Sequence record: MF158043
Length of the DNA stretch: 64,000 bases
Origin: Shigella phage Sf16
Direction: 5' to 3' (one strand)
In this document: piece by piece, positions 1-64,000 of the stretch
Position numbering within the stretch: the first letter of the stretch is position 1
How the letters are laid out: each line of letters starts with the position of its first letter
Made by a program: the position numbers and the translations under genes
Notes under the pieces: generated by a model
What the model was told of the DNA's origin: nothing
Seen by the model: the letters and a program-made list of their open reading frames with translations, nothing else
Database searches by the model: none

Positions 1-63
1 AGAAGGGACTGCTAAAACTCCTTCAGCTAAAGACCCAAGTACAGCTAATAAGGCAAACAAATA

Positions 64-564
64 ATGGCAGAAGTTATCTCTATTTCCAATGCTACGCGAG
101 TGCATTCTTATAGAGGTGTCTTAATTATCACTGATGAATTAACTGTAGAGGCTGGCTCAAGGGTCAGCCTTTCAGGGTATGTTAGTGATGGTGGAACCTC
201 TGACGTTTTCACTATTTGCAGGTTACTTGATGCTCCAATGAGCGGAAAACAGTTTATTTCAAACAATTGTAACGAAATTGTTAAAATTCCATTTGACAGT
301 TCATGCCTTTTGGGTGTAAAGTTATATAACTGTGAGAATAAACGTGTTAACGTTAATAGTGTTGAAGCTGCATTCATTACCATTGATACAGCATTTCAAT
401 CTCCAATGACAGTAAATAAAGAGTCTAACAGACTTGAGTACATTTTTTCACAAAATGATTACAAAGTACTTGTCAAAGGTAAAGTTTATGATATGATTGT
501 AAATGTGGTAGATGAATCTGGTAACCATTCAACAATCCTTAAACAAAAAGTAAGGTTTAATTAA
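64..564 (+). CDS. hypothetical head-module protein
   Basis: 166-aa ORF with ATG start, directly upstream of prohead protease; no recognisable motif. Confidence 0.4.
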   Translation: MAEVISISNATRVHSYRGVLIITDELTVEAGSRVSLSGYVSDGGTSDVFTICRLLDAPMSGKQFISNNCNEIVKIPFDSSCLLGVKLYNCENKRVNVNSVEAAFITIDTAFQSPMTVNKESNRLEYIFSQNDYKVLVKGKVYDMIVNVVDESGNHSTILKQKVRFN

Positions 565-896
565 TGGGAACATTAACGATTGATGGTAAGAATAAAATCC
601 TAGCCACACTAACCCCGACAACTATTGTATTACACAATGTAGACCCAACGGCAGACCCTACAGCAAACAAGGTTACTCAGCCAGTGGCTATCTTCTTCTC
701 AGAACCTAATAATGGATTAATTGCCTCAGAAGACACAGTTAATATTACTGTTCCGGCTTCTGCTACAGTTTCTCATTTTAGCTTATGGGATGACAACTCT
801 AAGTGCGTGGCAACAGGTGCTCTAAGTAGCTCTCAGTTCTTTGCTGAAGAAGGAATTTATGTTATCTCTTCAGTATCCATTGACTTAAATAAATAG
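564..896 (+). CDS. hypothetical head-module protein
   Basis: 110-aa ORF, start overlaps upstream stop (ATGA coupling). Confidence 0.4.
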   Translation: MGTLTIDGKNKILATLTPTTIVLHNVDPTADPTANKVTQPVAIFFSEPNNGLIASEDTVNITVPASATVSHFSLWDDNSKCVATGALSSSQFFAEEGIYVISSVSIDLNK

Positions 897-907
897 GGTG
901 AGTAAAA

Positions 908-2257
908 ATGAGTTCGAATATCTTCAGACTTGCTGACAGATTATTCAACCAACCTTTACTAGCTACAGAATCATTAGCCCACTCAGCAGCGACTTATGTT
1001 AATAACCGCTTGTTAGGTGAGGTACAAGCAGCAGTAAACTTCGATAAGCCAAAAGGTGAAGCAAGAAGTCTTTTAAAAGTTAAAGAAGACATTGCTATCA
1101 TCCCTATTATGGGTGGCCTAACACATCGTATGACCTTCATGGATGCAATGTGTACTGGTGGACTAAGTTCTTATGAAGGTTTACGCAGAGGCTTTGACGA
1201 AGCCCTAGCAGATGAGTCTATTAAGACTATCGTGCTGCACGTTGATTCAGGTGGTGGTGAAGCGTCAGGTTGTTTTGAGTTGGCACGTCACATCATGGCT
1301 TCAAGAGGCCAAAAGAAAATTATTGCTTATGTAGATGAGTTTGCTTGCTCTGCTGCATACGCTCTTGCATCTTCCGCTGAAGAAATTATTGCATCACCAG
1401 ATGCAGATGTTGGTTCAATTGGTGTGATTATGGTTCACCAAGAATTAACTAAAGCATTTGAAAAGAATGGCGTAACTATTAACGTTATTAAAGCTGGTGA
1501 ATTTAAAGGTATGGGTTCCCCATTCCAAGCATTATCAGAAGAAAGCAAGAATAGACTTCAAAAGAGAATTGATGACACCTACAAGACTTTTACTAGTTTT
1601 GTTGCAGACTCACGTAATATCTCTGAAGAAGCTGTAAAGAATACTGAGGCGAATGTTTATTCTGCTCAGGAAGCTCTTGAACTTGGTTTAATTAACTCTA
1701 TCATGTCTCAAGATGATTTCTTAAATTACTTACAAGGTTCTGAAGAAGCTCCTGTAAGTTTAAACACAAACAATTCAGGTGAAGAAATGACTGAACAAGA
1801 AAAGCAAGAACTAGAAGCTCTGCGTCTTCAGGTTGCTCAAATGAAAGCTAAGGAACAGGAAGCAGTTCTTACAGATTTAACTGGTAAGATTTCTGCATCT
1901 GCTGAAGCTTTTGGGTTTGATGCAAAAGAAGCTGCAACAACTATTTTAGGTGCTGGTCTTGACAACCCTCTGAGTGTTCTGTTTATGAATGCTATGGAAG
2001 GTGCTAACCAGAAACTTAATGAAACTATCGCGTCCCATGCTTCTGCCATGTCTGAGAAGGATTCTGAAATCACTAAGCTGAAAGAAGCTGCTGGTGCTGT
2101 TCTGGAACACTCAAACGCTATGGAAGAACTTGGCAATGACGGCGAAGCAGAAGTGGATGATGGTAAAGATACCACTCCAGAAGCAAATGTTAATGCTAAC
2201 GCTGACCAACGCAAACTGGCTCTCCAGAATGCTTTGAATACTCTTATCAAGAAATAA
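908..2257 (+). CDS. prohead protease, S49/SppA (ClpP-fold) family, with C-terminal coiled-coil scaffold-like region
   Basis: motifs IPIMGG...VLHVDSGGGEASG...IAYVDEFACSAAYALAS typical of S49 peptidases (lambda gpC-like); Glu/Ala/Lys-rich C-terminus; position before capsid gene. Confidence 0.7.
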   Translation: MSSNIFRLADRLFNQPLLATESLAHSAATYVNNRLLGEVQAAVNFDKPKGEARSLLKVKEDIAIIPIMGGLTHRMTFMDAMCTGGLSSYEGLRRGFDEALADESIKTIVLHVDSGGGEASGCFELARHIMASRGQKKIIAYVDEFACSAAYALASSAEEIIASPDADVGSIGVIMVHQELTKAFEKNGVTINVIKAGEFKGMGSPFQALSEESKNRLQKRIDDTYKTFTSFVADSRNISEEAVKNTEANVYSAQEALELGLINSIMSQDDFLNYLQGSEEAPVSLNTNNSGEEMTEQEKQELEALRLQVAQMKAKEQEAVLTDLTGKISASAEAFGFDAKEAATTILGAGLDNPLSVLFMNAMEGANQKLNETIASHASAMSEKDSEITKLKEAAGAVLEHSNAMEELGNDGEAEVDDGKDTTPEANVNANADQRKLALQNALNTLIKK

Positions 2258-2269
2258 GGAACACAAATA

Positions 2270-2647
2270 ATGGCATATCAAGGTTTTACTAAATTAGGTG
2301 AAAGAGAACCTCTTAACGATATTATCCTTTGGGAAGAAATTACCCCAACTGGTCACTCTCGTAAAGAGTACGCTCCAGTAGCAAGCACAGAATACCGTGT
2401 TGGTGAAGTTCTGAAGGCTGACGGCTCTAAAGTAGCTGCTGGTCAAGAAGCTCAGGCAGATTCTGTATGTATCGTTAACTTCTATGCAGACCTGCAACTG
2501 TCTTATCATGGTCAGTTAAAAGTCGTTGGTATCTACCGTGACGCTGAACTGAAAGACTTGCTGAAGCTAGAGAGTGGCGTTGATGCTGCTGCTGTCAAGT
2601 CTGCTCTTAAGGCGAAAGGTATTGATTTCGTCCCAACTGGCCTGTAA
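2270..2647 (+). CDS. putative head decoration protein
   Basis: 125-aa ORF between protease and major capsid gene, as in lambda D position; assignment by position only. Confidence 0.35.
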   Translation: MAYQGFTKLGEREPLNDIILWEEITPTGHSRKEYAPVASTEYRVGEVLKADGSKVAAGQEAQADSVCIVNFYADLQLSYHGQLKVVGIYRDAELKDLLKLESGVDAAAVKSALKAKGIDFVPTGL

Positions 2648-2678
2648 TTAATAATAAGACATTCTGGAGAATTTTACA

Positions 2679-3782
2679 ATGTTGACTAATTCTGAAAAAA
2701 GCAGATTTTTCCTTGCTGACTTAACTGGTGAAGTCCAGTCTATTCCAAATACTTACGGATATATCTCTGGTCTGGGACTGTTCCGTTCTGCTCCACAAAC
2801 ACAGACTACTTTCCTGATGGACTTGACTGATTGGGATATCAGCTTACTGGATGCGGTAGACCGTACCAGCCGTAAAGCTGAGACTAGCGCTCCTGAGCGT
2901 GTTCGTCAGATTAGCTTCCCGATGATGTACTTCAAGGAAGTTGAAAGCATCACTCCTGATGAGATTCAGGGTGTTCGTCAGCCAGGCACTGCAAATGAAC
3001 TGACTACTGAAGCAGTTGTACGTGCTAAGAAGCTGATGAAGATTCGTACCAAGTTTGACATTACTCGTGAGTTCTTGTTTATGCAAGCTCTGAAGGGTAA
3101 AGTTATCGACGCTAACGGTGTTCTGTACGCAGACCTGTACAAGCAGTTCGATGTAACTAAGAAGACTATCTACTTCGACTTGGACAACCCGAACTCTGAT
3201 ATCGATGCGCACATTGAAGACCTGCGTATGCACATGGAAGATGAAGCTAAGACAGGTACTGTAATCAACGGTGAAGAAATTCACATCGTTGTTGACAGAA
3301 CTTTCTTCAGCAAGCTTATCAAGCATCCTAAGATTCGTGACGCATACCTTGCACAGCAGACTCCGCTGGCTTGGCAACAGATTACTGGTTCTCTGAGAAC
3401 TGGTGGTACTGACGGTGTTCAGGCTCACATGAACCGTTTCTACTACGGTGGTGTTGTATTCGTACAGTACAACGGTAAGTTCAAAGACAAGCGTGGTAAG
3501 ACTCATACTCTGGTTAGCATTGACGGTGTATCTGATACTAATGTTGGTGTAGGTCACGCATTCCCTAACGTAGCAATGTTAGGTGAAGCTAACAACATCT
3601 TCGAAGTTGCTTACGCTCCATGTCCTAAGATGGGTTATGCAAACACTCTGGGTCAGGAACTGTATGTGTTCGAATATGAGAAAGACCGTGACGAAGGTAT
3701 TGACTTCGAAGCCCACTCTTACATGCTGCCATACTGCACACGTCCTCAACTGCTTGTTGACGTTCGTTCAGACGCTGAGTAA
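2679..3782 (+). CDS. major capsid protein (lambda gpE-like)
   Basis: 367-aa ORF following protease and decoration-like gene, strong RBS, size and order match E-type capsid genes. Confidence 0.65.
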   Translation: MLTNSEKSRFFLADLTGEVQSIPNTYGYISGLGLFRSAPQTQTTFLMDLTDWDISLLDAVDRTSRKAETSAPERVRQISFPMMYFKEVESITPDEIQGVRQPGTANELTTEAVVRAKKLMKIRTKFDITREFLFMQALKGKVIDANGVLYADLYKQFDVTKKTIYFDLDNPNSDIDAHIEDLRMHMEDEAKTGTVINGEEIHIVVDRTFFSKLIKHPKIRDAYLAQQTPLAWQQITGSLRTGGTDGVQAHMNRFYYGGVVFVQYNGKFKDKRGKTHTLVSIDGVSDTNVGVGHAFPNVAMLGEANNIFEVAYAPCPKMGYANTLGQELYVFEYEKDRDEGIDFEAHSYMLPYCTRPQLLVDVRSDAE

Positions 3783-3804
3783 TAACTTGAAAGGAGGGTT
3801 ATAA

Positions 3805-4254
3805 ATGTGTTATACAGGCGACCCCGCTAATAACCCTCTTGATAGAGTTCGAATCCTCTGCACCGACACTGACAACAATGAAATCCTCATTGACCAATCG
3901 GTGCTAGAGTGGTTCTACCAAGAATCTGGAAAGGATGAAAAGAAAGCAGCCATCAAAGCTCTTAAATATTTACTCTTTCAAGTAGCCAAGATGGGAGATG
4001 AGAAAGTTGGTGGTGTTTATTTACGAAACTCTTCCAGATTCAAATCTCTGAAAGCTGTCTATGACGACCTAGTTAAAAGCTCTGTTAGTGGCCTCCCTTA
4101 TGCGGGGGGTATTAACCAGTGTGATATTGATATGCGTCGTCAAAATCCTTGCTCTGTCAAGAAATATACTGAATATGGCGATGCTGTTAGATACTACGGT
4201 AGAGATTACTGTGAACGTGTCAATGGTGTATTTATTATCGAGCGAGATGAATAA
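3805..4254 (+). CDS. hypothetical head-tail joining protein
   Basis: 149-aa ORF, RBS aaggagg upstream, between capsid and sheath genes. Confidence 0.35.
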   Translation: MCYTGDPANNPLDRVRILCTDTDNNEILIDQSVLEWFYQESGKDEKKAAIKALKYLLFQVAKMGDEKVGGVYLRNSSRFKSLKAVYDDLVKSSVSGLPYAGGINQCDIDMRRQNPCSVKKYTEYGDAVRYYGRDYCERVNGVFIIERDE

Positions 4255-4736
4255 TGGTTAAAAGGGTTATTCACCCCGCTAGAGCTAAATTAGTCGGGGC
4301 TATGAAGAACTTGCATACGGCTAATGCTCAAGTTGGGTATTTTCAGGAACAAGGTCAACATAGCTCTGGTTTTTCTTACTCTGCTTTAATGTACTTGCAT
4401 GAAGTTATTGGTGTACCAGCAGCTTCAGGTAAAGTATATCGTAGGTTGTTTGAAATTACTATGATGTTACACAGACAGACCTTGTTAGAGCAGACTAAGA
4501 AGAATCTCTATAAGCAATTAAACAGTCTTAATACTGACCCCTCAGATACTTTAGAAGCATTTGCAAAGAGTGCTCAGAAAGCAATTAAAAGAGGTTTTGG
4601 TAATACGGCTATATTGCCTCCTAACGCTCCATCTACAGTTAAAAAGAAAGGCTTCAATGCCCCTCTTGTGGAAACTGGAGATTTACGAGATAGCCTTGCT
4701 TATAAAATCTCTACTAAGAAAGGTATTAAAAAATGA
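4254..4736 (+). CDS. hypothetical head-tail joining protein
   Basis: 160-aa ORF with overlapping start/stop. Confidence 0.35.
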   Translation: MVKRVIHPARAKLVGAMKNLHTANAQVGYFQEQGQHSSGFSYSALMYLHEVIGVPAASGKVYRRLFEITMMLHRQTLLEQTKKNLYKQLNSLNTDPSDTLEAFAKSAQKAIKRGFGNTAILPPNAPSTVKKKGFNAPLVETGDLRDSLAYKISTKKGIKK

Positions 4737-5134
4737 GACTCTTAAATAGACACAGCTTTGTAGTTAAAAGAAAGGTATCTGAAGATGGTCATTACAATGA
4801 AGATGGTGATTGGGTAGCTTCACAGGATGTTGTATCAATTAACTGCAAAGGTAATATTCAACCTTATATTAAGGGTTCTGTAAAGAATGGTACACAGATT
4901 GTTTTACCTGAAGGTATCAGACTAACAGATACAAGAATCCTTTTCACTGTAGCTGAGTTAAGAACGTCTGATGATGTTGATTGGACTGAAGCTGATATTG
5001 TCATGATTAAGGGACACGAATACGAAGTCTTTATGACAATGGATTGGTCTGAACAATTAGCTCACACATCCCATTATGAGTATATCATTATTAGAAGGGA
5101 TAAGATGAATGCAGTTAGAAACAGCAGAACTTGA
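4733..5134 (+). CDS. hypothetical head-tail joining protein
   Basis: 133-aa ORF with overlapping start/stop. Confidence 0.35.
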   Translation: MRLLNRHSFVVKRKVSEDGHYNEDGDWVASQDVVSINCKGNIQPYIKGSVKNGTQIVLPEGIRLTDTRILFTVAELRTSDDVDWTEADIVMIKGHEYEVFMTMDWSEQLAHTSHYEYIIIRRDKMNAVRNSRT

Positions 5135-5708
5135 GAAAGGTATTGTCCGAGTTTTGGTTGATGTTATTGGTCACCGTCTAGCGAGAGACAAGAATAACAG
5201 ACCAAATGTTATCAGGGCTTACCCTTCAGATAATTCCAATGATAAAGGTCTGAAACCAGACCAACCTTTTATTACAGTATACTGTCAAGATGCTACCACA
5301 CCTTATGGTTGGGTTCTTGATAAGTTCGTGGAAGATGATGCAGTTTGTTACAGAATTGCTTTCCAGATTCCTGTACTGATTACTGTAAATGGTAAAGGTG
5401 CTCACAGTATTATGCTTGAGCTAAAACAAAGATTAGAGATGAGTACTACAAGAGATTATCTAGCTGACATGACAGGTGCTTCAGTACTTGATACAGGGGC
5501 TATCCCGAATGATTATACTTATCTCAACACAGATTTTGAAAATTCTGCACCTCTTGTTGTAACCCTTGTAAAAAATTCAGTATTAAAAGATGAACGTGGA
5601 AGTATTATTGAACGTGTCATTGTGGATGGTGAATTGGTTTACGAGGAAGGACAGGAGCCACCAGAATATACTATCCATCTAGATGTAGACTCCAAAGGGG
5701 TAAAATAA
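5109..5708 (+). CDS. hypothetical neck/tail completion protein
   Basis: 199-aa ORF immediately upstream of sheath gene. Confidence 0.35.
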   Translation: MQLETAELEKGIVRVLVDVIGHRLARDKNNRPNVIRAYPSDNSNDKGLKPDQPFITVYCQDATTPYGWVLDKFVEDDAVCYRIAFQIPVLITVNGKGAHSIMLELKQRLEMSTTRDYLADMTGASVLDTGAIPNDYTYLNTDFENSAPLVVTLVKNSVLKDERGSIIERVIVDGELVYEEGQEPPEYTIHLDVDSKGVK

Positions 5709-7061
5709 ATGTGGAATCCAATTGTTAATGTAGATATTACATTGAACACAGCAGGAACTACAAGAGAAGGTTTTGGTTTACCATTATTCCTTGCTTCAAC
5801 AGATAACTTTGAAGAAAGAATCCGTGGTTACACTTCATTAACAGAAGTAGCCGAAGACTTTGATGAAAGTACTGCTGCGTATAAAGCTGCAAAACAGCTA
5901 TGGAGCCAAACTCCAAAAGTAACTCAACTGTATATTGGTAGAAGAACTATGCAATATACTGTTTCTATTCCTGATACAGTGGCTGAAGGAAGTGAATATT
6001 CATTGACAGTTGCTATCGGTGGTGGTGTTTCTCAGCCATTCCAATACACTGCAAAAGAAAATGACACAGCACTTATTGTCTTGAATGAGTTTAAATCACA
6101 GATTGAAGCAAGCCCAACAATTAAAGATGGTGTTAATGCTAGTGTAACAGGTACTGGTGCTTCTGCGACGATGATTATTACTAAAGCTGGTGATAATGAC
6201 TTCGTAAAAGTAACGTCCATTACACCTACAACGTCTATTGCAGCAACAACTGCTGACACGGCTTCCGCTGCTCTGGCATCCATTGAAACATATTCAACAG
6301 ATTGGTACTTCATCTCAGCAGAAGACAGAACTCAACAGTTTGTCTTGGCAATGGCTTCAGAGATTCAGGCGCGTAAGAAGATTTTCTTCACAGCTAATGC
6401 TGACGTTAAGGCTCTGCAAGGCACTGATTTGACCTCTGCAACAGATGTTCCGGCACAGTTAGCTAAGAGCAAGTACACTCGTACAGTTTGCTTGTGGCAT
6501 CACACAGCCGAGTTTGACTACCCAGAAATGGCTTACATCGCATATGGTGCCCCATATGATGCAGGCTCAATTGCTTGGGGTAACGCCCAATTAACTGGTG
6601 TTGCAGCATCTCTACAACCTGCTAACCAGAGACCACTGATAAGCATTCAGAAGTCAGCTTTAGACACTCGTAGCTGTAACTTCATTGACCTCGATGGTGG
6701 GGTTCCTGTAGTGCGCAGAGGTATCACTTCTGGTGGTGAATGGATTGATATTGTACGTGGTGTTGATTGGCTTGAATCTGATTTGAAAACATCTCTGAGA
6801 GACTTGCTAATTAATCAGAAGGGTGGTAAGATTACTTATGATGATACTGGTATTACCCGTATTCGTCAGGTCATTGAAACATCTCTTCAGCGAGCAGTTA
6901 ACAGAAAATTTTTGTCAACTTACACCGTTACTGTTCCTAAAGCCTCACAAGTTGCATTGGCAGATAAGAAAGCACGTATCCTGAAAGACATTACCTTCCA
7001 CGGTATTCTTGCAGGGGCTATCTTGGATGTTGACTTGAAAGGCACAGTGGCTTACGAATAA
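5709..7061 (+). CDS. tail sheath protein
   Basis: 450-aa ORF directly followed by a small tube-size ORF and a strong terminator; size and order typical of contractile tails. Confidence 0.5.
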   Translation: MWNPIVNVDITLNTAGTTREGFGLPLFLASTDNFEERIRGYTSLTEVAEDFDESTAAYKAAKQLWSQTPKVTQLYIGRRTMQYTVSIPDTVAEGSEYSLTVAIGGGVSQPFQYTAKENDTALIVLNEFKSQIEASPTIKDGVNASVTGTGASATMIITKAGDNDFVKVTSITPTTSIAATTADTASAALASIETYSTDWYFISAEDRTQQFVLAMASEIQARKKIFFTANADVKALQGTDLTSATDVPAQLAKSKYTRTVCLWHHTAEFDYPEMAYIAYGAPYDAGSIAWGNAQLTGVAASLQPANQRPLISIQKSALDTRSCNFIDLDGGVPVVRRGITSGGEWIDIVRGVDWLESDLKTSLRDLLINQKGGKITYDDTGITRIRQVIETSLQRAVNRKFLSTYTVTVPKASQVALADKKARILKDITFHGILAGAILDVDLKGTVAYE

Positions 7062-7075
7062 AGGAGTAATTAGGA

Positions 7076-7522
7076 ATGGCTATGTATCAGCAATATTCCC
7101 CTAAAGATGTAGTTTGTAGCTGGAATGGCATTGCCATTGAAGGTTTTGCACCAGACTCATTCTTGCGTCTTCAGAGAACTTCTCCACTTGTTACGCCAGT
7201 TGTAGGTGCAGGTGGTCAAGTAGCTCTGACAAGAAATGCAGACAAGACAGGTACGATTGAGATTGAGCTAATGCAGACTTCTCTATCAAACCAGATGCTT
7301 TCTGCAATTCAAGCTAAACAAGATGACATGGAACTTGAAGAAGATATCTCATCTAACTTTGTAATTTACGACCCATCTGGTTCAGTTCTGGCAACAGGTA
7401 TTAATGCTTGGTTGCAAGAGCTTCCACAGATTGAATTAGGTCGTGACCAGAACTCGAAAACTTGGATTTTCGGTTGTGAGAAGTTAGACTACACTTCAAC
7501 AATCCCTGCGTCAAGCGTTTAA
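7076..7522 (+). CDS. tail tube protein
   Basis: 148-aa ORF after sheath gene, followed by a terminator. Confidence 0.5.
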   Translation: MAMYQQYSPKDVVCSWNGIAIEGFAPDSFLRLQRTSPLVTPVVGAGGQVALTRNADKTGTIEIELMQTSLSNQMLSAIQAKQDDMELEEDISSNFVIYDPSGSVLATGINAWLQELPQIELGRDQNSKTWIFGCEKLDYTSTIPASSV

Positions 7523-7535
7523 CAAATCCTAATAA

Positions 7536-7570
7536 GGGGGAGACTGTAAAAGGTCTTCCCCTTTTGTGTT
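7536..7570 (+). terminator. rho-independent terminator after tail tube gene
   Basis: GGGGGAGACU-guaaaa-GGUCUUCCCC hairpin followed by UUUUGUGUUUUU. Confidence 0.6.
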
Positions 7571-7598
7571 TTTATAGCATAACTTTTAAGGAATCACA

Positions 7599-8000
7599 AT
7601 GAAGACTGAAACTAAAATGATTAACGGCAAGAAGGTAACTATTATTCTTCTTGGAGCAAGAGATGGTATCCGTATCTCTATGAAACTTGGTAAAGCAGTT
7701 GTACCAGCATTTGCACAGATGTTCTCTGGTTTAACCTCTAAAGATGGGGAAGCTAAAATCCCATTTAAAGAACTCGTTGAAGCTTGCTTTGAAAAGGTTG
7801 ACGAACTAGATATTGATGCAATGGCAGAGACACTATTTCAGGGGGCAACAGTTAACGACTTCCCACTGAAAATTGATAGTTACTTCCAAGCGAACTACGG
7901 TGAATTTATTGACTTCTTAGCTTTTGCTTTGGAGGCAAACTTCGGAAGTTTTTTCGAGGCAAGCATTTTCAAAAGCCTAACTTCTCAGCAGGAAGCTTAA
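7599..8000 (+). CDS. tail assembly chaperone (G-like)
   Basis: 133-aa ORF immediately upstream of tape measure gene. Confidence 0.5.
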   Translation: MKTETKMINGKKVTIILLGARDGIRISMKLGKAVVPAFAQMFSGLTSKDGEAKIPFKELVEACFEKVDELDIDAMAETLFQGATVNDFPLKIDSYFQANYGEFIDFLAFALEANFGSFFEASIFKSLTSQQEA

Positions 8001-8236
8001 GTTATTCTATGCAGACCCCGCTGACTGACGGGGCTGTAAAGGCAACTTATGATGAAGCAGATGAGATGAAATTTGTGCTTGCTATTTATGGTATGGATGG
8101 GTGTAAAGAAACACTCAACCAACTTTTTGATATGACCTTCGTTGATTTATTATCTCTACGTCAGTATTTAGAAATCCAGAAGTCATATAAAGAAGAAATG
8201 GCTTACAACGAACTCAGAAAAGCAGGTAAAATTTAA
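7599..8236 (+). CDS. tail assembly chaperone GT-like fusion via programmed -1 frameshift
   Basis: the -1 frame is open from 7880 to 8236, overlapping the 3-prime end of the G ORF; slippery heptamer T_TTT_TTC at 7949-7955 is in the zero frame. Confidence 0.45.
7949..7955 (+). promoter_or_regulatory. -1 ribosomal frameshift slippery site (UUUUUUC)
   Basis: X_XXY_YYZ heptamer in frame of the 7599 ORF, inside the two-frame overlap. Confidence 0.5.
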
Positions 8237-10472
8237 TGGCACAATATACAGTTGATAGTTTTATTGTTGAACTTGGATTCAGTGAAAAGGTTATTAAGGG
8301 TTTGCAAAGAGTTGAGAAAATGGCTATGCAGTCTGCTCAACGTATCGAACGCAATATCAATAAAGCCTTTGATGTGAAGCCTAATAGAAGTTCACAAGAC
8401 GCTCTAAACAGACTTGTAAAAAACGCTCAGACTGCTTCAGGCAGAATCAATAAATCCCTAAACAATGCTATGAATTTAGATTCACAAGGTGTAAAATCAC
8501 TTCGTAGATTAGAAACACAGGGTAAGAAAACAGCCAAAGAAATTAATAAGGCTCTAAGACAAGCTATGAATGTTGAAGGTAAAGTCAATGTTCGTGGTGG
8601 AGTTGGTAGAGGCCGTGGTAATACTATCCCTCCGGTTGGAGGTGGTGGTTCACCTAGAGTCAGACCTGATATTGCTCAAAGACAGATGGAAAGAATGTTT
8701 AACAACAACTTCTATTCTGGTTTGACTCGTCGTCTTGAAACAATTGGTGGACAAGGCAACCAAATGGCTACTTCCTTCAGAGGAAGCTTACAAGGAATCT
8801 ATAATAAGTACAAAGGTAGTGGTAAAGTTGGTGAGTATGAGATGGAAGTTAAGAAACTCATTGACACTACCAAACGTTGGGTTATTGCAGAAAATGCTAG
8901 ACTTAAGGCAGTCAGAGAGTCAGCTTGGTTACAAGACAGAGCAAACTCTTCACTAAGACAGCTTGTAGGTGGTTTTGTTTCAGCGTATGCTATGCTGGAA
9001 TTAGCTCAGAAGACTATTGATGCAGGTGTAAAGAGACAGTCTGCACAGTTAGCCTCAACAGCTATCTTTGGAGGGGATACACAGCAAGCGAGAATGTTCG
9101 CTGCTACGTTCTCTCACCAGATTGGTCAGAACTACACAGACACTATGAAGCAGTACTCAAACTTCGCTGCTGGTGCTCAACCAGAGTTAGGTTTCCAAGG
9201 GACTCAAGAGTTCTATAAGAATGCTGCTATGTTCTCACGTATTCGTGGTGCTTCTGATGAAGACTTGAAAGGTATCATGGTTGCTTTCCAGCAAATGGCA
9301 TCTAAAGGTAAGATTCAGGCTGAAGAACTTCGTGGACAGTTAGGTGACCGTTTGGCAGGTGCTGTTCAGTTATTCTCTGATGCTATTGGTAAAACTCCAC
9401 AAGAACTTGACAAGATGATGAAAGATGGTCAGCTTCTTGCAAAAGACGTTCTACCAAAAGTCTCAGAAAAAATGAGAGAGCTTGTTGAAGCAGCAGGTGG
9501 TATGAATGCAGTTTCTAAGCAGACAGCTACCTCTATGGGTCAAGCAAAGGCAATGTGGGATAACACCCTTGTAGCTTTGTTTAACAACTCTAGCGAAGGT
9601 ATCTCACAACTCTCTAACTCAGTTGCAATGTTCTTGCAAGGTTCCCTTGGTACATCTGAAGCACTTGGTACAGGTATTGGTTACCTTTTAAAAGGTGCTA
9701 GTAACCTTCTAGACTTCGTGACAGATATCATGTACCGCATTTCTTCATTATACTATACCTCAATGGGCTATTTCAAGGAATTAGATGCTAGTCAACAGAA
9801 ACTAATCAAGGATTCTGCTGAGTTAGTTGCTACGTTCACCGCTATTGGTGTCTCAATTGCAGCTATTACAAAAGTCGCTAAAATCTTTGGTGGTACTGTA
9901 GCATTTGTCAAGAGTATCTTTGAAGAAGGTATCTTAGCTAAGATTGCACAGAAGTTTGGATTAACTACAGCAGCAGAAACAGCAGCTACAACGGCTGGTG
10001 TATCAGCAACCAGAATGGCTCTTGGTGTAGGTGGTTCTGCATTAATGTTATCTGGTTCAGTTGACAAGAATGCTGGAAAGAGATTTAACGAGGTTAACAC
10101 ACCTAATCCTTTCAATGAAGCTATCTCAGGAATCACTAATCCAAAACGTCCAATGTTCTTTGACCAGAATGGACAACTTCAGTTTGCACAATATACCACA
10201 GACACTTCTGGAAATATTCAGAGAGTTGATAATGGTTTGTCAAATTGGGATATTATCATGAACAACCTGTCTGAGTCTCTAAATAACTTTGCAAACAAGT
10301 TTAACCAGACACCTATGATGATGACTCCTTCTGGACTACCATTGCAAACTAAGCAGACGCTTAACGTTTCCTTTAATCTGGATGGTAAGCAGATTGCTAC
10401 TAAGATGGTGGATATCACTGATAAGAGTCAGGAAGATATTCTGTTAAACTCTAGCTACCCAGAGGATGAATA

Positions 10473-10473
<1 letters not shown>
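8236..10473 (+). CDS. tail tape measure protein
   Basis: 745-aa ORF, coiled-coil-rich N-terminus, Gly-rich segments, hydrophobic central stretch; follows chaperone pair. Confidence 0.7.
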
Positions 10474-13234
<2,761 letters not shown>

Positions 13235-13235
<1 letters not shown>

Positions 13236-13651
13236 TGAAAACAGATTTTGCAATCAATCTTGGTGGTGACTACGTAGCTAAATTAGGAAATGATTCTGTA
13301 TACGTTGCTCACGGAGATTTAAAAATTACGGGTAATCAGATTAGAATTATCCCAGAAGACGATAAAGCTACTCAGGTAGCTCAAAGATTACATATTAGGT
13401 GTCTTCTAAGGGCTGGAGAAGTATTCTTTAATACATCTGCTGGATTCCCTTATTTACAGCTTGCTAAGTTCAAGCAGAAGACCTCTATTTTTGATAATTA
13501 TATGAAAGGTTACCTTGTTGAAACGAGAGATGTAACAAACATCTACAACTACTCTTCAACAATGGATAATGCAATGAGAAAAGTGTCAGTCAGATTTAAT
13601 GCAACGACAACTGCTGACGATGTTGAAATTAATACAGAGGTAAACATTTAA
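13235..13651 (+). CDS. putative baseplate wedge small subunit (gpW/gp25-like)
   Basis: 138-aa ORF, gene order. Confidence 0.35.
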
Positions 13652-15120
13652 TGGCTGGATTAACAACTACAGGTTTACAAACAAAAAGATATCAAGAAAT
13701 CTTGGATGATGTTAAAGCAAGTCTGTATAGAGATATCTCACCAAACCTTGATGTTTCTGAAGATAGCGAACTTGGGTTATTCTTAGCTTCTGTTTGCCGA
13801 GGTCTTGCAGACGTTCATGAAATCTTGTCAGAAATCTATGATGGTGGTACTATTGACAAAGCTGAAGGATTCAGTTTAGATGATGTAACAGCTTTGAATG
13901 CTGTATACAGATATGTGGCACAAGCTACAAGAGGTCAAGCTGAGTTCACTGGTAACTCTGGTGCTCCTGTACCAGCAACTACAAGATTAAGAAGCACAGC
14001 AGGTAACATCTTTTACCCTGTGTCAACTTTCACGCTGACTCCATCTTACTGTGTAGAGGCAAACTTAGAAGTTAACTCTTTACGAACAGATGCAAACTAT
14101 GTTATTATCATTGATAACATTGAGTATTCATATCAGCCGACTAGCTCTGATACCATTACAACATTGCTACAGAAACTTGCAGATGCTATTAATGGTGGTA
14201 TTATTGCAAAGGCTGAAGTTACTAATGATGGCTCAGTTCTAAGAATCTATAAAGACACTGGAGATATCATTGCCAGAACTAACCCTATGGTTGTTACTGC
14301 AACGACATTCTTAACATTTACAAAGATTACTTCAATCAGTGACGTTGTAGCAGATGAAACTGGAGCTATCCAGACTCTGGCAGGAACCTTGATTGAGATT
14401 GAAACAACTGTAGATGGTCTTGATAGTGTCTTCAACAGATATGATTTGACAACAGGTCGTGATGAGGAAACTGACACAGAACTGAGACAACGTTACTTAG
14501 AATCTCTGGCTGTTACCGGTGTAGGTACTCTGGATGCTATTGTAGCTGCTGTAAAGAGAGTTCAAGGTGTGTCTGACGCTTCTGGTGTAGAAAATGATAC
14601 TGAGACAACAAACTCTGATGGTCTTCCTCCGAAGTCTTTTAAGATTGTTGTAGTTGGTGGTCAGAATGATAATATTGCACAGGCAATCTGGGACACGAAA
14701 CCTGCTGGTATTCGCCCATATGGTGCAATCTTTGGGACTGCATATGACTTAGGCTCTCTCCCTCACGATGTTTACTTTAGTAGACCAATGCCTAAATACG
14801 TTTTTGTCAAGGTCACTTACTCTCTTTACGATGAAGAAACTCTTAACATCCCTGAACAGGATATTCATGACAGAATTGTTCAAGGTATCAATACCTATGG
14901 TAGAACGTTGAAAGTTGGTAACGATGTAATCCCTAACAGAATTTATGGGCATATCTATGATGTGATTCAAGGTATTGAGATTAATGAGATTAAGGTTGCA
15001 CTTTCAAACAACCAAGCAATTCCACCTGCTGATGAGCAGTACACCACTTCAAGAATTACTATTGATGGTGACCAGTACACTGTTTGGGAAAGCTCACAGT
15101 ATACAATTACCAAGGAGTAA
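13651..15120 (+). CDS. putative baseplate J-like protein
   Basis: 489-aa ORF, gene order. Confidence 0.45.
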
Positions 15121-15122
15121 CA

Positions 15123-15980
15123 ATGTTTAAAAAGATTGAAAACTTTTATGAGAAAACATTGGACGAAAGAACTGTAACTCAATTCAAAGATAAGTTTATT
15201 TACACAAGTCTATTGAAATCTATCACAGATGAGTTACAATTATTAGAGGATATTAGTAATCAGTTATATACTGAAAGAAATATTCGTGTAGGTGTTGGCA
15301 CACAACTTGATAACATCGGGGCTTTGATTAAAGTCCCTAGACCTATTGGTGCTGATGATGACATTTACAGAGCTACCCTCTACATTCAAATTTTCTTAAG
15401 ACGTTCTGACACCACACCAAGCTTCTTACAAAAAGCTGTTATGACCCTTTACAACGCATCATTCAGTCAGATTTTTGAGCACATTACGCCAATGACTGGT
15501 GGAATTGTTATCCGTGTAAACACTCGTAATGACGTGTTAGATACAGCATACACACTTTCTAAGATTGCTGCAACAACTATTGGTTCAGCAGTTATCCTTA
15601 GAGATGTTACCTTAAATGGCACTGCTTGGACTCCTGTAGAGGTTGCTGATTCATCTCTGGCAATCACTGATGAGAACAATAACTGGTTTGTAACAAACAC
15701 TAACAAGGGTCTTATTACGAACAACACAGGTGGCTCTCTAGAAGCAAATAAATTAGGTAGTTTTGCAGATGCAGGTGTAAGAGATGGTTATGTAAGAGTG
15801 GATAAAACTGGTGGAAGTACCAGTAAAGATTATTTAAAAGTCAGCAAAACAAACAATAGCAACGACTATTTCATTGCTGGTAAAGAAACAGTAGCAGGTG
15901 GTGATTATGGGATTATGGCAGAAGTCGCCCAAATCGTCAAAGGCAGAAAAGATAAATCTCAACAAGAAGGAAGTTCATAA
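15123..15980 (+). CDS. putative baseplate/tail-fibre attachment protein
   Basis: ATG at 15123 with AGGAG RBS (track start 15084 is TTG inside upstream gene). Confidence 0.35.
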
Positions 15981-16279
15981 TGTCTCTTTCATGGTCTACA
16001 GACACAGTTGATGCTGACGGTAACCAGCTTAAAGTTTTACCACCTCCAGAAATTCAAGCCACTGGCCTATTAAGGGGTGAACCTATGGGTCGTCAGTGGT
16101 TTAACTATATTATCAACTATTTGCTTAACAAAGTAAATGGTACGGTTGGAGAGGTTCGTTCATTTGCTACGGAGCAACCTGATTTAGTTTCCAATGGTTG
16201 GGAATTAATTGACACAGTAACAGGAACTGCACCCACTAGCACGACTAACCTTTACACATACGAATATAAAGGGAGCTAA
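15980..16279 (+). CDS. hypothetical tail protein
   Basis: 99-aa ORF, ATGA overlap. Confidence 0.35.
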
Positions 16280-16281
16280 TA

Positions 16282-17457
16282 ATGCCAGTCGGTGAAATTC
16301 AAATTAGTGCATTGCCTCAAGCCTCATTGCCTATTGATTTAAGTGATATCTTTCACCTTAAGCAAGGTATCGAGGATAAACGATGCACACTTGAGCAATT
16401 ACTTGCTCCACACGCATCTTTAAGAAATAACCCACACGGTGTTACAAAGGTTCACGTAGAACTCGGTAATGTTGTTAACGCACTCCAATTAGTGGCTGCT
16501 AATAACTTGTCAGACGTGGTTAGTGTTGAAGAGGCTAGGCAGAACCTTAATATTCTATCAAGTGATGAAGTTAATGCCCTTATTCAGAATCACATTAATG
16601 ACAAGAATAACCCTCACAACACTAACAAGATTCAAGTAGGTTTGTCTAATATTCAAAACTGGACATATTCAAACTCTTACTCTGAGGATGCTGATAAGTA
16701 TGCTACTGCAAAAGCTGTGAATGCTTTATACAGGGCTATCCAGAATAGCTATCCAATCGGTACTATTCATTTGTCAGTTAACCCTGCAAACCCATCTACA
16801 TATTTACTTTGTGGTGGTACTTGGGAGTTAGTTTCTAAAGGAAGGTCTCTTGTCGGTTATGACACAGATACAAGACCTGTAGAATCAGTATTTGGTTCTG
16901 CTACTGTAACACTTACACAAAATAACATTCCAAGTCACACACACTCTGTGTTGTTAACTGGTGGTGGACACTCCCACAATGCAACAGTAGTAATTTCTAG
17001 CTTTGACTATGGGACTAAGAGCACATCAAGTTTTGATTATGGCTCTAAGGCCACAAACGACTCTGGAAGCCACGCTCATAATGTTAATGGTTCTGTGAGT
17101 AGTGCTGGTAGTCACAGCCACAGGATTCCATTGAGGGGTTCTGACAGGGGTGGTGTGAACGCTATTACGGCAACGGCTGATGCAGGTGTTGGTAATGCGT
17201 CATATACAGACTTTGATGGGGTTCACACACATACCTTCAACGTTAACTCTTCAGTTGGTGGTAACCACTCTCACAGTGTGTATATCGGAGCACATGGACA
17301 CAGTGTTGCAATTGGTTCACATGGACACTCAGGTACTGTGACAGTTCAATCTTCTGAGCACACTCACTCAGGTACAACTGGTGCATTTGGTGCTGGACAA
17401 GCATTTAATATTGAGCAACCTTCTTATGTTGTATATGTTTGGAAGAGAACTGCGTAA
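16282..17457 (+). CDS. tail fibre protein with His-x-His-rich C-terminal module
   Basis: about ten HxH motifs (HTH, HSH, HAH, HGH...), SFDYGTK repeats, C-terminus ...VWKRTA shared with next gene. Confidence 0.55.
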   Translation: MPVGEIQISALPQASLPIDLSDIFHLKQGIEDKRCTLEQLLAPHASLRNNPHGVTKVHVELGNVVNALQLVAANNLSDVVSVEEARQNLNILSSDEVNALIQNHINDKNNPHNTNKIQVGLSNIQNWTYSNSYSEDADKYATAKAVNALYRAIQNSYPIGTIHLSVNPANPSTYLLCGGTWELVSKGRSLVGYDTDTRPVESVFGSATVTLTQNNIPSHTHSVLLTGGGHSHNATVVISSFDYGTKSTSSFDYGSKATNDSGSHAHNVNGSVSSAGSHSHRIPLRGSDRGGVNAITATADAGVGNASYTDFDGVHTHTFNVNSSVGGNHSHSVYIGAHGHSVAIGSHGHSGTVTVQSSEHTHSGTTGAFGAGQAFNIEQPSYVVYVWKRTA

Positions 17458-17502
17458 TTATTTTATAAGGGGCTACACAGCCCCTAGAAAGAGGATTTAT
17501 AA

Positions 17503-19881
17503 ATGGCTGAATATAAGCTAAGTGAGCTAAACAGTATTGATACAGTTCGCTCAGAAGATTTACTTCACCTAAGAATTATCAAAAGGTCTGATATGCTAGG
17601 TGATGAAGACCGTAAAATGACCTATGCAAATTTCCTTGCCTCTTTCAAACTAGAAAGATTCTTACAACTAACTGGTGGGGATATGACAGGGAATCTTGGC
17701 ATCGTCAAATTAAGATACGGTGGAAAAGACTTATTAGACCCAACAGGTTCTTCTGAGGTTATTCTCGGTGACACTGCCAAGACCTTTAGAATTAATGCAA
17801 GTGCTTTAAGATTAACTGTAAATGATGCCACAAGGTCTGCAACAGTTTATCACACACTTAATAAACCATCTCCTAATGAATTAGGTATGAGAACTAATAC
17901 TGAAAATGATGCAAGATACGCTATGAAGGAAACTGAAAATACCTTCTTGGCAAGACAAATCATTAATATCAACGGTGTTGGTTTGACACTTAAAAGTATC
18001 TTACCAGATGGTGGAGCATATATTGAAGCAAGAGACTCAAATAATGCTTTGAGATTCACAGTTGGTAACTTGACTTCTGGGACTGATGTTACATTAGTTA
18101 ACAGCAAAGGTGCTACGTTGACTCTTGGTACAAACTCTGTTAGTGTTGACAAGAACTTTGAAATCAATGGTCAGGTTCAGCCTAATAACTGGAACAACCT
18201 TGATGCAAGATTCTTTACACAGACTGCTGCTGACCAGAGATTTGCAAGACTTAATGCAAGTAATAACTTTGTTGGGGTTAACAACTTCAACGGGAAGACT
18301 TATGTTATTGCAGATAGTAATGCACTTAACTTAAGAGCGGCTTCAGAGAATGCTGCATTATTTATGCGTGGTTACAACAGTGCTGGGACAGGTGCTTGGT
18401 ATGTGGGTCAACCAGATGGTACGCAGTCTGAGATTGTTTTAGCAAACCAGATGACAAATGTTAACTTGAAAATTGCTACAGAGTTTTCATTTAACAAAGC
18501 TATTAATGTAACTGGTCAGGTAAAACCAAGTGACTTCGCAAACTTTGATACAAGATATGTTCCAAGCTCTTTAACAAACGTGCTTGCAAGAACTAATGCT
18601 GCAAACGTTTTTACTAACCCACAAACTATTGTTACTACAGATGCGGCTTTCACATTGCAAAGTGGGACAGCTAATTCATCACTATATATTGTTGGTGCTA
18701 ATGCAGATGGAAACAGACGTTGGTATGTTGGTAACGGTGAAGGTAGTAGACCAAACTCTCTGTTCCTGTACAACTACTCAAGCGGTGGTGTACAGTTAGA
18801 AATTGCTGATACTTTCATGTTTAATAGAAGCGTATCAGTATCTGGTCAGGTTCAGCCTACAGATTGGACAAACTTTGACTCAAGATACTACACACAATCT
18901 GCTGCAAACTCAAGATATATGTTGTCTGGTGTATCTGGAACGGGAACCGAAGTCGGTGATGCAACAGGTATTGCTTGGAATGCAAAAACAGGTTTGTACA
19001 ATGTTACCAACTCAACTGGTGGTTCGACTCACTTAGTTTACCAAATGTACCTTGGAATTGGCGCATCCACACCTTCTGCACAGCTTAAATTTAACTATAA
19101 GAATGGTGGAATCCACTATAGAACAGCAAGGGATGCTTTTGGTTTTGAAGAGGCTTGGGCTAAAATCTACACAGACCAAGACAAACCTACACCTTCCGAG
19201 ATTGGTACTTACACCAAGGCTGAAGTAGACCAACGTATTGCTTCTGCTGTAACTGATTCTACAGACCTTAAAAAAGTGTATCCAGTTGGTATTGTGACGT
19301 TCTTTGCTTCTAATGTCAACCCAAATACAGCTTTCCCAGGCACTACTTGGACTTACTTGACAGAAGGTGCAAACAGAACTATTAGAATCGGCTCTGCGAA
19401 TGGCTCTGATGTGAAAGGTCTTGGGGGTGCTGATACGGTTGCATTAAGTGTTGGTCACATCCCTGCGCACACTCACGGATTCTCTGGAACGACTTCTTGG
19501 TTTGACTATGGTACTAAGTACACAGATGCTCAGGGTGCTCACGACCATGACAGAGGTAACATGGAAATCTCTGGGGTGTTCGGGTGGTTCAGAAGTGATA
19601 ATGCTGCATTCTATACTGCAAGTGGTGCTTTTGCAATGGGTGGTAGTCAGGCTTCTCATGGTTTCACTGGTTCTAACTTCACATATGGTGCTCCAGTTGA
19701 TTTCTATGCTTCCAGAACTTGGACGGGTAGAACAAGCTGGGTAGGTGCTCATGCTCACGGTGTAGGTATTGGTGGACACAACCACACATTTAGTGGTGAT
19801 ACTGGTGCAACTGGTTCTGGTGCAGCATTCAGTGTTCTTAACACTTACATTAAATTAATGGCTTGGGTAAGAACTGCATAA
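17503..19881 (+). CDS. tail fibre protein (long), with internal ~110-aa repeats and HxH C-terminal module
   Basis: three internal repeats (NGQVQP...NFD.RY), C-terminal HTH/HDH/HAH/HNH motifs and ...AWVRTA ending. Confidence 0.6.
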   Translation: MAEYKLSELNSIDTVRSEDLLHLRIIKRSDMLGDEDRKMTYANFLASFKLERFLQLTGGDMTGNLGIVKLRYGGKDLLDPTGSSEVILGDTAKTFRINASALRLTVNDATRSATVYHTLNKPSPNELGMRTNTENDARYAMKETENTFLARQIININGVGLTLKSILPDGGAYIEARDSNNALRFTVGNLTSGTDVTLVNSKGATLTLGTNSVSVDKNFEINGQVQPNNWNNLDARFFTQTAADQRFARLNASNNFVGVNNFNGKTYVIADSNALNLRAASENAALFMRGYNSAGTGAWYVGQPDGTQSEIVLANQMTNVNLKIATEFSFNKAINVTGQVKPSDFANFDTRYVPSSLTNVLARTNAANVFTNPQTIVTTDAAFTLQSGTANSSLYIVGANADGNRRWYVGNGEGSRPNSLFLYNYSSGGVQLEIADTFMFNRSVSVSGQVQPTDWTNFDSRYYTQSAANSRYMLSGVSGTGTEVGDATGIAWNAKTGLYNVTNSTGGSTHLVYQMYLGIGASTPSAQLKFNYKNGGIHYRTARDAFGFEEAWAKIYTDQDKPTPSEIGTYTKAEVDQRIASAVTDSTDLKKVYPVGIVTFFASNVNPNTAFPGTTWTYLTEGANRTIRIGSANGSDVKGLGGADTVALSVGHIPAHTHGFSGTTSWFDYGTKYTDAQGAHDHDRGNMEISGVFGWFRSDNAAFYTASGAFAMGGSQASHGFTGSNFTYGAPVDFYASRTWTGRTSWVGAHAHGVGIGGHNHTFSGDTGATGSGAAFSVLNTYIKLMAWVRTA

Positions 19882-19889
19882 TTACCTTG

Positions 19890-19918
19890 TTGACTAACTG
19901 TCAAGATGGTGTTAATAT
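19890..19918 (+). promoter_or_regulatory. sigma70-like promoter TTGACT-17-TAATAT overlapping a 10-bp inverted repeat
   Basis: hexamers read directly; inverted repeat caagatggtg/caccatcttg at about 19902-19945. Confidence 0.4.
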
Positions 19919-19967
19919 TTCTTAGTAGGTATTCTCACCATCTTGGCTCAAGAAGTAAGGTGATTAA

Positions 19968-20162
19968 ATGCCAACCATTCTAGCAATCCTCATGAAAAAC
20001 CTTGGGGCATTCTTTTGGAAGCTTCTTTTTTCTCTTCTCAGTGAATACATGATTGAAAAAGTGTTCTTTAAGCTTGCAAGATACCTTGCGAGTAAAACAG
20101 ATACACCTATTGATGATGAATTTGTAGATACCTTGGAAAAGGCTTTTAAAGGTGAGAAATAA
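19968..20162 (+). CDS. small membrane protein
   Basis: 64 aa with hydrophobic N-terminal segment ILAILMKNLGAFFWKLLFSLL. Confidence 0.4.
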   Translation: MPTILAILMKNLGAFFWKLLFSLLSEYMIEKVFFKLARYLASKTDTPIDDEFVDTLEKAFKGEK

Positions 20163-20536
20163 TGAAGTGGCTTGAAGATGCTTTTAAGAATAATATTGGT
20201 GCAATCGTTGTAGGTATTTTCAGTGTAATTGGTATGTACACTACAATGCAGGTCTCTGATGGTAAACAGGAAGTGTCTATCACAAATAAGTTACAGCAGT
20301 TGGATGGTTACTCAAAAGGTAACTATTCAGCTATTCGTGACTTACAATCTGATATGAAGCTCCTACAATTAGGGATGGAGAACCAGAAAGTTCAGCTAGA
20401 GAATGTTAAGGGAGAAAACGCTAAGTTGACTAAGACCCTTGATAAGTTCTCTGACAGTGTTAACAACTTAGCACAATCTGTATCAGCTTTGCAAGCAATT
20501 ACAGAACAAAATACCCAAAGCACTAAAAAGAAATAA
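20162..20536 (+). CDS. membrane-anchored coiled-coil protein
   Basis: N-terminal TM helix IGAIVVGIFSVIGMY, then heptad-like Q/L/K-rich region. Confidence 0.4.
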   Translation: MKWLEDAFKNNIGAIVVGIFSVIGMYTTMQVSDGKQEVSITNKLQQLDGYSKGNYSAIRDLQSDMKLLQLGMENQKVQLENVKGENAKLTKTLDKFSDSVNNLAQSVSALQAITEQNTQSTKKK

Positions 20537-20542
20537 TTCTAA

Positions 20543-20568
20543 GGCTCCTTTTTACGGGAGCCTTTTTG
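20543..20568. terminator. terminator between convergent + and - blocks
   Basis: GGCUCC-uuuuuacg-GGAGCC followed by UUUUUGUUU; sits between convergent stop codons. Confidence 0.55.
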
Positions 20569-20571
20569 TTT

Positions 20572-21471
20572 CTACTTACCTACTGATAAAGGTGCTTCAA
20601 TCTTACCAGCATGTTTATACCCTTTCAATCCACCTAGGAAGTCATCTGCTGTCATATGTCTCAAATCTTCAAGGGACTTCAAATCTTGATGAATTTCAAA
20701 CTTAGGTGCTGGAAACTCTTCATTGCCAAGAAGCTGAAAAACCTGCGACATATGGTTCTGATAGATTTGAGTATCACCATAAGTCCCTACCAGATATCGC
20801 GGTGTATATCCCGTCAGTTTACACAATACTTCCAAGATAAAGGCATAGGAAGCAATGTTAAACGGTAACCCTAAGAACGTATCACAAGAGCGCTGATACC
20901 ATTTCAAATCCACCTCATTAGTGTTCGAGATATAAATCTGAAAAAGTACATGGCAAGGTGCTAATGCCATAGAGTTACTTGAGATATCTGCTGCATTCCA
21001 TGCGTTAACGAGCATGTAACGGTCTGTAGGAGACTTTCTCATCTTCTCTACAAGATTACTCAACTGGTCTACAACAACGCCACCATGACCTTCGTAGGCT
21101 CTCCATTGGACCCCATAGATTCTTCCTCCAGCGTCCTCCAGCCAATCATTCTCTGTAGCATAGGTTGTTTTCAACCAACGTTTAAAATCATCTGTCCAGA
21201 TAGTCCAACGCTCTCCGTCGTTCTCTCCCCAAGTTCTGTAACGCAAATGACCTAGTTGGTTTTCACCGTTCATAAACCATAATGCTTCACCGAGGACTTG
21301 ACGCATAAATGTTTGTTTTGAGGTGATTAATGGAAATCCACTACGCATATCAAAACGGAACTCAGGTGGAGCAAAGGTCGAAATCACTGAGCCAGTTCGG
21401 GTTTTACGCAACTCACCAACTGATAAAACATGGTTTAAAATAGCTTTGTAGCTTACATCTGCTTGTGACAT
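20572..21471 (-). CDS. thyA: thymidylate synthase
   Basis: LAPCHVLFQIY...WYQRSCDTFLGLPFNIASYAFIL...GDTQIYQNH motifs; adjacent DHFR. Confidence 0.8.
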   Translation of the reverse strand: MSQADVSYKAILNHVLSVGELRKTRTGSVISTFAPPEFRFDMRSGFPLITSKQTFMRQVLGEALWFMNGENQLGHLRYRTWGENDGERWTIWTDDFKRWLKTTYATENDWLEDAGGRIYGVQWRAYEGHGGVVVDQLSNLVEKMRKSPTDRYMLVNAWNAADISSNSMALAPCHVLFQIYISNTNEVDLKWYQRSCDTFLGLPFNIASYAFILEVLCKLTGYTPRYLVGTYGDTQIYQNHMSQVFQLLGNEEFPAPKFEIHQDLKSLEDLRHMTADDFLGGLKGYKHAGKIEAPLSVGK

Positions 21472-21472
21472 A

Positions 21473-22018
21473 TTAGAAAAGTCCTCTTACTTGTGGAACA
21501 TAGGTATCAAACACTACAGACTTGTCTTCTGAAGGTTTGGACTGTACTTTAGCAAATAAATCTGTGTCATACAAGTACTGGAAGAAACCCTCATAAGGTA
21601 GCTTGACAGTAGCCTCTTCAGTAACTTCTTTAATAACACTGTGGAAAACTACGTCAGCATACGGCAAAGCTGAGATTAAGATATTGGCTCCACCAATTAC
21701 TAAAACATCTTCCTCAATAGAACTATCAATATACTTCAGGAAAGCCCCAAAAGCTTCAGGCTTAACTTTTGCTTTACAATGAGAGTCATCTTTAAAATCC
21801 AGACCATAAAAGTCAAGAGAGTTTGTCAAGACAAGGTTCTCACGGTTTGGCAAAGGTTTGCTACCAAGAGTCTTCCAAGTTTCGCTACCCATCAAGACTA
21901 ACTGGTTAACAGTCTGCTTCTTAAACTCTGCCATATCTTGTTTATTACGAGGCCAAGGCATTCCAGTAGCTGTGCCAAACTCCCCGTTAATACCACTTGC
22001 AAAAATTAACTTAATCAT
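21473..22018 (-). CDS. frd: dihydrofolate reductase
   Basis: MIKLIFASG...GMPWP...LVLMGSETWKTLG..PLPNRENLVLT pattern of DHFR. Confidence 0.8.
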   Translation of the reverse strand: MIKLIFASGINGEFGTATGMPWPRNKQDMAEFKKQTVNQLVLMGSETWKTLGSKPLPNRENLVLTNSLDFYGLDFKDDSHCKAKVKPEAFGAFLKYIDSSIEEDVLVIGGANILISALPYADVVFHSVIKEVTEEATVKLPYEGFFQYLYDTDLFAKVQSKPSEDKSVVFDTYVPQVRGLF

Positions 22019-22287
22019 TTTGTAAATCCTTTGATAATGAACCAGTTCAGAACACGCTTCACAATCCTGTTCGGATGGTAAACAAGGTGAGGTTGTGGTT
22101 CATAACTTCCATAAGCCCAAAAAGATAAAATCTTTCCACATCCACAGCAACGGGTGTACTCTTCAGCGATGTTACCAGAGACAATCTCTGAAACTTCACC
22201 TTGGAAGTTCTCACCTCCACAATGGCAGCATTTAACTGGCTCACCATTATTCATGTAACACTGTGATACTCCGCTTAAGATTTTCAT
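22015..22287 (-). CDS. small zinc-ribbon protein
   Basis: CCHCGG ... CCGCG cysteine pairs. Confidence 0.4.
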   Translation of the reverse strand: MKILSGVSQCYMNNGEPVKCCHCGGENFQGEVSEIVSGNIAEEYTRCCGCGKILSFWAYGSYEPQPHLVYHPNRIVKRVLNWFIIKGFTK

Positions 22288-22799
22288 TTTTTGTTTACCT
22301 TAAAAGTGCGTTCAAATTTTAGTATGAAATCAAGGTCATCAACTTCACTTGACAGGAAATCTTCAAAGTGTTTTGGAACAAAGTCTAAGAAACTCATAGA
22401 ACCAAAGTCACCTGTCAGTTTGATAGTGCCTTGTTCACACTCAGCAGTTACTACATGACCACCTTCAGTCTGCTTAACAATCTCTACAATATCAGCTATA
22501 AAGATGTTTAGCAATGCTTTAAAGCTTCTTGGATACTGTGTATCTGAGTAGAGTTCAATACTTGGCTCCAGATTAACTTCAATAGAACGACTGTCACGTA
22601 GCTCTGGAGTAAATAAGTGAGCAGGAAGAACACACAAGGAATCAGCAGTGTCTTCATCAATGAACTCAATAGTTCCTGCATCATAGTTAGTATCAATCAA
22701 GAATGTCTTCTCAGTATGATTTGTAGACTTCATATGCTCAGACAACATTGATTTCAAGAACTCTGCTTCAGGCTGGCAAAGGGTAATTCCAATTTTCAT
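22284..22799 (-). CDS. hypothetical protein
   Basis: 171-aa ORF, operon-like packing. Confidence 0.4.
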   Translation of the reverse strand: MKIGITLCQPEAEFLKSMLSEHMKSTNHTEKTFLIDTNYDAGTIEFIDEDTADSLCVLPAHLFTPELRDSRSIEVNLEPSIELYSDTQYPRSFKALLNIFIADIVEIVKQTEGGHVVTAECEQGTIKLTGDFGSMSFLDFVPKHFEDFLSSEVDDLDFILKFERTFKVNKK

Positions 22800-22800
22800 G

Positions 22801-23304
22801 TTAAACCTCTACAAAAGTATCTTTGTCATTATCATACTTGAAGAATTTTATACACTTTTGTGTATTCCAGTCAACCTTTTCATCATAAGCAATACCTTTT
22901 GCTACACGCTTTCCAATAGTCTGTGTAATGATTTCACGGAGCTTTACATACTCTTTCCAATCTCTTGAGCCAATAGTTATATTATATTTGTTATAACTAT
23001 CAATTGCTTGTTCGTTATAGCGTATCTCCATAGGACTTGCAGGTTTGTACAGATGGGGTAGTAAATTCCAACCCATATGCCCCTCTTCTTTGGCTAGTTC
23101 TAGTTGGTGAAGATATTCATTTAACCGTCCATCTTCCTCAAGCCACCTGTGAAGTGTCTGCAAGCCTAAGATGTTGTTGTTAAAGTGTGATGCACGTTTC
23201 ACAGAGCCTAAATCACAACGATAATCTGACTTTGGTAGTGACAGTATGCTGCCTTGCAATACACTGTACCCAAAGTATAAATCGAGTTTTAAGGGAAGAG
23301 ACAT
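22801..23304 (-). CDS. hypothetical protein
   Basis: 167-aa ORF. Confidence 0.4.
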   Translation of the reverse strand: MSLPLKLDLYFGYSVLQGSILSLPKSDYRCDLGSVKRASHFNNNILGLQTLHRWLEEDGRLNEYLHQLELAKEEGHMGWNLLPHLYKPASPMEIRYNEQAIDSYNKYNITIGSRDWKEYVKLREIITQTIGKRVAKGIAYDEKVDWNTQKCIKFFKYDNDKDTFVEV

Positions 23305-23648
23305 TTGATATCCTCATTTTTAAACACAAAAGTTGTGTAGTTGTGACCGTCAACATCTAACCAGACAGCCTTGACTTCAACACCATCTAGGTTCTCTGAC
23401 AACTCTTTGATGAAGTGGTCTCGTACCTTTTTGGCACTGGTGGTTTCAAGTTTGATGTTAGAGATTGCAGAGCCAATTGCCATATAACCTCTTACACGGT
23501 TTGCTTCAGTATGCTTCATACCACCAGTTGTGTAAACCTCTTTCAAGGTCTCCAGAATTGCATTACCATAAAGCTTCTCTGCTGGAGTTGGTTTACTATA
23601 GAAGCCAATTGCAAAGTTATCGTTAAAGATTGCATTTTCACGTTTCAT
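23289..23648 (-). CDS. hypothetical protein
   Basis: 119-aa ORF. Confidence 0.4.
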   Translation of the reverse strand: MKRENAIFNDNFAIGFYSKPTPAEKLYGNAILETLKEVYTTGGMKHTEANRVRGYMAIGSAISNIKLETTSAKKVRDHFIKELSENLDGVEVKAVWLDVDGHNYTTFVFKNEDIKCLFP

Positions 23649-23649
23649 A

Positions 23650-23949
23650 TTAATCTGCCAGCCTTAAGTTAAAATTTACACCAAGTTTTGTACAAGCATT
23701 AAGCATGTACTCTAAAGAAATCTTTTGAGGGTCGTTAATGATATTTGATACACGACTCTGTGAGATTTCACAAACAGTTGCTACTTGAGCCTGAGAAAGT
23801 TTTAGCTTCTCAATCTCTTTAGAGAATCTGAAAGATACAAAGTCTTTCATCTCTTCTATATCCATTGGACAGACATAACTCTCCATTTCAGCCTCTCTAT
23901 CAGCCTCCCAAGAATCTTGAGGTGCATATGGGTCAAAGACTTCATTCAT
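23650..23949 (-). CDS. helix-turn-helix (XRE/Cro-like) DNA-binding protein
   Basis: C-terminal segment LSQAQVATVCEISQSRVSNIIN resembles XRE-type HTH. Confidence 0.45.
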   Translation of the reverse strand: MNEVFDPYAPQDSWEADREAEMESYVCPMDIEEMKDFVSFRFSKEIEKLKLSQAQVATVCEISQSRVSNIINDPQKISLEYMLNACTKLGVNFNLRLAD

Positions 23950-24145
23950 CTTTCTTTCTCCGTTTTCGAGAAGTGTCTATTAACGAATCAAGATTAGTTG
24001 CTCTGACGTTTTCACGAGTCCCATTAATGTAGTTATCTAAAGACTCTACAACGGTTGCAAAATCATTAGCCCAAACTCTGTAAATAACTACTCCGTCATC
24101 ATCGACCACTTCACCATAGTCTGTTCTACAGATGTTCTTCCTCAT
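23942..24145 (-). CDS. hypothetical protein
   Basis: 67-aa ORF. Confidence 0.35.
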   Translation of the reverse strand: MRKNICRTDYGEVVDDDGVVIYRVWANDFATVVESLDNYINGTRENVRATNLDSLIDTSRKRRKKDE

Positions 24146-24147
24146 GA

Positions 24148-24528
24148 TTATAAACCCATGCAGTGACGATTTTCAATAAAGTATTGAACACCTTTGAAAG
24201 ACTCACGCATAAAGTTGTCTTTCACATCTTCTACAGTCTCAATACCTTTGCTATCAAGAAGGTCAACGTTCTGAGTGACCATCTCATCTGCTAATCTGTC
24301 ATAGTAATCTCCCATAAAATGGTAGTTGTAGTCAACCATCTTATCAGTCATTTCTTGAACAGTCTGAGCAGACAACGGTTTAGTCAACTCTCCAGCATTT
24401 GAAGCGATTTTCTGTACAATCTTACAAGATTCTAAAGCAACACCATTAAAGTTTGCTTCAGGCATCTTCATAGCTGCTGCACTAAAACTCATACCAAGAG
24501 CAACAATACCAACAAGTAACTTTTTCAT
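24148..24528 (-). CDS. secreted/periplasmic protein
   Basis: N-terminal signal peptide MKKLLVGIVALGMSFSAAA. Confidence 0.45.
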   Translation of the reverse strand: MKKLLVGIVALGMSFSAAAMKMPEANFNGVALESCKIVQKIASNAGELTKPLSAQTVQEMTDKMVDYNYHFMGDYYDRLADEMVTQNVDLLDSKGIETVEDVKDNFMRESFKGVQYFIENRHCMGL

Positions 24529-24545
24529 AACTACCTCCGAGGTTT

Positions 24546-24592
24546 CTGACGGGTTCCTATATAATTTTCTATATAGGTAGTATACCCGTCAG
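24546..24592. promoter_or_regulatory. nested perfect palindrome (possible operator/terminator)
   Basis: ctgacgggt ... acccgtcag outer arms with inner cctatata ... tatatagg. Confidence 0.4.
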
Positions 24593-24611
24593 GTTACTCA
24601 TGTCAACAACT

Positions 24612-24761
24612 TTATACTAAATACATTCTAACTGCTGCATTCACTGCAAATGATAACAGAGTAAGGGCTAAGGCTGCTTTGTATGTTATACTTAACAGTT
24701 TACTTATGAAGTAAGATAATGATAAAACAACAAAAACAAACAGGATAATTGTACTAAACAT
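24612..24761 (-). CDS. candidate 49-aa hydrophobic miniprotein (not in ORF track)
   Basis: hand translation MFSTIILFVFVVLSLSYFISKLLSITYKAALALTLLSFAVNAAVRMYLV; GAGG 5 nt upstream of ATG. Confidence 0.3.
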   Translation of the reverse strand: MFSTIILFVFVVLSLSYFISKLLSITYKAALALTLLSFAVNAAVRMYLV

Positions 24762-24769
24762 ACTAACCT

Positions 24770-25870
24770 CTATTCATAGTCTCGAATTACTAGCCCAACA
24801 GGGAACTGTAAAGAACCCTTACGAGTCATCTTCTGGAACTGAACCGTTAAAGGTTTCCCGATAAATTCTTCAGGATGTTCAGCAAGATACTGTTTCTTCT
24901 CGTGTGTAGTTTTCCATGAAACATCTACAAAGACGTTAGGAAGAGTCTCTACAACGAACTTACCATGACCACGTTTATCAGTCTTTACACCAGTTACTTT
25001 AAATTCCTGTGTGTGCATCTTCTTGTGCTTAATCAGGAAGTAAGAGCGATGACCACACTCATAGAACGAATCTGGTGAGATTGACCGATACATTGCCCCT
25101 TCAAACTTGAGTTTAACCCAATTGTCATGAGCATTATCAAATTCTTCCCAAGAGTTAACACGGATTGTCTGAACAGGTACAACCCTGCAAGCATCACCGA
25201 GTTCAACGATTGGTGAATTATCAATAACTTCACGACGCTCAGGCCAAGATTTAGTCTTGTCACAGATATCATACCAGTAGAATTTAAGAAGGTGACGGTC
25301 TGGATTGTCAGCATTCTTAATCATAGACACAATATCTTCCAAGTCCCAACCATGAGCATAAATCTCACCGTCGAAATCTTCAACATCTTTGTGCAGTTTC
25401 AGCATAAGAAGAACATCAGGAATCAACTCTACAGGAATGTTGTATACCGTGTTCTCACGAGAGTATGCTGTAAAACTTTCTGAGTCAGCATCTCTTGAAA
25501 TCCTGCAACGAACCCCGTCAAGTTTAGGTTGAGCATCGGCAGGGAATACCAGATACTTCTTGTGACTTATCTTGGAAGCATCCTGAGCAAGCTGTACACC
25601 AACCTTCTCAACATTCTCTGCTTCAGACTTTGTGTAAGCATACCCTTTACGGTCAACCTGCTTCTTGTACTTAGCAGCAACTTCAAAGAGAGCTTGCTGT
25701 TCAGCATTACGCTCATTCTTCTTACCGATGTTCTTAGGTTCTGCTGTGTACTCTTCAAACATCATCTTGCCATTTTCTTTACCATAAGTTGTGACGACTT
25801 TATCACCTACAGCAACACATGACCAGACGTTGAAAGAACCATCTTTATTTTGTTTGTACAGAATTGTCAT
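24770..25870 (-). CDS. ATP-dependent DNA ligase
   Basis: adenylation motif I KLDGVRC (KxDG) with surrounding ligase-like context. Confidence 0.7.
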   Translation of the reverse strand: MTILYKQNKDGSFNVWSCVAVGDKVVTTYGKENGKMMFEEYTAEPKNIGKKNERNAEQQALFEVAAKYKKQVDRKGYAYTKSEAENVEKVGVQLAQDASKISHKKYLVFPADAQPKLDGVRCRISRDADSESFTAYSRENTVYNIPVELIPDVLLMLKLHKDVEDFDGEIYAHGWDLEDIVSMIKNADNPDRHLLKFYWYDICDKTKSWPERREVIDNSPIVELGDACRVVPVQTIRVNSWEEFDNAHDNWVKLKFEGAMYRSISPDSFYECGHRSYFLIKHKKMHTQEFKVTGVKTDKRGHGKFVVETLPNVFVDVSWKTTHEKKQYLAEHPEEFIGKPLTVQFQKMTRKGSLQFPVGLVIRDYE

Positions 25871-25961
25871 TTATTACGTGCCTCACAAGCTAGACAACCT
25901 TTTGTGAAAAATGAGTGCCAAGAGCACCCTCCAAAATCTTCAGAGATGATACGTAAGACTC

Positions 25962-26219
25962 TCATTGCCACTTACCTTTTAAATACACATTTACAACTTG
26001 GTGGTCATAGCCATCTTTAAGTTTATGCTTGACCTCTTCAACTCTGTAGTTCCAATCATTAATCTCAACAGTCTCCCCTTCTCGTGGAATAACTGGATTG
26101 CGTTGAGCTACAGTCATAGTGCTGAAGATGTTTTCATACTTATAGATAAAGTTTACTAGAACCTGCATATCAATATCCTTCATCAAAAACTGTGGTGTGT
26201 GACTGACTATTCTTCCCAT
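25962..26219 (-). CDS. hypothetical protein
   Basis: 85-aa ORF; true start may be an internal Met. Confidence 0.35.
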   Translation of the reverse strand: MGRIVSHTPQFLMKDIDMQVLVNFIYKYENIFSTMTVAQRNPVIPREGETVEINDWNYRVEEVKHKLKDGYDHQVVNVYLKGKWQ

Positions 26220-26415
26220 ACTTGTAAGAAGTTGTCGTCTGAGAATTTGGGCAGCGAACTACAATAACATCTCTGCTAGTGGCATCACCATTAAGCTTGT
26301 AAATCTTACAGTCTTGCATTTCTGGAGGAAGTCTGTAAGAAGCATCCTTGTTCTCATAAGAAGGGTTGCACCCCACCAGTAGGACCGCTAAAGCTGGTAT
26401 CAATAATTTTAACAT
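26170..26415 (-). CDS. small lipoprotein
   Basis: signal peptide with lipobox MLKLLIPALAVLLVGC. Confidence 0.5.
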   Translation of the reverse strand: MLKLLIPALAVLLVGCNPSYENKDASYRLPPEMQDCKIYKLNGDATSRDVIVVRCPNSQTTTSYKYGKNSQSHTTVFDEGY

Positions 26416-26425
26416 TTTAAACCTC

Positions 26426-26692
26426 TCAATAAAATAAATCTGAAGCTTTTGAATTTACAGGATTCAAAGAACCTTCGTAATGTTCTTCATAACCCTCTTG
26501 GCAGATATTATACAGTTCTTTGAATCGGGTTTCATCAACTGGTTTAACATCTTTCTTAGCGCATAAGAAGAGATACCAATCATACCCCAAATCTCTGCAC
26601 CAAGCCTCTGAGACAAAAGCTATTGATTTGTCTTCGCTCTTGAAGATTACTAAAGCTTCTTGCTCTTTATTGCTCATTTTTGGTGTCTCCAA
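26426..26692 (-). CDS. hypothetical protein
   Basis: 88-aa ORF. Confidence 0.35.
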   Translation of the reverse strand: METPKMSNKEQEALVIFKSEDKSIAFVSEAWCRDLGYDWYLFLCAKKDVKPVDETRFKELYNICQEGYEEHYEGSLNPVNSKASDLFY

Positions 26693-26883
26693 AATTCAAT
26701 ATCAATAAGTTCCTGTGCAATACTCTTCAGATTCCCTTTCAAGAAAACCTTTTCAGAGTTAGGTAGGCTTGCATTATCAATGAGTCTATTCATTCTGTCA
26801 AAAAGAGTTTTCTTCCGATTCTTGATAGTCTCTTTTGAAGCCCCTTGCATCATGGCAAGATGAGTTCTTCCACGATGGCTCAT
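26674..26883 (-). CDS. hypothetical basic protein
   Basis: 69-aa ORF. Confidence 0.35.
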   Translation of the reverse strand: MSHRGRTHLAMMQGASKETIKNRKKTLFDRMNRLIDNASLPNSEKVFLKGNLKSIAQELIDIEFWRHQK

Positions 26884-27080
26884 AGACGTTCACCTTTAAG
26901 GTAGCCTGTCTTATCCTTGATAATCTTGCCCCCAGCGATAAAAATATCAACCTTGAAAAGATTTTCATTAGAAAGCTTGAGGTGCTTATGGCTACTGCAA
27001 ATGATGATGCACATAGATTCAATCTCACTTTGAGAGTATCCAGCACATTGCAGTTGAACTTCAATTTCTGAAATAGTCAT
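26880..27080 (-). CDS. hypothetical protein
   Basis: 66-aa ORF, ATGA overlap with downstream gene. Confidence 0.35.
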   Translation of the reverse strand: MTISEIEVQLQCAGYSQSEIESMCIIICSSHKHLKLSNENLFKVDIFIAGGKIIKDKTGYLKGERL

Positions 27081-27141
27081 ACAAGTCTCCTATACAATAT
27101 AGAGTATAAGGTACTCTTCCATGAGCACCTTGTCAACACTA

Positions 27142-29841
27142 TTAGTGGACTTCAAGCCACGATTTACCAACTTTCCCTGCACCTGTGACCAATGTCTCTT
27201 TTCTTAGCCCAAGGTTCTTAGATGCTTGACCATAATACCAGTCAGTTACTGCTTTCACATCTGCTGTCATGCTCTCTGGACATTCCCAGCTTGTTTCATC
27301 GTGGTAAGCACAGAGTAAGCGAGCACCAATAGCTGGTTTACGACCATTCAACTTCATCAAACCTTCGTCAATCATACGACGACATGCAAGGTTGATTGCT
27401 TCATTCTGAACTTGTGCTTCTGAACCCATCAGCAAATAGTTCAAGAGTTTGTGTGGAGACTTACACCACAGCCAAGCCCCAGCAACCTTCACAAAACCAC
27501 CTTTAGAGATTGCAGCAGTCTTACCAAACACCTCTTCAAGTGCTTTCTTAGTTGCTTTGAAATCAGCTTCCAAGTTGTCTAACAGTTTCTTAATCTTCGG
27601 TAAACGCACAAAGTAAGTCTGCTTAGTCAATGCACCTTCCTGAGTAGTTGCTGCTTTAATTGTTTTAGCAAACTTCTCATCACCTGCACCGAACAACAGG
27701 GCATAGATACCATTCTTAGCTTTCTTACGTCCCTTGCTAATCTCATGAAGAAGATTCTCATCCTGAGTAGCACGACAAGTCAAGATATCTTGCTCATCAT
27801 TAAGGCTGAAGTAGATACTGTTCAGAGTGTGAGCATCAGTCCCTGAGTAAACTACGTACAAATCGTTTTCAGAGTCATAACGCAGATACTTGTCAATCTC
27901 TGGATTCAGATACTGGTCAAAGTGTTTGCAGTAGTATCTTCCATCCTCTTGACGAACAAACTCAATCTCTTCTTTACCCTCTGTTACCGCTTTGGTGAAG
28001 TCTTTATCACCCATGAAGTTACAGAGTAGTACAAGCTGTGCAGAGTTCATATCAACAGATACTACGTTGGTTCCCTCTTCACAAATCCACACTGCCCTCA
28101 TTGGCTCACCGTAAACAGCAGCACCAGAAGGTACGTTTACAATACCATACTGAGTCATACGTCCAGTAGAAGTACCAAACACCATTGCACCTGCACTCAA
28201 ACGACCATCTGGACGAATCTGGTTCAGCCAACCTTTCTCATCATCCTTTGAGTTCTCAATAGTCCTGCGTCGGTGCATCAAAGTATAGTACTTCGCAATC
28301 TTCTGTCCAAGCTCACCTTCGATTGTATCATAAGAAGACTCTGTAAGCTTTGGTGAAGTCCTAATCAAGCAAGGTTCAAGCACATCTGTGTACTTCTTAA
28401 CAGACCAGTTATGCTCGATGTAATAGACACCTTCATGCTCAATATAGTTCAACCCACAACGCTCAACCATCTCATCCCACTTAGGATGTTTGTGAATCAT
28501 CTTTTTGTTGTCTTTGAATCTGCAAACCTTGATAGGACGACCATCAGAATCTTTTTTATAGTTCCAATCATCAGGAATCCAGCCAACGGATTTTAAGTAA
28601 TCCTTCACCACAGCTACCTGAGTCATTCGTGAAACTTCAAACTCAATTGGTGTGAATGGTGCATCAATCAAACCAGTGTAGCGACTAGACTCTAACTCAA
28701 AGTGATTAACAACGTGAACGTTGTAGTACTTCACAGTTTTCACAGTCTTAACTGGCTTCCAATCTTTACACTTCTTGCCAATCTTCTCATTCAGTTCATT
28801 ACAAACTGCACGAGCATCTTTCATTGCTACAAAACCTTCAGGGTACTCTTCTTTTGTGACCGTGTTAGTTGGAGTGTAGCAGTTGCGTTTCTCAACATTA
28901 AAAATCTTTGTAGTTGGCTTACCATATGGCTTAATAGGGTACTGCTTCAACTCACCTTCACGCATCTGTTCACGATACTTTGTCTTAGGGTACTTGGTAA
29001 TCCTTTTCAAACCATCGACGTGACCAAATGTATCTACATACTCGTTCCAAGACTTGGCAAATTCTTCACCTGTGACTTTACCTTTTGTCTTAATAGTTGG
29101 TGGAAGGTGTGGTTCAACCTCAGCAGCCAACTCATTAGTTAACTTGTCAAGCTCTTTAACGTGGAACTGCATAAGCTCTACATCAGCTTTCCAACCGTTG
29201 ATAGCTTGCTGACTCATCCAGAAAGATGTTTCTTTAGCTCGCATGTAGGTTTCATAAGTATCCACGCCACACTTCTTAAGCTTGAGATACTCATTGTCAA
29301 GAGCACGTTTAGTTTTGGCGTTAATCTTAATATCTTCTACAACACGAGTAAGAATCTCTGCATTCCAGACACCCCACTCTTCAATCTCTGGTTTACGGAC
29401 ACCTACACGAGCACCCCATGCAGCCAAACCATGAGCACCTTTGTAACCTTTTGGCGTAGGTCTATCCATCCACTGTACGCGAGATTGGATAAGTGAATCC
29501 TGAAAGAAGTCACTCCAAGGCTTACACTTAGGATTCTCAAAGTTCCACAGGTCAGGTGCAATGTGATTAAACACCCACCAGTCATAACCAAGACCATTGT
29601 GGATACAAAGACGTTTAGCTTTCAGTGCAAACTCAACACCTTCACGCAGACCACCTTTGATGTATTTTGTATACTTGTGACCAAGAATAGGCTCATCAGT
29701 GAAAACCCACACAGCAGGTTCATCACTGTCATCTTTATAGTCTGCGAAAGCCATTACGTGTGCTTTTGTAAACTCAAGGAGCAACCCATCAGTTTCTGTA
29801 TCACCAACCAAATGTAATTTTTCGAAATCTACATTGTCCAT
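27142..29841 (-). CDS. DNA polymerase, family A, with 3-prime to 5-prime exonuclease domain
   Basis: N-terminal exo motif VGDTETDG; polymerase motifs VDMNSAQLVLL (motif A-like), KGRKKAKNGIYALLFGAG (motif B-like), LLCAYHDE (motif C-like); strong RBS. Confidence 0.8.
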   Translation of the reverse strand: MDNVDFEKLHLVGDTETDGLLLEFTKAHVMAFADYKDDSDEPAVWVFTDEPILGHKYTKYIKGGLREGVEFALKAKRLCIHNGLGYDWWVFNHIAPDLWNFENPKCKPWSDFFQDSLIQSRVQWMDRPTPKGYKGAHGLAAWGARVGVRKPEIEEWGVWNAEILTRVVEDIKINAKTKRALDNEYLKLKKCGVDTYETYMRAKETSFWMSQQAINGWKADVELMQFHVKELDKLTNELAAEVEPHLPPTIKTKGKVTGEEFAKSWNEYVDTFGHVDGLKRITKYPKTKYREQMREGELKQYPIKPYGKPTTKIFNVEKRNCYTPTNTVTKEEYPEGFVAMKDARAVCNELNEKIGKKCKDWKPVKTVKTVKYYNVHVVNHFELESSRYTGLIDAPFTPIEFEVSRMTQVAVVKDYLKSVGWIPDDWNYKKDSDGRPIKVCRFKDNKKMIHKHPKWDEMVERCGLNYIEHEGVYYIEHNWSVKKYTDVLEPCLIRTSPKLTESSYDTIEGELGQKIAKYYTLMHRRRTIENSKDDEKGWLNQIRPDGRLSAGAMVFGTSTGRMTQYGIVNVPSGAAVYGEPMRAVWICEEGTNVVSVDMNSAQLVLLCNFMGDKDFTKAVTEGKEEIEFVRQEDGRYYCKHFDQYLNPEIDKYLRYDSENDLYVVYSGTDAHTLNSIYFSLNDEQDILTCRATQDENLLHEISKGRKKAKNGIYALLFGAGDEKFAKTIKAATTQEGALTKQTYFVRLPKIKKLLDNLEADFKATKKALEEVFGKTAAISKGGFVKVAGAWLWCKSPHKLLNYLLMGSEAQVQNEAINLACRRMIDEGLMKLNGRKPAIGARLLCAYHDETSWECPESMTADVKAVTDWYYGQASKNLGLRKETLVTGAGKVGKSWLEVH

Positions 29842-30100
29842 TTTTACTCCCTCTCAAATCATTCTGGATAATACCCTACAGCAATTTTCTGCAAAAAGCA
29901 AGTTGACAAACTGCTTGACAAGGTGTTAGTCTTTTCGAAGTGGGTTTTATCTTAATAGACTCCCTTTATAGATTAACTATACAGTTTCTTTAAAAGTCTT
30001 AAAAGATTTTTAATAGCTTTTAAAAAGCTTTAAAGTTATATGTATAACATACATAAAGATAAGAGATTAAAATCTTTATAGATACTTAACAGAGGCAATC
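29842..30100. promoter_or_regulatory. divergent AT-rich control region
   Basis: 259-bp non-coding gap between divergent genes; two TTGACA hexamers, TGCTTGA, AT-rich dyad repeats. Confidence 0.4.
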
Positions 30101-30541
30101 ATGCAGAGGATGTACGTTCACCCAGATATCAATAACCTTGTCCAAGCTTTAGAAAGAGTTGAAGCACTTTACATTGAGGCTCAGAAGGAGTATGCTTATC
30201 AACATCGTCGAATGGTTGATGTTCAGCATGAGATAGAACTATCAAGTGGATACGACGAAGGTTTAAAGTGTTCTGTATTTGAGCACATGAAAGAGATATC
30301 TTCAGAAAGACGTAAAGCGAAAGACACAATCTTTTTGATAGATACCTTAAAAAATAAGTTGCAAAATGGAACGGACTTAGATAGTCTATCCCAACTGCTT
30401 CAGGATGCAGAGAATACGTGGGACAGAAATTACTTCCCACGGTCTGAAAAAGGACTTGACTTCTCTTCACAAGAAAGCTTAAGATTATCACGACTTACTA
30501 TTAACAAAATGAGAGAGATTAAAGATGAAAACTGTAAATGA
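30101..30541 (+). CDS. hypothetical protein
   Basis: 146-aa ORF with AGAGG RBS. Confidence 0.4.
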   Translation: MQRMYVHPDINNLVQALERVEALYIEAQKEYAYQHRRMVDVQHEIELSSGYDEGLKCSVFEHMKEISSERRKAKDTIFLIDTLKNKLQNGTDLDSLSQLLQDAENTWDRNYFPRSEKGLDFSSQESLRLSRLTINKMREIKDENCK

Positions 30542-31319
30542 GATTCTGGAAGAAAAAGGTATTGACGAAGCATTCATGCTGAACACTGTTGAGACTCTTG
30601 CTATCATTATGCGTAGCAACTCACTGTCAGGAAAATTTATCCCTGAATCTCTGCGTGTTGTAAAAAACGCTGTAGAGAATGACGAAGATTTCCGTAAAGA
30701 GGTTGAATACCTGCTGGCTAATAAGACTGATGCTCTGAAAACCATCCTCATCGGTGTTGATGCTTTTGCAACATACATCTTTGATGAAATGTATTCAGGT
30801 GGATACATCCAGATTACTGAGCAGGGTATTAAAGAGCTCGATAACATGAGTGATGAAGACCTTCTGAAAGCTATTTGTACGCCAGTTGCTGCTGTAATGG
30901 CATCGCTAGAGAAGCGTATGAATGATAAGTCACCACGTTATGCAAAACTGGATTGGGGTTTTGATGAAGTCTCTGACAAGGCAATTCAGTATGCTGATGA
31001 GACAATGAATAAGCTGTCAGAGATTACTAATGGTCTCTCTCTAGACCCTATTCAGGTTAAAGTAACTTCAATGTTAAATGCCATCTTTAGTATCATGGGT
31101 ATCCATGCTTTACTTGAAGTGTCAAAAATGTTAGAGTCTGACCCAAGCTTTGTAGAGAGCATGTCACAAGGTGCTCATACAGCAGCACTCGGAGAAGTAT
31201 TTAGTCAAACTGGTGCAGCAGTTCTTAGCACCAAGATTGCAATCAACTTTGGTGAAGAGTTTGTTCAGCAGCTAGAAGCAATGTCTGAGCGTGAACTATC
31301 TGGTTCTAAACTACAATAA
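30525..31319 (+). CDS. hypothetical protein
   Basis: 264-aa ORF. Confidence 0.4.
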   Translation: MKTVNEILEEKGIDEAFMLNTVETLAIIMRSNSLSGKFIPESLRVVKNAVENDEDFRKEVEYLLANKTDALKTILIGVDAFATYIFDEMYSGGYIQITEQGIKELDNMSDEDLLKAICTPVAAVMASLEKRMNDKSPRYAKLDWGFDEVSDKAIQYADETMNKLSEITNGLSLDPIQVKVTSMLNAIFSIMGIHALLEVSKMLESDPSFVESMSQGAHTAALGEVFSQTGAAVLSTKIAINFGEEFVQQLEAMSERELSGSKLQ

Positions 31320-31335
31320 TTGTGGCATACCCTTA

Positions 31336-31359
31336 AGCCTCCTTAATTGGGGGCTTTTT
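31336..31359 (+). terminator. rho-independent terminator
   Basis: AGCCUCC-uuaauu-GGGGGCU followed by UUUUU. Confidence 0.5.
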
Positions 31360-31376
31360 ATTATGGAGTGACTGAT

Positions 31377-32117
31377 ATGAAAAGTGTTATTGCATTTACT
31401 GGAAAGGCTCGTTCTGGAAAGGATACATCTTGCAGCATTGTAAAAAATCTATTGAATGAGGCTGGATACACTGTTAAAGTGTTTGCGTTTGCCGATAACT
31501 TAAAAGCAACTGCTGGGTTTATCTTTGACTTGAACTGGCAAGACCTATATGGTGATACGAAAGAAACACCTAAAAAGTTTAGCTTAGATTTTGACAATCT
31601 TAACTCCCGTGTGGCATGGGCTTTCCAGTTAAACATGAAAAGTAAGGGCATCCATGAAGATGCAAAACTTTGTGGTGAAATCACAGACAGGCTTATCAAA
31701 GAGCTAAAGAAAGTTGGTAAACCTACATTGCTTACAAAGCTTGGTTTGAAAAATGAATATATGATTTCCTCAAGACAAATACAGCAAGTCTGGGGTAGTG
31801 AGGTTATCCGTAAAATTCTTGGAGAGCGTTTCTGGATTACAGATTTGGCAGAACGTATTGAAAAATTCTATGGTGATTGCGTTAAGAAAAGTCACATAGG
31901 TATTGCACTGGTATGTGATTTAAGGTTTGATATTGAAGCTGAGTTCCTTCAAAGCTATGATAGCCAGATAATTGAGATTACAAGAAAAGATGCTATTCAG
32001 GTGGCTTCCCATAGCTCTGAACGTGGTATTTCCACTAACTTCTCTCGTGATATTATCCAGAATAATGGAACGATGGAAGAATTAGAGAGTAAACTTAAAA
32101 CCATTATCAATCTGTAA
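31377..32117 (+). CDS. deoxynucleoside monophosphate kinase-like P-loop protein
   Basis: ATG 31377 with GGAG RBS; P-loop AFTGKARSGKDT resembling T4 gp1 dNMP kinase GxxRSGKDT. Confidence 0.5.
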   Translation: MKSVIAFTGKARSGKDTSCSIVKNLLNEAGYTVKVFAFADNLKATAGFIFDLNWQDLYGDTKETPKKFSLDFDNLNSRVAWAFQLNMKSKGIHEDAKLCGEITDRLIKELKKVGKPTLLTKLGLKNEYMISSRQIQQVWGSEVIRKILGERFWITDLAERIEKFYGDCVKKSHIGIALVCDLRFDIEAEFLQSYDSQIIEITRKDAIQVASHSSERGISTNFSRDIIQNNGTMEELESKLKTIINL

Positions 32118-32120
32118 AAG

Positions 32121-32321
32121 GTGTTGAAGATGAGAGAGAATAATTTTAAAGTAATTGACCACCGTACAGTGGAACTCTCATCTCTTTCCAAAGAAGTTAT
32201 GATGGAGCGACTTGAAAGGGTCGCTTCAAGAAGGAAAGAGATTGCAGAAGAAATCCATGAGCTTGATAAGATTGAAAACGGTCTTAAGGCAGAACTACAA
32301 CGAAGAGGTGTGAATGGCTAA
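32121..32321 (+). CDS. hypothetical coiled-coil protein
   Basis: 66-aa ORF. Confidence 0.35.
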   Translation: MLKMRENNFKVIDHRTVELSSLSKEVMMERLERVASRRKEIAEEIHELDKIENGLKAELQRRGVNG

Positions 32322-34305
32322 ACAGAGAAAACTGAAAGATGCTGGAACATTTGTAGGTCACTGTGCATGTCCACGCCCTCAATGTTTATCTTCAGATGCA
32401 GGTTCTATATATCGTCATGATGACGGTTCGTATTCAATGACATGTTTCAGTTGTGGAAAAGGTTTTCCAGAGTGGGATTTTGATAAAGGGCAGATTGTGA
32501 GCACTCATACTTCAGGTTCAGAGAATAAAAACCGTACATTTCGTGGTATGGATTTGGATGATGTGAAAGAAAACCTAGAAGCAATGGATTTAAAAGACAG
32601 GAAGATTCCTGCAAAAGTCCTTGAGCGTCTTGGTATTAAAGTTGATATTGATGACAATGGTGATATTGATGCACATTTCTATCCAACATACAAAAAGGAT
32701 GAAGATGGTAAGTTGCAACATGTAGGTTATCGTGTTCGTCACAAATATCCAGATGACTATCACAAAGAGCACTTACGTGGGAAGTTGAAAGACTTTTCTG
32801 GTGGTGTTGGAGATATTAAAGGTGAACTGGCTATGTTCGGTTCATGGATTGCTCCAGAAGGTGGTAACCGTCTTTTCATCTGGGAAGGTGAGATGGAATG
32901 TGCTACAGCAATCTACATGACTTCTTTAGCAATTAAAGATAAGTCTAGACGTAAGAATTACTGCCACGTTTCTGTACCATCTGGTGCTAATGTTAAGTCT
33001 ATCAAGGAGAACTATCAGTATATTACTTCCTTTGATGAGATTTACCTATGCTTTGATAATGATGAAGCAGGTGCTAAAGCAACTAAGGAAGCTGCTGGTA
33101 TCTTACCTATTGAGAAAGTAAGACTGTTCCAGTATCCTGAAGGTATTAAAGACCTTAGTGAGTGGTGGACTAAGTTCTTCAAAGATAAAGATACAGTCTT
33201 AGAAGGATTTAAACAACGAATCTACAATGCACCTCGTTACTGCCCTGCTGGTATCAAGAACTTTGCAGACGGTTTCGACGCTATGAAGAATCGTGGTCAG
33301 ATTCCTTTAATTCCTTTCCCAGATTCTTTCGGGGATTTGAATAAGCTGACTTATGGCGGGTATGGTTTAGGTGAGATTACAACCCTTGCTGCACCTTCAT
33401 CTGTAGGTAAATCTGCATATACTCGTGAAATGATTTACAAGGCATGGAAAGATACTGAGTACAACATCGGTGTAATTCCTGTAGAAGATACTTACGAAGA
33501 ACTTATGGAAATGCTCTGTGCAATCCATCTTAGTAAGCAGATTTCAGAGATTCCTTATGATGAACGTAATTGGGATGAGATTAAGGTTGCACATGCTGAG
33601 TTGTCAAAGGGTCGTCGTATTCACATCGTAGACCACCAAGGGGCAATTGACCAAGATAACCTGCTGGAGTTTGTTGACTATCTGGTTAACAGTCTCGATT
33701 GTAAGATTATCATCCTTGACCCTATTACATTGGCACTGTCACGCTCTGATACAGATGAAGAAGAAGTTCTGTCTGAGTTACTTCGTCGCTGTAAGCGTTA
33801 TCAGTATGCTCAGGTAAACGTATGTCACGTTCGTAAGAGTGCAGGTGGTCAAAAGGCCAACTCTGAAGGTGGTGATATTTCTGAAGAAGATATCAAGGGT
33901 TCTGGTGCATACTTCCAGATTTCCATGAACAACATTTTGCTTATGCGTAACAAGGTTGACCCAGACCCTGTTAAAAAGAACTTGACAAAAATCAAGCTAA
34001 CAAAATGTCGCCGTCATGGTAAGTCAACTGGTATTGCTGGTCACACTTGGTATAATCCAGATACAGGTCGTCTTGTAAAGGCTGCTGGATGTGGTGTTGA
34101 TATTGATGGTGCAGCAGAGAATATTCGTCAGCAGTTTGGTATTGGTGAGGCTGAAGACCATTATGATGACTCTATGCCACACTATGAAGATGTTGATTTT
34201 GACCGTGAATCTGGAGAGATTTACACACAAGAACAACGTGAAAGTTCCACCATTCCACCTGTGATTAACGAGGATAATGATGACTGTCCGTTCGAAACTG
34301 ATTGA
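32314..34305 (+). CDS. DNA primase-helicase (T7 gp4-like)
   Basis: N-terminal Cys4 zinc finger (CACPRPQC...CFSCGK), central primase-like region, C-terminal Walker A AAPSSVGKSAYT. Confidence 0.8.
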   Translation: MAKQRKLKDAGTFVGHCACPRPQCLSSDAGSIYRHDDGSYSMTCFSCGKGFPEWDFDKGQIVSTHTSGSENKNRTFRGMDLDDVKENLEAMDLKDRKIPAKVLERLGIKVDIDDNGDIDAHFYPTYKKDEDGKLQHVGYRVRHKYPDDYHKEHLRGKLKDFSGGVGDIKGELAMFGSWIAPEGGNRLFIWEGEMECATAIYMTSLAIKDKSRRKNYCHVSVPSGANVKSIKENYQYITSFDEIYLCFDNDEAGAKATKEAAGILPIEKVRLFQYPEGIKDLSEWWTKFFKDKDTVLEGFKQRIYNAPRYCPAGIKNFADGFDAMKNRGQIPLIPFPDSFGDLNKLTYGGYGLGEITTLAAPSSVGKSAYTREMIYKAWKDTEYNIGVIPVEDTYEELMEMLCAIHLSKQISEIPYDERNWDEIKVAHAELSKGRRIHIVDHQGAIDQDNLLEFVDYLVNSLDCKIIILDPITLALSRSDTDEEEVLSELLRRCKRYQYAQVNVCHVRKSAGGQKANSEGGDISEEDIKGSGAYFQISMNNILLMRNKVDPDPVKKNLTKIKLTKCRRHGKSTGIAGHTWYNPDTGRLVKAAGCGVDIDGAAENIRQQFGIGEAEDHYDDSMPHYEDVDFDRESGEIYTQEQRESSTIPPVINEDNDDCPFETD

Positions 34306-34558
34306 TAGTTATCTGAAGGAGGGTTTTGAACCCTTCTATTCAGAAAAAAGCAGAGAAAAATTTGTAAAAGAGTGCTTGACTAAGATAGAGCAGTTCGGTA
34401 AAGTACTCATCAACAAGGGACATGAAGTAAAGTTTGAACACTTATCAAAAGATAATGTTGAGCAATTTGCATTAGCGATTGATGGGTTATCTACAGTTTA
34501 CATCTTTACCTTGACTAATAAACATTTTGAATATGAAATATATCGGAGAGATTCATGA
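34277..34558 (+). CDS. hypothetical protein
   Basis: 93-aa ORF. Confidence 0.35.
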   Translation: MMTVRSKLIDSYLKEGFEPFYSEKSREKFVKECLTKIEQFGKVLINKGHEVKFEHLSKDNVEQFALAIDGLSTVYIFTLTNKHFEYEIYRRDS

Positions 34559-34692
34559 AACATTCTAAAGCATTCGAGAAAGTATTTGGCGATTCCATGA
34601 AAGCAACTGCTGGTAAATCTGCTGAACACTATGTACAGAAGCGAGTTCGTACAGGTAAGACGGCTCGTAAAGCAGCTAAGAAATCTGCTTAA
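34555..34692 (+). CDS. candidate 45-aa lysine-rich basic miniprotein (not in ORF track)
   Basis: hand translation MKHSKAFEKVFGDSMKATAGKSAEHYVQKRVRTGKTARKAAKKSA; ATGA overlap, GGAG RBS. Confidence 0.3.
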   Translation: MKHSKAFEKVFGDSMKATAGKSAEHYVQKRVRTGKTARKAAKKSA

Positions 34693-34777
34693 AGTATTTG
34701 ACAAGGGAGTACGAAGTCTGTAAGATTGTACTCCTTGATAGTTGAGTTGAAAGTTAATTTGAGAAAGAGGTATTAAA

Positions 34778-35638
34778 ATGTCTAAAGTTGTTAAAATGAA
34801 AGCTCCGGTAGAGAAGTACAATGGTCAAGAACGTGAGACTCTTCGTTACCTGCTGAAAGATGTTTGGTTCTATTACCTGAACACTATTCCACGTCCTCAA
34901 AAGGGTAAATCTGTGGATAAGCATTTTCCGGGCAAAGATTGTAACTACAGCGTTTCAATTCTGGCAAAAGATGGTAACAAGCTCTTTAAAGAGTTCACCA
35001 AATCCAAGCGCAACACTGAAGGTTGGGATAAAGTTACTACAGAGGCTGTTGATGCAGATGACTTCGAAGAGAAGTTTGGTTGTGAGCCTCCGTTTGAAGC
35101 TGAAACTTATCACATCCTGAAGGTTAGCCGTTCAGCAGCATATAAAGACGGTGCTGTGTGGTCAGCAAAACAGAGTTTCCCTGTAATGCTGGTTGAAGAA
35201 ATCAATGGTAAGCGTGTTGCAGTTAAGCAGCCTATGAAGAAAATCAAGGCAGCAAAATCTGATAAGCACGATGATGATAAGACTTACGATGTAATTCATC
35301 CAGATATTGCAGTTGGTAACGGTTCATTTGGTAGTGTGATTCTGGCGACTCACTTCTACACATTTGAAGGTAACGTTCTGACTAAGCCAATTCAGGAACA
35401 ATTTATCATTGATACTCTGGTTCCTTACACTGGTGGTACTGGTGGTGCTACTGAGACTGAACTGGATGAAGATGAACTGGCAATGCTTGGCCTTGCAGGT
35501 GTTGAAGACAACGGTGAAATCACTGAAGAAGATGCAAAAGATTCTGGTGATGAAGGTAAAGGTGGTGATGACGATGACGACGACCTGCCAAACCCAGATG
35601 ATGACGACGAAGATGATTTCGAAACTGACGACGAGTAA
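34778..35638 (+). CDS. acidic-tailed protein, candidate ssDNA-binding protein
   Basis: C-terminus GDDDDDDLPNPDDDDEDDFETDDE; position among replication genes. Confidence 0.4.
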   Translation: MSKVVKMKAPVEKYNGQERETLRYLLKDVWFYYLNTIPRPQKGKSVDKHFPGKDCNYSVSILAKDGNKLFKEFTKSKRNTEGWDKVTTEAVDADDFEEKFGCEPPFEAETYHILKVSRSAAYKDGAVWSAKQSFPVMLVEEINGKRVAVKQPMKKIKAAKSDKHDDDKTYDVIHPDIAVGNGSFGSVILATHFYTFEGNVLTKPIQEQFIIDTLVPYTGGTGGATETELDEDELAMLGLAGVEDNGEITEEDAKDSGDEGKGGDDDDDDLPNPDDDDEDDFETDDE

Positions 35639-35657
35639 TAGTCAGTAACTACTACAA

Positions 35658-35686
35658 AGCCCTGTACAGACGTATGGGGCTTTTTC
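35658..35686 (+). terminator. weak terminator/hairpin
   Basis: AGCCCU ... GGGGCUUUUU with 12-nt loop. Confidence 0.4.
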
Positions 35687-35700
35687 GTATGGAGAGTACA

Positions 35701-36747
35701 ATGGAACAATACACCTTAACAAAGCTCCCAGAGAGCGTTACACACGTCTTTATTGACTCTGATAGCATTGCTTACAAAGGTGCTTGTGTAGTTGAAAAAG
35801 CAAAGTACAAGTATGTGAATAAAATCACTGCTGAAGAATCCGATGCTTTTGATAGTGCAAAACTGGCAGCACAATGGTTGTCTGACCAAAGAGTTTTAAC
35901 TGAAGAGTTAGGACTTGACTTTGATGAAGATGAATGGGAAAGACAGACTTGGAAGGAAGCTAAAAGTGAAGCTGAAGCAATTATGGCTACACAGCAAGTT
36001 CTTCAGGAGTGGTTGAAAGTCGTTGGTAAAGAACGCAAATGGATGGGTTACCTTACTGAGAAAGGTGTTCACAAACACAAGGATATCAAAGGTCTTGAAC
36101 ACCAATATCAAGGTAACAGAAAAGAAGCTGTCACACCTACACACCTAGTTGCTTGTCGTGAGTATCTTCTGTCACGACCAGAGTTTAAGCTCCTAAAAGG
36201 GGGCTTCGAAGCAGACTCTATCGTTATTGCAAAAGCTGAGAAGATGGGTAAAAAAGCTGCTCTGATGAGTATTGATAAAGACCTTCGTCAAGCTGAAGGA
36301 ACTTACTGTATTGATATGACTTATGAGAAAGCTCCATTAATTTTCATTGCAGATAATAACGTTGGTGAGATTTGGGATTGCCCTATCAAATCTAAACCGA
36401 AAGCTAAGAAGACAGTCGGAGTGGGTTTTAAATTCCTCTGCTATCAAGCTGTAGCAGGTGATAATGCAGACAACTACTTCGGTTTAAAAGGTGCTGGTAA
36501 GGTTGCGGTGATGAATGCACTGGAAGGTAAGACTACCTATAAAGAGTGCTTAGATGCAATCTATGAACTTTATGCTAAGAAAGACTCTTACACTTATGAA
36601 TCGTGGGATGGTCAGATTGTGACAAGAACTCCACTAGAACTAATGGAGCAGCACTTCTGGATTGCATACCAAGAAAGAAATCCTAAAGATGATTTCACTT
36701 TTGATAAGTACGGGTGGACACCAAATGCTAACTCAACAAACTCTTAA
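35701..36747 (+). CDS. 5-prime to 3-prime exonuclease / flap endonuclease-like
   Basis: ATG 35701 with GGAGAG RBS; acidic clusters FIDSDSIAYKG, FEADS, SIDKD, and GDNADNYFGLKGAGKVA resembling FEN-type motifs. Confidence 0.5.
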   Translation: MEQYTLTKLPESVTHVFIDSDSIAYKGACVVEKAKYKYVNKITAEESDAFDSAKLAAQWLSDQRVLTEELGLDFDEDEWERQTWKEAKSEAEAIMATQQVLQEWLKVVGKERKWMGYLTEKGVHKHKDIKGLEHQYQGNRKEAVTPTHLVACREYLLSRPEFKLLKGGFEADSIVIAKAEKMGKKAALMSIDKDLRQAEGTYCIDMTYEKAPLIFIADNNVGEIWDCPIKSKPKAKKTVGVGFKFLCYQAVAGDNADNYFGLKGAGKVAVMNALEGKTTYKECLDAIYELYAKKDSYTYESWDGQIVTRTPLELMEQHFWIAYQERNPKDDFTFDKYGWTPNANSTNS

Positions 36748-37216
36748 AGAATACCTACACTATGACCCCGAAACAGGGGTCTTTACTTGGCTTAAAAAGT
36801 CAGCTAAACGTACAAAGATTGGCTCTATAGCGGGTACGAATTTAAAAGGCTATATTAGAATCTACTTGTTTGGTAAAGGTTACTATGCACATTCACTAGC
36901 TGTACTTTATATGGAAGGTTATCTTCCTGAATGTGTTGACCACAAAAATCATGTAACATTGGATAACCGTTGGACTAACCTAAGAGCTTGTACTCTTTCT
37001 GAAAACCAATGTAATAGGTTACTTAACAAGAATAATAAATCTGGTGTCAAAGGGGTGTACTTCCATAAAAAGTATCAAAAATGGTCTACACAAATCACTT
37101 TCAAAAAGAAAGTTTATTTCTTTGGCAATTATGACACTATTGAGGAAGCAGCAGAAGTTGTAAACAGAGAAAGGTTACGTTTACATAAAGAGTTTGCTAA
37201 TAAAGGTGATAAATGA
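36725..37216 (+). CDS. HNH homing endonuclease with AP2-like DNA-binding domain
   Basis: HSLAVLYMEGYLPECVDHKNHVTLDNRWTNLRACTLSENQCN (HNH) followed by GVKGVYFHKKYQKWSTQITF...FGNYDTIEEAA (AP2-like). Confidence 0.6.
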   Translation: MLTQQTLKEYLHYDPETGVFTWLKKSAKRTKIGSIAGTNLKGYIRIYLFGKGYYAHSLAVLYMEGYLPECVDHKNHVTLDNRWTNLRACTLSENQCNRLLNKNNKSGVKGVYFHKKYQKWSTQITFKKKVYFFGNYDTIEEAAEVVNRERLRLHKEFANKGDK

Positions 37217-37716
37217 TAAAAATTAAAGGTTTTGGCAATTGCCCTACTTATGGTCACTGGATTTCACTGTGTGGTGAAGTTGACCCATCAAAATACTTTG
37301 GTTTTGTATATCTAGTCTACTGCAAAAAGACTGGTCAATACTATTTGGGAAAGAAACAATTTAATAACGTCACTAAGAAAAAGGTTGCTGGAAAGACCAG
37401 ACGTAAAGTCGTGACAAAAGAAAGTGATTGGATGACTTACCAAACATCTTCTGAGTACATTAAGAAGGATATTGAATCTTTTGGTGAAAAAGAGTTTGAC
37501 TTCTACATCATCCAGACTTACTATACGCGAGGTGGCTTAGTTTATGGCGAAGCTAACCTACAACATAAGTTTGACGTCATGACAAAAAGGATTGACTCTA
37601 AGCTTCGACTCTTCTACAATGCGAACATTGCAGCAATCAAGTTTCTTACAAAAGAGACCTATGATGAAGCTGAGAAGAGAATCACTAAAATCATGAAACT
37701 TAATGAGAGAGTTTAA
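37213..37716 (+). CDS. putative GIY-YIG-like endonuclease
   Basis: N-terminal FGFVYLVYCKKTGQYYLGKK resembles GIY-(x10)-YIG; downstream R/E-containing region. Confidence 0.4.
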   Translation: MIKIKGFGNCPTYGHWISLCGEVDPSKYFGFVYLVYCKKTGQYYLGKKQFNNVTKKKVAGKTRRKVVTKESDWMTYQTSSEYIKKDIESFGEKEFDFYIIQTYYTRGGLVYGEANLQHKFDVMTKRIDSKLRLFYNANIAAIKFLTKETYDEAEKRITKIMKLNERV

Positions 37717-37933
37717 AATGTTTAATAAAATCAAAAATGACCATGTTTCTAAAATCCAGAGTGGCGTAGCAGCACTGAAGGAAACTATCAGTAAAGCTAA
37801 GTCAGCTACAGAAGCCGAGATGGATGCTCTGGAATCACAAATTCAACATCTGTTAAGCAAACGTGTTGAACTCAAAGAACGAATGGACTATATTGAGTCT
37901 CAACAAAAGTTGTTTGAAGATAAGGAGGCTTAA
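37703..37933 (+). CDS. hypothetical coiled-coil protein
   Basis: 76-aa ORF. Confidence 0.35.
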   Translation: MREFKMFNKIKNDHVSKIQSGVAALKETISKAKSATEAEMDALESQIQHLLSKRVELKERMDYIESQQKLFEDKEA

Positions 37934-38697
37934 TGTTTAATTCCAGAGAATCCGTAAGAAATTGGAATCTACGTTGTGGCAATAATCCAAAAGAACCATA
38001 CAGCACAGAGTATTGGGAATCACTGAAAAGCCAATCTCTGTGTATGCTTGAAGAAGCTAGAGAGTTAGTCGCAGCAGTAGAAGCCAAAGACCCTGTTGAG
38101 ACCCTTGATGCTCAAGCTGATTTGCAGTATGTACTTGATGGTTTAATTTTCCTGACACAGCATGACCATGATGGTGCTATCAAGGCTGTTTGTGAAAACA
38201 ACAACCTCAAATACACAGATGACTATCAAGAAGCTGTACAGAGAATGTTTGATATTGAGAAACGTACTGGTGATGAATGTTACCTGCGCCAATCAATTAT
38301 TGAAGGCAAAGAGTGGTTTGCGATTATTCGCAAGTCTGATGGTAAGATTATGAAACAGTCTAATCTTCCAAAAGTTCAACTTGAAAGTTTTATTGCAGAA
38401 GTTGACGCAAAAGAATTATTTGTGGTAACATCTGACACATGCGTTATCTGCCAAGGACTGATTGGAAGTCTTGGAAGTCTTGGTAATCTTGGCATTAAAA
38501 ACTTTTCTAAAGTTGAACCAATCTCTTCAAAAGCAGATAAAGACTTCTGCCGTGAGAATGGATTATGGCTTGCGGATATTGTGTACTATGATGGTGAGAA
38601 GTTCCATGTAACCTCATATCCGAAATTGAATTATGATGCAATCAACCTCAAGCAGTGGTTGAAAGGAGTCGGTTATAATGGATTCACAGAACATTAA
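37933..38697 (+). CDS. MazG-like nucleotide pyrophosphohydrolase (putative)
   Basis: EEARELVAAVEAKDPVETLDAQADLQYVLDGL resembles MazG EExxE...D motif. Confidence 0.4.
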   Translation: MFNSRESVRNWNLRCGNNPKEPYSTEYWESLKSQSLCMLEEARELVAAVEAKDPVETLDAQADLQYVLDGLIFLTQHDHDGAIKAVCENNNLKYTDDYQEAVQRMFDIEKRTGDECYLRQSIIEGKEWFAIIRKSDGKIMKQSNLPKVQLESFIAEVDAKELFVVTSDTCVICQGLIGSLGSLGNLGIKNFSKVEPISSKADKDFCRENGLWLADIVYYDGEKFHVTSYPKLNYDAINLKQWLKGVGYNGFTEH

Positions 38698-39004
38698 TAA
38701 AGGTGAAGAAGTGGTGGCAAAAAGCCACTTCTCCAACTACAACCTCTCTATGACAGTGTTTATGAATGATTCACTGTTAGACAAGTACGGAGAGAAGCCA
38801 GAAACGATTCTGGATAATGAACAAGTATTAGCAGCAGTGTTGTATAAGTATGGCTTAAATATTGATAAACCGTACTCTTACGAGATTTGCCAGCACAGAA
38901 ATACTTTTGGTAAAGTTGTTGTAGCCCCCCTGTTCATGGGTGTAGAGCGCACAGATGACCAGTGGATTTACTTGAAACGAAACTTGGATAGATATCATGT
39001 CTAA
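38678..39004 (+). CDS. hypothetical protein
   Basis: 108-aa ORF. Confidence 0.35.
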   Translation: MDSQNINKGEEVVAKSHFSNYNLSMTVFMNDSLLDKYGEKPETILDNEQVLAAVLYKYGLNIDKPYSYEICQHRNTFGKVVVAPLFMGVERTDDQWIYLKRNLDRYHV

Positions 39005-39332
39005 AATTAAAAAGTTAACTAAAGAAGAAATCAAAGCTGGTGAAGAACTAGGTAATGATAAGTTTGGTGAGACATTACATCATGGTGACTTTGTAATGTA
39101 CACTGAAGATTGCAAAGGTCGCAGTGATATCAAATTTGGACGAGTTGTCTGCAAAGTACGTGGTAACTTTTCAATTGCACGACTTGAAGAAGATATTAGT
39201 GAGAAGCTTGACATGGCATTTGATGAAGGTAAACGTTACTGGTACATGAATACAATGTCTAAAGGTTCACTGACAAAAGTATCACAGAAGTTCGTTGAAC
39301 TCTGGGAAAGTAAAAAGATTTTCAGCATTTAA
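38997..39332 (+). CDS. hypothetical protein
   Basis: 111-aa ORF. Confidence 0.35.
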   Translation: MSKIKKLTKEEIKAGEELGNDKFGETLHHGDFVMYTEDCKGRSDIKFGRVVCKVRGNFSIARLEEDISEKLDMAFDEGKRYWYMNTMSKGSLTKVSQKFVELWESKKIFSI

Positions 39333-39341
39333 TCTCTAAGG

Positions 39342-39364
39342 GGTCTCTTCGGAGACCCTTTTTC
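39342..39364 (+). terminator. rho-independent terminator (UUCG tetraloop)
   Basis: GGGUCUC-uucg-GAGACCC followed by UUUU. Confidence 0.6.
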
Positions 39365-39383
39365 ACCTGTAGGATTTAATATA

Positions 39384-41618
39384 ATGATTACTACTATTCG
39401 CAAATCAGACGGTACAATCGTACCATTCGAACCAGAACGTTTAAATAAATGGGCTTCATGGGCTGACAAGAGAGGAATTATCTGGTCAGAGGTTGTAATG
39501 GAAGCTATGAAGCGTGTCTATGAAGGTTGCACAACAAAAGAAATGCACCAAGCTATGATTGACGTTTGTATTGATAAACAAACTCAAGAGTACTCTGATA
39601 TGGCTGGGAGACTACTTCTTGGTATTATCTACAAAGAAGCTTTTGGTGGATTTACAAAGGTTCCTCAGTTACTTCCATTTGTGATGAAGATGGAGCAGAT
39701 GGGGCTTTGGGAACATATGGATTACACACCTGAAGAGATTGACTACTTACAAGGTCACATCGTACATTCAAAAGATATCTCTTATGGGTATGCAGTGCTG
39801 AAGCAGTTCCGTGATAAGTATGGAATCCGTGACATTAAAAGTGGTAAGTTGTTTGAGTCTCCACAGTTTATGTTTATGGGTATGGCTATGAAAGCCTTTG
39901 AAAGACAGCCTAAACAGCGTCGTTTAGATGATGTTATTAAGCTCTACACATATCTATCTGACCTGAAGATTAATGCTCCTACACCGTACCTGAACGGTCT
40001 GAGAGCTACAAAATCTGGCTATGCTTCTTGCTGCCTAATTAAAGCAAACGATACTGCTGAATCTCTTGGCATTGCTACAAAAGTAGCTTATGACATGACC
40101 ACTAAGCAAGCAGGTATTGGTATGCTGATGGAGACCAGAACAATTGGTGATGGAATCCGACAAAACACTATTGAGCATATGGGAAAACTCCCTTATTATA
40201 AGCTTGTACGTGCTGCTGTAGAGGCTAATAAGCAGAAGAGTCGTGGTGGTTCAGCTAATAACTTCTTCACTGCATTAGACCCACAGATTGAGGATTTGCT
40301 ACGCTTGAAGCACCCTACAACGGTTCCTGCAAAGCGTATTAATGAAATGGATTACTCATTTGGTGCAAATGATTACTTCTGGCAATGTGTACAGTACGAT
40401 ACAGATTGGTTGCTATTCTCTTACAAAGATGCACCAAGACTGTATGACATGTTCTACACAGCAAGTGCTGATGAATTTGCTATGGCAGTAGGTCACGCAG
40501 TTCATACAGGTGTTAAACATAAACGTGTAAAGGCTCGTGAAGTTGCCAAGTTGTTTATTCAACAACGTTATGCTACAGGACGTGTTTACCCGTTCTTTAC
40601 TAACAACGCAAACTATCATACACCTTTCAAAGAGCCTTTGAAAATGTCAAACCTGTGTATGGAGATTGTCTTACCAGTTCATGGTTTTGAGGATGAAAGA
40701 GACCTGTATAGCTACACAGCCAAGAAAGAAGACGGTGAAGTTGCTCTTTGCTTCCTAGCTAGTTTGGTTGCAGGGAGAATCACAGAAGATGAATACGCTG
40801 ACGTTGCTTATTATGCTCTTGCAATGGTTGACTCCGTTATTGACCTTATGGATTATCCGTATCCGTCAATGCGTAACCATGTTCAGAAACGTCGTTCTGT
40901 TGGTATTGGTCTTACTAATGTGGCCCATCACCTTGCGAAGAACTATGTGAACTACTCATCAAGGGCTGGTAAAACTAAACTTCATGAGTTGGCTGAGATG
41001 CACTCTTACTTCTTGCATGAAGCATCTTTAAGACTCGCAAAAGAGCGTGGTGTACCAGAGTACATGCAGTTTACTAAGTACCCTGACGGTTGGGTTCCAC
41101 CAAAGACTGCTAACAAGAAAATTGATGAAAAGCACGATGCAAAACTTCGTTATGATTGGGATGACCTGTCACAGCGAATCAAGGAAAATGGAGGTATCCG
41201 TAACTCTGTGTTAGAGGCTTACATGCCTAATGAGAGTTCTTCTCTGGCAACTAACACGACAAACGGCCTATACCCTATTCGTGACTTCATCTTAACTAAG
41301 AAGTCTGCAACTGGTAACGTTCTGTTTATTGTACCTGATTATGAAGAGTTGAAGTATGTATATGAAATTGCTTGGGATATTGACACATTTGATATGATTG
41401 ATTGCTATGCAATTGTTCAAAAATTCACTGGTCAAGCTATCTCTTCAGATTTCTATGTTGACTACTCGAAGTCTAAGAAGGTATCATTAGAGCAAGCTTT
41501 GAAGTACATGATTTATGCAAACCTTGTTGGTTTGAAAACTATGTACTACCTGAACAGCCGTATCGGTGTTGGTAAATCAGCACTACAAGATGCCTACTGT
41601 GAGGGTTGCGGCGTTTAG
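39384..41618 (+). CDS. nrdA: ribonucleotide reductase class Ia large subunit
   Basis: 744 aa, N-terminal ATP-cone-like start, C-terminal Cys pair CEGCG, followed by nrdB. Confidence 0.85.
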   Translation: MITTIRKSDGTIVPFEPERLNKWASWADKRGIIWSEVVMEAMKRVYEGCTTKEMHQAMIDVCIDKQTQEYSDMAGRLLLGIIYKEAFGGFTKVPQLLPFVMKMEQMGLWEHMDYTPEEIDYLQGHIVHSKDISYGYAVLKQFRDKYGIRDIKSGKLFESPQFMFMGMAMKAFERQPKQRRLDDVIKLYTYLSDLKINAPTPYLNGLRATKSGYASCCLIKANDTAESLGIATKVAYDMTTKQAGIGMLMETRTIGDGIRQNTIEHMGKLPYYKLVRAAVEANKQKSRGGSANNFFTALDPQIEDLLRLKHPTTVPAKRINEMDYSFGANDYFWQCVQYDTDWLLFSYKDAPRLYDMFYTASADEFAMAVGHAVHTGVKHKRVKAREVAKLFIQQRYATGRVYPFFTNNANYHTPFKEPLKMSNLCMEIVLPVHGFEDERDLYSYTAKKEDGEVALCFLASLVAGRITEDEYADVAYYALAMVDSVIDLMDYPYPSMRNHVQKRRSVGIGLTNVAHHLAKNYVNYSSRAGKTKLHELAEMHSYFLHEASLRLAKERGVPEYMQFTKYPDGWVPPKTANKKIDEKHDAKLRYDWDDLSQRIKENGGIRNSVLEAYMPNESSSLATNTTNGLYPIRDFILTKKSATGNVLFIVPDYEELKYVYEIAWDIDTFDMIDCYAIVQKFTGQAISSDFYVDYSKSKKVSLEQALKYMIYANLVGLKTMYYLNSRIGVGKSALQDAYCEGCGV

Positions 41619-41673
41619 TTTGAATAACTATGAGGGTCGTAAAAGACCCTCTAAAATTAACTTGGAGAAAGGT

Positions 41674-41949
41674 ATGCTAGATTTAATTCGCAATGCGAGA
41701 ATACGTAGTAAAGATAACTCACTATATTTATTTTATATTCCAAGACGGTCTTTGTATTATATTGCAGACTTAGACTTAAAAGTTAAGATGCCAGATGGTT
41801 CTTGGAAAGAACATATACGATATGTTGATTGTTTTAATCCAAAGCAAACATATGCAAGGCCACTTGATATGTTCAACAAGGACAAATGGGTTGTTATGAC
41901 AACAACTGAAGCCAGAAACTTTCTAGATACAGGAATCTTACCAGAATGA
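41674..41949 (+). CDS. hypothetical protein between nrdA and nrdB
   Basis: ATG 41674 with GGAG RBS; ORF ends overlapping nrdB start. Confidence 0.35.
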   Translation: MLDLIRNARIRSKDNSLYLFYIPRRSLYYIADLDLKVKMPDGSWKEHIRYVDCFNPKQTYARPLDMFNKDKWVVMTTTEARNFLDTGILPE

Positions 41950-43019
41950 TTAATCCACATCCAATTTTCTTAGGCGGTGAACGAAAAACTTTCGATTCAC
42001 TGAATAAACACTATCCAAAAATCTTTGAACTGTATAAGCAGCAGAAAGCACAAGACTGGTCTGAAGATGAGTTCCCATTTGAACAGTCACGTTTAGACTT
42101 TGAGAGTGTCCCTCAGTCAATGTCTGGTGTAATGCTTGAGATTCTGAAATGGCAATGGGAAGCAGATACACAGGTTGCTAAGAGTTTAGCTTTTGCATTT
42201 GCACCATTCATCTCTGATGATATCTATGCAACTGCTATCATGAAGCAATCAGAAATTGAGAACCTTCATGCACTAACTTATTCAGAGATTGTTCGTCAGT
42301 GTATCAAGAACCCTGAAACAATCCTTGATGAGATTAACCAGAACGCTGCTGTACAGGACAGATTGAAGACTGTGAACAGAGCACTGGCAGAATTACTTGA
42401 CGAAGGTATTAACTATCGTTTAAGCTATGTTTGTCAAGAGCTAATGGAGAAAGACCCTTTACACTTCCACAAAGTAATCTTAAAAGGTCTCTTTGCAGTA
42501 ACAGCACTTGAGGGTATTTCCTTCATGGCATCCTTTGCATGTACCTTTGCACTTGATGCACAAGATAAATTCCAAGGGATTGCACAAGCAGTACAGAAAA
42601 TTATGCTTGACGAAATCATTCACACAAAGATTGATATCGAAGCATTAAAAGAAACTTTGAAAGATGAAGAGTGGCAAGAAGCTTTCCGTCAAGTACTCCC
42701 AGAAATTAAAGTAATTCTGGATGAGGTAGTTGAAAGTGAAGAGAAATGGTCTTATTATATTTTCTCTGAAGGACGTGCTGTTGTAGGTTTAAATACAAAA
42801 CTTCTTCACGAATGGGTTTACTACAACGCTGCTCCATTGTATGATATGTTTGGTATTCCAAGAGACTTCGTAGCTCCTAAAGAACCACCTTTGAAATATA
42901 TGATTAAGAAGATGGAAATTGATAAAGAGCAAAACGCTAACCAAGAACAACAAAATGGTGCGTACCTTTTGAATACCGTTGTTGATGATTTAAATTCAGG
43001 ATTTTTAGAGGTTCCTTAA
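41946..43019 (+). CDS. nrdB: ribonucleotide reductase class Ia small subunit
   Basis: 357 aa, ferritin-like diiron protein size and position after nrdA. Confidence 0.85.
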   Translation: MINPHPIFLGGERKTFDSLNKHYPKIFELYKQQKAQDWSEDEFPFEQSRLDFESVPQSMSGVMLEILKWQWEADTQVAKSLAFAFAPFISDDIYATAIMKQSEIENLHALTYSEIVRQCIKNPETILDEINQNAAVQDRLKTVNRALAELLDEGINYRLSYVCQELMEKDPLHFHKVILKGLFAVTALEGISFMASFACTFALDAQDKFQGIAQAVQKIMLDEIIHTKIDIEALKETLKDEEWQEAFRQVLPEIKVILDEVVESEEKWSYYIFSEGRAVVGLNTKLLHEWVYYNAAPLYDMFGIPRDFVAPKEPPLKYMIKKMEIDKEQNANQEQQNGAYLLNTVVDDLNSGFLEVP

Positions 43020-43261
43020 TGACTTATGTAATTTACTCAAAAGATGGATGCCCACAGTGTGTGACTGCTAAGAACTTTGCTCAGGCTCGTGGCTTAGACC
43101 ATGTTGTTAGAATGCTTGGGAAAGATTATGAGCTAAGTGACCTGATGGATATTGCAAAGATACCTGTTCGTCAGATGCCTTTCATTATGAAGGTTGAAGA
43201 CAATGAAATGAAACCTGTTGGAACACTACAGAACTTTATGGCAGAGGTGAATAATGCTTAA
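43019..43261 (+). CDS. glutaredoxin-like protein (NrdH/NrdC-type)
   Basis: 80 aa with CPQC active-site motif. Confidence 0.55.
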   Translation: MTYVIYSKDGCPQCVTAKNFAQARGLDHVVRMLGKDYELSDLMDIAKIPVRQMPFIMKVEDNEMKPVGTLQNFMAEVNNA

Positions 43262-43454
43262 ACGTTTATGGGATGGTTTTGTTGAAGATGCTCCGATGAT
43301 TGCTCTGGCATTCATGGTTACTAGCCTGTTTACTGATTTAAAACAAGGTGCTCTATTTGGAGCTATGCTAGTATGGGTTATCTTTGAGATATTAGATATC
43401 AAACATGATTTGAGTGGAAAGCTTAAAAAGCTTATTGAAAAGTTTTCTAAGTAG
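43254..43454 (+). CDS. small membrane protein
   Basis: 66 aa with two hydrophobic segments. Confidence 0.35.
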   Translation: MLKRLWDGFVEDAPMIALAFMVTSLFTDLKQGALFGAMLVWVIFEILDIKHDLSGKLKKLIEKFSK

Positions 43455-43465
43455 AATTAATATAA

Positions 43466-43490
43466 GGGTCTCTTCGGAGACCTTTTTTGC
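43466..43490 (+). terminator. rho-independent terminator (UUCG tetraloop)
   Basis: GGUCUC-uucg-GAGACC followed by UUUUUU; near-identical to the terminator at 39342. Confidence 0.6.
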
Positions 43491-43503
43491 ATTAGGAGTC
43501 AGA

Positions 43504-45648
43504 ATGGTTAAAGTACAAATTATTAAGAAAGACGGTTCACTGGAAAAACCAAATGTAAATAAAATCGTCGAAGCAGTTACCAAGTCAGCTAATAGAGTTG
43601 GCTACAAAGAGTTACCACTAGAAGTTATCCATGCTCTTGAATCAGCCTTTATGAGACTGCTTGTCAGAGCAACTAATCAGAATGCTATGCTCATCTCTGT
43701 AGATGATGTTCACAGTATTGTGGAAGGAACTCTGGCAGAGATAAACCATGAAATCTACGAGTCATATTCAACCTACAGAAACTATCGTAAAGAGGTTGCA
43801 CAGAATTGGGATGAACTTTACCAGAAAACTAAAGACACACTCTTCTTAGGTGACCGTGAGAATGCTAACTTTGACAGTAGCTTAATCTCTACAAAAGGTT
43901 CAATCATCCGTGGGTATCTGACAAAAGAAATATTTAAGCAGTATCACTTGACACCAGAAGAAGCAAGTGCTATTGAAGATGGATTCATTTATATCCATGA
44001 CTTAAGAGATTTAATCTTCGGTGGTATTAACTGTTGCTTGTTTGACATTGGAAGTGTCTTGAAAGGTGGTTTTGAAATGTCCGGCATCGAATACTGTGAA
44101 CCAAAGTCTGTACTTTCAGCTTTACAGGTTATTGGTGACGTTGTACTCTCAGCAACTGCACAGCAGTTTGGTGGGTTCACTATCCCAGAGATTGACAAGG
44201 TTCTTGTGCCATATGCTAAGAAGTCTTTTGAGTATCATCTGGAAAAAGCAAAGCAGTATAATATCACAGGGAGAGGTGGTGCATACCACTATGCTAAAGA
44301 ACAACTTCAGATTGAGCTAACCCAAGGCTTCCAATCTCTGGAAATGAAACTGAATACAGTTCCTTGCAGCCGTGGTGACTTTGCATTCACAACCTTAACA
44401 TTTGGTTTACTCGAACCAGATATGGCTAGTGAAGATAACCGCTTGCAATTTATGATTGCGAAGACTATTCTTGATGTGAGAATGAATGGTCAAGGTAAAT
44501 CTAAGAAGCCTGTTGTATTCCCTAAACTGGTTTACATCTATGATGAAACAAGACACATGTTAGACCCTTGGCAGGGAACTCTTTATGACAAAGCTATTGA
44601 GTGCTGTTCTAAAGCTATGTACCCAGACTTCTTAAGTGTTTCTGGTCATGGTTCTGTTGCAGAAGCTTTTGAGCGTTCAGGTGCAGTCATCTCTCCAATG
44701 GGTTGCAGAGCTTTCTTATCTCCATATCATGATGAAGATGGTAAAGAGTTCTACACAGGGCGAGCAAATATCGGTGCAGTATCTCTTAATCTGCCAATGA
44801 TTTACAAGTATTCTGAAGAGAATGGTTTAGACTTCTGGACAGAACTTGACAAGTATCTTGAGATGATTAGAAGCTTCCATAAAAAGCGTTATGAGATGAT
44901 TGCTAATATGCCAGCAAGTTCTAACCCTCTGGCATTCACACAAGGTGGTTTGTATAAAGGTCATAAGAAGCCAACTGACAAGATTGGTTGGGATACTGTG
45001 AAGTCTTTTACAGCCTCTTTCGGTGTCACTGCATTGGATGAGTTGACAGTCCTTGCACAAGGTAAGAGATTACATGAGTCAGACGGTGATATTGCAAGTA
45101 AGGTTTTAAACTACCTGAATGGCAAACTGGAGCAGTTTAAACAGGAAGATGGTTTCTTGTATGCCCTCTATGGTACACCTGCTGAGAGCCTTTGTGGTAC
45201 GCAATTGAAGCAGTTTAGAAACATGTTTGGAGTTGTTAAAGGTGTATCTGATAAAGAATACTTTACAAACAGCTTCCACATGAATGTTGGTGCAGATATT
45301 ACACCATTTGAAAAGCAAGACTTAGAAGAACCTTTCTTCCATGCTTGTAATGGTGGTCATATCCAGTACGTTCGTATTGCTAATCCAGAGAATCATAAAG
45401 CTATTAGGGCTTGTGTGACAAGAGGTATGGGTAAAGGTTTCTATCAAGGTGTTAACTTTGACTTGGCAATCTGTGAGAATTGTGGTCACCGTCCAAGTGC
45501 AGATGTTGAGTTGTGTCCTAAGTGTAACTCACATGATATCTCTGTGATTAACCGTGTTTGTGGATACCTTGGCTGGACTAAGATTAAAGGTACTTCCAGA
45601 ATGAACGATGCAAAAATTGCTGAGATTCAGGATAGAAAATCTATGTAA
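43504..45648 (+). CDS. nrdD: anaerobic ribonucleotide reductase (class III)
   Basis: ATG 43504 with AGGAG RBS; C-terminal glycyl-radical motif RVCGYLGW preceded by CxxC...CxxC zinc ribbon. Confidence 0.85.
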   Translation: MVKVQIIKKDGSLEKPNVNKIVEAVTKSANRVGYKELPLEVIHALESAFMRLLVRATNQNAMLISVDDVHSIVEGTLAEINHEIYESYSTYRNYRKEVAQNWDELYQKTKDTLFLGDRENANFDSSLISTKGSIIRGYLTKEIFKQYHLTPEEASAIEDGFIYIHDLRDLIFGGINCCLFDIGSVLKGGFEMSGIEYCEPKSVLSALQVIGDVVLSATAQQFGGFTIPEIDKVLVPYAKKSFEYHLEKAKQYNITGRGGAYHYAKEQLQIELTQGFQSLEMKLNTVPCSRGDFAFTTLTFGLLEPDMASEDNRLQFMIAKTILDVRMNGQGKSKKPVVFPKLVYIYDETRHMLDPWQGTLYDKAIECCSKAMYPDFLSVSGHGSVAEAFERSGAVISPMGCRAFLSPYHDEDGKEFYTGRANIGAVSLNLPMIYKYSEENGLDFWTELDKYLEMIRSFHKKRYEMIANMPASSNPLAFTQGGLYKGHKKPTDKIGWDTVKSFTASFGVTALDELTVLAQGKRLHESDGDIASKVLNYLNGKLEQFKQEDGFLYALYGTPAESLCGTQLKQFRNMFGVVKGVSDKEYFTNSFHMNVGADITPFEKQDLEEPFFHACNGGHIQYVRIANPENHKAIRACVTRGMGKGFYQGVNFDLAICENCGHRPSADVELCPKCNSHDISVINRVCGYLGWTKIKGTSRMNDAKIAEIQDRKSM

Positions 45649-45716
45649 GTAGTTGACAAGGTGGTGTAGGTCTTGATAGGCTTACATCACCTTTTTATTG
45701 AGTATGGAATTAACGT

Positions 45717-45974
45717 ATGAGCTATGATTTTTGGCCTAAATTTTGGTTATGGTTTCTTGGGATTGCATTAGTAATTCTGGTAGGTTTTGCTGTGTATGAC
45801 AGTTACCACACTAAGCTTTGGATGACTGCAAACCATTGTCAGCAAACGTCACAGAGTAGAAATTACCTATACTATATGACAGTCATATCAGGCAACGCTA
45901 CAATCATCGTCCCACAAATCGGGACAGAGTACCTGTATGTTTGTGATAACAATCAAACAATATGGTGGTATTGA
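45717..45974 (+). CDS. small membrane protein
   Basis: 85 aa, TM helix FWLWFLGIALVILVGFAVY. Confidence 0.35.
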   Translation: MSYDFWPKFWLWFLGIALVILVGFAVYDSYHTKLWMTANHCQQTSQSRNYLYYMTVISGNATIIVPQIGTEYLYVCDNNQTIWWY

Positions 45975-46070
45975 TGATGATTAAAACATTCTTGTTAGTC
46001 ACCTTAGTAGGCTCTGTCTTACTAGGTTTCTTGTTAGGGCTTTTATACAACACATTGAAAGGAAAGAGAA

Positions 46071-46463
46071 ATGACTAAATTAAATAAAAATCAAATGAAC
46101 TGGCTTAAAGACTATGCTTTAGAGTGTGGCTCTTGTGAGAAAACTCACAGAAAATACTCAGAGTTTTACATAGCATGTACCCTTTTAATAACTGATTCTG
46201 TTATTGATGATGCAACGGATGATGACATTGAACTCCCTACGGAGTTGAGTGATAAAGTCTTAGTAGTAACTGGAACATGGTCAGATTCATATGGTACAGA
46301 AATTGGTGACATGTCTTTCTACAGTATTCAGCAAACAATGAACCCTAAGTACGTTGCTTTGATGACTCGTGCTCAGGAAGATGAACTGCTTCAGGAATTT
46401 ATTAAAGAGCACTGTGAAGAGTACGTCACAAAACATGTAAGTTTTGAAGTTGAGGTGTGCTAA
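46071..46463 (+). CDS. hypothetical protein
   Basis: 130-aa ORF. Confidence 0.35.
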   Translation: MTKLNKNQMNWLKDYALECGSCEKTHRKYSEFYIACTLLITDSVIDDATDDDIELPTELSDKVLVVTGTWSDSYGTEIGDMSFYSIQQTMNPKYVALMTRAQEDELLQEFIKEHCEEYVTKHVSFEVEVC

Positions 46464-46948
46464 TGAACTACATGGAAATACGAAAATTTGATACAGCGAA
46501 CGGTGAAGGTGCTCGTGTCAGTCTTTTTGTAGCTGGCTGCAAGCATCACTGTGAAGGTTGCTTTAACAAAGAGTCTTGGAAGTTTAATGCTGGTAAAGAG
46601 TTTACTTATGCAAACCTTTATGGCATTATGCAGATAATGAATGATGATGGAATTAGTGGTCTATCTATCCTTGGTGGAGAACCACTTGATGATAGAAATG
46701 TTCAGACAGTAACAAATATCTGTAAGCGGATTAAAACCGTATACCCAGACAAGTCTATCTGGTTATGGACAGGTTACCAGCTACATGAAAAAATTAACTT
46801 AGAAGTGATGAAATATGTTGACGTGGTAATAGATGGTAAGTATGATGCTTCTAAACCGACACACAAACCATATCGTGGGTCTGACAATCAAATACTTTGG
46901 AGAAAAGAATATGGCTGGCAAGGTGACTGTCAATGGAGAGCAGAATAG
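46457..46948 (+). CDS. nrdG: anaerobic RNR activating enzyme (radical SAM)
   Basis: CKHHCEGC (CxxxCxxC) cluster motif; follows nrdD. Confidence 0.7.
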   Translation: MLMNYMEIRKFDTANGEGARVSLFVAGCKHHCEGCFNKESWKFNAGKEFTYANLYGIMQIMNDDGISGLSILGGEPLDDRNVQTVTNICKRIKTVYPDKSIWLWTGYQLHEKINLEVMKYVDVVIDGKYDASKPTHKPYRGSDNQILWRKEYGWQGDCQWRAE

Positions 46949-46973
46949 AGCGGGTTTTCGAAGAGGTGAGATT

Positions 46974-47231
46974 ATGACCATCTCTTGTAATAGCTCACTG
47001 TTTGGAGAGTATAAGGTTAACCCTAACACTCTTGAAGATTGGCAGAAGTATACAAAGAGCCTTTTTGATACAACTGGATTAGACGCTTTAAAAAAGCTTG
47101 CAGAAGTTGAAGTTTTCAGAGTAAAATATAAGTCACACATGTCAAACTTCTACGCAACAAATATTGTTGAAGATGACAAAGTAATTTCCGTAACAGAAGA
47201 AGAACTGAAACAGTTCTGTATTAAACTTTAA
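46974..47231 (+). CDS. hypothetical protein
   Basis: ATG 46974 with GAGGTG RBS downstream of nrdG stop. Confidence 0.3.
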   Translation: MTISCNSSLFGEYKVNPNTLEDWQKYTKSLFDTTGLDALKKLAEVEVFRVKYKSHMSNFYATNIVEDDKVISVTEEELKQFCIKL

Positions 47232-47246
47232 TAGAGAGATATTAAA

Positions 47247-47504
47247 ATGGGAATTTTTTCAAACATGAAAGCAGGTTTCTTAGCAGCTCTGGCAAAAGCA
47301 GCAGCTATCGTTTCAATGACTGGTAAGCAGGTTGGAGTGGACGCTTCAGCAGTTGCACAGGTTCTTGCAAGCCATATTGAACAGCAACCTTACATCCATG
47401 TTGGACGTGGTAAAGGTGGCAAGAAGCAAGCTCATCGCCAAACTGGTGCAGCAGCAATTAAACGTGCAGCTAAAAAAGCTCGCAACCGTAAACGTAGCAA
47501 GTAA
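47247..47504 (+). CDS. hypothetical basic protein
   Basis: 85 aa, Lys/Arg-rich C-terminus. Confidence 0.35.
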   Translation: MGIFSNMKAGFLAALAKAAAIVSMTGKQVGVDASAVAQVLASHIEQQPYIHVGRGKGGKKQAHRQTGAAAIKRAAKKARNRKRSK

Positions 47505-47515
47505 GGATTACTAAA

Positions 47516-47827
47516 ATGGAAAAGATTTATAACACTCGTAAAATTCAGATTGCAATCCTGTGCCAGTTTATGGCTGATAAACACAATTCACACTATTGTG
47601 GTACAGGTTTCCTTATGCAAGGTAGTGGCTACATTAGTTTCAAAGAAGCTGTGAAGATGTATAATGAGCACCCTGAAGATGACAAAGAGTTGAAACAACT
47701 GAAGCTTACTTATGACAAGAAGCGTAAGAAAATTGTATGCTTGAACAACCTTATCAAGCCAACTGAAAACGTTTATGATTCAATTGGTGAAGAAGGTTTC
47801 TTAAAAGTCTTGAAAATAGCTCAGTAA
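47516..47827 (+). CDS. hypothetical protein
   Basis: 103-aa ORF. Confidence 0.35.
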   Translation: MEKIYNTRKIQIAILCQFMADKHNSHYCGTGFLMQGSGYISFKEAVKMYNEHPEDDKELKQLKLTYDKKRKKIVCLNNLIKPTENVYDSIGEEGFLKVLKIAQ

Positions 47828-47840
47828 ACGTATATGATTA

Positions 47841-47868
47841 GGGAACTGTAAAAGGTTCCCTTTTTATT
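47841..47868 (+). terminator. rho-independent terminator
   Basis: GGGAAC-uguaaaag-GUUCCC followed by UUUUUAUUUU. Confidence 0.6.
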
Positions 47869-47879
47869 TTGGAGAAATC

Positions 47880-48395
47880 ATGTACCATTCAAATCTGAAA
47901 CGTGCTGCTGCAATGTCTGTTCTTCGTCTTGATTTTGATGAGCGTCAAGAGTTCATCGAGTCACATCAGTATGACCCTTCAAATTCTAATCACATGGTGC
48001 TTTGGAATCGTGGTAAGTTCCGTGATAGTGCCTTGTTCCAGTACTACCCTCATTACACTATTGACAACCTCTATGAATACTGCGTTGTCAAGAACACTAT
48101 TGCAACCCTTAATAAGCTTTGTAGATATTCTGGAAAGAAAGCTTTCACATTAGGCCACCATAAGCCCGTGACAAAAGGTGGAGAGCACCATTGCTCGAAC
48201 TGGTTTATCCAGACTCAAGAAGATAACCAGAAGCAGGGAGAGAAGCTTCCAGAAGCCCCTAAGATGACTTGGGAGGAACAGAAAGCATATCTCAAAAATA
48301 ATATGCCACCAATGCTTGACAGGGAATATGCAGTTCTGGCAATATCACTCTTGTTGAAGCTTGAGACAGTTTATGAGGCAACTTATCATGGCTAG
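47880..48395 (+). CDS. HNH-like nuclease domain protein (putative)
   Basis: LGHHKPVTKGGEHHCSNWFIQTQEDNQKQG resembles the HNH core. Confidence 0.35.
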   Translation: MYHSNLKRAAAMSVLRLDFDERQEFIESHQYDPSNSNHMVLWNRGKFRDSALFQYYPHYTIDNLYEYCVVKNTIATLNKLCRYSGKKAFTLGHHKPVTKGGEHHCSNWFIQTQEDNQKQGEKLPEAPKMTWEEQKAYLKNNMPPMLDREYAVLAISLLLKLETVYEATYHG

Positions 48396-48666
48396 AGAAC
48401 AATGGGATATCAAAGAGCTTATTAGCGAAGCTGGAAATGGTAGTGAGATGTATATGATACGTGGTCACGTCCCAGATGCACTTGCTATTGAGATGATAGA
48501 CCACTACTCCAACGGATTCTATAAAGAGTTTGGAGAGCCAAATATTGAACGTACTTGGACAAAACCAGTACCAGACGGAACAGGAAACTGTTCAGTTATC
48601 TACCACATTGTAGACCCAAAGAAATGTAAATCAGCTATGGCTGTAACATTTGTAACTTTTGACTGA
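48388..48666 (+). CDS. hypothetical protein
   Basis: internal ATG 48388 of track ORF 48361-48666. Confidence 0.3.
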   Translation: MAREQWDIKELISEAGNGSEMYMIRGHVPDALAIEMIDHYSNGFYKEFGEPNIERTWTKPVPDGTGNCSVIYHIVDPKKCKSAMAVTFVTFD

Positions 48667-48676
48667 GAGATATATT

Positions 48677-49558
48677 ATGAAAACTACTATTCGAGTTCTA
48701 CTTAATTCAAATTCCAAAGGTTCTCATCAAGAGACCTTCAACATTATCCAGTTCCCTTCTGGGGAGATTGGTGGTAACTTCTCAGAAGACTTAGTAGGCT
48801 TTGTTGAACATGCTGCTGGTAAGATTGAAAATGTTATCTTCACTGTACAAGGTTATGACAAAGACACACTCTTTGCATTGGCTATGGCTAAAGAGGCTAT
48901 TGACCGCTTGATTCCTCAGAAAGCAACCATGAAAACTGTTCTTTTTGGATTCTTACCAAATGCTCGCTATGACCGTCACATGTTTAAAGGTGATGCAGCA
49001 GCACTTAAAGTCTTTGCAAATCTTGTAAATGCTATGGAGTTCGATGCAGTATGTGCTCTGGATACTCACAGTAATGTTGCAGAGAATTTGTTTAAGAGCT
49101 TCTACAACCTCCCTCAAAAAGAGGCAGCAGTCCACTTTGCAAGTGACCCACGCATTGATTACTTAGTGGCTCCAGATGCAGGTGCAGCTAAGAAGACTGA
49201 AGAGGCTGCTAAAGAGGTTGAGAAACCTTACATTACAATGGCTAAGGTACGAAACCTGAAAACTGGTGAAATCACTGGTATGCGAATCCTTGATGATGTA
49301 GACTTGACAGGTAAGACTGTCATGATTCTGGATGATATCTGTGACGGTGGTCGAACCTTTATCGAGGCTGCAAAGTATCTTCGTGAAGCTGGAGCAGAAC
49401 GTGTAGAGCTTTATGTGACTCATGGGATTTTCTCTAAAGGTGTTGAAAATCTTCTTGACAATGGTATCGACCATATCTACACTACAAACTCACTCGGGGA
49501 TGAAAAAGACCGTGGTCTTTCCCACTTCTCACAAGTGACCGTAGCAAATATTGAATAA
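48677..49558 (+). CDS. ribose-phosphate pyrophosphokinase (PRS)-like protein; candidate ADP-ribose pyrophosphate synthetase
   Basis: PRS N-domain FPSGEIGG and PRT-type motif VMILDDICDGGRTFIEAAKYLREAGA; adjacent to NAMPT-like gene. Confidence 0.75.
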   Translation: MKTTIRVLLNSNSKGSHQETFNIIQFPSGEIGGNFSEDLVGFVEHAAGKIENVIFTVQGYDKDTLFALAMAKEAIDRLIPQKATMKTVLFGFLPNARYDRHMFKGDAAALKVFANLVNAMEFDAVCALDTHSNVAENLFKSFYNLPQKEAAVHFASDPRIDYLVAPDAGAAKKTEEAAKEVEKPYITMAKVRNLKTGEITGMRILDDVDLTGKTVMILDDICDGGRTFIEAAKYLREAGAERVELYVTHGIFSKGVENLLDNGIDHIYTTNSLGDEKDRGLSHFSQVTVANIE

Positions 49559-49566
49559 CAACTTTA

Positions 49567-49582
49567 GGGGCTGAAAAGCCCC
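49567..49582 (+). promoter_or_regulatory. GNRA-tetraloop hairpin between PRS-like and NAMPT-like genes
   Basis: GGGGCU-gaaa-AGCCCC; identical 16-mer recurs at 54419-54434. Confidence 0.35.
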
Positions 49583-49602
49583 ACTTTGAGAGAGATAAAA
49601 AG

Positions 49603-51420
49603 ATGACTAAATCACTTTATGCAGTACCAGCAGCACTTAATGCAGATGCCTACAAATCTGGCCATTTCTACCAGTATCCAGATGCTACACAGTATCTTAT
49701 GCTGAACTTAACACCTCGTGGAGACAAATGGTTTAACTCTCCGTTAGAGATTGATGGTGTTGTAGCCTTTGGTATTCAGCGTTTTGTAAAAGACTATCTG
49801 GTAGACCACTGGAATGCAACGTTCTTTGAACGTGATAAGAAAGAAGCCATTGACGAAATCTTGGAAATCATGAATGGTGTTCTCGGTGCAGATGCTATTG
49901 GTCGTCAACATTGGGAAGAACTTCATGACTTGGGCTACCTACCTGTTGAAGTCTACTCTGTAGAGGAAGGTACAATTGTCCCTATGCGTGTCCCGATGAT
50001 TGTATTCAAAAACACTGTAGAGGGATTCCATTGGGTAGCTGGTTACCTTGAAGATGCTTTCTCTGCTGAAATCTGGAAAGCTTGTACGATTGCAACAATT
50101 GCACTGCACTACAAACGTATTTGTAAGCAATGGGCTGACAAGACCTGTGACAACGACTTCCATTTACCTTGGCAGTGTCATGACTTTGCAATGCGTGGTA
50201 TGTCTGGCTTCACAGATGATGCGTTTAACGCAGTAGGTCACCTGACAAGTTTTAAAGGTACTGACAGCTTCCCTGCTGTATATACAGCTAAACGTGCATA
50301 TGGTCAGTTTATGAATGTAGGTGAGATTGGTAACTCTGTCCCAGCGACTGAGCACTCTGTGATGTGTGCAAACATCTCATGGAACAGCCTTAACAAAGAG
50401 GTAAGTGATTGGCATCTATCGCATTCTGACAACTTACTTGATGCAATGCGTTGGCGTGGTGAGGTAGAAACTTTCCATCGCCTTCTGACAGAAGTTTACC
50501 CAACTGGTATTGCAAGTGCCGTATCAGATACTTACAACTTCTGGCGTACTGTTACACAGATTCTGCCAGAGCTACGTAATGTAATCCTGAATCGTGATGG
50601 TAAGTTGGTAATCCGTCCAGACTCTGGAGACCCTGTTCACATTGTCACAGGTTACAAAGCTGTTGAATGGGAAACTGCTAAGTCAATGTTCTATAAGCAC
50701 ATGAAAGAGCTTGCACCGAACAATACACATCTGCATGACACAATCTTGAATTGTGAAATGTCTGATATTGGCTTTGGGTTCTCTGCTTGGCTAATCTCTG
50801 AAGGTTATGAGATGGTTGTTGATAAAGAAGATTTTGAATCTGCTGATACAATCAACTTGATTACTGCTCAGAAGACTGGACAGTTTACTGTGAAGCGTAT
50901 GTTAACAGCAGAAATTGATGGAGCTATCCACACGCTGTATAACATCTTTGGTGGCACTGTTAACTCCAAAGGGTACAAAGTACTGGATGAGCACATTGGA
51001 CTAATCTACGGTGATTCAATCACTCTGGAAAGGGCTAATGAGATTCTGTCACGTCTTGCTGATAAAGGTTTTGCAAGTTCTAACGTAGTGTTTGGTGTAG
51101 GCTCATATACCTATCAGTACCTGACTCGTGACACCTTTGCATTTGCTGTTAAAGCAACTCTTGCACAGATGGATGGTCAAGAAATTATGCTGGCTAAAGA
51201 CCCTAAAACTGACAGTGGTCTTAAGAAGTCTGCTTTTGGTGGAGTTGTCCCTATGTGGGATGGTGACAAGCTAGTAGCTGTAGATGGTTTTGGCTTTGCA
51301 GAGTTTGAAGGTGCAATTGACAATTGTCATAGTGCTTTGAAGCTGGTATTTAGTAACTCGCAACCTTATGGTTACGTTAACCTGCGTGATGTTCGAAATA
51401 CTATTGACAAGCAACTTTAA
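49603..51420 (+). CDS. nicotinamide phosphoribosyltransferase (NAMPT/NadV)-like protein
   Basis: 605 aa, N-terminal NADAYKSGHFYQYP signature of NAMPT family. Confidence 0.8.
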   Translation: MTKSLYAVPAALNADAYKSGHFYQYPDATQYLMLNLTPRGDKWFNSPLEIDGVVAFGIQRFVKDYLVDHWNATFFERDKKEAIDEILEIMNGVLGADAIGRQHWEELHDLGYLPVEVYSVEEGTIVPMRVPMIVFKNTVEGFHWVAGYLEDAFSAEIWKACTIATIALHYKRICKQWADKTCDNDFHLPWQCHDFAMRGMSGFTDDAFNAVGHLTSFKGTDSFPAVYTAKRAYGQFMNVGEIGNSVPATEHSVMCANISWNSLNKEVSDWHLSHSDNLLDAMRWRGEVETFHRLLTEVYPTGIASAVSDTYNFWRTVTQILPELRNVILNRDGKLVIRPDSGDPVHIVTGYKAVEWETAKSMFYKHMKELAPNNTHLHDTILNCEMSDIGFGFSAWLISEGYEMVVDKEDFESADTINLITAQKTGQFTVKRMLTAEIDGAIHTLYNIFGGTVNSKGYKVLDEHIGLIYGDSITLERANEILSRLADKGFASSNVVFGVGSYTYQYLTRDTFAFAVKATLAQMDGQEIMLAKDPKTDSGLKKSAFGGVVPMWDGDKLVAVDGFGFAEFEGAIDNCHSALKLVFSNSQPYGYVNLRDVRNTIDKQL

Positions 51421-51435
51421 AACAGTATGATAAGA

Positions 51436-51459
51436 GGCTCCCGTAGGAGCCTTTTTAAT
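51436..51459 (+). terminator. rho-independent terminator
   Basis: GGCUCC-cgua-GGAGCC followed by UUUUU. Confidence 0.6.
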
Positions 51460-51473
51460 TTGTGGAGATTACT

Positions 51474-51809
51474 ATGAAAATTAAACAGATGAATGTTAAT
51501 TTAATCATTGAAGAACGTTGGGAAAACATCAAGCGCCATGAAGATGGTCATAAGTTTATCAATGAACTGTTTCAAGCAGCACAATCAGAGTTAGCTTCTG
51601 AGATTTATACAACGGTTACTTTGAAGGTTTATATCAAAGGTCTTCCACAGAACCATCAAGAAGCTCTTGATTTGTTTCAAGAAGAATTTTACAATCCAAA
51701 CAAAAAGATACTTGAGAATAGTTTTGCAGTATCTTCGAGTATTGTCCATGACAGGAGTTTTGTCCTATTCAGAACTATAGGAGACAAGGTATGCAAGGTT
51801 ATTGGTTAG
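51474..51809 (+). CDS. hypothetical protein
   Basis: ATG 51474 with GGAG RBS (track start 51462 is GTG). Confidence 0.35.
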   Translation: MKIKQMNVNLIIEERWENIKRHEDGHKFINELFQAAQSELASEIYTTVTLKVYIKGLPQNHQEALDLFQEEFYNPNKKILENSFAVSSSIVHDRSFVLFRTIGDKVCKVIG

Positions 51810-51970
51810 AAATTGTTCTTTCACTCGGTTGTATAGTTGCTATTGCAGTGTTACTATGCAAGTACTTCTCAGAGACTGAACCTTGTGATGAATGTGAAGG
51901 TTCTGGGGTAGTTGGTATAGGGCATTGTTGCCCTTACTGTAATGGAACTGGAAAGAAATTTAAAAAGTAA
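51791..51970 (+). CDS. candidate 59-aa membrane-anchored miniprotein with two CxxCxGxG zinc-finger motifs (not in ORF track)
   Basis: hand translation MQGYWLEIVLSLGCIVAIAVLLCKYFSETEPCDECEGSGVVGIGHCCPYCNGTGKKFKK. Confidence 0.35.
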   Translation: MQGYWLEIVLSLGCIVAIAVLLCKYFSETEPCDECEGSGVVGIGHCCPYCNGTGKKFKK

Positions 51971-51971
51971 C

Positions 51972-52001
51972 TTGACAGTGGCATCTATAAAATTATATAG
52001 T
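51972..52001 (+). promoter_or_regulatory. promoter TTGACA-16-TATATA overlapping dyad GTGGCA...TGCCAC, upstream of rIIA
   Basis: hexamers and dyad read directly. Confidence 0.45.
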
Positions 52002-52032
52002 TTGCCACATCGACAACTAAGGAGATATTCTT

Positions 52033-54405
52033 ATGCGCATGGTAAATGACCACGCAACGGTAATTAAAAGCTCAAGTACACTGGAAACCTCTCAGGCTCA
52101 GATTAAGATGACACCTGAAATGTTCAGTCTTCTAAGCTCAGGTGTTTACACATATAAAGAACGTGCTGTAATTCGTGAATTGTCATGTAACGCAGTAGAT
52201 GCTCACATTGATTCTGGTAACGTTGATAAACCTTTCTTGGTTCACTTACCAACTCGTTTCGAGCCATTCTTTGAAGTTCGTGACTTTGGTACAGGGCTGA
52301 CTCATGATAAAGTTATGAAACTTTACATGACCTATGGAGAATCTACAAAGAACGATTCAAACGACTACATTGGTGCTATGGGTATCGGTTCAAAGTCACC
52401 TTTTGCGATTGCTCAGTCATTCACTGTATCAAGCTATGTTGATGGTGTAGTTAACAAATACTCAGTTTACCTTGAGAATGGTATCCCTCAAGTAACTAAG
52501 TTGACTACTAACCCAACTACAGAGCCAAATGGTTTAGCTGTTCGAGTAGCGGTATCCGATAACCGTATCAACAAGTTTCATGAAGAAGCGAGCAATGTAT
52601 ACTCGTACTTTAAAGTTAAGCCAGAGTGTAATGTTGAGTACTATGACATTCTTGAAGCAATGACTTCCATTTCTCGTGAAGATGGTGTCTATGATGCAAT
52701 GAAGTACAAAGAGAACTGGCGCTCAAATAGTAACAGCGTCCATTTCAATGTAATCATGGGTAACATTGCTTATCCGGTTGAAATGGGTGAGTTGCTTGGC
52801 TCAGAGTTTACAAGCATTCTGCCTCAGTTCTTCCGTAGTGCTGTAGACCTTGTTAACATCTACATGCCAATTGGTTCAGTGGCTATTGCTGCATCTCGTG
52901 AAGCATTGCAGATGAATGAAACTACTAAGACCAAGATTGTTGAAGCTGTGAAGAAAATCACTAAGACAATCGTAGAAGATGTGGTAAAAGAGGTTGCTAA
53001 TAAGCCAACTCTGATTGATGCTGCTCAAGCCTATGATACCATGAGGAAGGAGGCTCGTGAAATCTTTATTCACGTCCAAGATTCTCTGGAATGGCAAGGC
53101 CAGAACTTGAAAAAGCTTGAACAAAAGCTGCTAGGTATTCGCCGTGGTCAGTTAACTGAAGCAGATGGTTCTCCGTCATTCTTGAAAGATGATGCAGGTA
53201 ACTTGAGGCTTGACAAAGATGGTAATCCAGTTCCTAATATTGGTAATCTGTATGAACCTGTAGCATACTACAAGTACAGCAGTCTGGAGAACCGTATTCG
53301 AGCAACTTCAGCAACTTATTCACAAGATGCAGCAATGTTTAGTATCTTTGGTGCAATGAGTAAAGATAAGTTGAGCAACTATTTGTTCCTTATCAATGAC
53401 CGTCGAAACAAGAACGGGTCTGAGAAGACAACCGGTAAAAACCAGATTATCCGTGGAGCTTGCCGTGACCGTGAACAGGAAGACTCTAACTTCCGTCGCT
53501 ACAACGGTATTGCTTTCTTGTTCAGCAGTCAGCAGCAATTCGATGAGTTTGTAGATTTGCATATGCTTGACAAGAGTCTGTTAAGTGTGCATACAATGTC
53601 ATCTAAAGAGCACCACTATGAGAAACGTACTATTGTACGTGGTGTTATAAAACTGTATAAAGCATTTATATGTCCAAATACCGACATGATTCGCTATACA
53701 GAGGTTAAAGAGAACTTTGATGAGATTGAAGAACCACAACTGTATATCAAAGCACAGAGTGATGAAGTGATTGGTGGAATCTTCTCATGTTCACCAGAAC
53801 GTGCTGCAACGTTGATGACAGAGTTAACTGGACAGTCAGTTTATGTCTTCCGTAAAGCCAACTGGAAAAAGATTCCTGAAGATTGGACAGAAGTCAATGA
53901 ACAAGTATTGAAAGATTTTATTGATGCCACACATTGGATTGAGTATCATCGTTTCTTGACTCACCAGTATATGACAAATAATCACGATATCACTGATTGT
54001 AATGTTATTTCTCGAAACTTTACGTTTGCTGATAAGCGTAAGTCCAGAGGCCACATTTACAGTAAAGATTTTAAGAAGACTATTTTCTTAGAAGGGAATG
54101 AAGAGGCTATAGAAGCAATGTTTGGACGCTTGGCATACACTGCTGCACCAGTTGCTTACAAAGATATTACCAGCACTCTTGATACCATTCGTAGGAATAT
54201 GAGAGGTTCTTGTAAGCCAAGAAAGGTTCTGGATAATGCTAAGAAGCGTCTTGAAAGCAAGTTCAAAGATTACTTTGAGAAACGCCGTAAAGAAAACTTC
54301 TTGCTTTCTAATCTGGATTGGAATAAAGTATCACCAGTCGAAGTTGGTAAGTTTTTAGGTTTTGACACTAAGAGCATTCCAGAAGATACTGTATGCTGGG
54401 ATTAA
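52033..54405 (+). CDS. rIIA: rIIA-like protein (GHKL ATPase-like N-domain)
   Basis: RELSCNAVDAH, RDFGTGL, SNDYIGAMGIGSKSPF motifs as in T4 rIIA; 790 aa; followed by rIIB-like gene. Confidence 0.7.
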   Translation: MRMVNDHATVIKSSSTLETSQAQIKMTPEMFSLLSSGVYTYKERAVIRELSCNAVDAHIDSGNVDKPFLVHLPTRFEPFFEVRDFGTGLTHDKVMKLYMTYGESTKNDSNDYIGAMGIGSKSPFAIAQSFTVSSYVDGVVNKYSVYLENGIPQVTKLTTNPTTEPNGLAVRVAVSDNRINKFHEEASNVYSYFKVKPECNVEYYDILEAMTSISREDGVYDAMKYKENWRSNSNSVHFNVIMGNIAYPVEMGELLGSEFTSILPQFFRSAVDLVNIYMPIGSVAIAASREALQMNETTKTKIVEAVKKITKTIVEDVVKEVANKPTLIDAAQAYDTMRKEAREIFIHVQDSLEWQGQNLKKLEQKLLGIRRGQLTEADGSPSFLKDDAGNLRLDKDGNPVPNIGNLYEPVAYYKYSSLENRIRATSATYSQDAAMFSIFGAMSKDKLSNYLFLINDRRNKNGSEKTTGKNQIIRGACRDREQEDSNFRRYNGIAFLFSSQQQFDEFVDLHMLDKSLLSVHTMSSKEHHYEKRTIVRGVIKLYKAFICPNTDMIRYTEVKENFDEIEEPQLYIKAQSDEVIGGIFSCSPERAATLMTELTGQSVYVFRKANWKKIPEDWTEVNEQVLKDFIDATHWIEYHRFLTHQYMTNNHDITDCNVISRNFTFADKRKSRGHIYSKDFKKTIFLEGNEEAIEAMFGRLAYTAAPVAYKDITSTLDTIRRNMRGSCKPRKVLDNAKKRLESKFKDYFEKRRKENFLLSNLDWNKVSPVEVGKFLGFDTKSIPEDTVCWD

Positions 54406-54412
54406 AAATAGT

Positions 54413-54441
54413 TTGACAGGGGCTGAAAAGCCCCTTAGAAT
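54413..54441 (+). promoter_or_regulatory. promoter TTGACA-17-TAGAAT with hairpin in spacer
   Basis: spacer is the GGGGCUGAAAAGCCCC hairpin. Confidence 0.45.
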
Positions 54442-54484
54442 ACGAACCACTAAGTAATTTTAAACAACAAAGAGAGATATTGAA

Positions 54485-55606
54485 ATGACTACTAAGACTA
54501 AAGCACAAATCGACGCAGAAATCTATGCACTGGTTAAAGAAGGTAAACTGACCAAAACTGCAATCGCTCTGAAGTATAACACTTCAACCCGTTCGGTAGG
54601 TCGTGCTGTAGAGCGTCATGAAGCAACGCTGCTGTCAGGGAAAACCAAAGCAAAACCTGCAAAGACTCTGAAAGATATTGCAAAGAGTGCTAAGAAAGCT
54701 AAAGCGACCAAGAAGGTATCTAAGCAGAAACCTGTTGCAAAAGCTGTTAAAGAAGCAGTTAAAGCAGAACCTGTAAATGCTCTGCATGAAGCAATGCAGA
54801 ATAACAGCCAGATTGAGTACATGATTACTGGCGATTCTGTTATCATGACTTTCGGTGCAGAGTCTGAGATTGTTGAGTCAACTCATCCTAACTACACTGA
54901 TATTGTAATGGCTGTTGTTTCAGGTGAGTACAAGAAAGCTTTTGAACTGATGAACATTCGCAAGTCTATTGAGAACTTCACTCAGGGTGCTGTAACCATC
55001 AAAGGCGACAACCTGTATTACGGTGCTGTTCAGATGCGCTCAACTCTGGTAGACCGTATTCTGGATATGATGAAGAAAGGTGATAGTGGTTTTGTTCGAC
55101 TGATTGCATTCTTCGAAAAACTGATGGAAAACCCATCAAAAGATTCTGTAGAACAACTTTGGGGCTTCGTATCACACCTTGATGTTGAAATTGATGAAGA
55201 AGGTTATATCATCGGCTGGAAGAAAGTCACAACTCGTGGTGGTAAACTGTTTGACTCTCGCACCTGCAAAGTTCCAAATGATTTGGGTAACATTGTAGAG
55301 ATGCCACGTTGGATGGTTGATAATAACCGTCATGTAACCTGCTCTCAGGGTCTGCACGTTGGTGCTTGGGATTATGTAACTAGCTTCTCTGGTGACACTA
55401 TCCTGAAAGTTCGTGTTCATCCTCGTGATGTTGTTTCAGTACCAACTGACTACAACGACATGAAAATGCGAGCTTCCCGCTATGAAGTTGCAGCGATTGT
55501 AAATAGTCGCCGTGAAGTCATCAAAGAGTGGGATGGTTCAGAAGCACTCCACGTAGTTGTAGGTACTGCTGGTGAACTGATTTCTCAGCGTAAACGTGAA
55601 GTTTAA
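54485..55606 (+). CDS. rIIB: rIIB-like protein
   Basis: C-terminal KVRVHPRDVVSVPTDYNDMKMR and LVDRILDMMKKGD resemble T4 rIIB; Lys/Ala-rich insert near N-terminus. Confidence 0.65.
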   Translation: MTTKTKAQIDAEIYALVKEGKLTKTAIALKYNTSTRSVGRAVERHEATLLSGKTKAKPAKTLKDIAKSAKKAKATKKVSKQKPVAKAVKEAVKAEPVNALHEAMQNNSQIEYMITGDSVIMTFGAESEIVESTHPNYTDIVMAVVSGEYKKAFELMNIRKSIENFTQGAVTIKGDNLYYGAVQMRSTLVDRILDMMKKGDSGFVRLIAFFEKLMENPSKDSVEQLWGFVSHLDVEIDEEGYIIGWKKVTTRGGKLFDSRTCKVPNDLGNIVEMPRWMVDNNRHVTCSQGLHVGAWDYVTSFSGDTILKVRVHPRDVVSVPTDYNDMKMRASRYEVAAIVNSRREVIKEWDGSEALHVVVGTAGELISQRKREV

Positions 55607-55623
55607 TAAGTAAATTCCTAAAG

Positions 55624-55648
55624 GGGCTGCTTCGGCAGCCTTTTTTAT
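55624..55648 (+). terminator. rho-independent terminator (UUCG tetraloop)
   Basis: GGCUGC-uucg-GCAGCC followed by UUUUUU. Confidence 0.6.
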
Positions 55649-55676
55649 TTGAAAAATGTGCAGGTTAGTGTATAAT
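55649..55676 (+). promoter_or_regulatory. promoter TTGAAA-16-TATAAT
   Basis: near-consensus hexamers immediately after terminator. Confidence 0.5.
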
Positions 55677-55707
55677 TGTCTGCATGTTTAACAAAATAGG
55701 AGTGCAA

Positions 55708-56256
55708 ATGAAGAAATTTGTTTTAGGTTTGTGCTTATTCTTTACAGCACATTTAGCTACAGCATCTGACTGTCCAGAGCTTACAATCAGCCAGAAAGTT
55801 AATATGTTAAAAGCATATAACTATGGCGAAGGACAGATGGGAAAAGGTTGGGGAATCCCTTTAGCAGCTATAGCCTTACAAGAGTCACAATTAGGTGTCA
55901 TGTTAGAAAATAAAAAGACTCATGATTATGGTGTTTTCCAGAATCACTTGAAGACTGTTGTAAAGCGTAACAAGGTATCTCCAAAGGTTGCTAAGAAGAA
56001 GCTAGTAAGTGACTTCCATTACTCAGCGAAAGAGGCTCATAAGGAGCTATTATTCTGGACTAAGGTTCATGGTAACCCAGATGGAAAGTACTCTATGAAG
56101 CGTGTCCTAGCTTCTTATAATGCTGGTTACAAATACAAGATTCCAAAGGCTAGACAATACTCTCAAGATGTGTACAATAACATGAAACTGCTGGCTCAAT
56201 GTGAGTTTGCAACAAACATTAAAAAGGTAAAATATGAGCGAATCAAAACAATTTGA
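55708..56256 (+). CDS. secreted lytic transglycosylase (SLT)-like protein, candidate endolysin
   Basis: ATG 55708 with AGGAG RBS; Sec signal MKKFVLGLCLFFTAHLATA; AIALQESQLG resembles SLT catalytic E-S motif. Confidence 0.5.
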   Translation: MKKFVLGLCLFFTAHLATASDCPELTISQKVNMLKAYNYGEGQMGKGWGIPLAAIALQESQLGVMLENKKTHDYGVFQNHLKTVVKRNKVSPKVAKKKLVSDFHYSAKEAHKELLFWTKVHGNPDGKYSMKRVLASYNAGYKYKIPKARQYSQDVYNNMKLLAQCEFATNIKKVKYERIKTI

Positions 56257-56929
56257 TATGGTTCTGTGTCATGCTTATGATATTAAGCCACTTGATTTAG
56301 ATATCAGTTCTGCAAGTTGGTCAGATATTGCTAGAGCTGACTTTGCAGATACAGCAAGAAATGTTATATGTAGTTTTGAAGACTTTCATTCAACAAAGAC
56401 ACAGATTCCTTGTCAGGATTTGCTAACAGGTAAAACTGTATATGTTGGTCGTAACAGCCTTATCTTGGTTGCAAAGAACTTGGAAGAAAAACGTAAAATG
56501 GTCTTAGCAGACATTGACGGTGTTCTTACAAGCTTTAATAAGGAGCTTAATGCAACTCTGCTAACTGATGGTACTTACTCACAGTACACTGATTTGGTAG
56601 AATCTTGCAGAGCTAAACCAACATATGTTTTTAACATTCTGTGTGGTATATCAAGAAATGCTGATATAGGATTCTTAACTGCTCGTGGTGAATCACAAAG
56701 AGTTGTCACACATCTTTTCCTGAATGAGAATGTAGACAGTGATTTCCTACTGTTTATGCGTGGATTTGGTGACAATGAGATTAGTGCAGAAAGTTTGAAA
56801 GTTCGTATGCTTCAGTCTTGCATTCTACCTTACTATGATGTAGTATGCTTTATAGAAGATACAGTGAAGAACGTGGAGAAGGTTGAAAGAATCTTACCAC
56901 ACATCAAAACAATGCTTGTTAAAAACTGA
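56234..56929 (+). CDS. putative HAD-like phosphatase
   Basis: LADIDGVL (DxDG[TV]), FLTAR and downstream Asp motifs; weak. Confidence 0.3.
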   Translation: MSESKQFDMVLCHAYDIKPLDLDISSASWSDIARADFADTARNVICSFEDFHSTKTQIPCQDLLTGKTVYVGRNSLILVAKNLEEKRKMVLADIDGVLTSFNKELNATLLTDGTYSQYTDLVESCRAKPTYVFNILCGISRNADIGFLTARGESQRVVTHLFLNENVDSDFLLFMRGFGDNEISAESLKVRMLQSCILPYYDVVCFIEDTVKNVEKVERILPHIKTMLVKN

Positions 56930-56940
56930 GAGAGTAAACC

Positions 56941-57405
56941 ATGCAAAACATTATTACAGTAGCTATCGATGCTTCCGGTAACAAATCACAGGTAGTTCGT
57001 GAGATTATCAAAAGTAATTTCGATGGTAAAATCTTTCGTGCAGTAAACGTGAAAGCTGATGGTAACATTCGTGAGTATCGTGCAATGTTGAATGTTACAA
57101 AACACGTTAAGGGTGTTGGTTCAACTACTGCTCATAAAGAAAATCTGATGACTATCTATGATATGGGTATGGCTTCAGAGTTAGGTGCAAAAGGGATTGT
57201 ACAATCCGGTGCTCCTTACCGTTCTTTCAATCTGGAAACTGCTCTTATGCTTTCCTTTACAAGTGGTTCTCAAACTACCACTTACCTCTTCACAGATACT
57301 GCAACGGTTTCTGCGATTAAGGACAATACCATTAAGGCTGGCGTAGCTGCTGCTTCAAAAGCCTCAACAATGGCAGCAAATGTCCTTGCGAAAGTTCTTG
57401 GTTAA
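56941..57405 (+). CDS. hypothetical protein
   Basis: 154-aa ORF. Confidence 0.35.
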   Translation: MQNIITVAIDASGNKSQVVREIIKSNFDGKIFRAVNVKADGNIREYRAMLNVTKHVKGVGSTTAHKENLMTIYDMGMASELGAKGIVQSGAPYRSFNLETALMLSFTSGSQTTTYLFTDTATVSAIKDNTIKAGVAAASKASTMAANVLAKVLG

Positions 57406-57416
57406 AGTTATTATAG

Positions 57417-57441
57417 AGGCTCCTTCGGGAGCCTTTTTCAT
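57417..57441 (+). terminator. rho-independent terminator (UUCG tetraloop)
   Basis: AGGCUCC-uucg-GGAGCCU followed by UUUUU. Confidence 0.6.
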
Positions 57442-57457
57442 TTCTAGGAGAAGTTAA

Positions 57458-57805
57458 ATGACGTTTAAAGAATTTTGTCAAGCAGCTTTTGTAATCATTT
57501 TCTTAACAGGTGTTGGTGCTTGGGGAGGCTACACTTACAAGACCAGCCAAGTTAATGAAAAGGAGCTAACTAACCAGAAACTGGTAAGTGTTGCTAAAGA
57601 TGCTTATCAAGAAGGTTTATCAAATCTTAGCTCCAATTACAAAAATGATTTGAAAGATGTGCTTGCTAAAAACAAACACACCAAAGAGGTATTGAACTAT
57701 GAAAAAACTAAGACAGTCTTTATTAATGATTGTGCTACTGAGCCTTATGTCAGGGTGTTCAACGAGCAAAGTGAGCAGTACCTTCAAAAACTCCCAAGTA
57801 AGTGA
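57458..57805 (+). CDS. i-spanin-like protein
   Basis: N-terminal TM helix FVIIFLTGVGAWGGY, then periplasmic domain; overlapped by lipoprotein ORF. Confidence 0.45.
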   Translation: MTFKEFCQAAFVIIFLTGVGAWGGYTYKTSQVNEKELTNQKLVSVAKDAYQEGLSNLSSNYKNDLKDVLAKNKHTKEVLNYEKTKTVFINDCATEPYVRVFNEQSEQYLQKLPSK

Positions 57806-57965
57806 GAGTGACAAGTATACTCAAGAAGAAGCACGTTATGAGGTTAAAGGCACTAAAGGTGAAGACCTTGCAAGTGCTCTTGAGTTTTATCGTGATGGTT
57901 ACTATGAATGTACTATTAAGGCAAACAATTTAATTGATATGATTTTGTTAGGGAATAAGCAGTAA
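57699..57965 (+). CDS. o-spanin-like lipoprotein
   Basis: lipoprotein signal MKKLRQSLLMIVLLSLMSGC; starts inside the previous ORF in another frame. Confidence 0.45.
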   Translation: MKKLRQSLLMIVLLSLMSGCSTSKVSSTFKNSQVSESDKYTQEEARYEVKGTKGEDLASALEFYRDGYYECTIKANNLIDMILLGNKQ

Positions 57966-58234
57966 TGACAGAGAAGAATGAAACATTTTTTGTGGAAGGT
58001 TATCTTCTGTTACCAAGACCAAGTAACACTTACATGAGATTTGACATTATGCCAACGGTTATGGATGATGTAACTTGTCACATCTTTATGCAGGGTGTTT
58101 CTACACAACTTAAACATGTTGGAAGAGATTGCAAAATACGTGTTGACAACCATCCTGAAATCAACGAGAATCACTACACATGGTTCGGGGAAGATTCTAA
58201 AGAAATCTATGCAGTCCTTAAAACGAGGAAATAA
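57965..58234 (+). CDS. hypothetical protein
   Basis: 89-aa ORF. Confidence 0.35.
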   Translation: MTEKNETFFVEGYLLLPRPSNTYMRFDIMPTVMDDVTCHIFMQGVSTQLKHVGRDCKIRVDNHPEINENHYTWFGEDSKEIYAVLKTRK

Positions 58235-58237
58235 AGT

Positions 58238-58690
58238 ATGAAAGTTCAACCATATTATACTGAGTTTAAAGATTCTAACGGTGAAATCTGCACATTACAA
58301 AGAAGCTCATCATTTGAGCCTCGTATTTGGCTTGGTGCAAAAGAAGTCTCAGTAAAGTATCTGAGCAATGGTTGGAAAGAACTGGATATACCCGCATTGA
58401 CAGGTAAGGATTTTGTAGGTAATCAACGTATGAACCTGAACCAAGCTCAGGTAAAAGAGCTACTACCTTACCTTCAATACTTCGCAGAACATGGTGAGTT
58501 ACCTAACTGTGAAATTTCACCAGAAACACATACTGATAAAAAGCAAGAATTGCTTAAACTGATTGAAGAGTATGGTGATTCTCGTTACAATGAAGCTGGA
58601 GAAAGTTGTGTAGGTTCTGTAGAGGGTTTAACACTCTGGGAAGAAGCCTCAATAGCCTTACTCCAACAAATCAAAGAAGTTATCCAGTGA
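58238..58690 (+). CDS. hypothetical protein
   Basis: 150-aa ORF. Confidence 0.35.
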   Translation: MKVQPYYTEFKDSNGEICTLQRSSSFEPRIWLGAKEVSVKYLSNGWKELDIPALTGKDFVGNQRMNLNQAQVKELLPYLQYFAEHGELPNCEISPETHTDKKQELLKLIEEYGDSRYNEAGESCVGSVEGLTLWEEASIALLQQIKEVIQ

Positions 58691-58696
58691 GGTTTA

Positions 58697-59026
58697 GTGA
58701 TGCAACTAGATGGTAAGAATTATGTAGCCGTCTTTTCAGACGGTGAGAAAGAAATTGGTACAGCACAAGTCTGTCACAGTGGTAAAGAGTTTCTCTATGG
58801 GGTTGTTGCATTCATTGGTACTCGTGGTGATATGAAATCTTTTAAAGATTGTGTTGACAAGCTTGAAGAATCCATAGAGAATCATTGGTGTCTGATATGG
58901 CTTAATGCAGAGAATGTTAAAGAACGCTATGCAAAAGTTGGTATCCATATTGAAAGCATCGAACATGTTGACCTGTTTGAACTAACTGAAAAGGTGATGT
59001 ATGAAAGCAATTCTGGTAAGAAGTAA
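58697..59026 (+). CDS. hypothetical protein
   Basis: 109-aa ORF. Confidence 0.35.
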   Translation: MMQLDGKNYVAVFSDGEKEIGTAQVCHSGKEFLYGVVAFIGTRGDMKSFKDCVDKLEESIENHWCLIWLNAENVKERYAKVGIHIESIEHVDLFELTEKVMYESNSGKK

Positions 59027-59225
59027 AGTTACACGTCAAGTGTTAGCAGGGGCTATATTTGTTGGACGGGATGAGGTGATGCCATTTGGTTCACGAATCT
59101 ATAAAGGTTCTGTACTATCACATAGCCACTTTAAGGCTGGTGATTTTTGTCACTATATTAACAGGGGCTATCTAAGAGAGGAACTCGGATATTGGAAGAC
59201 CCGCATTAAGGGAAAGATACGGTGA
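59001..59225 (+). CDS. hypothetical protein
   Basis: 74-aa ORF overlapping previous gene end. Confidence 0.3.
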   Translation: MKAILVRSKVTRQVLAGAIFVGRDEVMPFGSRIYKGSVLSHSHFKAGDFCHYINRGYLREELGYWKTRIKGKIR

Positions 59226-59254
59226 CAGAGTATTCTTACAAGAGGTAATCTCAA

Positions 59255-59455
59255 ATGGCTGATTTCTGCACTAAGTGTTCTGTTGAGATGTTTGGAAAAG
59301 ACACAGGGGACTTAAAAGGCCTCTTTACAAAAGCAGAGTTTGAAGCTGGTTCAGCAATGCCAGTAATCTGTGAAGGTTGTGGTGCTTTATGGGTAGACCA
59401 TGAAGGTAACCGAGTTAAACCATCTGAAGATAACGAACGTTGGGAGCATTACTAA
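59255..59455 (+). CDS. small zinc-ribbon protein
   Basis: CTKC ... CEGCG cysteine pairs. Confidence 0.4.
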   Translation: MADFCTKCSVEMFGKDTGDLKGLFTKAEFEAGSAMPVICEGCGALWVDHEGNRVKPSEDNERWEHY

Positions 59456-59456
59456 T

Positions 59457-60251
59457 ATGGGTATCGTAAAAATTATTAAAGGTGATATCTTTAAAGACTT
59501 TGATGGTAAGAAATTTGATATCATTGGTCACGGTTGTAACTGCATGAACTTGATGGGTGCAGGTATCGCAGCAACAATTGCCAAACGTTACCCAAAAGCT
59601 TATGAAACTGACGCTGAAGTTTATGCTACAGTAGGTGGTGAAAATCATAACCCTAAGCATCTAATGCTTGGTAACATCTCTGTAGCACGTTTTAAGCAGG
59701 GTCGAATTGCTAACCTTTACACTCAGGTTATCACTGGCAAAGATGCACGATACAACGCCTTAGAAGCAGCTTTACAGCGTCTTAACAACTACTGTAAAGT
59801 TAATCAACTTAAGAAAGTTGGGCTTCCGATGATTGGTGCAGGGATTGGTGGTCTTGATAGCATGGCTGTGCTGTCCATTATCAACCAGACTATGAAGGAT
59901 GTTGACGTTTATATGTATGTCTATGAAGATAAGATGTACAGTCAGTTGACTAGTCCTGTTACTGGTTGGGAGAACTTCAGTGAGCCTCAATACTTTGATG
60001 GTGTTGCTGTGGTAGGCAAGGATAAAGTTACCCTCAAGGTGAAGCGTAATGGCAAGGTACACACCAGTTACCCTCCGGTTGAGAAGTACAATCGAAGTAA
60101 CGCTCAAGTTACCCACCCGTTACAAGGCCACCACCACAGAGCGGTAACGTTTGGCGATGATGCAAGTGTATATATCAATGCGACTACAGAAGAGTTTGCA
60201 GAAGATTATATCACACATGAAAACGTAAACTATGTTGAAGCACGTAACTAA
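59457..60251 (+). CDS. macro-domain protein, TARG1/DarG-like ADP-ribosyl hydrolase (putative)
   Basis: IKGDIF...DIIGHGCNCMNLMGAGIAATIAKRYP and LPMIGAGIGGLD...VYMYVY match the TARG1/DarG macro pattern; extra C-terminal ~110 aa. Confidence 0.65.
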   Translation: MGIVKIIKGDIFKDFDGKKFDIIGHGCNCMNLMGAGIAATIAKRYPKAYETDAEVYATVGGENHNPKHLMLGNISVARFKQGRIANLYTQVITGKDARYNALEAALQRLNNYCKVNQLKKVGLPMIGAGIGGLDSMAVLSIINQTMKDVDVYMYVYEDKMYSQLTSPVTGWENFSEPQYFDGVAVVGKDKVTLKVKRNGKVHTSYPPVEKYNRSNAQVTHPLQGHHHRAVTFGDDASVYINATTEEFAEDYITHENVNYVEARN

Positions 60252-60277
60252 TAAGTCACCTAGATAGACATAGACAA

Positions 60278-60325
60278 GCCCTCCAAAGTTTGAGTTTTAA
60301 ATCTCAGGTAAGGAGGGCTTTTTCA
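60278..60325 (+). terminator. putative terminator
   Basis: GCCCUCC ... GGAGGGC stem with long loop, then UUUUU. Confidence 0.4.
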
Positions 60326-60515
60326 TTTCAAATCTGTGCAGGTATAGTTGAGTAGAACTCTGGACAGATTTCTTTAACTGAACTCCAAAGGGAAATTTCA
60401 TTTTCAAAACGTACAGGTCTAGACTCCAAAGAGCTTTTTCATTTTCAATCTGTGCAGATGCAGTTGGACTCCAAAGGGAAAATTCATTTTCAAATTGTGC
60501 AGGTAGGTAGCTGTA
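60281..60515. repeat. four degenerate ~45-bp direct repeats
   Basis: unit ACTCCAAAG(G/A)G...TTTCATTTTCAA(A/T)(T/C)TGTGCAG(G/A)T seen four times. Confidence 0.55.
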
Positions 60516-60522
60516 GGAAACC

Positions 60523-60556
60523 AGCCCCACCACCCCCTCTTACTCCCCTTCCTCCC
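60523..60556. other. C-rich polypyrimidine tract
   Basis: cccaccaccccctcttactccccttcctccc. Confidence 0.4.
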
Positions 60557-60676
60557 AAAAGTCAAGCTAAAAATTTGTAGAGAACTGAAAAATAATTCTT
60601 GACGAGATTTCTGTTTTAGTGTATTCGCATACGTGCGTTCTATTCACGAAACATAAAATATTTTTAAAAAATTTTG

Positions 60677-60703
60677 TTGACTTCATAAATCCAGTCTTAT
60701 AGT
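60677..60703 (+). promoter_or_regulatory. promoter TTGACT-15-TATAGT with AT-rich upstream element
   Basis: hexamers read directly; first promoter of the small-ORF array. Confidence 0.5.
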
Positions 60704-60755
60704 ATTTGCATCAACGGGAAACATCCCAACAATCCTAAACTGGAGAATCTAAAAA

Positions 60756-60962
60756 ATGTTATATCAACGTGAGTTAATGATTGTTGACAACAACAAAACA
60801 AATAAACGTCGTTTCTATATGCTAATTTGTGATGTTTGGCAACGCATTTCAGAAAAGGATTTTGATAAATATGTTGATACGTCAATCAGGTCAGATTGTT
60901 ACTTGACAACTCATACAAGACAGTTTACAAGGCATACAGCAATTTATTATTACAACGTTTAA
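60756..60962 (+). CDS. hypothetical small protein
   Basis: 68-aa ORF preceded by conserved leader CCTAAACTGGAGAATCTAAAA. Confidence 0.35.
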   Translation: MLYQRELMIVDNNKTNKRRFYMLICDVWQRISEKDFDKYVDTSIRSDCYLTTHTRQFTRHTAIYYYNV

Positions 60963-60973
60963 AAGGCTTGACA

Positions 60974-61135
60974 ATGATTAAAGAAAACGATGTAATACAA
61001 TACAAAGATTTGGACGGATACCCAAAAATTGGTAAAGTTTTCTATCTCTATAAGTCTGCTATGGGTAATGATTGTATAGCCCTTATAAATGGCGACAAAA
61101 TAACCATGAAAGATTTTATAAAAATTATTGCATAA
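60974..61135 (+). CDS. hypothetical small protein
   Basis: internal ATG 60974 of track ORF 60896-61135. Confidence 0.3.
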   Translation: MIKENDVIQYKDLDGYPKIGKVFYLYKSAMGNDCIALINGDKITMKDFIKIIA

Positions 61136-61218
61136 AGTGCTTTACATGGGGTTTAAAAGCTAGTATCTTAAGCCCAGATAAAGAGCTTTACAAACAATCC
61201 TAAACTGGAGAATCTAAA
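61136..61218 (+). promoter_or_regulatory. repeated promoter/stem-loop/leader element (PeSL-like), copy 1
   Basis: TTTACA-17-TATCTT, hairpin CTTTACATGGGG...CCCCAGATAAAG, conserved leader and GGAG RBS. Confidence 0.5.
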
Positions 61219-61599
61219 ATGAAATATCGTGCGCCTAAATTTATCAACAAAGAAAACTTTCGTAGTATCTTAGAGGAAACTATGAAAGAAAACTTCAAAG
61301 AAAAAATAATTGTTGTTCACGCTTACAATTTTAAGTATGATGTTAATGGTAACCGTATTAACCACTACAAAGCTACTATGCTTGACGGCACATTATCCGG
61401 TGAAAAAGCTATCATAAATGCTATTGCAGGACGTGGTAAAACTGTGATACGATGCGAAAAAAGACGCTATCAAGGCGGAAAATATGGATATGAAGATGCA
61501 ATGTACCATCTTGATAAAATGGGGTATGATGTAGAGAAAGCTGGAGTATCTCAAACGATTGGTAGTGACGGCTACGTTACAGTTTTCAAAATTAACTAA
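61219..61599 (+). CDS. hypothetical small protein
   Basis: 126-aa ORF after element copy 1. Confidence 0.4.
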   Translation: MKYRAPKFINKENFRSILEETMKENFKEKIIVVHAYNFKYDVNGNRINHYKATMLDGTLSGEKAIINAIAGRGKTVIRCEKRRYQGGKYGYEDAMYHLDKMGYDVEKAGVSQTIGSDGYVTVFKIN

Positions 61600-61691
61600 A
61601 TAAAGTCCTTTACATGGGGTTTATAGTTAGATAAGATAAGCCCCAGATAAAGAGCTTTACCAAACAATAACCTAAACTGGAGAATCAAAAA
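61600..61691 (+). promoter_or_regulatory. PeSL-like element, copy 2
   Basis: TTTACA-17-TAAGAT, same hairpin arms and leader. Confidence 0.5.
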
Positions 61692-61949
61692 ATGGCTACT
61701 ATCAAAAACATCATTGTATCTGCAAAATCTCGTGATGACGCTCGCGCAACTGCTAAAAAACTAAATGGCAAAGTTGTTGACAACGGAAAAGAAGCTGCTG
61801 TAAGATGGGGCGTGAAATGTGATAAGGAAATTACTTTAAAACGTAGTTCCTATGACCTTTTCAAAGGTGTAAAAGCAATCGGTAGAACTAATGTCTACAC
61901 AAAGAAAGGTTACAAAATGCACTTATCATTAACTAGCAATTTAATCTGA
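61692..61949 (+). CDS. hypothetical small protein
   Basis: 85-aa ORF. Confidence 0.4.
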   Translation: MATIKNIIVSAKSRDDARATAKKLNGKVVDNGKEAAVRWGVKCDKEITLKRSSYDLFKGVKAIGRTNVYTKKGYKMHLSLTSNLI

Positions 61950-62040
61950 TAAAGTGCTTTACATGGGGTTTATAAGTTGCTAGTATAAGCCCCAGATAAA
62001 GAGCTTTACTAACCAATAGTCCTAAACTGGAGAATCTAAA
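61950..62040 (+). promoter_or_regulatory. PeSL-like element, copy 3
   Basis: TTTACA-17-TAGTAT, same hairpin arms and leader. Confidence 0.5.
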
Positions 62041-62553
62041 ATGAATTTTGTTGAAAGCACCTTTGAAGTTCAAAAAGAAAAATTCACTATCATCTATGAA
62101 GCTGTTAATATTTGTGAAGCATCCCATTGTGTGGAGAATTGGAAGTTTACCGATGAGCACAAAGGCGGGGTTACAATCAAACTTAAAAATCCAGAGCGTA
62201 ACGGGTACAAATATGCAATTCCACAGCATTACAGCCTTGCACAATTGATGAGTGATTATGCTAAGCAAGGCCGCGAAAATCCATCTATAGAGGCTTACAA
62301 GAGCTTACAAGATGAATTACAAAGAGATTTAGAAGCTAACAGCTATGTGCTATTTGCAAAGGTAGAAGATAAAGAAGGTAATACGGTATTAAATAGCTTT
62401 TCACTTGCTTATGGTTTCGATTGGTGTTATCTTGACGGGGAAGATTTAGATTCACGCTTAGAAGAGGAAGTGTCGAACTCCGATGGAGAATCTGAAGTAA
62501 TGGAACGTTTAGAAGCCTTGAAAGATTCTGTTATGAATATCTTTAATATCTAA
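62041..62553 (+). CDS. hypothetical protein
   Basis: 170-aa ORF, acidic C-terminus. Confidence 0.4.
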   Translation: MNFVESTFEVQKEKFTIIYEAVNICEASHCVENWKFTDEHKGGVTIKLKNPERNGYKYAIPQHYSLAQLMSDYAKQGRENPSIEAYKSLQDELQRDLEANSYVLFAKVEDKEGNTVLNSFSLAYGFDWCYLDGEDLDSRLEEEVSNSDGESEVMERLEALKDSVMNIFNI

Positions 62554-62636
62554 AGTGCTTTACATGGGGTTATCAAGTTGATAAGATAGCCCCAGATAAA
62601 GAGCTTTACAAACAATCCTAAACTGGAGAATCTAAA
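62554..62636 (+). promoter_or_regulatory. PeSL-like element, copy 4
   Basis: TTTACA-17-TAAGAT, same hairpin arms and leader. Confidence 0.5.
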
Positions 62637-62933
62637 ATGTTTATTGCCGCAAACGTTAGAACTAAATTAAGCCAGCTATTAAGTAATATCCAATTCATTG
62701 AATCCATGCGCCGTACATCTGAAGCCGTAGAGTGGTATCATGGAAAGATTAACAAAAAGGAAGTAATAATTTGTGTATGGAACTTTTGTAAAGAATACAA
62801 AAAACCATTGCTTCAGGTTGATATCTATGATAACACTAATAAGTCATCGATTAAGACTACTAGAGATATGGTTGATTCATATGAAATTAGTCACACTGGT
62901 AAACTATTTCACAAAGGCGTGAACAAATGTTAA
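62637..62933 (+). CDS. hypothetical small protein
   Basis: 98-aa ORF. Confidence 0.4.
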   Translation: MFIAANVRTKLSQLLSNIQFIESMRRTSEAVEWYHGKINKKEVIICVWNFCKEYKKPLLQVDIYDNTNKSSIKTTRDMVDSYEISHTGKLFHKGVNKC

Positions 62934-63274
62934 TCACATACACTGCAATTTTTATCTCTATTGTGGCGCTCTATAAAGCTCTGCAAGCGCACAGTATAGC
63001 TAATAAGGCACTTACAAGGGATTTAAAAATAAATCTTGTACGGGGATTTTTAGAGCGTTTGAGCTTAGAACAATTGAAACGCTTAGAGATGAGCTTTCGA
63101 TTCAAAGCAGAAACATACCGGATTGATAACATCCTAGACGGTGATTTTAAATTAATCAGTGATTATGACATACTTCTTGAGTCAATTCAAGATATAAACC
63201 TGAAAGATTATTATATCGTGATAGCACAAGAAATTAATAAAAAAGAGCTTGCAATGCAGAATCAAAACAAGTAA
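62927..63274 (+). CDS. hypothetical protein with N-terminal hydrophobic segment
   Basis: 115-aa ORF, no element upstream (translationally coupled). Confidence 0.35.
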   Translation: MLITYTAIFISIVALYKALQAHSIANKALTRDLKINLVRGFLERLSLEQLKRLEMSFRFKAETYRIDNILDGDFKLISDYDILLESIQDINLKDYYIVIAQEINKKELAMQNQNK

Positions 63275-63332
63275 AGTATTCATCAACGGGGCAAGATAGA
63301 AGCCCCAACAATCCTAAACTGGAGAATCTAAA
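63275..63332 (+). promoter_or_regulatory. variant leader element (type B) with GGGGC...GCCCC hairpin
   Basis: shares CATCAACGGG...CCCAACAATCCTAAACTGGAGAATCTAAAATG with the leader at 60704-60755. Confidence 0.4.
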
Positions 63333-63605
63333 ATGTATACTACTAATGACGGTCGCACTTTGAACGTAACTTTAAAACACTATGTAGACGGTGTATTAAA
63401 CTTTGAAGAGTTAAGAGCAGAACAGCACCTATTAGATTGGCAAGTAGCAGGTTTACAAAAAACCGCCACAGGATATGGAAAGAAAATTCCTACATCTTGG
63501 AAAGTTCGATACCTTGGAAAGTTACGCAGAATTTATCAAGATGTTTATAGTAATAGCGGTGTAAGTTATATTATTGTTAGCGGTAAAAAATTGTATTTAG
63601 TCTAA
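63333..63605 (+). CDS. hypothetical small protein
   Basis: 90-aa ORF; its 3-prime 185 bp is duplicated at 63816-64000. Confidence 0.4.
   Translation: MYTTNDGRTLNVTLKHYVDGVLNFEELRAEQHLLDWQVAGLQKTATGYGKKIPTSWKVRYLGKLRRIYQDVYSNSGVSYIIVSGKKLYLV
63421..63605 (+). repeat. 185-bp exact direct repeat, copy A
   Basis: identical base-for-base to 63816-64000. Confidence 0.8.
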
Positions 63606-63695
63606 TAAATTGCTTTACATGGGGTTTAAAAGTTAGTATCTTAAGCCCCAGATAAAGAGATTTACCAACAATCAACCTAAACTGGAGACTAGAAA
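63606..63695 (+). promoter_or_regulatory. PeSL-like element, copy 5
   Basis: TTTACA-17-TATCTT, same hairpin arms, variant leader. Confidence 0.5.
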
Positions 63696-63830
63696 ATGAC
63701 TACAATTAATCACAAAGAAGTTGCAATTTTGAAAGCACGTTTGACCATTAACCGCATCAACATTGTAACATCAGCAGCGCCAGACGAAACACTGCATAAT
63801 ATCATCGGTAAAATTAACAGCACCTATTAG
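63696..63830 (+). CDS. short 44-aa ORF running into the duplicated segment
   Basis: hand translation; terminates at TAG 5 codons into the repeat copy, in a different frame from the original gene. Confidence 0.25.
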   Translation: MTTINHKEVAILKARLTINRINIVTSAAPDETLHNIIGKINSTY

Positions 63831-64000
63831 ATTGGCAAGTAGCAGGTTTACAAAAAACCGCCACAGGATATGGAAAGAAAATTCCTACATCTTGGAAAGT
63901 TCGATACCTTGGAAAGTTACGCAGAATTTATCAAGATGTTTATAGTAATAGCGGTGTAAGTTATATTATTGTTAGCGGTAAAAAATTGTATTTAGTCTAA
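63816..64000 (+). repeat. 185-bp exact direct repeat, copy B (start-less 3-prime gene fragment, truncated by window end)
   Basis: identical to 63421-63605; in the gene frame a stop lies immediately upstream and no start codon is present. Confidence 0.8.

Follow-up and report, generated by a model that had tools for sequence, protein, structure and literature searches.

In the 64,000-nt stretch of Shigella phage DNA analysed here (the window), two short open reading frames (ORFs) lie in different frames directly ahead of the tape measure gene. The question that this locus raises is whether they are separate genes or a single gene read by programmed −1 frameshifting, as the initial annotation had claimed for what it called a tail assembly chaperone pair. 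Over positions 7000-8700, the locus shares 99.9% identity with Shigella phage Sf14 (MF327003 / NC_042075), a Felix O1-like myovirus of the genus Mooglevirus in the Ounavirinae, and a window coordinate equals the MF327003 coordinate minus 22226.

The ORF listing agrees with the initial annotation on the first ORF, which occupies 7599-8000 on the plus strand, encodes 133 aa in the zero frame and corresponds to Sf14 gp41; we refer to it as ORF1, the short tail assembly chaperone gene (TAC-N, the 'G' analogue). The second ORF, ORF2, lies in the −1 frame relative to ORF1 and appears there only from an internal ATG with a poorly placed Shine-Dalgarno (SD) sequence (8009-8236, plus strand, 75 aa), just as Sf14 gp42 is drawn in GenBank and RefSeq. 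Its stop codon shares the sequence TAATG with the start of the tape measure gene at 8236. The −1 frame had been said to be open from 7880, with an overlap of 120 nt, but this is wrong: TGA codons in the −1 frame of ORF1 at 7901-7903 and 7910-7912 mean that the frame opens only at 7913 and continues to 8236, so that the overlap with ORF1 measures 88 nt. The slippery heptamer T_TTT_TTC, reported at 7949-7955 (plus strand) in the zero frame, is where it was claimed to be and still falls within 7913-8000. It is phased AG[T TTT TTC], with codons TTT at 7950-7952 and TTC at 7953-7955 in phase with ORF1, and fits the canonical X_XXY_YYZ pattern. A −1 shift at this site would join ORF1 to an extension (the 'T' part) of 93 codons plus stop at 7955..8236 (plus strand), and the predicted fusion CDS, join(7599..7955,7955..8236), encodes 212 aa (119 from the N part and 93 from the T part).

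Pfam and PHROG matches place the pair in the order sheath, tube, chaperone pair, tape measure. The sheath gene (5709-7061; DUF3383, PHROG 205) is followed by the tail tube gene (7076..7522, plus strand; Pfam KPP10_Orf10, PHROG 280), whose product is named gp40 in Sf14 (PMC11821841). Downstream, the gene for the tape measure protein, the presumed chaperone client, spans 8236..10473 on the plus strand (Pfam TMP_3, E 1.2e-16; PHROG 4036 over its full length), which bears out the claim that the pair lies directly upstream of it. ORF1 itself matches Pfam PF21822 (Phage_TAC_15) over residues 9-122 of 133 with 72.2 bits (E 7.5e-20), above the curated gathering threshold of 22 bits, and also matches the tail assembly chaperone PHROGs 1613 and 3840. 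The profile phrog_4963 matches ORF2 (E 2.4e-51) and covers fusion residues 136-212, while phrog_3840 spans fusion residues 1-150, through the shift site, with E 4.9e-48; its match to ORF1 alone is weaker (E 4.1e-42).

Structure searches gave a more limited return. The fusion sequence had no significant match in the PDB (best E 0.48), and an AlphaFold model of ORF1 (window 7599-7997; pLDDT 82.5) retrieved nothing from the PDB with Foldseek at E ≤ 0.001. The sole PDB neighbour of the model was 5IR0, ORF19 of a Vibrio cholerae PICI-like element (PLE), which we rejected as a structural relative because the match is too weak (E 0.31, probability 0.93, TM 0.49/0.62); if the likeness were true, a phage satellite with a TAC-like protein would be of interest. 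Since the Foldseek match is too weak, the family assignment rests on Pfam and the PHROGs. All the proteins that a homologue search retrieved with the fusion as query were unfused, at about 132 aa; it was an exact-sequence look-up, not the homologue search, that recovered the deposited fusion of Citrobacter phage Moogle.

How much weight can the heptamer itself carry? In-phase XXXYYYZ heptamers (Y = A/T) number 45 in the window ORFs of at least 100 aa, so the heptamer count alone is weak evidence for frameshifting, and we dropped it as a stand-alone significance test because such heptamers are common. Among these 45, the heptamer at 7949-7955 alone is T_TTT_TTC, and no other is followed by a −1 extension as long as its 93 codons. 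TTTTTTC is also depleted in the window as a whole, with 12 occurrences on both strands against 27±5 expected from 100 dinucleotide-preserving shuffles, every one of which held at least 12. A second in-phase heptamer, T_TTA_AAT at 42989-42995 (plus strand), lies 10 codons before the stop of an ORF at 41946-43019 (357 aa), and the −1 frame from it continues for 88 codons through the next ORF, 43019-43261 (80 aa). This junction is probably an ordinary gene overlap, since an ATG at the upstream stop gives the downstream ORF a start of its own.

The support for frameshifting that we regard as decisive, as judged from sequence, is comparative. We assembled 72 loci that encode an ORF1 homologue, down to about 25% protein identity, from GenBank genomes (Mooglevirus, Felixounavirus, Suspvirus, Kolesnikvirus of Erwinia, Pectobacterium Arno18, Alteromonas Myoalterovirus and Pseudomonas Nankokuvirus) and from 60 IMG/VR contigs. 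At the homologous position, the peptide N-F-x-S-F-F is written AAY TTY NNN NNT TTT TTY in 70/72 loci; this is the unbiased figure for TAC-homologous loci, whereas a count of 61/61 for the motif is circular because the regular expression demanded the motif. The two exceptions, Pseudomonas phage G1 and the IMG/VR locus L068, retain a T5 run. Elsewhere in the same ORFs, the TTT:TTC count for Phe is 304:296, AGT accounts for 13% of Ser codons, and the Asn and Phe codons beside the slip site vary synonymously among loci. Since Phe codon usage is about 50:50 elsewhere and the neighbouring codons vary, the T-run is constrained at synonymous sites over roughly 14 lineages. The slip site is thus frozen at the nucleotide level, as NNT TTT TTY, across lineages sharing only about 25% protein identity. 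The run is T7 in marine lineages. In G1 (L012 1230-1245; TCG GTT TTT CAA) and L068 (GAC CTT TTT ACC), it sits one base out of register, and we treat these two as a non-canonical variant of the site because only the A-site tRNA-Phe re-pairs perfectly after a −1 slip.

The frame entered by the shift is conserved along with the site. Every one of the 60 IMG/VR loci has a −1 frame that is already open ahead of the T-run and stays open well beyond the end of ORF1; the +1 frame usually ends far earlier. Full-length loci have a post-shift part of 80-103 codons, and the post-shift parts of the lineages align as a single homologous domain. The first ATG in the −1 frame falls at codon 13, 17, 18, 35-37, 45 or 57-69, depending on the lineage, and four lineages (L061, L062, L067 and L070) have no −1-frame ATG at all. 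In the Erwinia phages, the conserved core of the T part sits upstream of the first ATG. In Erwinia phage phiEa104, a 57-codon stretch that lacks an ATG and is annotated in part as intergenic shares 41% identity with the Sf14 extension (E 7e-15). By blastn, only window positions 7938-7978, comprising the slip site and dual-coding stretch, match the Erwinia phages (90% identity). That dual-frame stretch (7955..8000, plus strand), which encodes the C-terminus of TAC-N and the fusion linker, forms an island of nucleotide conservation in both blastn and the alignment, and indels around it and the slip site come in threes.

A closer test case is Moogle, also a Mooglevirus, which has about 94% nucleotide identity across the locus and no differences between about 24 nt before the heptamer and 36 nt after it. 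When we built the fusion from T_TTT_TTC in Moogle, the resulting 212 aa were exactly those of the deposited protein AIW03804.1 / YP_009145710.1; the same sequence is also deposited as ARB06563.1, and an equivalent 212-aa entry exists for Michonne/Mordin. Moogle carries an annotated joined CDS, Salmonella phage Meda (Felixounavirus) annotates a 'frameshift product', likewise as a join, and a frameshift has been stated for Moogle (PMC4319497) and for Mijalis, another Citrobacter phage of the genus Mooglevirus (PMC5543628). The annotations in Moogle, Mijalis and Meda are bioinformatic, as is ours. Unlike the Moogle join, both Sf14 records (MF327003, NC_042075) hold two separate CDSs, and an exact look-up of the Sf14 fusion sequence did not find it in the protein collection.

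Together, the gene order, the protein families, the 70/72 loci and the exact Moogle match support the initial annotation's programmed −1 frameshift in a tail assembly chaperone pair, and we consider it highly probable that the two ORFs are one gene recoded by a G/GT-type shift. With the anatomy of the locus, the family membership and the deep conservation of site and frame observed directly, we infer slippage, its efficiency and the binding partners as follows. Most ribosomes would read 7599-8000 and release the 133-aa chaperone. In a minority, with one tRNA-Phe on UUU 7950-7952 in the P site and another on UUC 7953-7955 in the A site, the paired tRNAs would slip back by one base to UUU UUU, and these ribosomes would resume from C7955 in the −1 frame and stop at 8234-8236, yielding the 212-aa fusion. 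On the lambda model, the N part common to both products would coat the tape measure protein (8236-10473), recruitment of the tube protein (7076-7522) would fall to the T part, and the slip frequency would fix a low ratio of long to short product. Work on E. coli ranks U_UU.C second among −1 tetramers and finds that UUN codons are prone to shifting and that slippage is favoured when the X and Z bases are homogeneous (PMC4066793). A tRNA scan for a phage tRNA-Phe found zero tRNA genes in these 64 kb; by comparison, a published abstract credits Sf14 with 26 tRNAs, and the published paper on Sf14 tRNAs makes no mention of frameshifting.

Sequences around the heptamer were searched for elements that might stimulate the shift. 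The check for a downstream stimulatory structure proposed in the initial annotation was negative: the fold of 7956-8005 (−8.0 kcal/mol, z −0.07) and that of 7949-8040 (z −1.26) are no better than those of shuffled sequences, and Rfam gave zero matches over window 7000-9000. Since no stimulatory structure follows the heptamer, the efficiency of frameshifting may be low. On the other hand, five marine or GC-rich IMG/VR loci (L045, L050, L060, L061 and L067) have a sizeable hairpin 1-5 nt beyond the T-run (60-nt folds of −11 to −25 kcal/mol). Because the enterobacterial phages are without the hairpin of these lineages, stimulators may differ by lineage. Upstream of the heptamer, an SD-like GGAGG at 7931..7935 (plus strand) is separated from it by 13 nt and is a possible stimulator. 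In 14/19 lineage representatives, an SD-like site so placed is among the top 7% of ORF windows, a ranking confounded by conserved Leu-Glu-Ala coding. The site is sometimes formed by different codons (CTG GAG GCA, AGG GAG, AAG GAG, GTG GAG GTC) and is absent in L003, L043 and L065 (Erwinia phages and L065). A role for GGAGG as a dnaX-like stimulator that raises efficiency is plausible, with the candidate confounded by the conserved Glu. We found no report of an SD-like element as a stimulator for the Felix O1-like family, and no mention of an upstream SD-like element in the accessible text of PMC12846349.

A stable hairpin does occur further downstream, at 8006..8042 (plus strand), with a ΔG of −17.5 kcal/mol and a z of −3.83; 0/200 shuffles fold as well. 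Since it lies about 50 nt from the slip site, it is not a classical stimulator. It encloses ATG 8009 and may occlude this internal start. Its 5' arm starts at the annotated gp42 ATG 8009, and its stem reads CCCCG...CGGGG in Sf14, Moogle and Silverhawkium and CCCCA...TGGGG in pEC-M719, mistaenkt and EP1, a single G-C to A-U double change that separates Moogle-like from Susp-like phages. The hairpin is weaker in Felix O1.

The main alternative is that the two ORFs are what the GenBank and RefSeq records of Sf14 say they are, separate genes, with ORF2 translated alone from ATG 8009, perhaps by termination-reinitiation, and the heptamer incidental; in a weaker form, a standalone gp42 would exist beside the fusion. 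ATG 8009 is only 8 nt past the ORF1 stop, so some reinitiation is possible, and an ATG falls 2-14 nt from that stop in the sampled enterobacterial genera (Moogle-, Felix O1- and Susp-like). Furthermore, mass spectrometry of a pelleted Sf14 particle preparation detected gp42 and did not detect gp41 (Table 1 of the Sf14 cryo-EM paper, PMC11821841). However, the AGGAAG that would serve ATG 8009 lies about 13 nt from it; compared with most neighbouring genes, its anti-SD duplex is weaker (−4.3) and the SD-ATG spacing is longer, and the ATG itself sits within the stable hairpin described above. The ATG column is unconserved, lying 35-69 codons downstream in other lineages and missing in the four noted, and the Erwinia T-part core precedes any ATG from which it could be initiated. 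Even within Felixounavirus, an 87-kb IMG/VR contig (L035) has ATA in place of the ATG, at codon 14 after the slip site, and its next ATG is at codon 36. Separate genes would also leave the invariant NNT TTT TTY at synonymous sites unexplained. We therefore regard separate genes as unlikely: independent initiation at ATG 8009 is disfavoured, and possible as an additional route.

Two further explanations concern the T-run itself. If RNA polymerase added one U within the U6 run, normal translation of the altered transcript would give the same ...SFFR... junction, and the site is indeed a homopolymeric T6, or T7 in marine lineages. Because one inserted U should give an identical protein, mass spectrometry could not separate transcriptional from ribosomal slippage. 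Efficient transcriptional slippage in bacteria takes runs of about 8-9 or more A/T, though, and the run is only T6 here and T5-T7 in relatives, with T5 only in G1 and L068. The X_XXY_YYZ phase is also kept, with the wobble position of the codon ahead contributing the 5' T, an arrangement that tandem tRNA slippage needs. Transcriptional slippage is thus very unlikely. It is more improbable still that no recoding occurs at all, with the heptamer and the open −1 frame coinciding by chance and the −1 ORF upstream of 8009 never translated. The 45 in-phase heptamers would allow such a coincidence, and from the heptamer at 42989, too, the −1 frame leads on into the next gene. Yet site, frame and the protein sequence of the ATG-less stretch are conserved across lineages at 25-45% identity, and TTTTTTC is otherwise depleted in the window; judged by this conservation, pure coincidence is excluded.

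Programmed −1 frameshifting, the reading that we prefer, does not sit easily with the particle data. Since the gp41 sequence yields several good tryptic peptides, finding gp42 without gp41 in particles is odd if gp42 exists only within the fusion. A less conventional reading is that the −1 product is processed, or separately reinitiated at ATG 8009, and tail-associated. Independently of this, the SD-like element, 11-13 nt upstream and retained by most lineages despite codon differences, could be a conserved stimulator that pairs with rRNA. We consider these readings rather unlikely. The Sf14 particle spectra are deposited as MassIVE MSV000096931. The predicted fusion has the peptide IDSYFQANYGEFIDFLAFALEANFGSFFR across the frameshift junction, and the fusion-derived peptides that cross the annotated gp42 Met-8009 are HFQKPNFSAGSLSYSMQTPLTDGAVK and (HFQK)PNFSAGSLSYSMQTPLTDGAVK; if gp42 began at ATG 8009, its N-terminal peptide would be MQTPLTDGAVK. 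Our literature search found no published protein evidence for the fusion in Felix O1-like phages.

The arrangement resembles known recoded chaperone genes to different degrees. The lambda G/GT system was reportedly described by Levin in 1993 and by Xu, Hendrix and Duda in 2004, 2013 and 2014, and Christie et al. are said to have described E / E+E' of phage P2, with a −1 shift on a T-rich run, in 2002. P2 has a contractile tail, the order sheath, tube, chaperone pair, tape measure, and a T-run slip read by tRNA-Phe; we detected no sequence similarity to its E/E+E'. As in lambda, the overlapping ORF pair here lies directly 5' of the tape measure gene, the predicted −1 slip falls towards the 3' end of the first ORF, a strong stimulatory structure is absent, and the expected products are a short and a long chaperone (PMC5009743). 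Lambda differs in its non-contractile tail, its heptamer (G_GGA_AAG) and its TAC family, as ORF1 matches only Phage_TAC_15 and no lambda-type family. Neither lambda product is in virions, whereas Sf14 gp42 is reported in the particle preparation; because the T part was found in particles and the N part was not, gp42 might differ from the lambda paradigm, a reading that we consider rather unlikely. Stimulated signals of the E. coli dnaX, IS911 and IS3 type combine a slippery heptamer with an SD-like element placed 10-14 nt ahead of it, for which GGAGG, at 13 nt, is a candidate counterpart confounded by coding; their stable hairpin or pseudoknot 5-9 nt past the heptamer has no evident counterpart at this locus. 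For T4-like TACs, Vladimirov et al. (2022) gave an alternative mechanism of separate short and long genes, according to PRFect (PMC10885494); this mechanism does not apply at this locus.

Among closer relatives, the 2025 paper on Pseudomonas phage Adele (PMC12846349) reports a conserved GTTTTT motif and an uninterrupted −1 frame, across divergent genera, in the TAC genes of 159 Vandenendeviridae and 231 Andersonviridae genomes. Felix O1-like phages are explicitly covered as a family there, with the annotation of Moogle cited, and the T-run that it describes is the same one near the 3' end of TAC-N. Pseudomonas phage G1 has the phase G_GTT_TTT, with A-site re-pairing only, whereas the Sf14 site is the fully canonical T_TTT_TTC. 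The frameshift is thus already known for both genus and family, and our result is an annotation fix that does not change what is known of tail assembly or recoding. In MF327003, Sf14 gp41 and gp42 should become gp41 plus a gp41-42 fusion (29825..30181,30181..30462). The correction matters because Sf14 is a structural and therapy-related model phage.

We also noted a feature between the tube and chaperone genes, at window 7534-7573 (plus strand), where an intrinsic-terminator-like hairpin with a 12-bp stem (AAGGGGGAGAC...GTCTTCCCCTT) is followed by TTGTGTTTTT. The record of phage Meda annotates a terminator at the equivalent position. A terminator here would leave the chaperone and tape measure genes less transcribed than the sheath and tube genes.

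Follow-up and report, generated by a model that had tools for sequence, protein, structure and literature searches.

A T4 gp37-type receptor-binding tip predicted on both tail fibres of Shigella phage Sf14

Among the closest described systems is that of the Felixounavirus Bas63, for which cryo-EM and AlphaFold3 revealed in 2025 a collar, a needle with His-x-His (HxH) motifs, and a head on both tail fibres, with a fibre organisation identical to that of gp53 and gp52 of Shigella phage Sf14 (PMC12609058). Bas63 gp26/gp27 and FelixO1 ORF180/ORF184 are orthologues of the Sf14 short and long fibres, with the same gene order, and the original FelixO1 annotation named both genes "GP37". Both Sf14 proteins were found in virions by mass spectrometry and docked in the cryo-EM density as fibres of 430 Å (gp52) and 630 Å (gp53) (PMC11821841). 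The tip of phage T4 gp37 holds seven coordinated irons, with H929/H931 being essential, and its tip residues 932-965 bind LPS/OmpC, as found by mutagenesis (PMC6957217). The occurrence of such a tip on both Ounavirinae fibres is already published (PMC12609058); the present result is a confirmation of it, with the addition of Sf14-specific coordinates.

We analysed a 64-kb window of an 87.6-kb genome, and all gene and domain positions given below refer to its plus (+) strand. The two open reading frames reported by the initial annotation are present exactly as described: ORF1, at 16282-17457 (391 aa), is the short tail fibre gp52 of Sf14 (locus tag FDI99_gp105), and ORF2, at 17503-19881 (792 aa), is the long tail fibre gp53 (FDI99_gp104). 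Indeed, both are 100% identical to Sf14 (NC_042075), where each is annotated as "tail fiber protein", and they match the "tail fiber" families PHROG 2097 (ORF1, E 5e-131) and PHROG 4277 (ORF2, E 0). A scan of 15900-20700 for promoters and terminators returned a terminator hairpin at 20541-20564 as the only clear feature, while promoter-like sites occurred at chance rate (14 seen vs 12.2 expected).

The initial annotation had proposed that the two proteins end with a related module, and the comparison bears this out: BLASTP aligns ORF1 153-391 to ORF2 589-792 with 26% identity (E 6e-19), and the profile-profile alignment of the two families by hhalign gives a probability of 100% (E 2e-50). The common terminal motif (V/A)W(K/V)RTA is also there, ORF1 ending with VYVWKRTA and ORF2 with LMAWVRTA. 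As regards the HxH motifs, ORF1 is rich in them as had been noted, although the true count is nine and not "about ten" (aa 219, 230, 264, 278, 315, 329, 338, 347, and 360), and the count of four for ORF2 is exact (aa 656, 680, 750, and 759). In 2,000 shuffles of each protein these counts were never reached (mean 1.5 and maximum 8 for ORF1, mean 0.25 and maximum 3 for ORF2). The xFDYGTK element had been described as repeated in both proteins; this holds for ORF1, with SFDYGTK and SFDYGSK in tandem at aa 240-257, and not for ORF2, which has a single WFDYGTK at aa 666. At the DNA level, the ORF1 and ORF2 modules show no likeness beyond one 31-nt patch. Since the two modules are only 26% identical as proteins and all but without similarity as DNA, a recent tandem duplication is ruled out as their origin.

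The module was then compared with the T4 gp37 tip. ORF1 146-363 matches its crystal structure 2XGF with E 4e-25, over chain residues 18-228 of 242. For ORF2, the single sequence gives E 1e-3 and the family profile E 1e-39, over chain residues 10-239. Each of the seven T4 HxH motifs (883, 915, 929, 966, 980, 989, and 998) aligns with an HxH of ORF1, which has two more, and ORF2 has HxH at four of the seven T4-equivalent sites, namely, the collar-proximal ones. The HxH histidines are kept in 26-36 of 36 ORF1 homologues and in 18-29 of 29 ORF2 homologues and are usually lost pairwise, whereas several histidines outside the motifs (H58, H163, H652, and H719) are conserved much less. The collar is split by an insert holding needle and head: the 139-position Pfam profile Gp10_C is spread over ORF1 155-390 and ORF2 590-790. 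Taken as a whole, these matches make it very probable that the module shared by the two fibres is a receptor-binding tip of T4 gp37 type, composed of a collar, an HxH needle, and a variable head. The reading of the initial annotation, a metal-stabilised receptor-binding or collar module akin to the T4 gp37/gp12 tips, is thus supported by sequence and profile evidence, namely, by the 2XGF and Gp10_C matches, the HxH alignment, and the paired conservation of the histidines.

The two modules are carried by two different shafts, in agreement with what had been noted. The shaft of ORF1 is short, with two NNPHxxTKxxVxLxNVxN repeats read from the sequence (aa 48-67 and 108-127; 16423-16662), and among the 36 homologues its H44 and H52 are invariant. 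The Pfam domains gp37_trimer and gp37_C are absent from ORF1. Its collar begins with aa 146-228 (16717-16965; YPIGTI...GGTWE...GRSLVG...IPSHTHS), supported by Gp10_C, 2FKK, and 2XGF matches, with the domain boundaries set by the alignment. More precisely, Gp10_C (PF21939) covers aa 155-390 along profile positions 4-139 of 139 (E 5e-17), with a score of 63.5 bits, over the gathering threshold of 27 bits, and the collar matches T4 gp10 (2FKK) with E 5e-7. The putative outbound needle strand follows (aa 229-280; 16966-17121), with HxH 230/264/278 and the tandem FDYG(T/S)K; it aligns to T4 gp37 883-931, and the Fe-binding H929/H931 fall inside this alignment. The predicted head, or distal tip, occupies aa 281-314 (17122-17223), is equal in length to the T4 gp37 residues 932-965 to which it aligns, and would be the receptor-contact surface. 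Then comes the inbound needle strand (aa 315-362; 17224-17367), with HxH 315/329/338/347/360, which aligns to T4 gp37 966-1000, opposite the T4 motifs 966, 980, 989, and 998, and which keeps its HxH histidines in 31-36 of 36 homologues. The C-terminal part of the collar (aa 363-391; 17368-17454) matches the end of the Gp10_C profile and closes with the strand VYVWKRTA, which is also found in T4 gp10 ("YITVYRWIRIA") and of which Y385, W387, and R389 are invariant in the 36-homologue alignment.

The shaft of ORF2 (aa ~70-474; 17710-18924) is made of three repeat units, each ending GQV.P...(D/N)(A/T/S)R(F/Y) with the motif at aa 223, 338, and 448, and it is matched by gp37_trimer (PF20744) in three stretches (E 4e-44, 149 bits). 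It is followed by a gp37_C domain similar to the S fibre of phage Mu (PF12604; aa 478-587, 18934-19263; E 3e-20, 72.5 bits), which also matches the Mu tail fibre S/S' structure 8JU3 (E 3e-21). With both domains above threshold and the similarity to 8JU3, the ORF2 shaft is, on domain matches, a Mu-type tail fibre shaft of the gp49/gp52 (S/S') kind. The N-terminal part of the collar (aa 590-655; 19270-19467) was delimited by Gp10_C, 2XGF, and 2FKK profile matches and by hhalign. Here, Gp10_C spans aa 590-790 with a score of 25.9 bits, slightly short of the 27-bit gathering threshold; close homologues have precomputed PF21939 hits, and the family profile matches T4 gp10 (2FKK) with E 2.5e-7, terminal strand included. 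A short outbound needle, defined by motif count and alignment (aa 656-682; 19468-19548), has HxH 656/680 and the one FDYGTK, and its H656, H658, H680, and H682 are invariant among 29 homologues. The predicted head cassette (aa 683-749; 19549-19749) consists of 67 aa, with 13 aromatic residues and no HxH. The inbound needle is even shorter (aa 750-761; 19750-19785), with HxH 750/759 aligned to T4 gp37 HxH 989/998; of the 29 homologues, 28 keep H750/H752 and 18 keep H759/H761. Finally, the C-terminal part of the collar, placed by profile matches (aa 762-792; 19786-19878), ends with LMAWVRTA, and the W and R of this terminal strand are nearly invariant.

The resemblance to the T4 gp37 tip extends to the split collar, the predicted out-and-back HxH needle, the FDYGTK repeat, and, in ORF1, a head of equal length. 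There are also differences. ORF1 has two extra collar-proximal HxH, nine in total, and in ORF2 the distal needle and head are replaced by the 67-aa aromatic-rich head; because three of the seven T4-equivalent sites are missing from it, the ORF2 needle may be much shorter than that of T4 or built differently. The T4 gp37 collar ends with IVRLA, whereas those of Sf14 end with a gp10-like WxRTA, and in both ORFs the match to the T4 gp10 C-terminal domain (2FKK) takes in the two collar halves with this final YxWxRxA strand. Furthermore, the Sf14 tip is carried on short, single-protein fibres of a Mu-like baseplate, while the T4 fibre is made of four proteins.

From homology to these proteins and from the description of Bas63, we infer a topology in which the chain doubles back to the collar. 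Both gp52 and gp53 would be homotrimeric fibres, each ending in a tip of T4 gp37 type that begins with the collar domain (the gp10/gp12 "Collar"/Gp10_C fold). The chain would leave the collar as an outward beta strand, turn in the small head, and return, the final Y-x-W-x-R-T-A strand completing the collar, so that in the trimer the needle would be six-stranded, with three outbound and three inbound strands. Since the chain would run out along the needle, turn at the head, and come back, the C-terminus of the module is not its tip in space: the conserved terminal WxRTA belongs to the collar as one of its strands, and the head lies mid-module. The receptor-contacting head is predicted at about aa 281-314 in ORF1 and about aa 683-749 in ORF2. 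Each HxH would turn two histidines inward, and the three chains would thereby place six histidines around a single metal ion lying on the three-fold axis. This axial metal is iron in T4, and by homology there would be up to nine metal sites in ORF1 and four in ORF2. Such metal staples could stiffen the thin needle and fix the register of its strands, and the head at the turn would touch the host receptor, probably the LPS core. The trimeric geometry, the occupancy and identity of the metals, and the receptors of the Sf14 fibres are all what we infer by analogy.

Structure prediction was also attempted. The AlphaFold2 monomer of full-length ORF1 (36-sequence alignment) has a mean pLDDT of 63 and that of the ORF2 tip (29-sequence alignment) of 59.5; in both models the needle and the head stay under 50. 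Foldseek searches of these two low-confidence models against the PDB gave no match at E<=0.001; T4 gp10 chains came first (for ORF1 with E 0.14, for the ORF2 tip with E 5e-3 and probability 0.96), together with a Bizionia C24 protein. This outcome is consistent with the sequence evidence and is not independent support for it. In the Sf14 paper, the related ("C24-like") domain of gp52 was placed in the centre of the fibre and not at its tip (PMC11821841).

Among the alternative explanations, the one that survives best keeps the same fold and has HxH motifs without iron: another metal could be bound, or part of the nine and four sites could be empty, ORF1 H219/H221 and H360/H362 being perhaps metal-free structural histidines. 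Zinc is the metal reported for T4 gp12, and a sequence does not identify its metal. T4 lacks a counterpart of the two extra ORF1 motifs, and the Bas63 authors count seven di-histidine motifs, not nine, in the orthologous short-fibre needle (PMC12609058), while our own count for the FelixO1 short fibre is nine. However, the extra motifs are conserved like the T4-equivalent ones (H219 in 35/36 homologues, H221 in 33/36, and H360/H362 in 33/36), and they are symmetric, one outbound and one inbound, as expected if the needle was one layer longer. We thus regard this alternative as improbable.

Less probable still is that the module is a structural or attachment collar only, like the T4 gp10 C-terminal domain, binding virion proteins and having no receptor role. 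This is what one could read from Gp10_C being the only Pfam family match over the module, from the T4 gp10 chains heading the weak Foldseek matches, and from the gp10 C-terminus-like domain remarked on in gp52 by the Sf14 paper (PMC11821841). The alignment of T4 gp10, however, is confined to the two halves of the collar (aa 144-228 and the final ~20 residues), whereas the insert between them, of ~140 aa in ORF1 and ~105 aa in ORF2, has its counterpart in the needle and head of gp37 and not in gp10. T4 gp10, a protein of the baseplate, serves to anchor the short fibres and is not a receptor binder, and it is without HxH needle or head insert. The baseplate-binding ends of the fibres are the N-termini and not the module-bearing C-termini (PMC11821841, PMC12609058), and the centre of the insert is hypervariable and swapped among phages, which is what one would expect of a receptor-binding surface.

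The idea that the histidine-rich pattern is a coincidence of composition or of low complexity (Gly/Ser/His-rich repeats), for which the abundance of G, S, T, and H in the region and the low AlphaFold2 monomer confidence there could speak, has a negligible probability and is ruled out by the shuffles, by the motif-by-motif homology to the crystal structure 2XGF, and by the conservation of the histidine pairs across 29-36 diverse homologues.

Having weighed these alternatives, we return to the gp37-type tip and to the variability of its head. In both fibre families, conservation is lowest in the head. Across the 36 homologues of ORF1, this block has an identity of 0.18-0.25 to the query, and the main indel sites, positions 283 and 294, lie within it. 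The comparison with Michonne and FelixO1 gives the same picture: the ORF1 head has 23-29% identity vs 73-97% at the protein ends (aa 1-60 and 361-390), and the ORF2 head has 11-23% vs 63-83% in the flanks. Although the ORF1 module of FelixO1 is 59% identical (tblastn), the head sequences of the FelixO1/Bas63 orthologues are unrelated to those of Sf14, with 11-29% identity in the head blocks. The long fibre of FelixO1 has six HxH, compared with four in Sf14, and its distal needle and head are nearly identical on both fibres, whereas the two heads of Sf14 differ and would be borne on shafts of different length.

The ORF2 head, on the other hand, is 66-72% identical to the heads of the fibres P0139 and P0136 of Mu-like E. 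coli and Citrobacter prophages, whose genes lie among those of a Mu-type baseplate. These prophage fibres differ from those of Sf14 in having a T4-type collar ending NIAFNYIVRLA, followed by a chaperone gene (Caudo_TAP), whereas Sf14 has the gp10-type collar ending and no adjoining Caudo_TAP gene. The sequence comparisons hence show the heads to be hypervariable and a cassette-like exchange in the case of the ORF2 head, the receptor role of the heads being putative.

T4 gp37 has a dedicated chaperone, gp38. A tblastn search with T4 gp38 against the 64-kb window found nothing better than E 1.4, and no gp38/Tfa-type chaperone gene was found adjoining the fibre genes, the two small downstream ORFs matching only PHROG families of unknown function. 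Nor does the Sf14 paper report any homologue of the Mu chaperones (PMC11821841). The assembly chaperone is an accessory feature and not a feature of the fold.

A bolder scenario, which we consider possible and on balance doubtful, is that gp53, beyond mere divergence, gained a whole head cassette from fibres of Mu-like enterobacterial prophages (aa ~683-749), grafted between the collar-proximal HxH layers of an Ounavirinae collar, that the cassette, like the nine-site gp52 needle, folds without a Tfa/gp38-type chaperone such as goes with this head in prophages, and that FelixO1 homogenised its two heads. If this were true, the boundaries of the HxH layers would be natural, chaperone-independent splice points for host-range engineering.

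As proposed above, it is in the head that phages would diverge or exchange sequence, and the head would therefore be the determinant of host range. On this reading, the tip module would decide which bacteria an Ounavirinae phage adsorbs to, and the border between the scaffold (collar and HxH layers) and the head would tell engineers where to cut for retargeting Shigella, E. coli, and Salmonella phages.

The 3.6-kb fibre region was 100% identical to that of Shigella phage Sf14 (NC_042075; Mooglevirus, Ounavirinae), where both genes are annotated as encoding tail fibre proteins: ORF1 (16282-17457, 391 aa) is FDI99_gp105 and ORF2 (17503-19881, 792 aa) is FDI99_gp104. In the 2025 structural paper on Sf14 (PMC11821841), they correspond to gp52, the short fibre (~430 Å), and gp53, the long fibre (~630 Å); both were detected in virions by mass spectrometry, and the paper fits AlphaFold trimers of both into its cryo-EM density. 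The fibre genes close the baseplate gene cluster, with a Baseplate_J wedge gene upstream, and are followed by two small genes and a terminator, beyond which lie convergent thymidylate synthase and DHFR genes.

Directly 5' of the short-fibre gene, a 99-aa ORF (15980-16279) corresponds to Sf14 gp51, which the same paper lists as "homolog of T4 gp11?" and without mass spectrometry detection (PMC11821841). It gave no Pfam match and a PHROG match only to 4141, a family of unknown function; a possible counterpart is the "LTF platform" protein of the Felixounavirus Bas63. The two small genes after the fibres (19968-20162, 64 aa; 20162-20536, 124 aa) encode membrane-type proteins, with PHROG matches solely to families of unknown function. 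The 124-aa protein has a hydrophobic N-terminal segment followed by a coiled-coil-like region, and it is annotated as a "putative holin", yet it appears in the mass spectrometry list of purified virions (PMC11821841, Table 1). The GC-rich hairpin at 20541-20564, perfectly paired over 9 bp and accompanied by T-runs on both strands, is likely a bidirectional terminator, separating the end of the structural/lysis operon from the convergent thymidylate synthase gene.

The initial annotation described a related C-terminal module in the two fibres, and this observation was confirmed with just two corrections. ORF1 carries nine HxH motifs (aa 219, 230, 264, 278, 315, 329, 338, 347, and 360) rather than about ten, while the four claimed for ORF2 are present (aa 656, 680, 750, and 759). 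After residue shuffling (n = 2000), the mean counts were 1.5 for ORF1 and 0.25 for ORF2, and no shuffle reached the observed values. The FDYG(T/S)K motif is repeated in tandem in ORF1 (two copies), but it occurs once in ORF2, so that the repeat proposed for both fibres holds for the first alone. The expected (V/A)W(K/V)RTA ending is found in both proteins (VYVWKRTA in ORF1 and LMAWVRTA in ORF2). The modules share 26% identity (BLASTP, E 6e-19), and the profile-profile comparison between the two families gave a probability of 100% (E 2e-50); the modules are homologous. At the DNA level, the similarity between them is essentially none, which rules out a recent duplication as their origin.

The idea that the module is a metal-stabilised receptor-binding or collar tip akin to those of T4 fibres proved essentially right by homology, and the module is clearly related to known fibre tips. 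ORF1 aa 146-363 matched the receptor-binding tip of T4 gp37 (crystal structure 2XGF; E 4e-25), and its N-terminal collar part matched the T4 gp10 C-terminal domain (2FKK; E 5e-7). As a single sequence, ORF2 reached 2XGF with E 1e-3 only; a profile of its last 213 residues (29 homologues) matched nearly the full 2XGF chain (E 1e-39) and also gp10 (E 2.5e-7), including the terminal strand YITVYRWIRIA. Pfam Gp10_C was found at ORF1 aa 155-390 (63.5 bits) and at ORF2 aa 590-790 (25.9 bits, slightly under the cut-off of 27). Since this 139-position profile spans 200-235 residues, the collar is interrupted by a large insert. In T4, the corresponding insert is the needle plus the head: the chain goes out, turns at the head and returns, and the needle of the trimer is six-stranded, with seven iron ions bound by HxH motifs (PMC6957217; PMC12609058). 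Monomer prediction with AlphaFold2 gave low-confidence models (pLDDT 63 and 59.5), for which Foldseek returned only weak matches, to gp10 and C24.

In the phmmer alignment, all seven T4 gp37 motifs (outbound strand: 883, 915, and 929; inbound strand: 966, 980, 989, and 998) pair with ORF1 motifs 230, 264, 278, 315, 329, 338, and 347. The surplus motifs, 219 and 360, lie one per strand at the collar end, as if the ORF1 needle were one layer longer than that of T4. The ORF2 motifs are the four collar-proximal ones; the 67 aa between H682 and H750 include 13 aromatic residues and lack HxH motifs.

The HxH histidines of ORF1 are kept in 26-36 of 36 homologues and, when lost, usually both of a pair disappear, mostly through a gap. 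Non-motif histidines vary: H58 (4/36) and H163 (25/36) are clearly below most motif positions; H25, H104, and H112 (30-31/36) are on par with the weaker ones, and H44 and H52, in the NPH region of the shaft, are invariant. This shaft contains two NNPHxxTKxxVxLxNVxN repeats (16423-16482 and 16603-16662). All 29 ORF2-tip homologues have H656, H658, H680, and H682; 28 keep H750/H752 and 18 keep H759/H761, and H652 and H719 are unconserved. Conservation in the ORF1 family is lowest at aa 281-310 (identity to the query 0.18-0.25), where the main indel sites also fall; this stretch aligns, at equal length, with T4 residues 932-959, the LPS/OmpC-binding tip defined by mutagenesis (PMC6957217). Compared with Michonne and FelixO1, the head blocks of the Sf14 fibres are 11-29% identical and the collar and N-terminal regions 63-97%.

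Each fibre would most likely be a homotrimer fixed to the baseplate by its N-terminus, near which both sequences carry an E-D-(K/R)-(R/K)-x-T motif; in the module, a collar would carry a needle stapled by metal, and the distal head would touch the receptor, probably the LPS core. The analysis itself established the homology, the alignment of the motifs, the conservation of the histidines as pairs and the variability of the head, whereas we infer the trimer geometry, the occupancy and identity of the metal, and the receptors.

The feature is already known: both FelixO1 fibre genes were originally annotated as "putative tail fiber protein GP37", and the Bas63 paper describes the tips as the most variable fibre part, in an organisation identical to Sf14 gp53/gp52 (PMC12609058). 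The Sf14 paper assigned a gp37-like distal tip to gp53, and a gp10-C-like and "C24-like" domain to gp52, placed "in the centre of the fibre" (PMC11821841). By sequence, gp52 is much nearer to the T4 gp37 tip than gp53 (E 4e-25 versus 1e-3), and the hairpin topology accounts for a segment central in the sequence being the tip in space; this amounts to a small correction and no new finding. A further site, ORF1 aa 31-36 (16372-16389), was noted alongside the same paper (PMC11821841).

Three aspects appear to be undescribed: the four-site needle of gp53 with its prophage-type head, the fact that no chaperone gene lies nearby, and the homogenised heads of FelixO1. The ORF2 head (19549-19749) is 66-72% identical to that of two 344-aa fibres of Mu-like E. 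coli/Citrobacter prophages (P0139 and P0136), whose collar differs, being T4-type and ending in NIAFNYIVRLA; thus, the head acts as a mobile cassette between scaffolds. In sequence L006 (4001-5398), the P0139 gene, which sits in a Mu-type baseplate cluster, is followed by a Caudo_TAP chaperone gene; no such gene was found after ORF2, and no T4 gp38 homologue within the window. In FelixO1 (sequence L005), the short and long fibre genes (3554-4720 and 4771-7119) encode a near-identical distal needle and head of ~90 aa (81% DNA identity over 270 nt) between collar parts that are only ~30% identical, a pattern that suggests intragenomic exchange. Thus, both FelixO1 fibres may bind one receptor. 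The two Sf14 heads are mutually unrelated.

What the first reader, a model, noticed from the sequence alone, without database searches (positions are those of the whole stretch)
47880..60251. Clustering of defence-related functions in a 12-kb stretch
Within about 12 kb lie, in order, an HNH-like nuclease, the PRS/NAMPT pair, rIIA/rIIB (known in T4 to counter prophage-encoded exclusion), a lysis cluster, and the macro-domain gene. Terminators and promoters partition them into short units. Inference: this resembles a phage counter-defence island, and the unassigned ORFs among them (51474-51809, 56941-57405, 57965-59455) merit testing as inhibitors.
Basis: inference. Interest (0 to 1): 0.5.

Follow-up and report, generated by a model that had tools for sequence, protein, structure and literature searches.

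The report
Counter-defence gene block of a Mooglevirus
This 12-kb stretch of a Felix-O1-like (Mooglevirus) phage really does hold several genes that disarm bacterial immunity, but nearly all of them are close relatives of genes already tested in the sister phage Bas63, so it is a new example of known biology and not a new system.

Summary
The window is a Mooglevirus (Ounavirinae); 47880-60251 is 98% identical to Shigella phages ESh20 and Sf14. About 20 co-directional genes are cut into units by strong sigma-70-like promoters and intrinsic terminators.

The "PRS/NAMPT" pair is NARP1 (Adps+Namat). It is 81% and 76% identical to Bas63 gp79 and gp80, which rebuild NAD+ from ADP-ribose and nicotinamide and defeat Sir2-HerA.

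Bas63 knockouts of three further orthologues are also published:
- gp77, the HNH-like gene, counters retron Ec67.
- gp84 and gp85 (rIIA/rIIB) counter QatABCD.

The macro gene is a homologue of two tested phage counter-defence macrodomains: T4 Tk.4/AdfM (anti-DarTG2) and Vibrio phage Gary Adpp (an ADPR-1''-phosphate phosphatase that helps NARP1 against aRES).

So the counter-defence reading is largely right, but it is already known from a sister genus. The block is a vertically inherited, syntenic and dispensable early-gene region, not a mobile island. It has only a few variable slots, one of which holds the mosaic ORF 58238-58690. Spanins, an SLT-like protein and a HAD phosphatase are interspersed.

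ORF 56941-57405 is a WYL_2/Sm-like barrel protein; its Bas63 orthologue is non-essential. No unassigned ORF has defence evidence yet.

The parts
47840..47861 (+). Intrinsic terminator closing the upstream unit. A 10/12 promoter-like site lies at 47810-47838.
47880..48395 (+). 171-aa HNH-like protein, the orthologue (76% identical) of Bas63 gp77, a validated counter of retron Ec67.
   Evidence: Searches give the weak HNH signature and the invariant FTLGHHxPxxKGGxHxxSNWxIQTxxDN motif. One search gives the identity, another the phenotype. One search finds it in 428 phage records, including phi92-like phages.
48388..48666 (+). 92-aa ORF of unknown function, co-transcribed with NARP1 (phrog_4726). 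It is 66% identical to Bas63 gp78.
48677..49558 (+). Adps (ADP-ribose pyrophosphate synthetase, PRPS-like), the first enzyme of NARP1.
   Evidence: 81% identical to Bas63 gp79; function
49567..49582 (+). Hairpin GGGGCTGAAAAGCCCC between Adps and Namat. An identical copy lies inside the rIIB promoter spacer at 54419-54434.
49603..51420 (+). Namat (nicotinamide ADP-ribose transferase, NAMPT-like), the second enzyme of NARP1. It carries about 110 aa of lineage-specific insertions.
   Evidence: 423 bits to SpbetaL1 Namat (9w5w) against 174 and 144 bits to true Nampts. Searches show the clamp residues conserved. 76% identical to Bas63 gp80.
51432..51455 (+). Intrinsic terminator ending the four-gene unit (HNH-like, orf92, Adps, Namat).
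51474..51809 (+). 111-aa acidic ORF of unknown function (phrog_4262). It is present full-length in 257 enterobacterial Ounavirinae records and absent from Kolesnikvirus.
51791..51970 (+). 59-aa membrane-anchored protein with two CxxCxGxG zinc-finger motifs.
52033..54405 (+). rIIA (N-terminal GHKL-type ATPase) with its own promoter at 51972-52001. Orthologue of Bas63 gp84, which counters QatABCD.
54485..55606 (+). rIIB with its own promoter at 54413-54441. Orthologue of Bas63 gp85, which counters QatABCD.
55684..56256 (+). Secreted SLT-like (lytic-transglycosylase-like) protein with a signal peptide. A terminator and a promoter (55649-55676) lie just upstream.
   Evidence: L013 orthologue PF01464 (weak)
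56234..56929 (+). 231-aa protein annotated 'polynucleotide kinase'. It is a HAD-type (PNKP-like) phosphatase with a DIDGV motif, no kinase P-loop, and an unknown 80-aa N-terminal part.
   Evidence: PF25109 HAD_PNKP on orthologues
56941..57405 (+). 154-aa WYL_2/Sm-like SH3 beta-barrel protein with a C-terminal helix. It is among the most conserved proteins of the block (88% to Bas63, 56% to an Erwinia phage). The Bas63 orthologue gp88 is non-essential.
57415..57436 (+). Intrinsic terminator after the SLT/HAD/WYL_2 unit.
57458..57965 (+). Overlapping i-spanin (57458-57805, N-terminal transmembrane helix) and o-spanin (57699-57965, lipobox LMSGC).
57965..58234 (+). 89-aa ORF of unknown function (phrog_4391), conserved in Felixounavirus and Mooglevirus.
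58238..58690 (+). 150-aa mosaic accessory ORF in a variable slot. The N-terminal module (1-94) and C-terminal module (102-150) occur separately in other phages. It is full-length in only 10 of 105 records and absent from Bas63.
58697..59455 (+). Three small ORFs: 109 aa; 74 aa (variable); and a 66-aa CxxC...CxxC zinc ribbon that is also 64% identical to a Vequintavirus gene.
59457..60251 (+). Two-domain macro protein. Residues 1-160 form a Poa1p/DarG/TARG1-class macrodomain homologous to T4 Tk.4/AdfM and phage Adpp. Residues 165-264 form a beta-rich domain found only in Ounavirinae-type homologues, with no detectable relatives elsewhere.

Best explanation
The stretch is the conserved, dispensable early/middle 'host-takeover' block of an Ounavirinae phage. 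It is a run of about 20 co-directional genes transcribed as five or six short units. At least four of those units carry counter-defence functions.

1. Unit 47880-51420 encodes an HNH-like protein, a 92-aa ORF and NARP1.
- The Bas63 orthologue of the HNH-like protein counters retron Ec67.
- In NARP1, Adps pyrophosphorylates the ADP-ribose released by NADase effectors (Sir2, TIR, SEFIR). Namat then joins ADPR-PP to nicotinamide and regenerates NAD+. This cancels abortive infection caused by NAD+ depletion.

2. rIIA and rIIB each have their own promoter. They protect against membrane-directed abortive systems: RexAB for T4 and QatABCD for Bas63.

3. The last gene is a macrodomain enzyme that acts on ADP-ribose derivatives. 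I infer one or both of two activities.
- It may remove DarT-type ADP-ribose from phage DNA, as proposed (from the knockout phenotype and homology to DarG) for T4 AdfM.
- It may dephosphorylate ADPR-1''-phosphate made by aRES so that NARP1 can use it, as Adpp does.

Spanins, an SLT-like periplasmic protein, a HAD phosphatase and a WYL_2 barrel protein are interspersed.

What is shown: sequence orthology, synteny, the transcription signals and the published phenotypes of the orthologues. What is inferred: that the Mooglevirus copies do the same, and which substrate the macro protein uses.
For: Identity and synteny:
- The region is 98% identical to Mooglevirus genomes.
- It is syntenic gene for gene with Bas63 genes 77-95, with an Erwinia Kolesnikvirus and with distant metagenomic relatives.

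NARP1:
- Adps is 81% and Namat 76% identical to Bas63 gp79 and gp80.
- Deleting those genes sensitises Bas63 to Sir2-HerA, and their products are ADPR-PP and NAD+. EOP drops 1e4-1e6-fold.
- Namat scores 423 bits against the SpbetaL1 Namat structure 9w5w, versus 174 and 144 bits against true Nampts.
- Namat keeps Arg306 and the clamp aromatics: F392/Y396 become Y/Y, and R40 becomes K-W as in Bas63.

Other orthologues:
- gp77 is a counter of retron Ec67, and gp84/85 are counters of QatABCD (1e4-1e5-fold).
- T4 rII counters RexAB.

Macro protein:
- 30% identical over the full length of Gary Adpp, E 2e-17.
- 34% identical to T2 Tk.4. T4 Tk.4 is AdfM.
- The best sequence hit in the PDB is yeast Poa1p.

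Dispensability and units:
- Every Bas63 gene of 77-95 with data scores positive in the S17 sheet; g82 and g86 have no data. The paper calls positions ~46-66 kb uniformly non-essential.
Against: - Nothing has been tested in this phage. The orthologues are 60-80% identical, not the same proteins.
- Lysis genes and a phosphatase with no defence link sit inside the block.
- Co-location can be explained by shared early expression and common descent. Treating gp77, gp79-80 and gp84-85 as three independent systems out of four validated ones, this much clustering in Bas63 arises by chance with p about 0.08.
- The HNH assignment is weak: there is no Pfam hit and the PDB profile search gave only spurious hits. 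The PhageMaP authors label gp77 GIY-YIG.
- The macro gene lies 8 kb and three terminators away from NARP1.
- T-even phages carry the same macrodomain in 2789 records, and the literature read here names NARP1 only in Ounavirinae, ICP1, SpbetaL1, DyoEdafos and Vibrio phages. I did not test T-even genomes for NARP1.
- Bas63 gp95 and gp88 stayed non-essential in the two defence strains whose data I could read, TerY-P and AVAST type 4.
Confidence: 0.75

Rival explanations
1. This is an ordinary early-gene region with no selected 'island'. The genes sit together only because all non-essential early or middle genes of Ounavirinae lie in one long rightward transcription block inherited by descent. Counter-defence genes are there because they must be expressed early, not because clustering itself is functional.
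For: - The + strand gene array runs from about 30 kb to 64 kb with constant positive GC skew.
- It begins with replication, RNR and NrdDG genes.
- Backbone order is conserved over four or more genera.
- Lysis and phosphatase genes are interspersed.
- System-level clustering has p about 0.08.
- PhageMaP describes the whole 46-66 kb of Bas63 as one non-essential segment that also includes RNR genes.
Against: - Five of the six validated Bas63 counter genes fall within nine consecutive genes (gene-level p about 2e-4).
- Other anti-defence-type genes have been inserted into the same block in relatives, for example a Dam-family methyltransferase between rIIB and the SLT-like gene.
- Macro-rII adjacency recurs in unrelated ~90-kb phage contigs.
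Confidence: 0.2
2. The pair is a true PRPP synthetase plus NAMPT that makes NMN for host NAD+ salvage, a metabolic boost with no specific repair of cleaved NAD+.
For: Pfam and PHROG names: Pribosyl_synth, NAPRTase and NAMPT_N. PRPS structures are the best PDB hits for the first gene.
Against: - Bas63 still overcame Sir2-HerA in a pncC nadR double mutant host.
- ADPR-PP was detected only when the wild-type phage infected cells carrying the defence system.
- The purified homologue gave no product in the assay intended to test PRPP synthesis (the figure legend gives ribose-5-phosphate plus ATP as the substrates) but did use ADPR.
- The window Namat carries the adenine-clamp residues that true Nampts lack, and it is far closer to Namat than to Nampt.
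Confidence: 0.03
3. The macro protein is unrelated to defence. It is a housekeeping ADP-ribose-derivative hydrolase, for example clearing ADPR-1''-phosphate from RNA repair or splicing or O-acetyl-ADP-ribose, or reversing the phage's own ADP-ribosylation of host proteins.
For: - The family includes Poa1p (a tRNA-splicing by-product phosphatase) and OARD1/TARG1.
- A HAD 'PNKP-like' phosphatase is nearby.
- gp95 showed no phenotype in the Bas63 data seen.
Against: The two phage homologues that have been tested both gave counter-defence phenotypes. The gene is dispensable on lab hosts.
Confidence: 0.15

Closest known systems
NARP1 (Adps + Namat) of Escherichia phage Bas63/JohannRWettstein (Felixounavirus) and Bacillus phage SpbetaL1
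   Same: - Adjacent PRPS-like and NAMPT-like genes in the same order.
- 81% and 76% identity to Bas63 gp79 and gp80.
- The same flanking genes.
- Namat clamp and catalytic residues conserved.
   Different: - A different genus (Mooglevirus), and untested.
- Namat (605 aa) carries about 110 aa of insertions relative to SpbetaL1 Namat. Bas63 Namat is about 593 aa by its gene length, so it is probably extended too, but I did not align it against 9w5w.
- The pair is co-transcribed with two upstream genes, the HNH-like gene and orf92.
NARP1-AP (Adps-Adpp-Namat) of Vibrio phage Gary
   Same: The genome encodes NARP1 plus a Poa1p-like macrodomain 30% identical to Adpp over Adpp's whole length, with the shared motifs N-x-Y-[GT]-Q and G-[AC]-G-[IL]-[GA]-G.
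   Different: - The macro gene is not in the operon. It lies 8 kb downstream and 15 genes away, in another transcription unit.
- It carries an extra ~100-aa C-terminal domain.
- The published survey counted only genes within two positions of NARP1, and its table lists no Escherichia, Salmonella or Shigella phages.
T4 Tk.4 / AdfM (anti-DarT factor, macrodomain)
   Same: A homologous macrodomain (34% identical to T2 Tk.4) with the same HGCNC, NLYTQ and GAGIG motifs. It is a dispensable phage gene.
   Different: AdfM has a single domain. The window protein has not been tested against DarTG.
T4 rIIA/rIIB and Bas63 gp84/gp85
   Same: Adjacent rIIA (GHKL ATPase N-terminus) and rIIB. They are 63% and 76% identical to the Bas63 proteins that counter QatABCD.
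   Different: Distant from T4 rII in sequence. The biochemical mechanism is unknown for all members.
Bas63 gp77 (counter of retron Ec67)
   Same: 76% identical, and in the same position at the head of the NARP1 unit.
   Different: The published effect is modest (10-fold). The published domain label (GIY-YIG) disagrees with the weak HNH signature found here.

Membership tests
NARP1 | Adjacent, co-oriented Adps (PRPS-like) and Namat (NAMPT-like) genes | tested here: met
   48677-49558 and 49603-51420, separated by a 44-nt spacer, between terminators at 47840 and 51432
NARP1 | Namat rather than Nampt: closer to characterised Namat, with the adenine selectivity-clamp aromatics and the catalytic Arg | tested here: met
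   423 bits to 9w5w (SpbetaL1 Namat) against 174 (Xcc Nampt-like) and 144 (mammalian Nampt). F392/Y396 become Y/Y in GSYTYQY, R40 becomes K-W, and R306 is conserved in VIRPDSGD.
NARP1 | Adps rather than PRPP synthetase (orthology to a validated Adps; catalytic Lys185 of ICP1 Adps) | tested here: inconclusive
   81% identical to Bas63 gp79, which is validated genetically. The Lys185 equivalent was not checked because the ICP1 Adps sequence is not in the PDB copy.
NARP1 | Makes ADPR-PP and NAD+ from ADPR, ATP and nicotinamide; rescues the phage from NADase defence | not testable with these tools
   Needs enzymology or phage genetics
NARP1-AP (with Adpp) | Poa1p-like macrodomain protein encoded within or next to the NARP1 operon | tested here: not met
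   A homologous macro gene is present but lies 8 kb downstream, beyond three terminators
NARP1-AP (with Adpp) | ADPR-1''-phosphate phosphatase activity | not testable with these tools
   Homology only
AdfM (T4 Tk.4) anti-DarTG macrodomain | Homology to Tk.4 across the macrodomain | tested here: met
   tblastn hits to tk.4 of T-even phages; 34% identity to T2 Tk.4 with shared motifs
AdfM (T4 Tk.4) anti-DarTG macrodomain | Protects the phage from DarTG2 | not testable with these tools
   Phenotype known only for T4
DarG/TARG1-type ADP-ribosyl glycohydrolase | Catalytic Lys (TARG1 K84) and Asp (D125); residue roles taken from my own knowledge of the TARG1 literature | tested here: not met
rIIA/rIIB | Adjacent rIIA (GHKL-type N-terminal ATPase) and rIIB homologues | tested here: met
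   phrog_612 E 3e-184; HATPase_c_3 over residues 45-163; phrog_609 E 7e-85; PF26926 on orthologues
HNH nuclease | beta-beta-alpha-metal motif (H-N-H/N) recognised by family models | tested here: inconclusive
   Only weak hits: PHROG HNH E 2e-5 and 5e-4, IscB E 5e-4. The invariant GHHxP..GG..H..SNW..DN motif is present. There is no Pfam hit, and the PDB profile search was spurious.
Two-component spanin | i-spanin with an N-terminal transmembrane helix plus an overlapping o-spanin lipoprotein with a lipobox | tested here: met
   phrog_1152 E 6e-38; the o-spanin begins MKKLRQSLLMIVLLSLMSGC and starts inside the i-spanin gene
WYL_2 (PF10902, DUF2693) | Sm-like SH3 beta-barrel recognised by the Pfam model | tested here: inconclusive
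   - Direct hit only at E 0.2.
- The profile search retrieves about 120 small proteins. Of 10 scanned, 3 pass the PF10902 cut-off and 3 more hit it below the cut-off.
- The L013 orthologue is flagged PF10902 (weak).
- BFVD matches include 'WYL domain containing' and DUF2693 proteins.
Anti-defence island (variable cluster of inhibitors) | Two or more proven anti-defence genes side by side | tested here: met
   By orthology to Bas63 gp77, 79, 80, 84 and 85
Anti-defence island (variable cluster of inhibitors) | Gene content varies between close relatives; mobility | tested here: not met
   The backbone is invariant. Only three slots vary: after Namat, after rIIB, and between orf89 and orf109.

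The most novel reading that the evidence does not exclude
Ounavirinae may run a dispersed version of the extended NAD+ repair pathway. The conserved two-domain macro protein, 8 kb downstream of NARP1, would feed ADPR into Adps and Namat by dephosphorylating aRES-made ADPR-1''-phosphate, and/or would strip DarT ADP-ribose from DNA. Its lineage-specific C-terminal beta domain would add a new specificity. Operon-based surveys would then under-count such phages. In addition, one or more of the conserved but dispensable ORFs could be a new counter-defence factor: the WYL_2 barrel 56941-57405, orf111, or the mosaic slot gene 58238-58690.
Probability: 0.3. Interest if true: 0.5.

Novelty: new member of a known kind. 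Interest (0 to 1): 0.3.

Why it matters
Mooglevirus and Felixounavirus phages are used against Shigella, E. coli, Salmonella and Citrobacter. Knowing that they carry NARP1, rII, a retron counter and an AdfM/Adpp-type macrodomain helps predict which host defences they can overcome.

The analysis also corrects the usual annotations (PRS, NAMPT, polynucleotide kinase, phosphatase).

It gives a short list for experiments: the macro protein against aRES and DarTG, the variable-slot gene, and the WYL_2 protein.

It does not reveal a new kind of system.

Tried and rejected
- Finding Bas63 took guessed accessions. MZ501111 was Bas51, MZ501084 was Bas62 and MZ501085 was too short; MZ501086 was correct.
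- PADLOC and NCBIfam scans of ten proteins gave only the DarG-macro and IscB-HNH hints.
- The profile of the HNH-like family against PDB sequences returned only spurious Protein A repeats.
- The C-terminal domain of the macro protein, the N-terminal part of the HAD protein, orf92, orf111 and orf150 gave nothing in Pfam even at E 5. The macro C-terminal domain also gave nothing in PDB sequences.
- The afdb50 fold library was unavailable.
- I considered comparing all ORFs with the 268 EVADES anti-defence proteins, but the sequences would have cost most of the remaining supplement look-ups.
- I rejected 'DarG-type glycohydrolase' as a confident call because the catalytic Lys and Asp are absent. 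I then saw that T2 Tk.4 lacks them too, so anti-DarT activity is not excluded.
- I could read PhageMaP defence-panel scores for gp88 and gp95 in only two strains.

Full report
**What the window is.** The region 47880-60251 matches 282 phage records. It is 96.6-98.5% identical over 95% or more of its length to the closest Mooglevirus genomes (Shigella phages ESh20 and Sf13-Sf19, and some Citrobacter phages). It is about 80% identical or less to several hundred more distant records, mostly Escherichia and Salmonella phages of the Felixounavirus type. Against the annotated Sf14 genome, the window runs in this order:
- portal, tail and tail-fibre genes
- a putative holin
- nucleotide-metabolism and replication genes
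- aerobic and anaerobic ribonucleotide reductases
- the stretch in question
- a long array of small early ORFs

From about 30 kb to the end, everything is on the + strand with positive GC skew. ARAGORN found no tRNA genes in the window.

**Checking the observation.** Profile searches gave the following.

| Coordinates | Size | Result |
|---|---|---|
| 47880-48395 | 171 aa | Weak HNH signature (PHROG HNH E 2e-5 and 5e-4; IscB HNH region E 5e-4). No Pfam hit |
| 48388-48666 | 92 aa | Unknown |
| 48677-49558 | 293 aa | PRPS-like |
| 49603-51420 | 605 aa | NAMPT-like |
| 51474-51809 | 111 aa | Unknown, acidic |
| 51791-51970 | 59 aa | Membrane anchor plus two CxxCxGxG motifs |
| 52033-54405 | 790 aa | rIIA, with a GHKL-type ATPase at the N-terminus |
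| 54485-55606 | 373 aa | rIIB |
| 55684-56256 | 190 aa | Secreted SLT-like protein |
| 56234-56929 | 231 aa | 'Polynucleotide kinase'. In fact only a HAD/PNKP-type phosphatase: DIDGV motif, no P-loop; PF25109 on orthologues |
| 56941-57405 | 154 aa | Unknown (see below) |
| 57458-57965 | 115 and 88 aa | Overlapping i- and o-spanins, with a transmembrane helix and the lipobox LMSGC |
| 57965-59455 | 89, 150, 109, 74, 66 aa | Five small ORFs |
| 59457-60251 | 264 aa | Macro domain (PF01661, E 8e-8) |

The transcription signals are also real.
- Intrinsic terminators lie at 47840, 51432, about 55625 (seen by eye, not listed by the scan), 57415 and about 60277 (also by eye).
- Promoters matching 11 of 12 consensus positions lie before rIIA, rIIB and the SLT-like gene.
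- Both classes exceed the shuffled expectation: promoter-like sites 66 against 42.6 +/- 6.2, terminator-like sites 18 against 9.7 +/- 3.6.

- The 'lysis cluster' is only the spanins plus an SLT-like protein.
- The last 'unassigned ORF' is five ORFs.
- PRS and NAMPT are the wrong enzyme names.

**The PRS/NAMPT pair is NARP1.** Osterman et al. studied exactly this operon in phage Bas63. Their findings:
- Deleting genes 79-80 sensitised the phage to Sir2-HerA and deepened NAD+ depletion.
- The effect did not depend on the host genes pncC and nadR.
- ADPR-pyrophosphate appeared only when the wild-type phage infected cells carrying the defence system.
- A purified homologue pyrophosphorylated ADP-ribose. 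It gave no product in the assay meant to test PRPP synthesis.

Bas63 (MZ501086) is a Felixounavirus in the same subfamily. The window proteins are 81% (Adps) and 76% (Namat) identical to gp79 and gp80.

The window Namat scores 423 bits against the SpbetaL1 Namat crystal structure 9w5w. It scores only 174 and 144 bits against true Nampts. Reading that alignment against the published structure-function map:
- The catalytic Arg306 is kept.
- The two clamp aromatics F392 and Y396 are Tyr and Tyr (GSYTYQY).
- The loop residue R40 is replaced by Lys-Trp, the arrangement described for Bas63.

Adps could be tested only by orthology, because the ICP1 Adps structure is not in the PDB copy.

**The neighbouring genes have published phenotypes too.** A genome-wide knockout screen of Bas63 (PhageMaP) validated six counter-defence genes clonally.

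| Bas63 gene(s) | Defence countered | Effect on plating |
|---|---|---|
| g79, g80 | Sir2-HerA | 1e4-1e6-fold drop |
| g79, g80 | Retron Ec86 and hhe | Weaker |
| g77 | Retron Ec67 | About 10-fold drop |
| g84, g85 (rIIA/rIIB) | QatABCD | 1e4-1e5-fold drop |
| g130 | ppl | Severely reduced plaque size |

Gene 77 is the orthologue of the window's HNH-like gene (76% identical). The authors label it GIY-YIG, which my searches do not support. The HNH call is itself weak.

The same paper reports Bas63 positions ~46-66 kb as uniformly non-essential. In its tables, every gene of 77-95 with data scores positive on the S17 sheet, and g88 and g95 also score positive on the MG1655 sheet. Genes 82 and 86 have no data. 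HIDEN-SEQ independently re-confirms that T4 rIIA and rIIB are conditionally essential on RexAB hosts.

**The macro gene.** Residues 1-160 form a macrodomain.
- The closest solved sequence is yeast Poa1p, an ADPR-1''-phosphate phosphatase.

Two phage relatives have been tested:
- Vibrio phage Gary Adpp converts the aRES product ADPR-1''-phosphate into ADPR, so that NARP1 can work.
- T4 Tk.4, named AdfM, protects T4 from DarTG2.

The window protein is 30% identical to Adpp across Adpp's full length (E 2e-17) and 34% identical to T2 Tk.4. All three share the HxCNC, N-x-Y-[TG]-Q and G-A/C-G-I/L-G/A-G motifs. All three lack the TARG1 catalytic residues: Lys84 aligns with Gln and Asp125 with Gly. 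Sequence therefore cannot decide between the Adpp and AdfM activities, and both are counter-defence roles.

Two points are new relative to the literature:
- In Ounavirinae the macro gene is conserved together with NARP1 but lies 8 kb away in another transcription unit. It falls outside the +/-2-gene rule used to define NARP1-AP. That paper's table lists no Escherichia, Salmonella or Shigella phages.
- The protein carries a beta-rich C-terminal domain of about 100 aa, found only in Ounavirinae-type homologues. Nothing similar turned up elsewhere.

**Is it an island?** The backbone order is:

HNH-like, orf92, Adps, Namat, [slot], orf111, orf59, rIIA, rIIB, [slot], SLT-like, HAD, WYL_2, spanins, orf89, [slot], orf109 ... 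orf66, macro.

This order holds across:
- Sf14 and HP1 (Mooglevirus)
- ESh21
- Bas63 and HY02 (Felixounavirus)
- an Erwinia Kolesnikvirus, where the small ORFs orf92, orf111, orf89, orf109, orf74 and orf66 gave no hit
- two metagenomic relatives whose proteins are only 35-50% identical

. This is inheritance by descent, not repeated assembly.

Variation is confined to three slots:
- After Namat there are extra ORFs in HP1, Bas63 and the Erwinia phage.
- After rIIB, the distant relatives carry a Dam-family methyltransferase, itself a plausible anti-restriction gene, and the Erwinia phage carries other ORFs.
- After orf89 sits the variable-slot gene described under the unassigned ORFs.

At gene level, five of six validated Bas63 counters within nine consecutive genes is very unlikely by chance (about 2e-4 after scanning). 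Counted as three independent systems out of four, the probability is about 0.08.

One independent hint of linkage exists. In two unrelated ~90-kb phage contigs, a single-domain macro homologue lies beside rIIA and rIIB, with no NARP1 within 10 kb.

My reading is that this is a conserved counter-defence-rich early block with a few accessory slots. It is not a mobile island.

**The unassigned ORFs.**
- **orf154 (56941-57405)** is one of the two most conserved proteins in the block across genera: 88% identical to Bas63 and 56% to the Erwinia phage, where rIIB is 57%, Adps 44% and rIIA 34%.
  - It is confined to this lineage at the 90%-cluster level.
  - A profile search of 1.8 billion representative proteins links its core (residues about 15-77) to about 120 small proteins. 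I scanned ten of them: three pass the Pfam WYL_2/DUF2693 cut-off and three more hit it below the cut-off.
  - The model (pLDDT 88) is a small beta-barrel plus a hairpin and a long C-terminal helix. It has weak Sm-like, SspB and WYL matches, and BFVD matches include 'WYL domain containing' proteins.
  - Its Bas63 orthologue gp88 is non-essential and showed no effect in the two defence strains I could read.
  - I infer a ligand- or nucleic-acid-binding role. Its strong conservation argues against a fast-evolving protein inhibitor.
- **orf111** occurs full-length in 257 enterobacterial Ounavirinae records, at about 59% identity between genera, and has no detectable relatives elsewhere.
- **orf150** is the best candidate for a strain-specific accessory factor.
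  - It is full-length in only 10 of 105 matching records.
  - Its N- and C-terminal modules occur separately, and the N-terminal module also occurs in Pseudomonas phages.
  - The same slot is empty in Bas63 and holds other alleles in HY02 and ESh21.
- **orf66** is a zinc ribbon shared at 64% identity with a Vequintavirus.

None of these ORFs matches a PADLOC or NCBIfam model in a meaningful way.

**Verdict.** The counter-defence interpretation is largely right, but it is already established by experiments on the syntenic orthologues of a sister genus. The stretch is therefore a new member of known kinds: NARP1, rII, a gp77-type retron counter, and an AdfM/Adpp-type macrodomain. The 'island' label and the inhibitor status of the unassigned ORFs are not established. 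The open questions that remain are which substrate the two-domain macro protein uses, and what the conserved but dispensable ORFs do.

Noticed in passing
window 60252-60755: Just after the macro gene there is a terminator and then four direct repeats ending in TTTCAAAnnTGTGCAGGT (at 60327, 60402, 60443 and 60488). The same motif forms the -35 region of the promoter at 55649. Sf14 annotates a 78-aa minus-strand ORF (window 60297-60533) across this array, which may not be a real gene.
   Followed up: partly
window 49567-49582 and 54419-54434: An identical 16-nt hairpin, GGGGCTGAAAAGCCCC, occurs twice (none expected by chance). One copy lies between Adps and Namat. The other lies inside the 17-nt spacer of the rIIB promoter TTGACA...TAGAAT.
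   Followed up: partly
window 49603-51420 (Namat residues about 258-286 and 354-439): The Namat is about 110 aa longer than the crystallised SpbetaL1 Namat, with two inserted segments that do not align to 9w5w. Bas63 Namat is about 593 aa by gene length, so it is probably extended too. The function of the insertions is unknown.
   Followed up: no
window 51404-51455: An 11/12 promoter-like site ends one base before the Namat terminator hairpin. A transcript from it would start inside the terminator, so this is either a chance match or a 5' stem-loop for the orf111 unit.
   Followed up: no
L005 (Bas62, Justusliebigvirus) 16868-19083: A macrodomain gene, a phosphoribosyltransferase and a HAD-like gene lie side by side close to NrdDG. 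This trio resembles the macro, HAD and PRT-like content of the window, but tblastn with the window Adps found no match.
   Followed up: no
L015 11252-14820 (metagenomic 87-kb phage contig): A reverse-transcriptase gene (RVT_1) sits between a macro homologue and an rIIA-like gene.
   Followed up: no
L012 4974-5870 and L013 5310-6206: Distant Ounavirinae-like relatives carry a Dam-family (MethyltransfD12) methyltransferase inserted between rIIB and the SLT-like gene, a slot that is empty in the window.
   Followed up: partly
phage collection hits: Records named Campylobacter phage A132 and Staphylococcus phage SA1 contain Felixounavirus-type genes at 60-75% protein identity. This probably reflects contaminated or mislabelled records.
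   Followed up: no
PhageMaP supplementary table for Bas63: Several manual labels look doubtful against the profile results here: g77 as 'GIY-YIG', g78 as 'ribose-phosphate pyrophosphokinase', and g92 as 'tail assembly protein'. Sf14 and HP1 also carry odd labels, for example 'NAD synthetase' on a GIY-YIG gene and 'DNA polymerase' on a 216-bp ORF.
   Followed up: no
window 59255-59455: The 66-aa CxxC...CxxC zinc-ribbon ORF is 64% identical to a gene of the unrelated Vequintavirus Bas51 (bas51_0042), which suggests horizontal exchange of this small gene.
   Followed up: no

Follow-up and report, generated by a model that had tools for sequence, protein, structure and literature searches.

GenBank records of the group to which Shigella phage Sf16 belongs label two adjacent genes 'ribose-phosphate pyrophosphokinase' and 'nicotinamide phosphoribosyltransferase', and the locus raises the question of whether their products serve ordinary nucleotide and NAD+ metabolism or rebuild NAD+ against host immunity. 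The stretch of DNA that was analysed, hereafter the window, comprises about 64 kb of a genome of roughly 88–90 kb. The phage belongs to Mooglevirus (Ounavirinae), and its DNA is 98.4% identical to that of Shigella phage Sf15. We conclude that the pair is very probably NARP1 (NAD+ reconstitution pathway 1), acting as a counter-defence module of this Mooglevirus/Felix O1-like phage. Since NARP1 was discovered in the same phage group, in genes 79–80 of phage Bas63 (Osterman et al., 2024, bioRxiv 10.1101/2024.02.11.579819), the finding is a re-identification and not a new candidate. NARP1 in Felix O1-like phages is already known, and what is known of it is unchanged here. The evidence gathered in this work consists of orthology, synteny, and conserved published determinants; the chemistry and the phenotype come from orthologues and homologues, from which we infer the same function for the pair in the window.

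Identification of the gene pair

The first gene, adps (48677..49558, plus strand), encodes a putative ADP-ribose pyrophosphate synthetase of the PRPS-like type, 293 aa long and 81% identical to Bas63 gp79. The longest ORF reaches a TTG codon at 48659; ATG 48677 was preferred as the start because of a GAGA Shine-Dalgarno-like site upstream and agreement with the Sf15 and Bas63 annotations. The second gene, namat (49603..51420, plus strand, ATG start), encodes a putative nicotinamide ADP-ribose transferase, a Nampt-like protein of 605 aa with 76% identity to Bas63 gp80; it is of the long form with two insertions. Both ORFs of the initial annotation were present at these positions and on this strand, and the peptides that it quoted (FPSGEIGG, VMILDDICDGGRTF, and DAYKSGHFYQYP) were all found in the translations. 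Its reading of the pair as NARP1 is supported by orthology to gp79/gp80, by synteny, and by the specificity determinants of both enzymes. The pair lies between nrdG and rIIA, as in Bas63.

Family profiles gave the expected broad assignments. Adps matched PHROG 619 'ribose-phosphate pyrophosphokinase' (E=2e-99) and Namat matched PHROG 448 'nicotinamide phosphoribosyl transferase' (E=7e-200), both far above chance; the Pfam matches were Pribosyltran and Pribosyl_synth for Adps and NAPRTase and NAMPT_N for Namat. Proteins of phages Sf13, Sf15, Sf19, Felix O1, Mordin, and phiSUSP1 have been tabulated as Adps or Adps-associated Namat (Osterman et al., bioRxiv 10.1101/2024.02.11.579819). Adps of the window matches the Sf19 protein, tabulated as Adps with Namat association, at 100% identity, and Namat is 99.5% identical to Sf15 gp25, tabulated as 'Adps-associated'.

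Transcription unit and neighbouring genes

A promoter-like site, TTGAAA-17-TATGAT (47810-47838, plus strand), identified by consensus match and of presumed function, abuts a terminator-like hairpin with a T-run (47840-47861, plus strand); together, 47810..47861 probably form the upstream boundary of the adps-namat transcription unit. On the other side, 12 nt past the namat stop, another terminator-like hairpin is followed by a T-run (51432..51455, plus strand; dG −16.4 kcal/mol, z −3.5) and is abutted by a second promoter-like site, TTGACA-16-TATGAT (51404-51431, plus strand), likewise a consensus match. The terminators noticed earlier on both sides of the pair are thus present as hairpins with T-runs, but they enclose four genes rather than two, because ORFs 47880-48395 and 48388-48666 stand between the upstream terminator and the pair.

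The first gene of this unit (47880..48395, plus strand) encodes an HNH-like protein of 171 aa, 77% identical to Bas63_0077 and hence the orthologue of gp77. It matched phrog_3500, its HNH matches were weak, and a search of solved structures returned spurious matches only. The start of the second gene (48388..48666, plus strand) overlaps the stop of the first (ATGGCTAG). Its 92-aa product, the orthologue of Bas63 gp78, matched phrog_4726, has no assigned function, and was found in Felix O1-like phages only. These two co-transcribed ORFs were considered as NARP1 accessories and rejected, their adjacency being inherited synteny: the Stephanstirmvirinae homologue of the 171-aa gene adjoins a helicase and nrdD, not NARP1, and the 92-aa gene is limited to Felix O1-like phages.

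The 44-nt spacer between adps and namat (49559-49602) contains an RNA hairpin, GGGGCU-GAAA-AGCCCC, without a T-run (49567-49582, plus strand; fold dG −12.8 kcal/mol, z −3.6). The initial annotation was correct about the spacer and its GNRA hairpin; the loop, however, is not conserved and does not define the module. The stem is kept in Mooglevirus and Felixounavirus, with UGAA, UGAC, or UAAA loops in Felixounaviruses. Two mismatches in the stem of Ro111lw are uncompensated, the spacer of Kolesnikvirus phi63_307 measures just 13 nt and lacks the hairpin, and that of phiSUSP1 holds a homing endonuclease gene. On these grounds, and for lack of covariation, a functional role of the hairpin in the module was rejected. 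Neither the GNRA hairpin nor the flanking terminators are defining parts of the NARP1 module.

The position of the pair could also suggest a role in auxiliary nucleotide metabolism, in which it would mainly raise the supply of PRPP and nucleotides for replication and not evade immunity. The pair adjoins nrdD/nrdG at the end of a block with nrdAB, nrdDG, thymidylate synthase, DHFR, and dNMP kinase genes, and the family names fit as well. Nevertheless, this explanation is hardly credible. In Bas63, ADPR-pyrophosphate (ADPR-PP) was seen only under NAD+-depleting defence, the deletion phenotype was limited to defence-carrying hosts, and the flanking genes are themselves counter-defence genes: gp77 counters retron Ec67, as found by PhageMaP, and rIIA/rIIB counter QatABCD.

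Sequence determinants of Adps

Adps has a two-domain PRPS-like fold, and its PDB matches are Prs structures. Among the NCBIfam Prs models it passes only the broad TIGR01251 (128.5 bits vs. a cutoff of 113) and misses all other equivalog and subfamily cutoffs widely, with 50–129 bits against 296–536 (e.g., 98.6 vs. 297). The catalytic lysine, K190, aligns with K162 of SPbetaL1 Adps and K185 of ICP1 Adps on the beta-hairpin; mutants of either residue are inactive (ICP1 structures: NAR 2026 gkag901). Residues R97, H131, D167, D219, D220, and D223 correspond to R87, H121, D161, D212, D213, and D216 of the acceptor site and reaction centre of ICP1 Adps, so that, counting K190, none of the seven acceptor/catalytic residues is missing. 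The protein also has a PP loop of the Adps type, DDICDGGRTF vs. DDICDGAASF in ICP1. In place of F92, which contacts adenine in ICP1 Adps, the window protein has M102; other Adps vary at this position too.

The 81% identity to Bas63 gp79 and the namat gene 44 nt downstream place the protein in the Adps clade, 97% of whose members adjoin a Namat gene; membership was judged from identity, prior listing, and adjacency, not from a recomputed phylogeny. The Adps enzymes of SPbetaL1 and ICP1 have been shown to convert ADP-ribose and ATP to ADPR-PP rather than to act as PRPP synthetases, and ADPR-PP formation has been demonstrated in vivo for Bas63.

Sequence, fold, and insertions of Namat

The best PDB match of Namat was SPbetaL1 Namat (crystal structures 9W5W/9W5X, E=2e-125). 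An AF2 model (pLDDT 91.6) had 9W5X/9W5W as its top Foldseek matches, with TM scores of 0.94–0.95, ahead of all Nampts. The comparison with cellular Prs and NadV proposed in the initial annotation came out in favour of NARP1 for both proteins, Adps missing the Prs equivalogs and Namat being closest to 9W5W/9W5X. Compared with 9W5W, 16 of the 20 NAD-contact residues of Namat are identical and the other four are conservative. The catalytic core is complete: D15, Y17, F195, R198, D221, H251, R338, and D340 are present, the reference set in SPbetaL1 numbering being D13, Y15, F189, R192, D215, the catalytic His, R306, and D308.

The signature GSYTYQYLTRD (aa 500-510) has Tyr at both adenine-stacking positions. 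In the controls, the same segment reads GAQTYQRNTRD in Haemophilus ducreyi NadV (Gln/Arg) and GGALLQKVDRD in Xanthomonas Nampt (Ala/Lys); true Nampts are without the two aromatic adenine-stacking residues. A putative selectivity-clamp loop, TPRGDK42-W43, has K-W as in Bas63 Namat. Such a clamp supplies an adenine-stacking residue, which is either an Arg in position 3 or the residue after a Lys/Tyr, and its assignment here is by sequence only.

Long-form Namats of the Felix O1 type have about 100 extra residues across two insertions. Insertion 1 (aa ~256-288) is helical and accounts for about 25 aa; insertion 2 (aa ~350-442, ~75–90 aa) is predicted to be a confidently folded, lineage-specific alpha/beta subdomain. 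Structure comparison detected no relative of either insertion, and we found no discussion of them in the literature consulted. The insertions could add a property such as regulation, or docking to Adps to channel labile ADPR-PP.

Proposed NAD+ reconstitution and alternative pathways

In the proposed pathway, a host NADase effector of the SIR2, TIR, or SEFIR type would cut NAD+ into ADP-ribose and nicotinamide. Adps would then take the beta-gamma pyrophosphate from ATP and attach it to the terminal ribose of ADP-ribose at position 1'', yielding ADPR-PP, and Namat would exchange this pyrophosphate for nicotinamide, regenerating NAD+ directly. Such a route would require neither an NMN intermediate nor an NMN adenylyltransferase (NMNAT). 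Strong support comes from Bas63. Deletion of its genes 79–80 made the phage sensitive to SIR2-HerA, lowered NAD+, and abolished ADPR-PP, and the effect of NARP1 was independent of host pncC/nadR, as seen in the double mutant. In an independent knockout screen of Bas63, single deletion of g79 or g80 resulted in a 1e4–1e6-fold drop, which complementation restored. As the Bas63 protein purified poorly, the in vitro work was done with homologues of about 30–37% identity (SPbetaL1 and ICP1). SPbetaL1 Namat prefers ADPR-PP over PRPP and forms NAD+ directly.

The same protein families could instead carry out ordinary salvage, in which a PRPP synthetase and a Nampt/NadV make NMN and a host adenylyltransferase, or a phage NMNAT encoded outside the window, completes NAD+ in a NARP2-like manner. 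The Pfam, NCBIfam, and PHROG names (Prs and Nampt) match the GenBank annotation, the window leaves out about a quarter of the genome, and Namat homologues keep Nampt activity with PRPP in vitro, making NMN; some NMN production may therefore occur. We nevertheless regard salvage as a very unlikely function of the pair. The Bas63 orthologues function in the pncC/nadR double mutant and yield ADPR-PP in vivo, SPbetaL1 Adps gave no product in a Prs-type assay, and Namat supplied with both donors formed NAD+ only. In the window, the Prs-like protein falls below every Prs equivalog cutoff and Namat shows an adenine-clamp signature absent from true Nampts.

The genes required for the other pathways were also searched for. 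A search of 30 other ORFs of the window for NMNAT, Nudix, NadR, PnuC, and RyR domains gave no match, and the annotation of the complete genome of Bas63 includes neither an NMNAT nor a Nudix gene. The earlier remark that the window has no NMNAT gene holds for these 30 ORFs, as an argument much weaker than orthology; beyond the window, which covers about 64 of roughly 88–90 kb, the absence rests on the annotations of relatives. CTP_transf_like and NUDIX gave no match at E≤0.1 in the 30 ORFs, which does not fit NARP2. Domains of NARP3, with its PnuC-like transporter and NadR-like enzyme, did not occur among the window ORFs tested, and no RyR (PF02026) match indicative of RyDEP-assisted NARP1 was obtained in the neighbours or the other window ORFs tested. 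The NARP1 reading agrees with the gene content of the ORFs tested.

A distal Macro-domain gene

No Macro domain occurs in the four genes flanking the pair (within two genes of NARP1). The sole Macro gene of the window (59457..60251, plus strand) lies about 8 kb downstream and encodes a Poa1p-like protein of 264 aa, the orthologue of Bas63_0095 'putative phosphatase' and a possible, uncertain accessory. It matched Pfam Macro with 32.7–32.9 bits, and its closest solved structure was yeast Poa1p, an ADPR-1''-phosphatase. Identity to validated or listed Adpp proteins was 30–38% across the full domain. With an HMM built from ten Adpps, it scored 109 bits, T4 Tk.4-type proteins 104–107 bits, and true Adpps 114–181 bits (leave-one-out).

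These data bring up a dispersed three-enzyme pathway, NARP1-AP, which is compatible with NARP1 itself: the Macro protein would dephosphorylate ADPR-1''-phosphate, the product of RES-type NADases (aRES), for use by Adps. Besides the likeness to Poa1p, the protein aligns end to end with Adpps and keeps all residues invariant among the ten, its gene is conserved along with NARP1 across Ounavirinae, and the published census, which looked no further than two genes from NARP1, contains no phage of the Felix O1-like group. On the other hand, 2,676 phage records contain a Poa1p-like Macro gene, among them records of T4-like phages that lack NARP1 and whose Tk.4 scores on par with the window protein. 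The gene also belongs to a separate transcription unit, and the protein has an unexplained 100-aa C-terminal extension and no Trp of the Adpp 'GGDW'. Because the family is also similar to the macrodomains of DarG and TARG1, the protein might equally well remove ADP-ribose from DNA or protein. We therefore consider the dispersed pathway possible but doubtful. Its truth would mean that these phages resist RES-type NADases and that the published figure of 15% for NARP1-AP is too low. That the Felix O1-type module exceeds a two-enzyme NARP1 altogether, with the Namat insertions adding a property and the Macro enzyme feeding an ADPR-1''-phosphate route, is unlikely.

Two narrower assignments of the Macro protein were also weighed. 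Specific orthology to Adpp is unsupported, T4 Tk.4-type proteins from NARP1-less phages scoring equally, and an NCBIfam match to DarG is not discriminating, because validated Adpps match DarG as well.

Implications and bacterial relatives

If the pair acts as proposed, its GenBank labels are wrong in mechanism and mask a counter-defence role. This function predicts host range on strains with SIR2, TIR, SEFIR, or DSR-type NAD+-depleting systems, and correct annotation bears on how phages of Shigella, E. coli, and Citrobacter are chosen or engineered for therapy.

Adps/Namat-like operons linked to NrtR were observed in bacteria; the bacterial genome scan yielded close relatives of the query only, and its frequencies have no contrast group. 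One question, beyond the window, concerns the bacterial NrtR-prs-nadV operons, which are induced by ADP-ribose and have long been a puzzle: might they be NARP1 modules of the chromosome, turned on by the very substrate they use? Two more concern the role of the Namat insertions and whether a dispersed Macro phosphatase extends NARP1 to RES-type NADases.

Comparison with known systems

Cellular Prs and Nampt/NadV enzymes (human PRPS1 and NAMPT, H. ducreyi NadV, Xanthomonas Nampt) have homologous folds and a common core chemistry with the window proteins; Adps differs from cellular Prs in its scores against their equivalog models (50–129 bits vs. cutoffs of 296–536). NARP2 of Vibrio phage KVP40, composed of a Nampt and a bifunctional NMNAT/Nudix protein, likewise rebuilds NAD+ during infection by means of a Nampt-family enzyme. 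Unlike the window, it proceeds from PRPP to NMN and requires NMNAT, whereas the window has no NMNAT/Nudix in the tested ORFs and its Nampt-like enzyme bears the Namat signature. NARP1-AP of Vibrio phage Gary (Adps-Adpp-Namat; bioRxiv 10.64898/2026.01.28.702374) shares the Adps/Namat core and has an Adpp to which the window Macro protein is homologous. The window Macro gene differs in lying about 8 kb off in another transcription unit, and its 264-aa product has a C-terminal extension and resembles Adpp no more closely than T4 Tk.4 does.

The NARP1 enzymes of SPbetaL1, a Bacillus phage, and the Adps of ICP1, a Vibrio phage (NAR 2026 gkag901), agree with the window in folds, catalytic residues, the adenine-clamp motif of Namat, and the PP-loop and beta-hairpin determinants of Adps, at ~30–37% identity. 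SPbetaL1 Namat (491 aa) is without both insertions (~25 aa and ~73 aa) and has Arg40 where the window has K42-W43. Bas63 (Escherichia phage JohannRWettstein), also of Ounavirinae, has the same gene order and neighbours, a long-form Namat with both insertions, the K-W residues of the selectivity loop, and a similar intergenic hairpin. It is a Felixounavirus and not a Mooglevirus, its hairpin loop is UGAA vs. GAAA, and its Namat is 12 residues shorter than that of the window, the difference lying inside insertion 1.

Identification of the gene pair

Both open reading frames proposed in the initial annotation are present on the + strand, and every peptide cited for them was found in the translations. 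The first gene, adps, extends from an ATG at 48677 to a stop at 49558 and encodes 293 aa; the second, namat, extends from an ATG at 49603 to a stop at 51420 and encodes 605 aa. In Pfam, Adps matched Pribosyltran and Pribosyl_synth, and Namat matched NAPRTase and NAMPT_N. The PHROG matches were 619 ("ribose-phosphate pyrophosphokinase"; E = 2e-99) for Adps and 448 ("nicotinamide phosphoribosyl transferase"; E = 7e-200) for Namat.

The closest DNA to the region is that of Shigella phage Sf15 (Ounavirinae, Mooglevirus; 98.4% identity). The region matched 257 phage records, nearly all of them Felix O1-like phages of Escherichia, Salmonella, Shigella, and Citrobacter. NAD+ reconstitution pathway 1 (NARP1) was discovered in a phage of the same subfamily, the Escherichia Felixounavirus JohannRWettstein (Bas63; genes 79–80). 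Compared with the Bas63 genome (MZ501086), Adps was 81% identical to gp79 and Namat 76% identical to gp80, both over the full length. The gene order nrdG, small ORFs, 171-aa ORF, 92-aa ORF, adps, namat, two small ORFs, rIIA, and rIIB is common to the window and Bas63. It is also kept in Sf15, UAB_69, Ro111lw, and phiSUSP1 and, more distantly, in Kolesnikvirus phi63_307.

In the supplementary tables of the original NARP1 paper (Osterman et al.), the entries for Adps or "Adps-associated" Namat already include proteins of Sf13, Sf15, Sf19, Felix O1, Mordin, and phiSUSP1. Identity to the window proteins is 99.5% for the Sf15 Namat and 100% for the Sf19 Adps. Between 47880 and 60251, the closest relative differs gene by gene, indicating mosaicism within Mooglevirus; besides Adps, 100% matches were found for the Macro protein (Sf14) and for the 171-aa and 92-aa ORFs (Citrobacter phage BSwM KMM4).

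Determinants of Adps and Namat

Profile and structure comparison had been proposed as a way to separate Adps and Namat from their cellular counterparts, and both proteins fit Adps/Namat, by residues and model cutoffs for the first and by residues and PDB ranking for the second. The catalytic lysine of the window Adps, K190, aligns with K162 of the SpbetaL1 and K185 of the ICP1 enzymes. In the alignment, R97, H131, D167, D219, D220, and D223 correspond to R87, H121, D161, D212, D213, and D216 of ICP1 Adps, and the PP loop reads DDICDGGRTF vs. DDICDGAASF in ICP1. The only difference among the ICP1 residues checked was Met in place of F92, a position that varies among Adps. Adps cleared only the broad TIGR01251 model and was far below every canonical Prs equivalog cutoff.

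The residues of the window Namat were mapped onto the numbering of the SpbetaL1 Namat crystal structures 9W5W and 9W5X. Of 20 NAD-contacting residues, 16 were identical and four were conservatively replaced (R40K, S190A, A362S, and F392Y). R338 corresponds to R306 of SpbetaL1 Namat, the R306G/A mutants of which are inactive, and the catalytic His is located in PATEHS. The selectivity-clamp helix motif, GS-X-phi-X-phi-X-phi-TRD, is GSYTYQYLTRD in the window, with Tyr at both adenine-stacking positions, whereas the controls have GAQTYQRNTRD (H. ducreyi NadV) and GGALLQKVDRD (Xanthomonas Nampt). The selectivity loop contains K42-W43, the same as in Bas63. The top PDB sequence match was SpbetaL1 Namat (E = 2e-125), with mammalian and Xanthomonas Nampts at 1e-40 to 1e-50. 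A confident AF2 model (pLDDT 91.6, pTM 0.91) was closest to the Namat crystal structures (target-normalised TM 0.94–0.95), with NadV and human NAMPT behind.

Relative to the forms of ~495 aa, the window Namat has insertions of about 25 aa (aa ~256–288) and 73 aa (aa ~350–442). Such long forms were restricted to Felix O1-like phages and relatives of these, with inserts of varying length and sequence. SpbetaL1 Namat, a form without the inserts, did not bind Adps. They are not discussed in the Namat structural paper, and there is no in-vitro work on any long form.

Transcription unit and neighboring genes

Terminators had been proposed on both sides of the module. Terminator-like hairpins with T-runs do occur at 47840–47861 and 51432–51455, but they bracket four genes, with two ORFs preceding adps: a 171-aa ORF (47880–48395, +) and a 92-aa ORF (48388–48666, +), the start of which overlaps the stop of the former. 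A hairpin in the 44-nt adps-namat spacer was also correctly noted (GGGGCU-GAAA-AGCCCC, 49567–49582; dG −12.8 kcal/mol, z −3.6), but its GNRA loop is not conserved and the hairpin does not define the module. The loop is UGAA, UGAC, or UAAA in Felixounaviruses, the Ro111lw stem has two uncompensated mismatches, and the phi63_307 spacer is only 13 nt long. In phiSUSP1 (locus L007, 2468–2959), a homing endonuclease gene lies exactly inside the spacer and replaces the hairpin. Mordin and BSwM KMM2 match the window DNA in two pieces and may carry such an insertion as well. Elsewhere in the window, two homing-endonuclease-type genes of different kinds adjoin each other amid replication genes (36662–37216 and 37213–37716, +), one with HNH_3 and AP2 domains and the other SegE-like GIY-YIG.

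The 171-aa ORF shares 77% identity with Bas63 gp77. For gp77, the PhageMaP paper reported activity against retron Ec67 and gave a GIY-YIG assignment. Weak matches to PHROG HNH families and to the HNH region of IscB, together with the motif HHKPVTKGGEHH...N...N, suggest an HNH-like nuclease instead. The Stephanstirmvirinae homologue of this ORF does not adjoin NARP1, and the 92-aa ORF is lineage-restricted. We read the position of both ORFs beside NARP1 as inherited synteny in a part of the genome where counter-defence genes abound. Just downstream of NARP1 are orthologues of rIIA (52033–54405, +) and rIIB (54485–55606, +); their Bas63 counterparts (g84 and g85) were reported to counter QatABCD, which places NARP1 among many counter-defence genes.

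A + strand element in which the −10 hexamer of a sigma-70-like promoter abuts a terminator hairpin recurs at 47810–47861, 51404–51455, and 57386–57436. The stems of the hairpins at 51432 and 57415 are near-identical (AGAGGCTCC...GGAGCCTTT). A transcript from the abutting promoter would start within the 5' arm and would therefore escape termination, and the element could thus stop transcripts arriving from upstream and initiate new ones on the spot.

Two further ORFs (37933–38697, +, and 24148–24528, −) had MazG/PRA-PH-like pyrophosphohydrolase matches (E = 7e-7 and 0.012, respectively). They are possibly nucleotide-pool or alarmone-targeting enzymes unrelated to NARP1.

Distal Macro gene

A Macro-domain ORF listed at 59400–60251 (+) is located ~8 kb from NARP1. 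Its true start is probably the ATG at 59457 (264 aa), because a GGGAG site lies 10 nt upstream and this start agrees with Bas63_0095. The protein carries a C-terminal extension of about 100 aa, and its best solved-structure match was the yeast ADPR-1''-phosphatase Poa1p. Poa1p was also named the closest characterised homologue of Adpp, the phosphatase of NARP1-AP, which extends NARP1 to aRES defence. The published NARP1-AP census was restricted to two genes on either side of NARP1 and names no Felix O1-like phage; a distal gene would have been missed by this limit.

The Macro protein was 30–38% identical to Adpps from end to end. An HMM made from ten Adpps gave it 109 bits, vs. 104–107 bits for T4 Tk.4-type proteins and 114–181 bits for true Adpps (leave-one-out). 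It is thus homologous to Adpp, yet not more closely so than T4 Tk.4. A match to the DarG model does not discriminate, since validated Adpps match this model too. In total, 2,676 phage records contain Poa1p-like Macro genes, some of them from T4-like phages without NARP1. The gene is a member of the broad Poa1p-like/Tk.4 family; an Adpp-like role is possible, though rather unlikely.

Bacterial homologues

The nearest non-phage homologues were enterobacterial chromosomal proteins of ~496 aa. In Klebsiella michiganensis (locus L013, 3211–6491), the gene for the Namat homologue immediately follows one for a Prs-like protein of 289 aa. The Prs-like protein shares 38.5% identity with the window Adps and has the PP loop DDLCDAGGTF; the gene pair is divergent from an NrtR-type regulator gene. 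We sampled 80 bacterial loci from many phyla, without a contrast group. The Namat aromatic signature was present in 76, a Prs-like gene within 4 kb in 75 (with an Adps-type PP loop in 74), and an NrtR-like gene in 63; the signature and both genes occurred together in 58.

Bacterial NARP1 homologues are already known. Rodionov et al. (2008) reported this very arrangement, an NrtR-prs-nadV operon, from Shewanella, Chromobacterium, and Acinetobacter, showed that NrtR leaves its operator upon ADP-ribose, and termed the dedicated second prs paralogue unexplained. No paper linking NrtR to NARP1 was found in the literature searched. From the 80 loci, sampled without a contrast group, we infer that NrtR-linked prs-nadV operons may be an ADPR-induced chromosomal NARP1.

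Comparison with known NAD+ reconstitution pathways

Bas63 without genes 79–80 is sensitive to SIR2-HerA, shows deeper NAD+ depletion, and loses ADPR-PP (m/z 720.01), the appearance of which required the defence as well as the operon. In an independent genome-wide knockout study, single deletion of g79 or g80 caused a 1e4–1e6-fold plating defect on Sir2-HerA cells, and plating was regained upon complementation; effects against retron Ec86 and hhe were weaker. Since the Bas63 protein purified poorly, the chemistry was worked out on the SpbetaL1 homologues, and later for Adps also on the ICP1 enzyme. The SpbetaL1 and ICP1 Adps convert ADPR and ATP to ADPR-PP, and SpbetaL1 Namat forms NAD+ from ADPR-PP and nicotinamide, preferring ADPR-PP over PRPP.

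Other routes to NAD+ were considered. The Bas63 operon keeps its effect when the host is mutated in both pncC and nadR, and an NMN route is thereby ruled out in Bas63. NARP2 requires an NMNAT/Nudix enzyme, and NARP3 requires PnuC and NadR. A Pfam scan (E ≤ 0.1) of 30 further window ORFs, including every unassigned ORF big enough for an NMNAT, revealed no NMNAT, Nudix, PnuC, NadR, or RyR domain, and none of these is in the complete Bas63 annotation. The initial annotation's observation that the window has no NMNAT-like gene was therefore upheld, although this argument is secondary to orthology. Orthology to Bas63 gp79/gp80, synteny, and determinants bear out its assignment of the pair to NARP1 as correct, and we consider it very likely that the window genes work by the NARP1 mechanism. 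The system is not new; it is one already described, in the phage lineage of its discovery.
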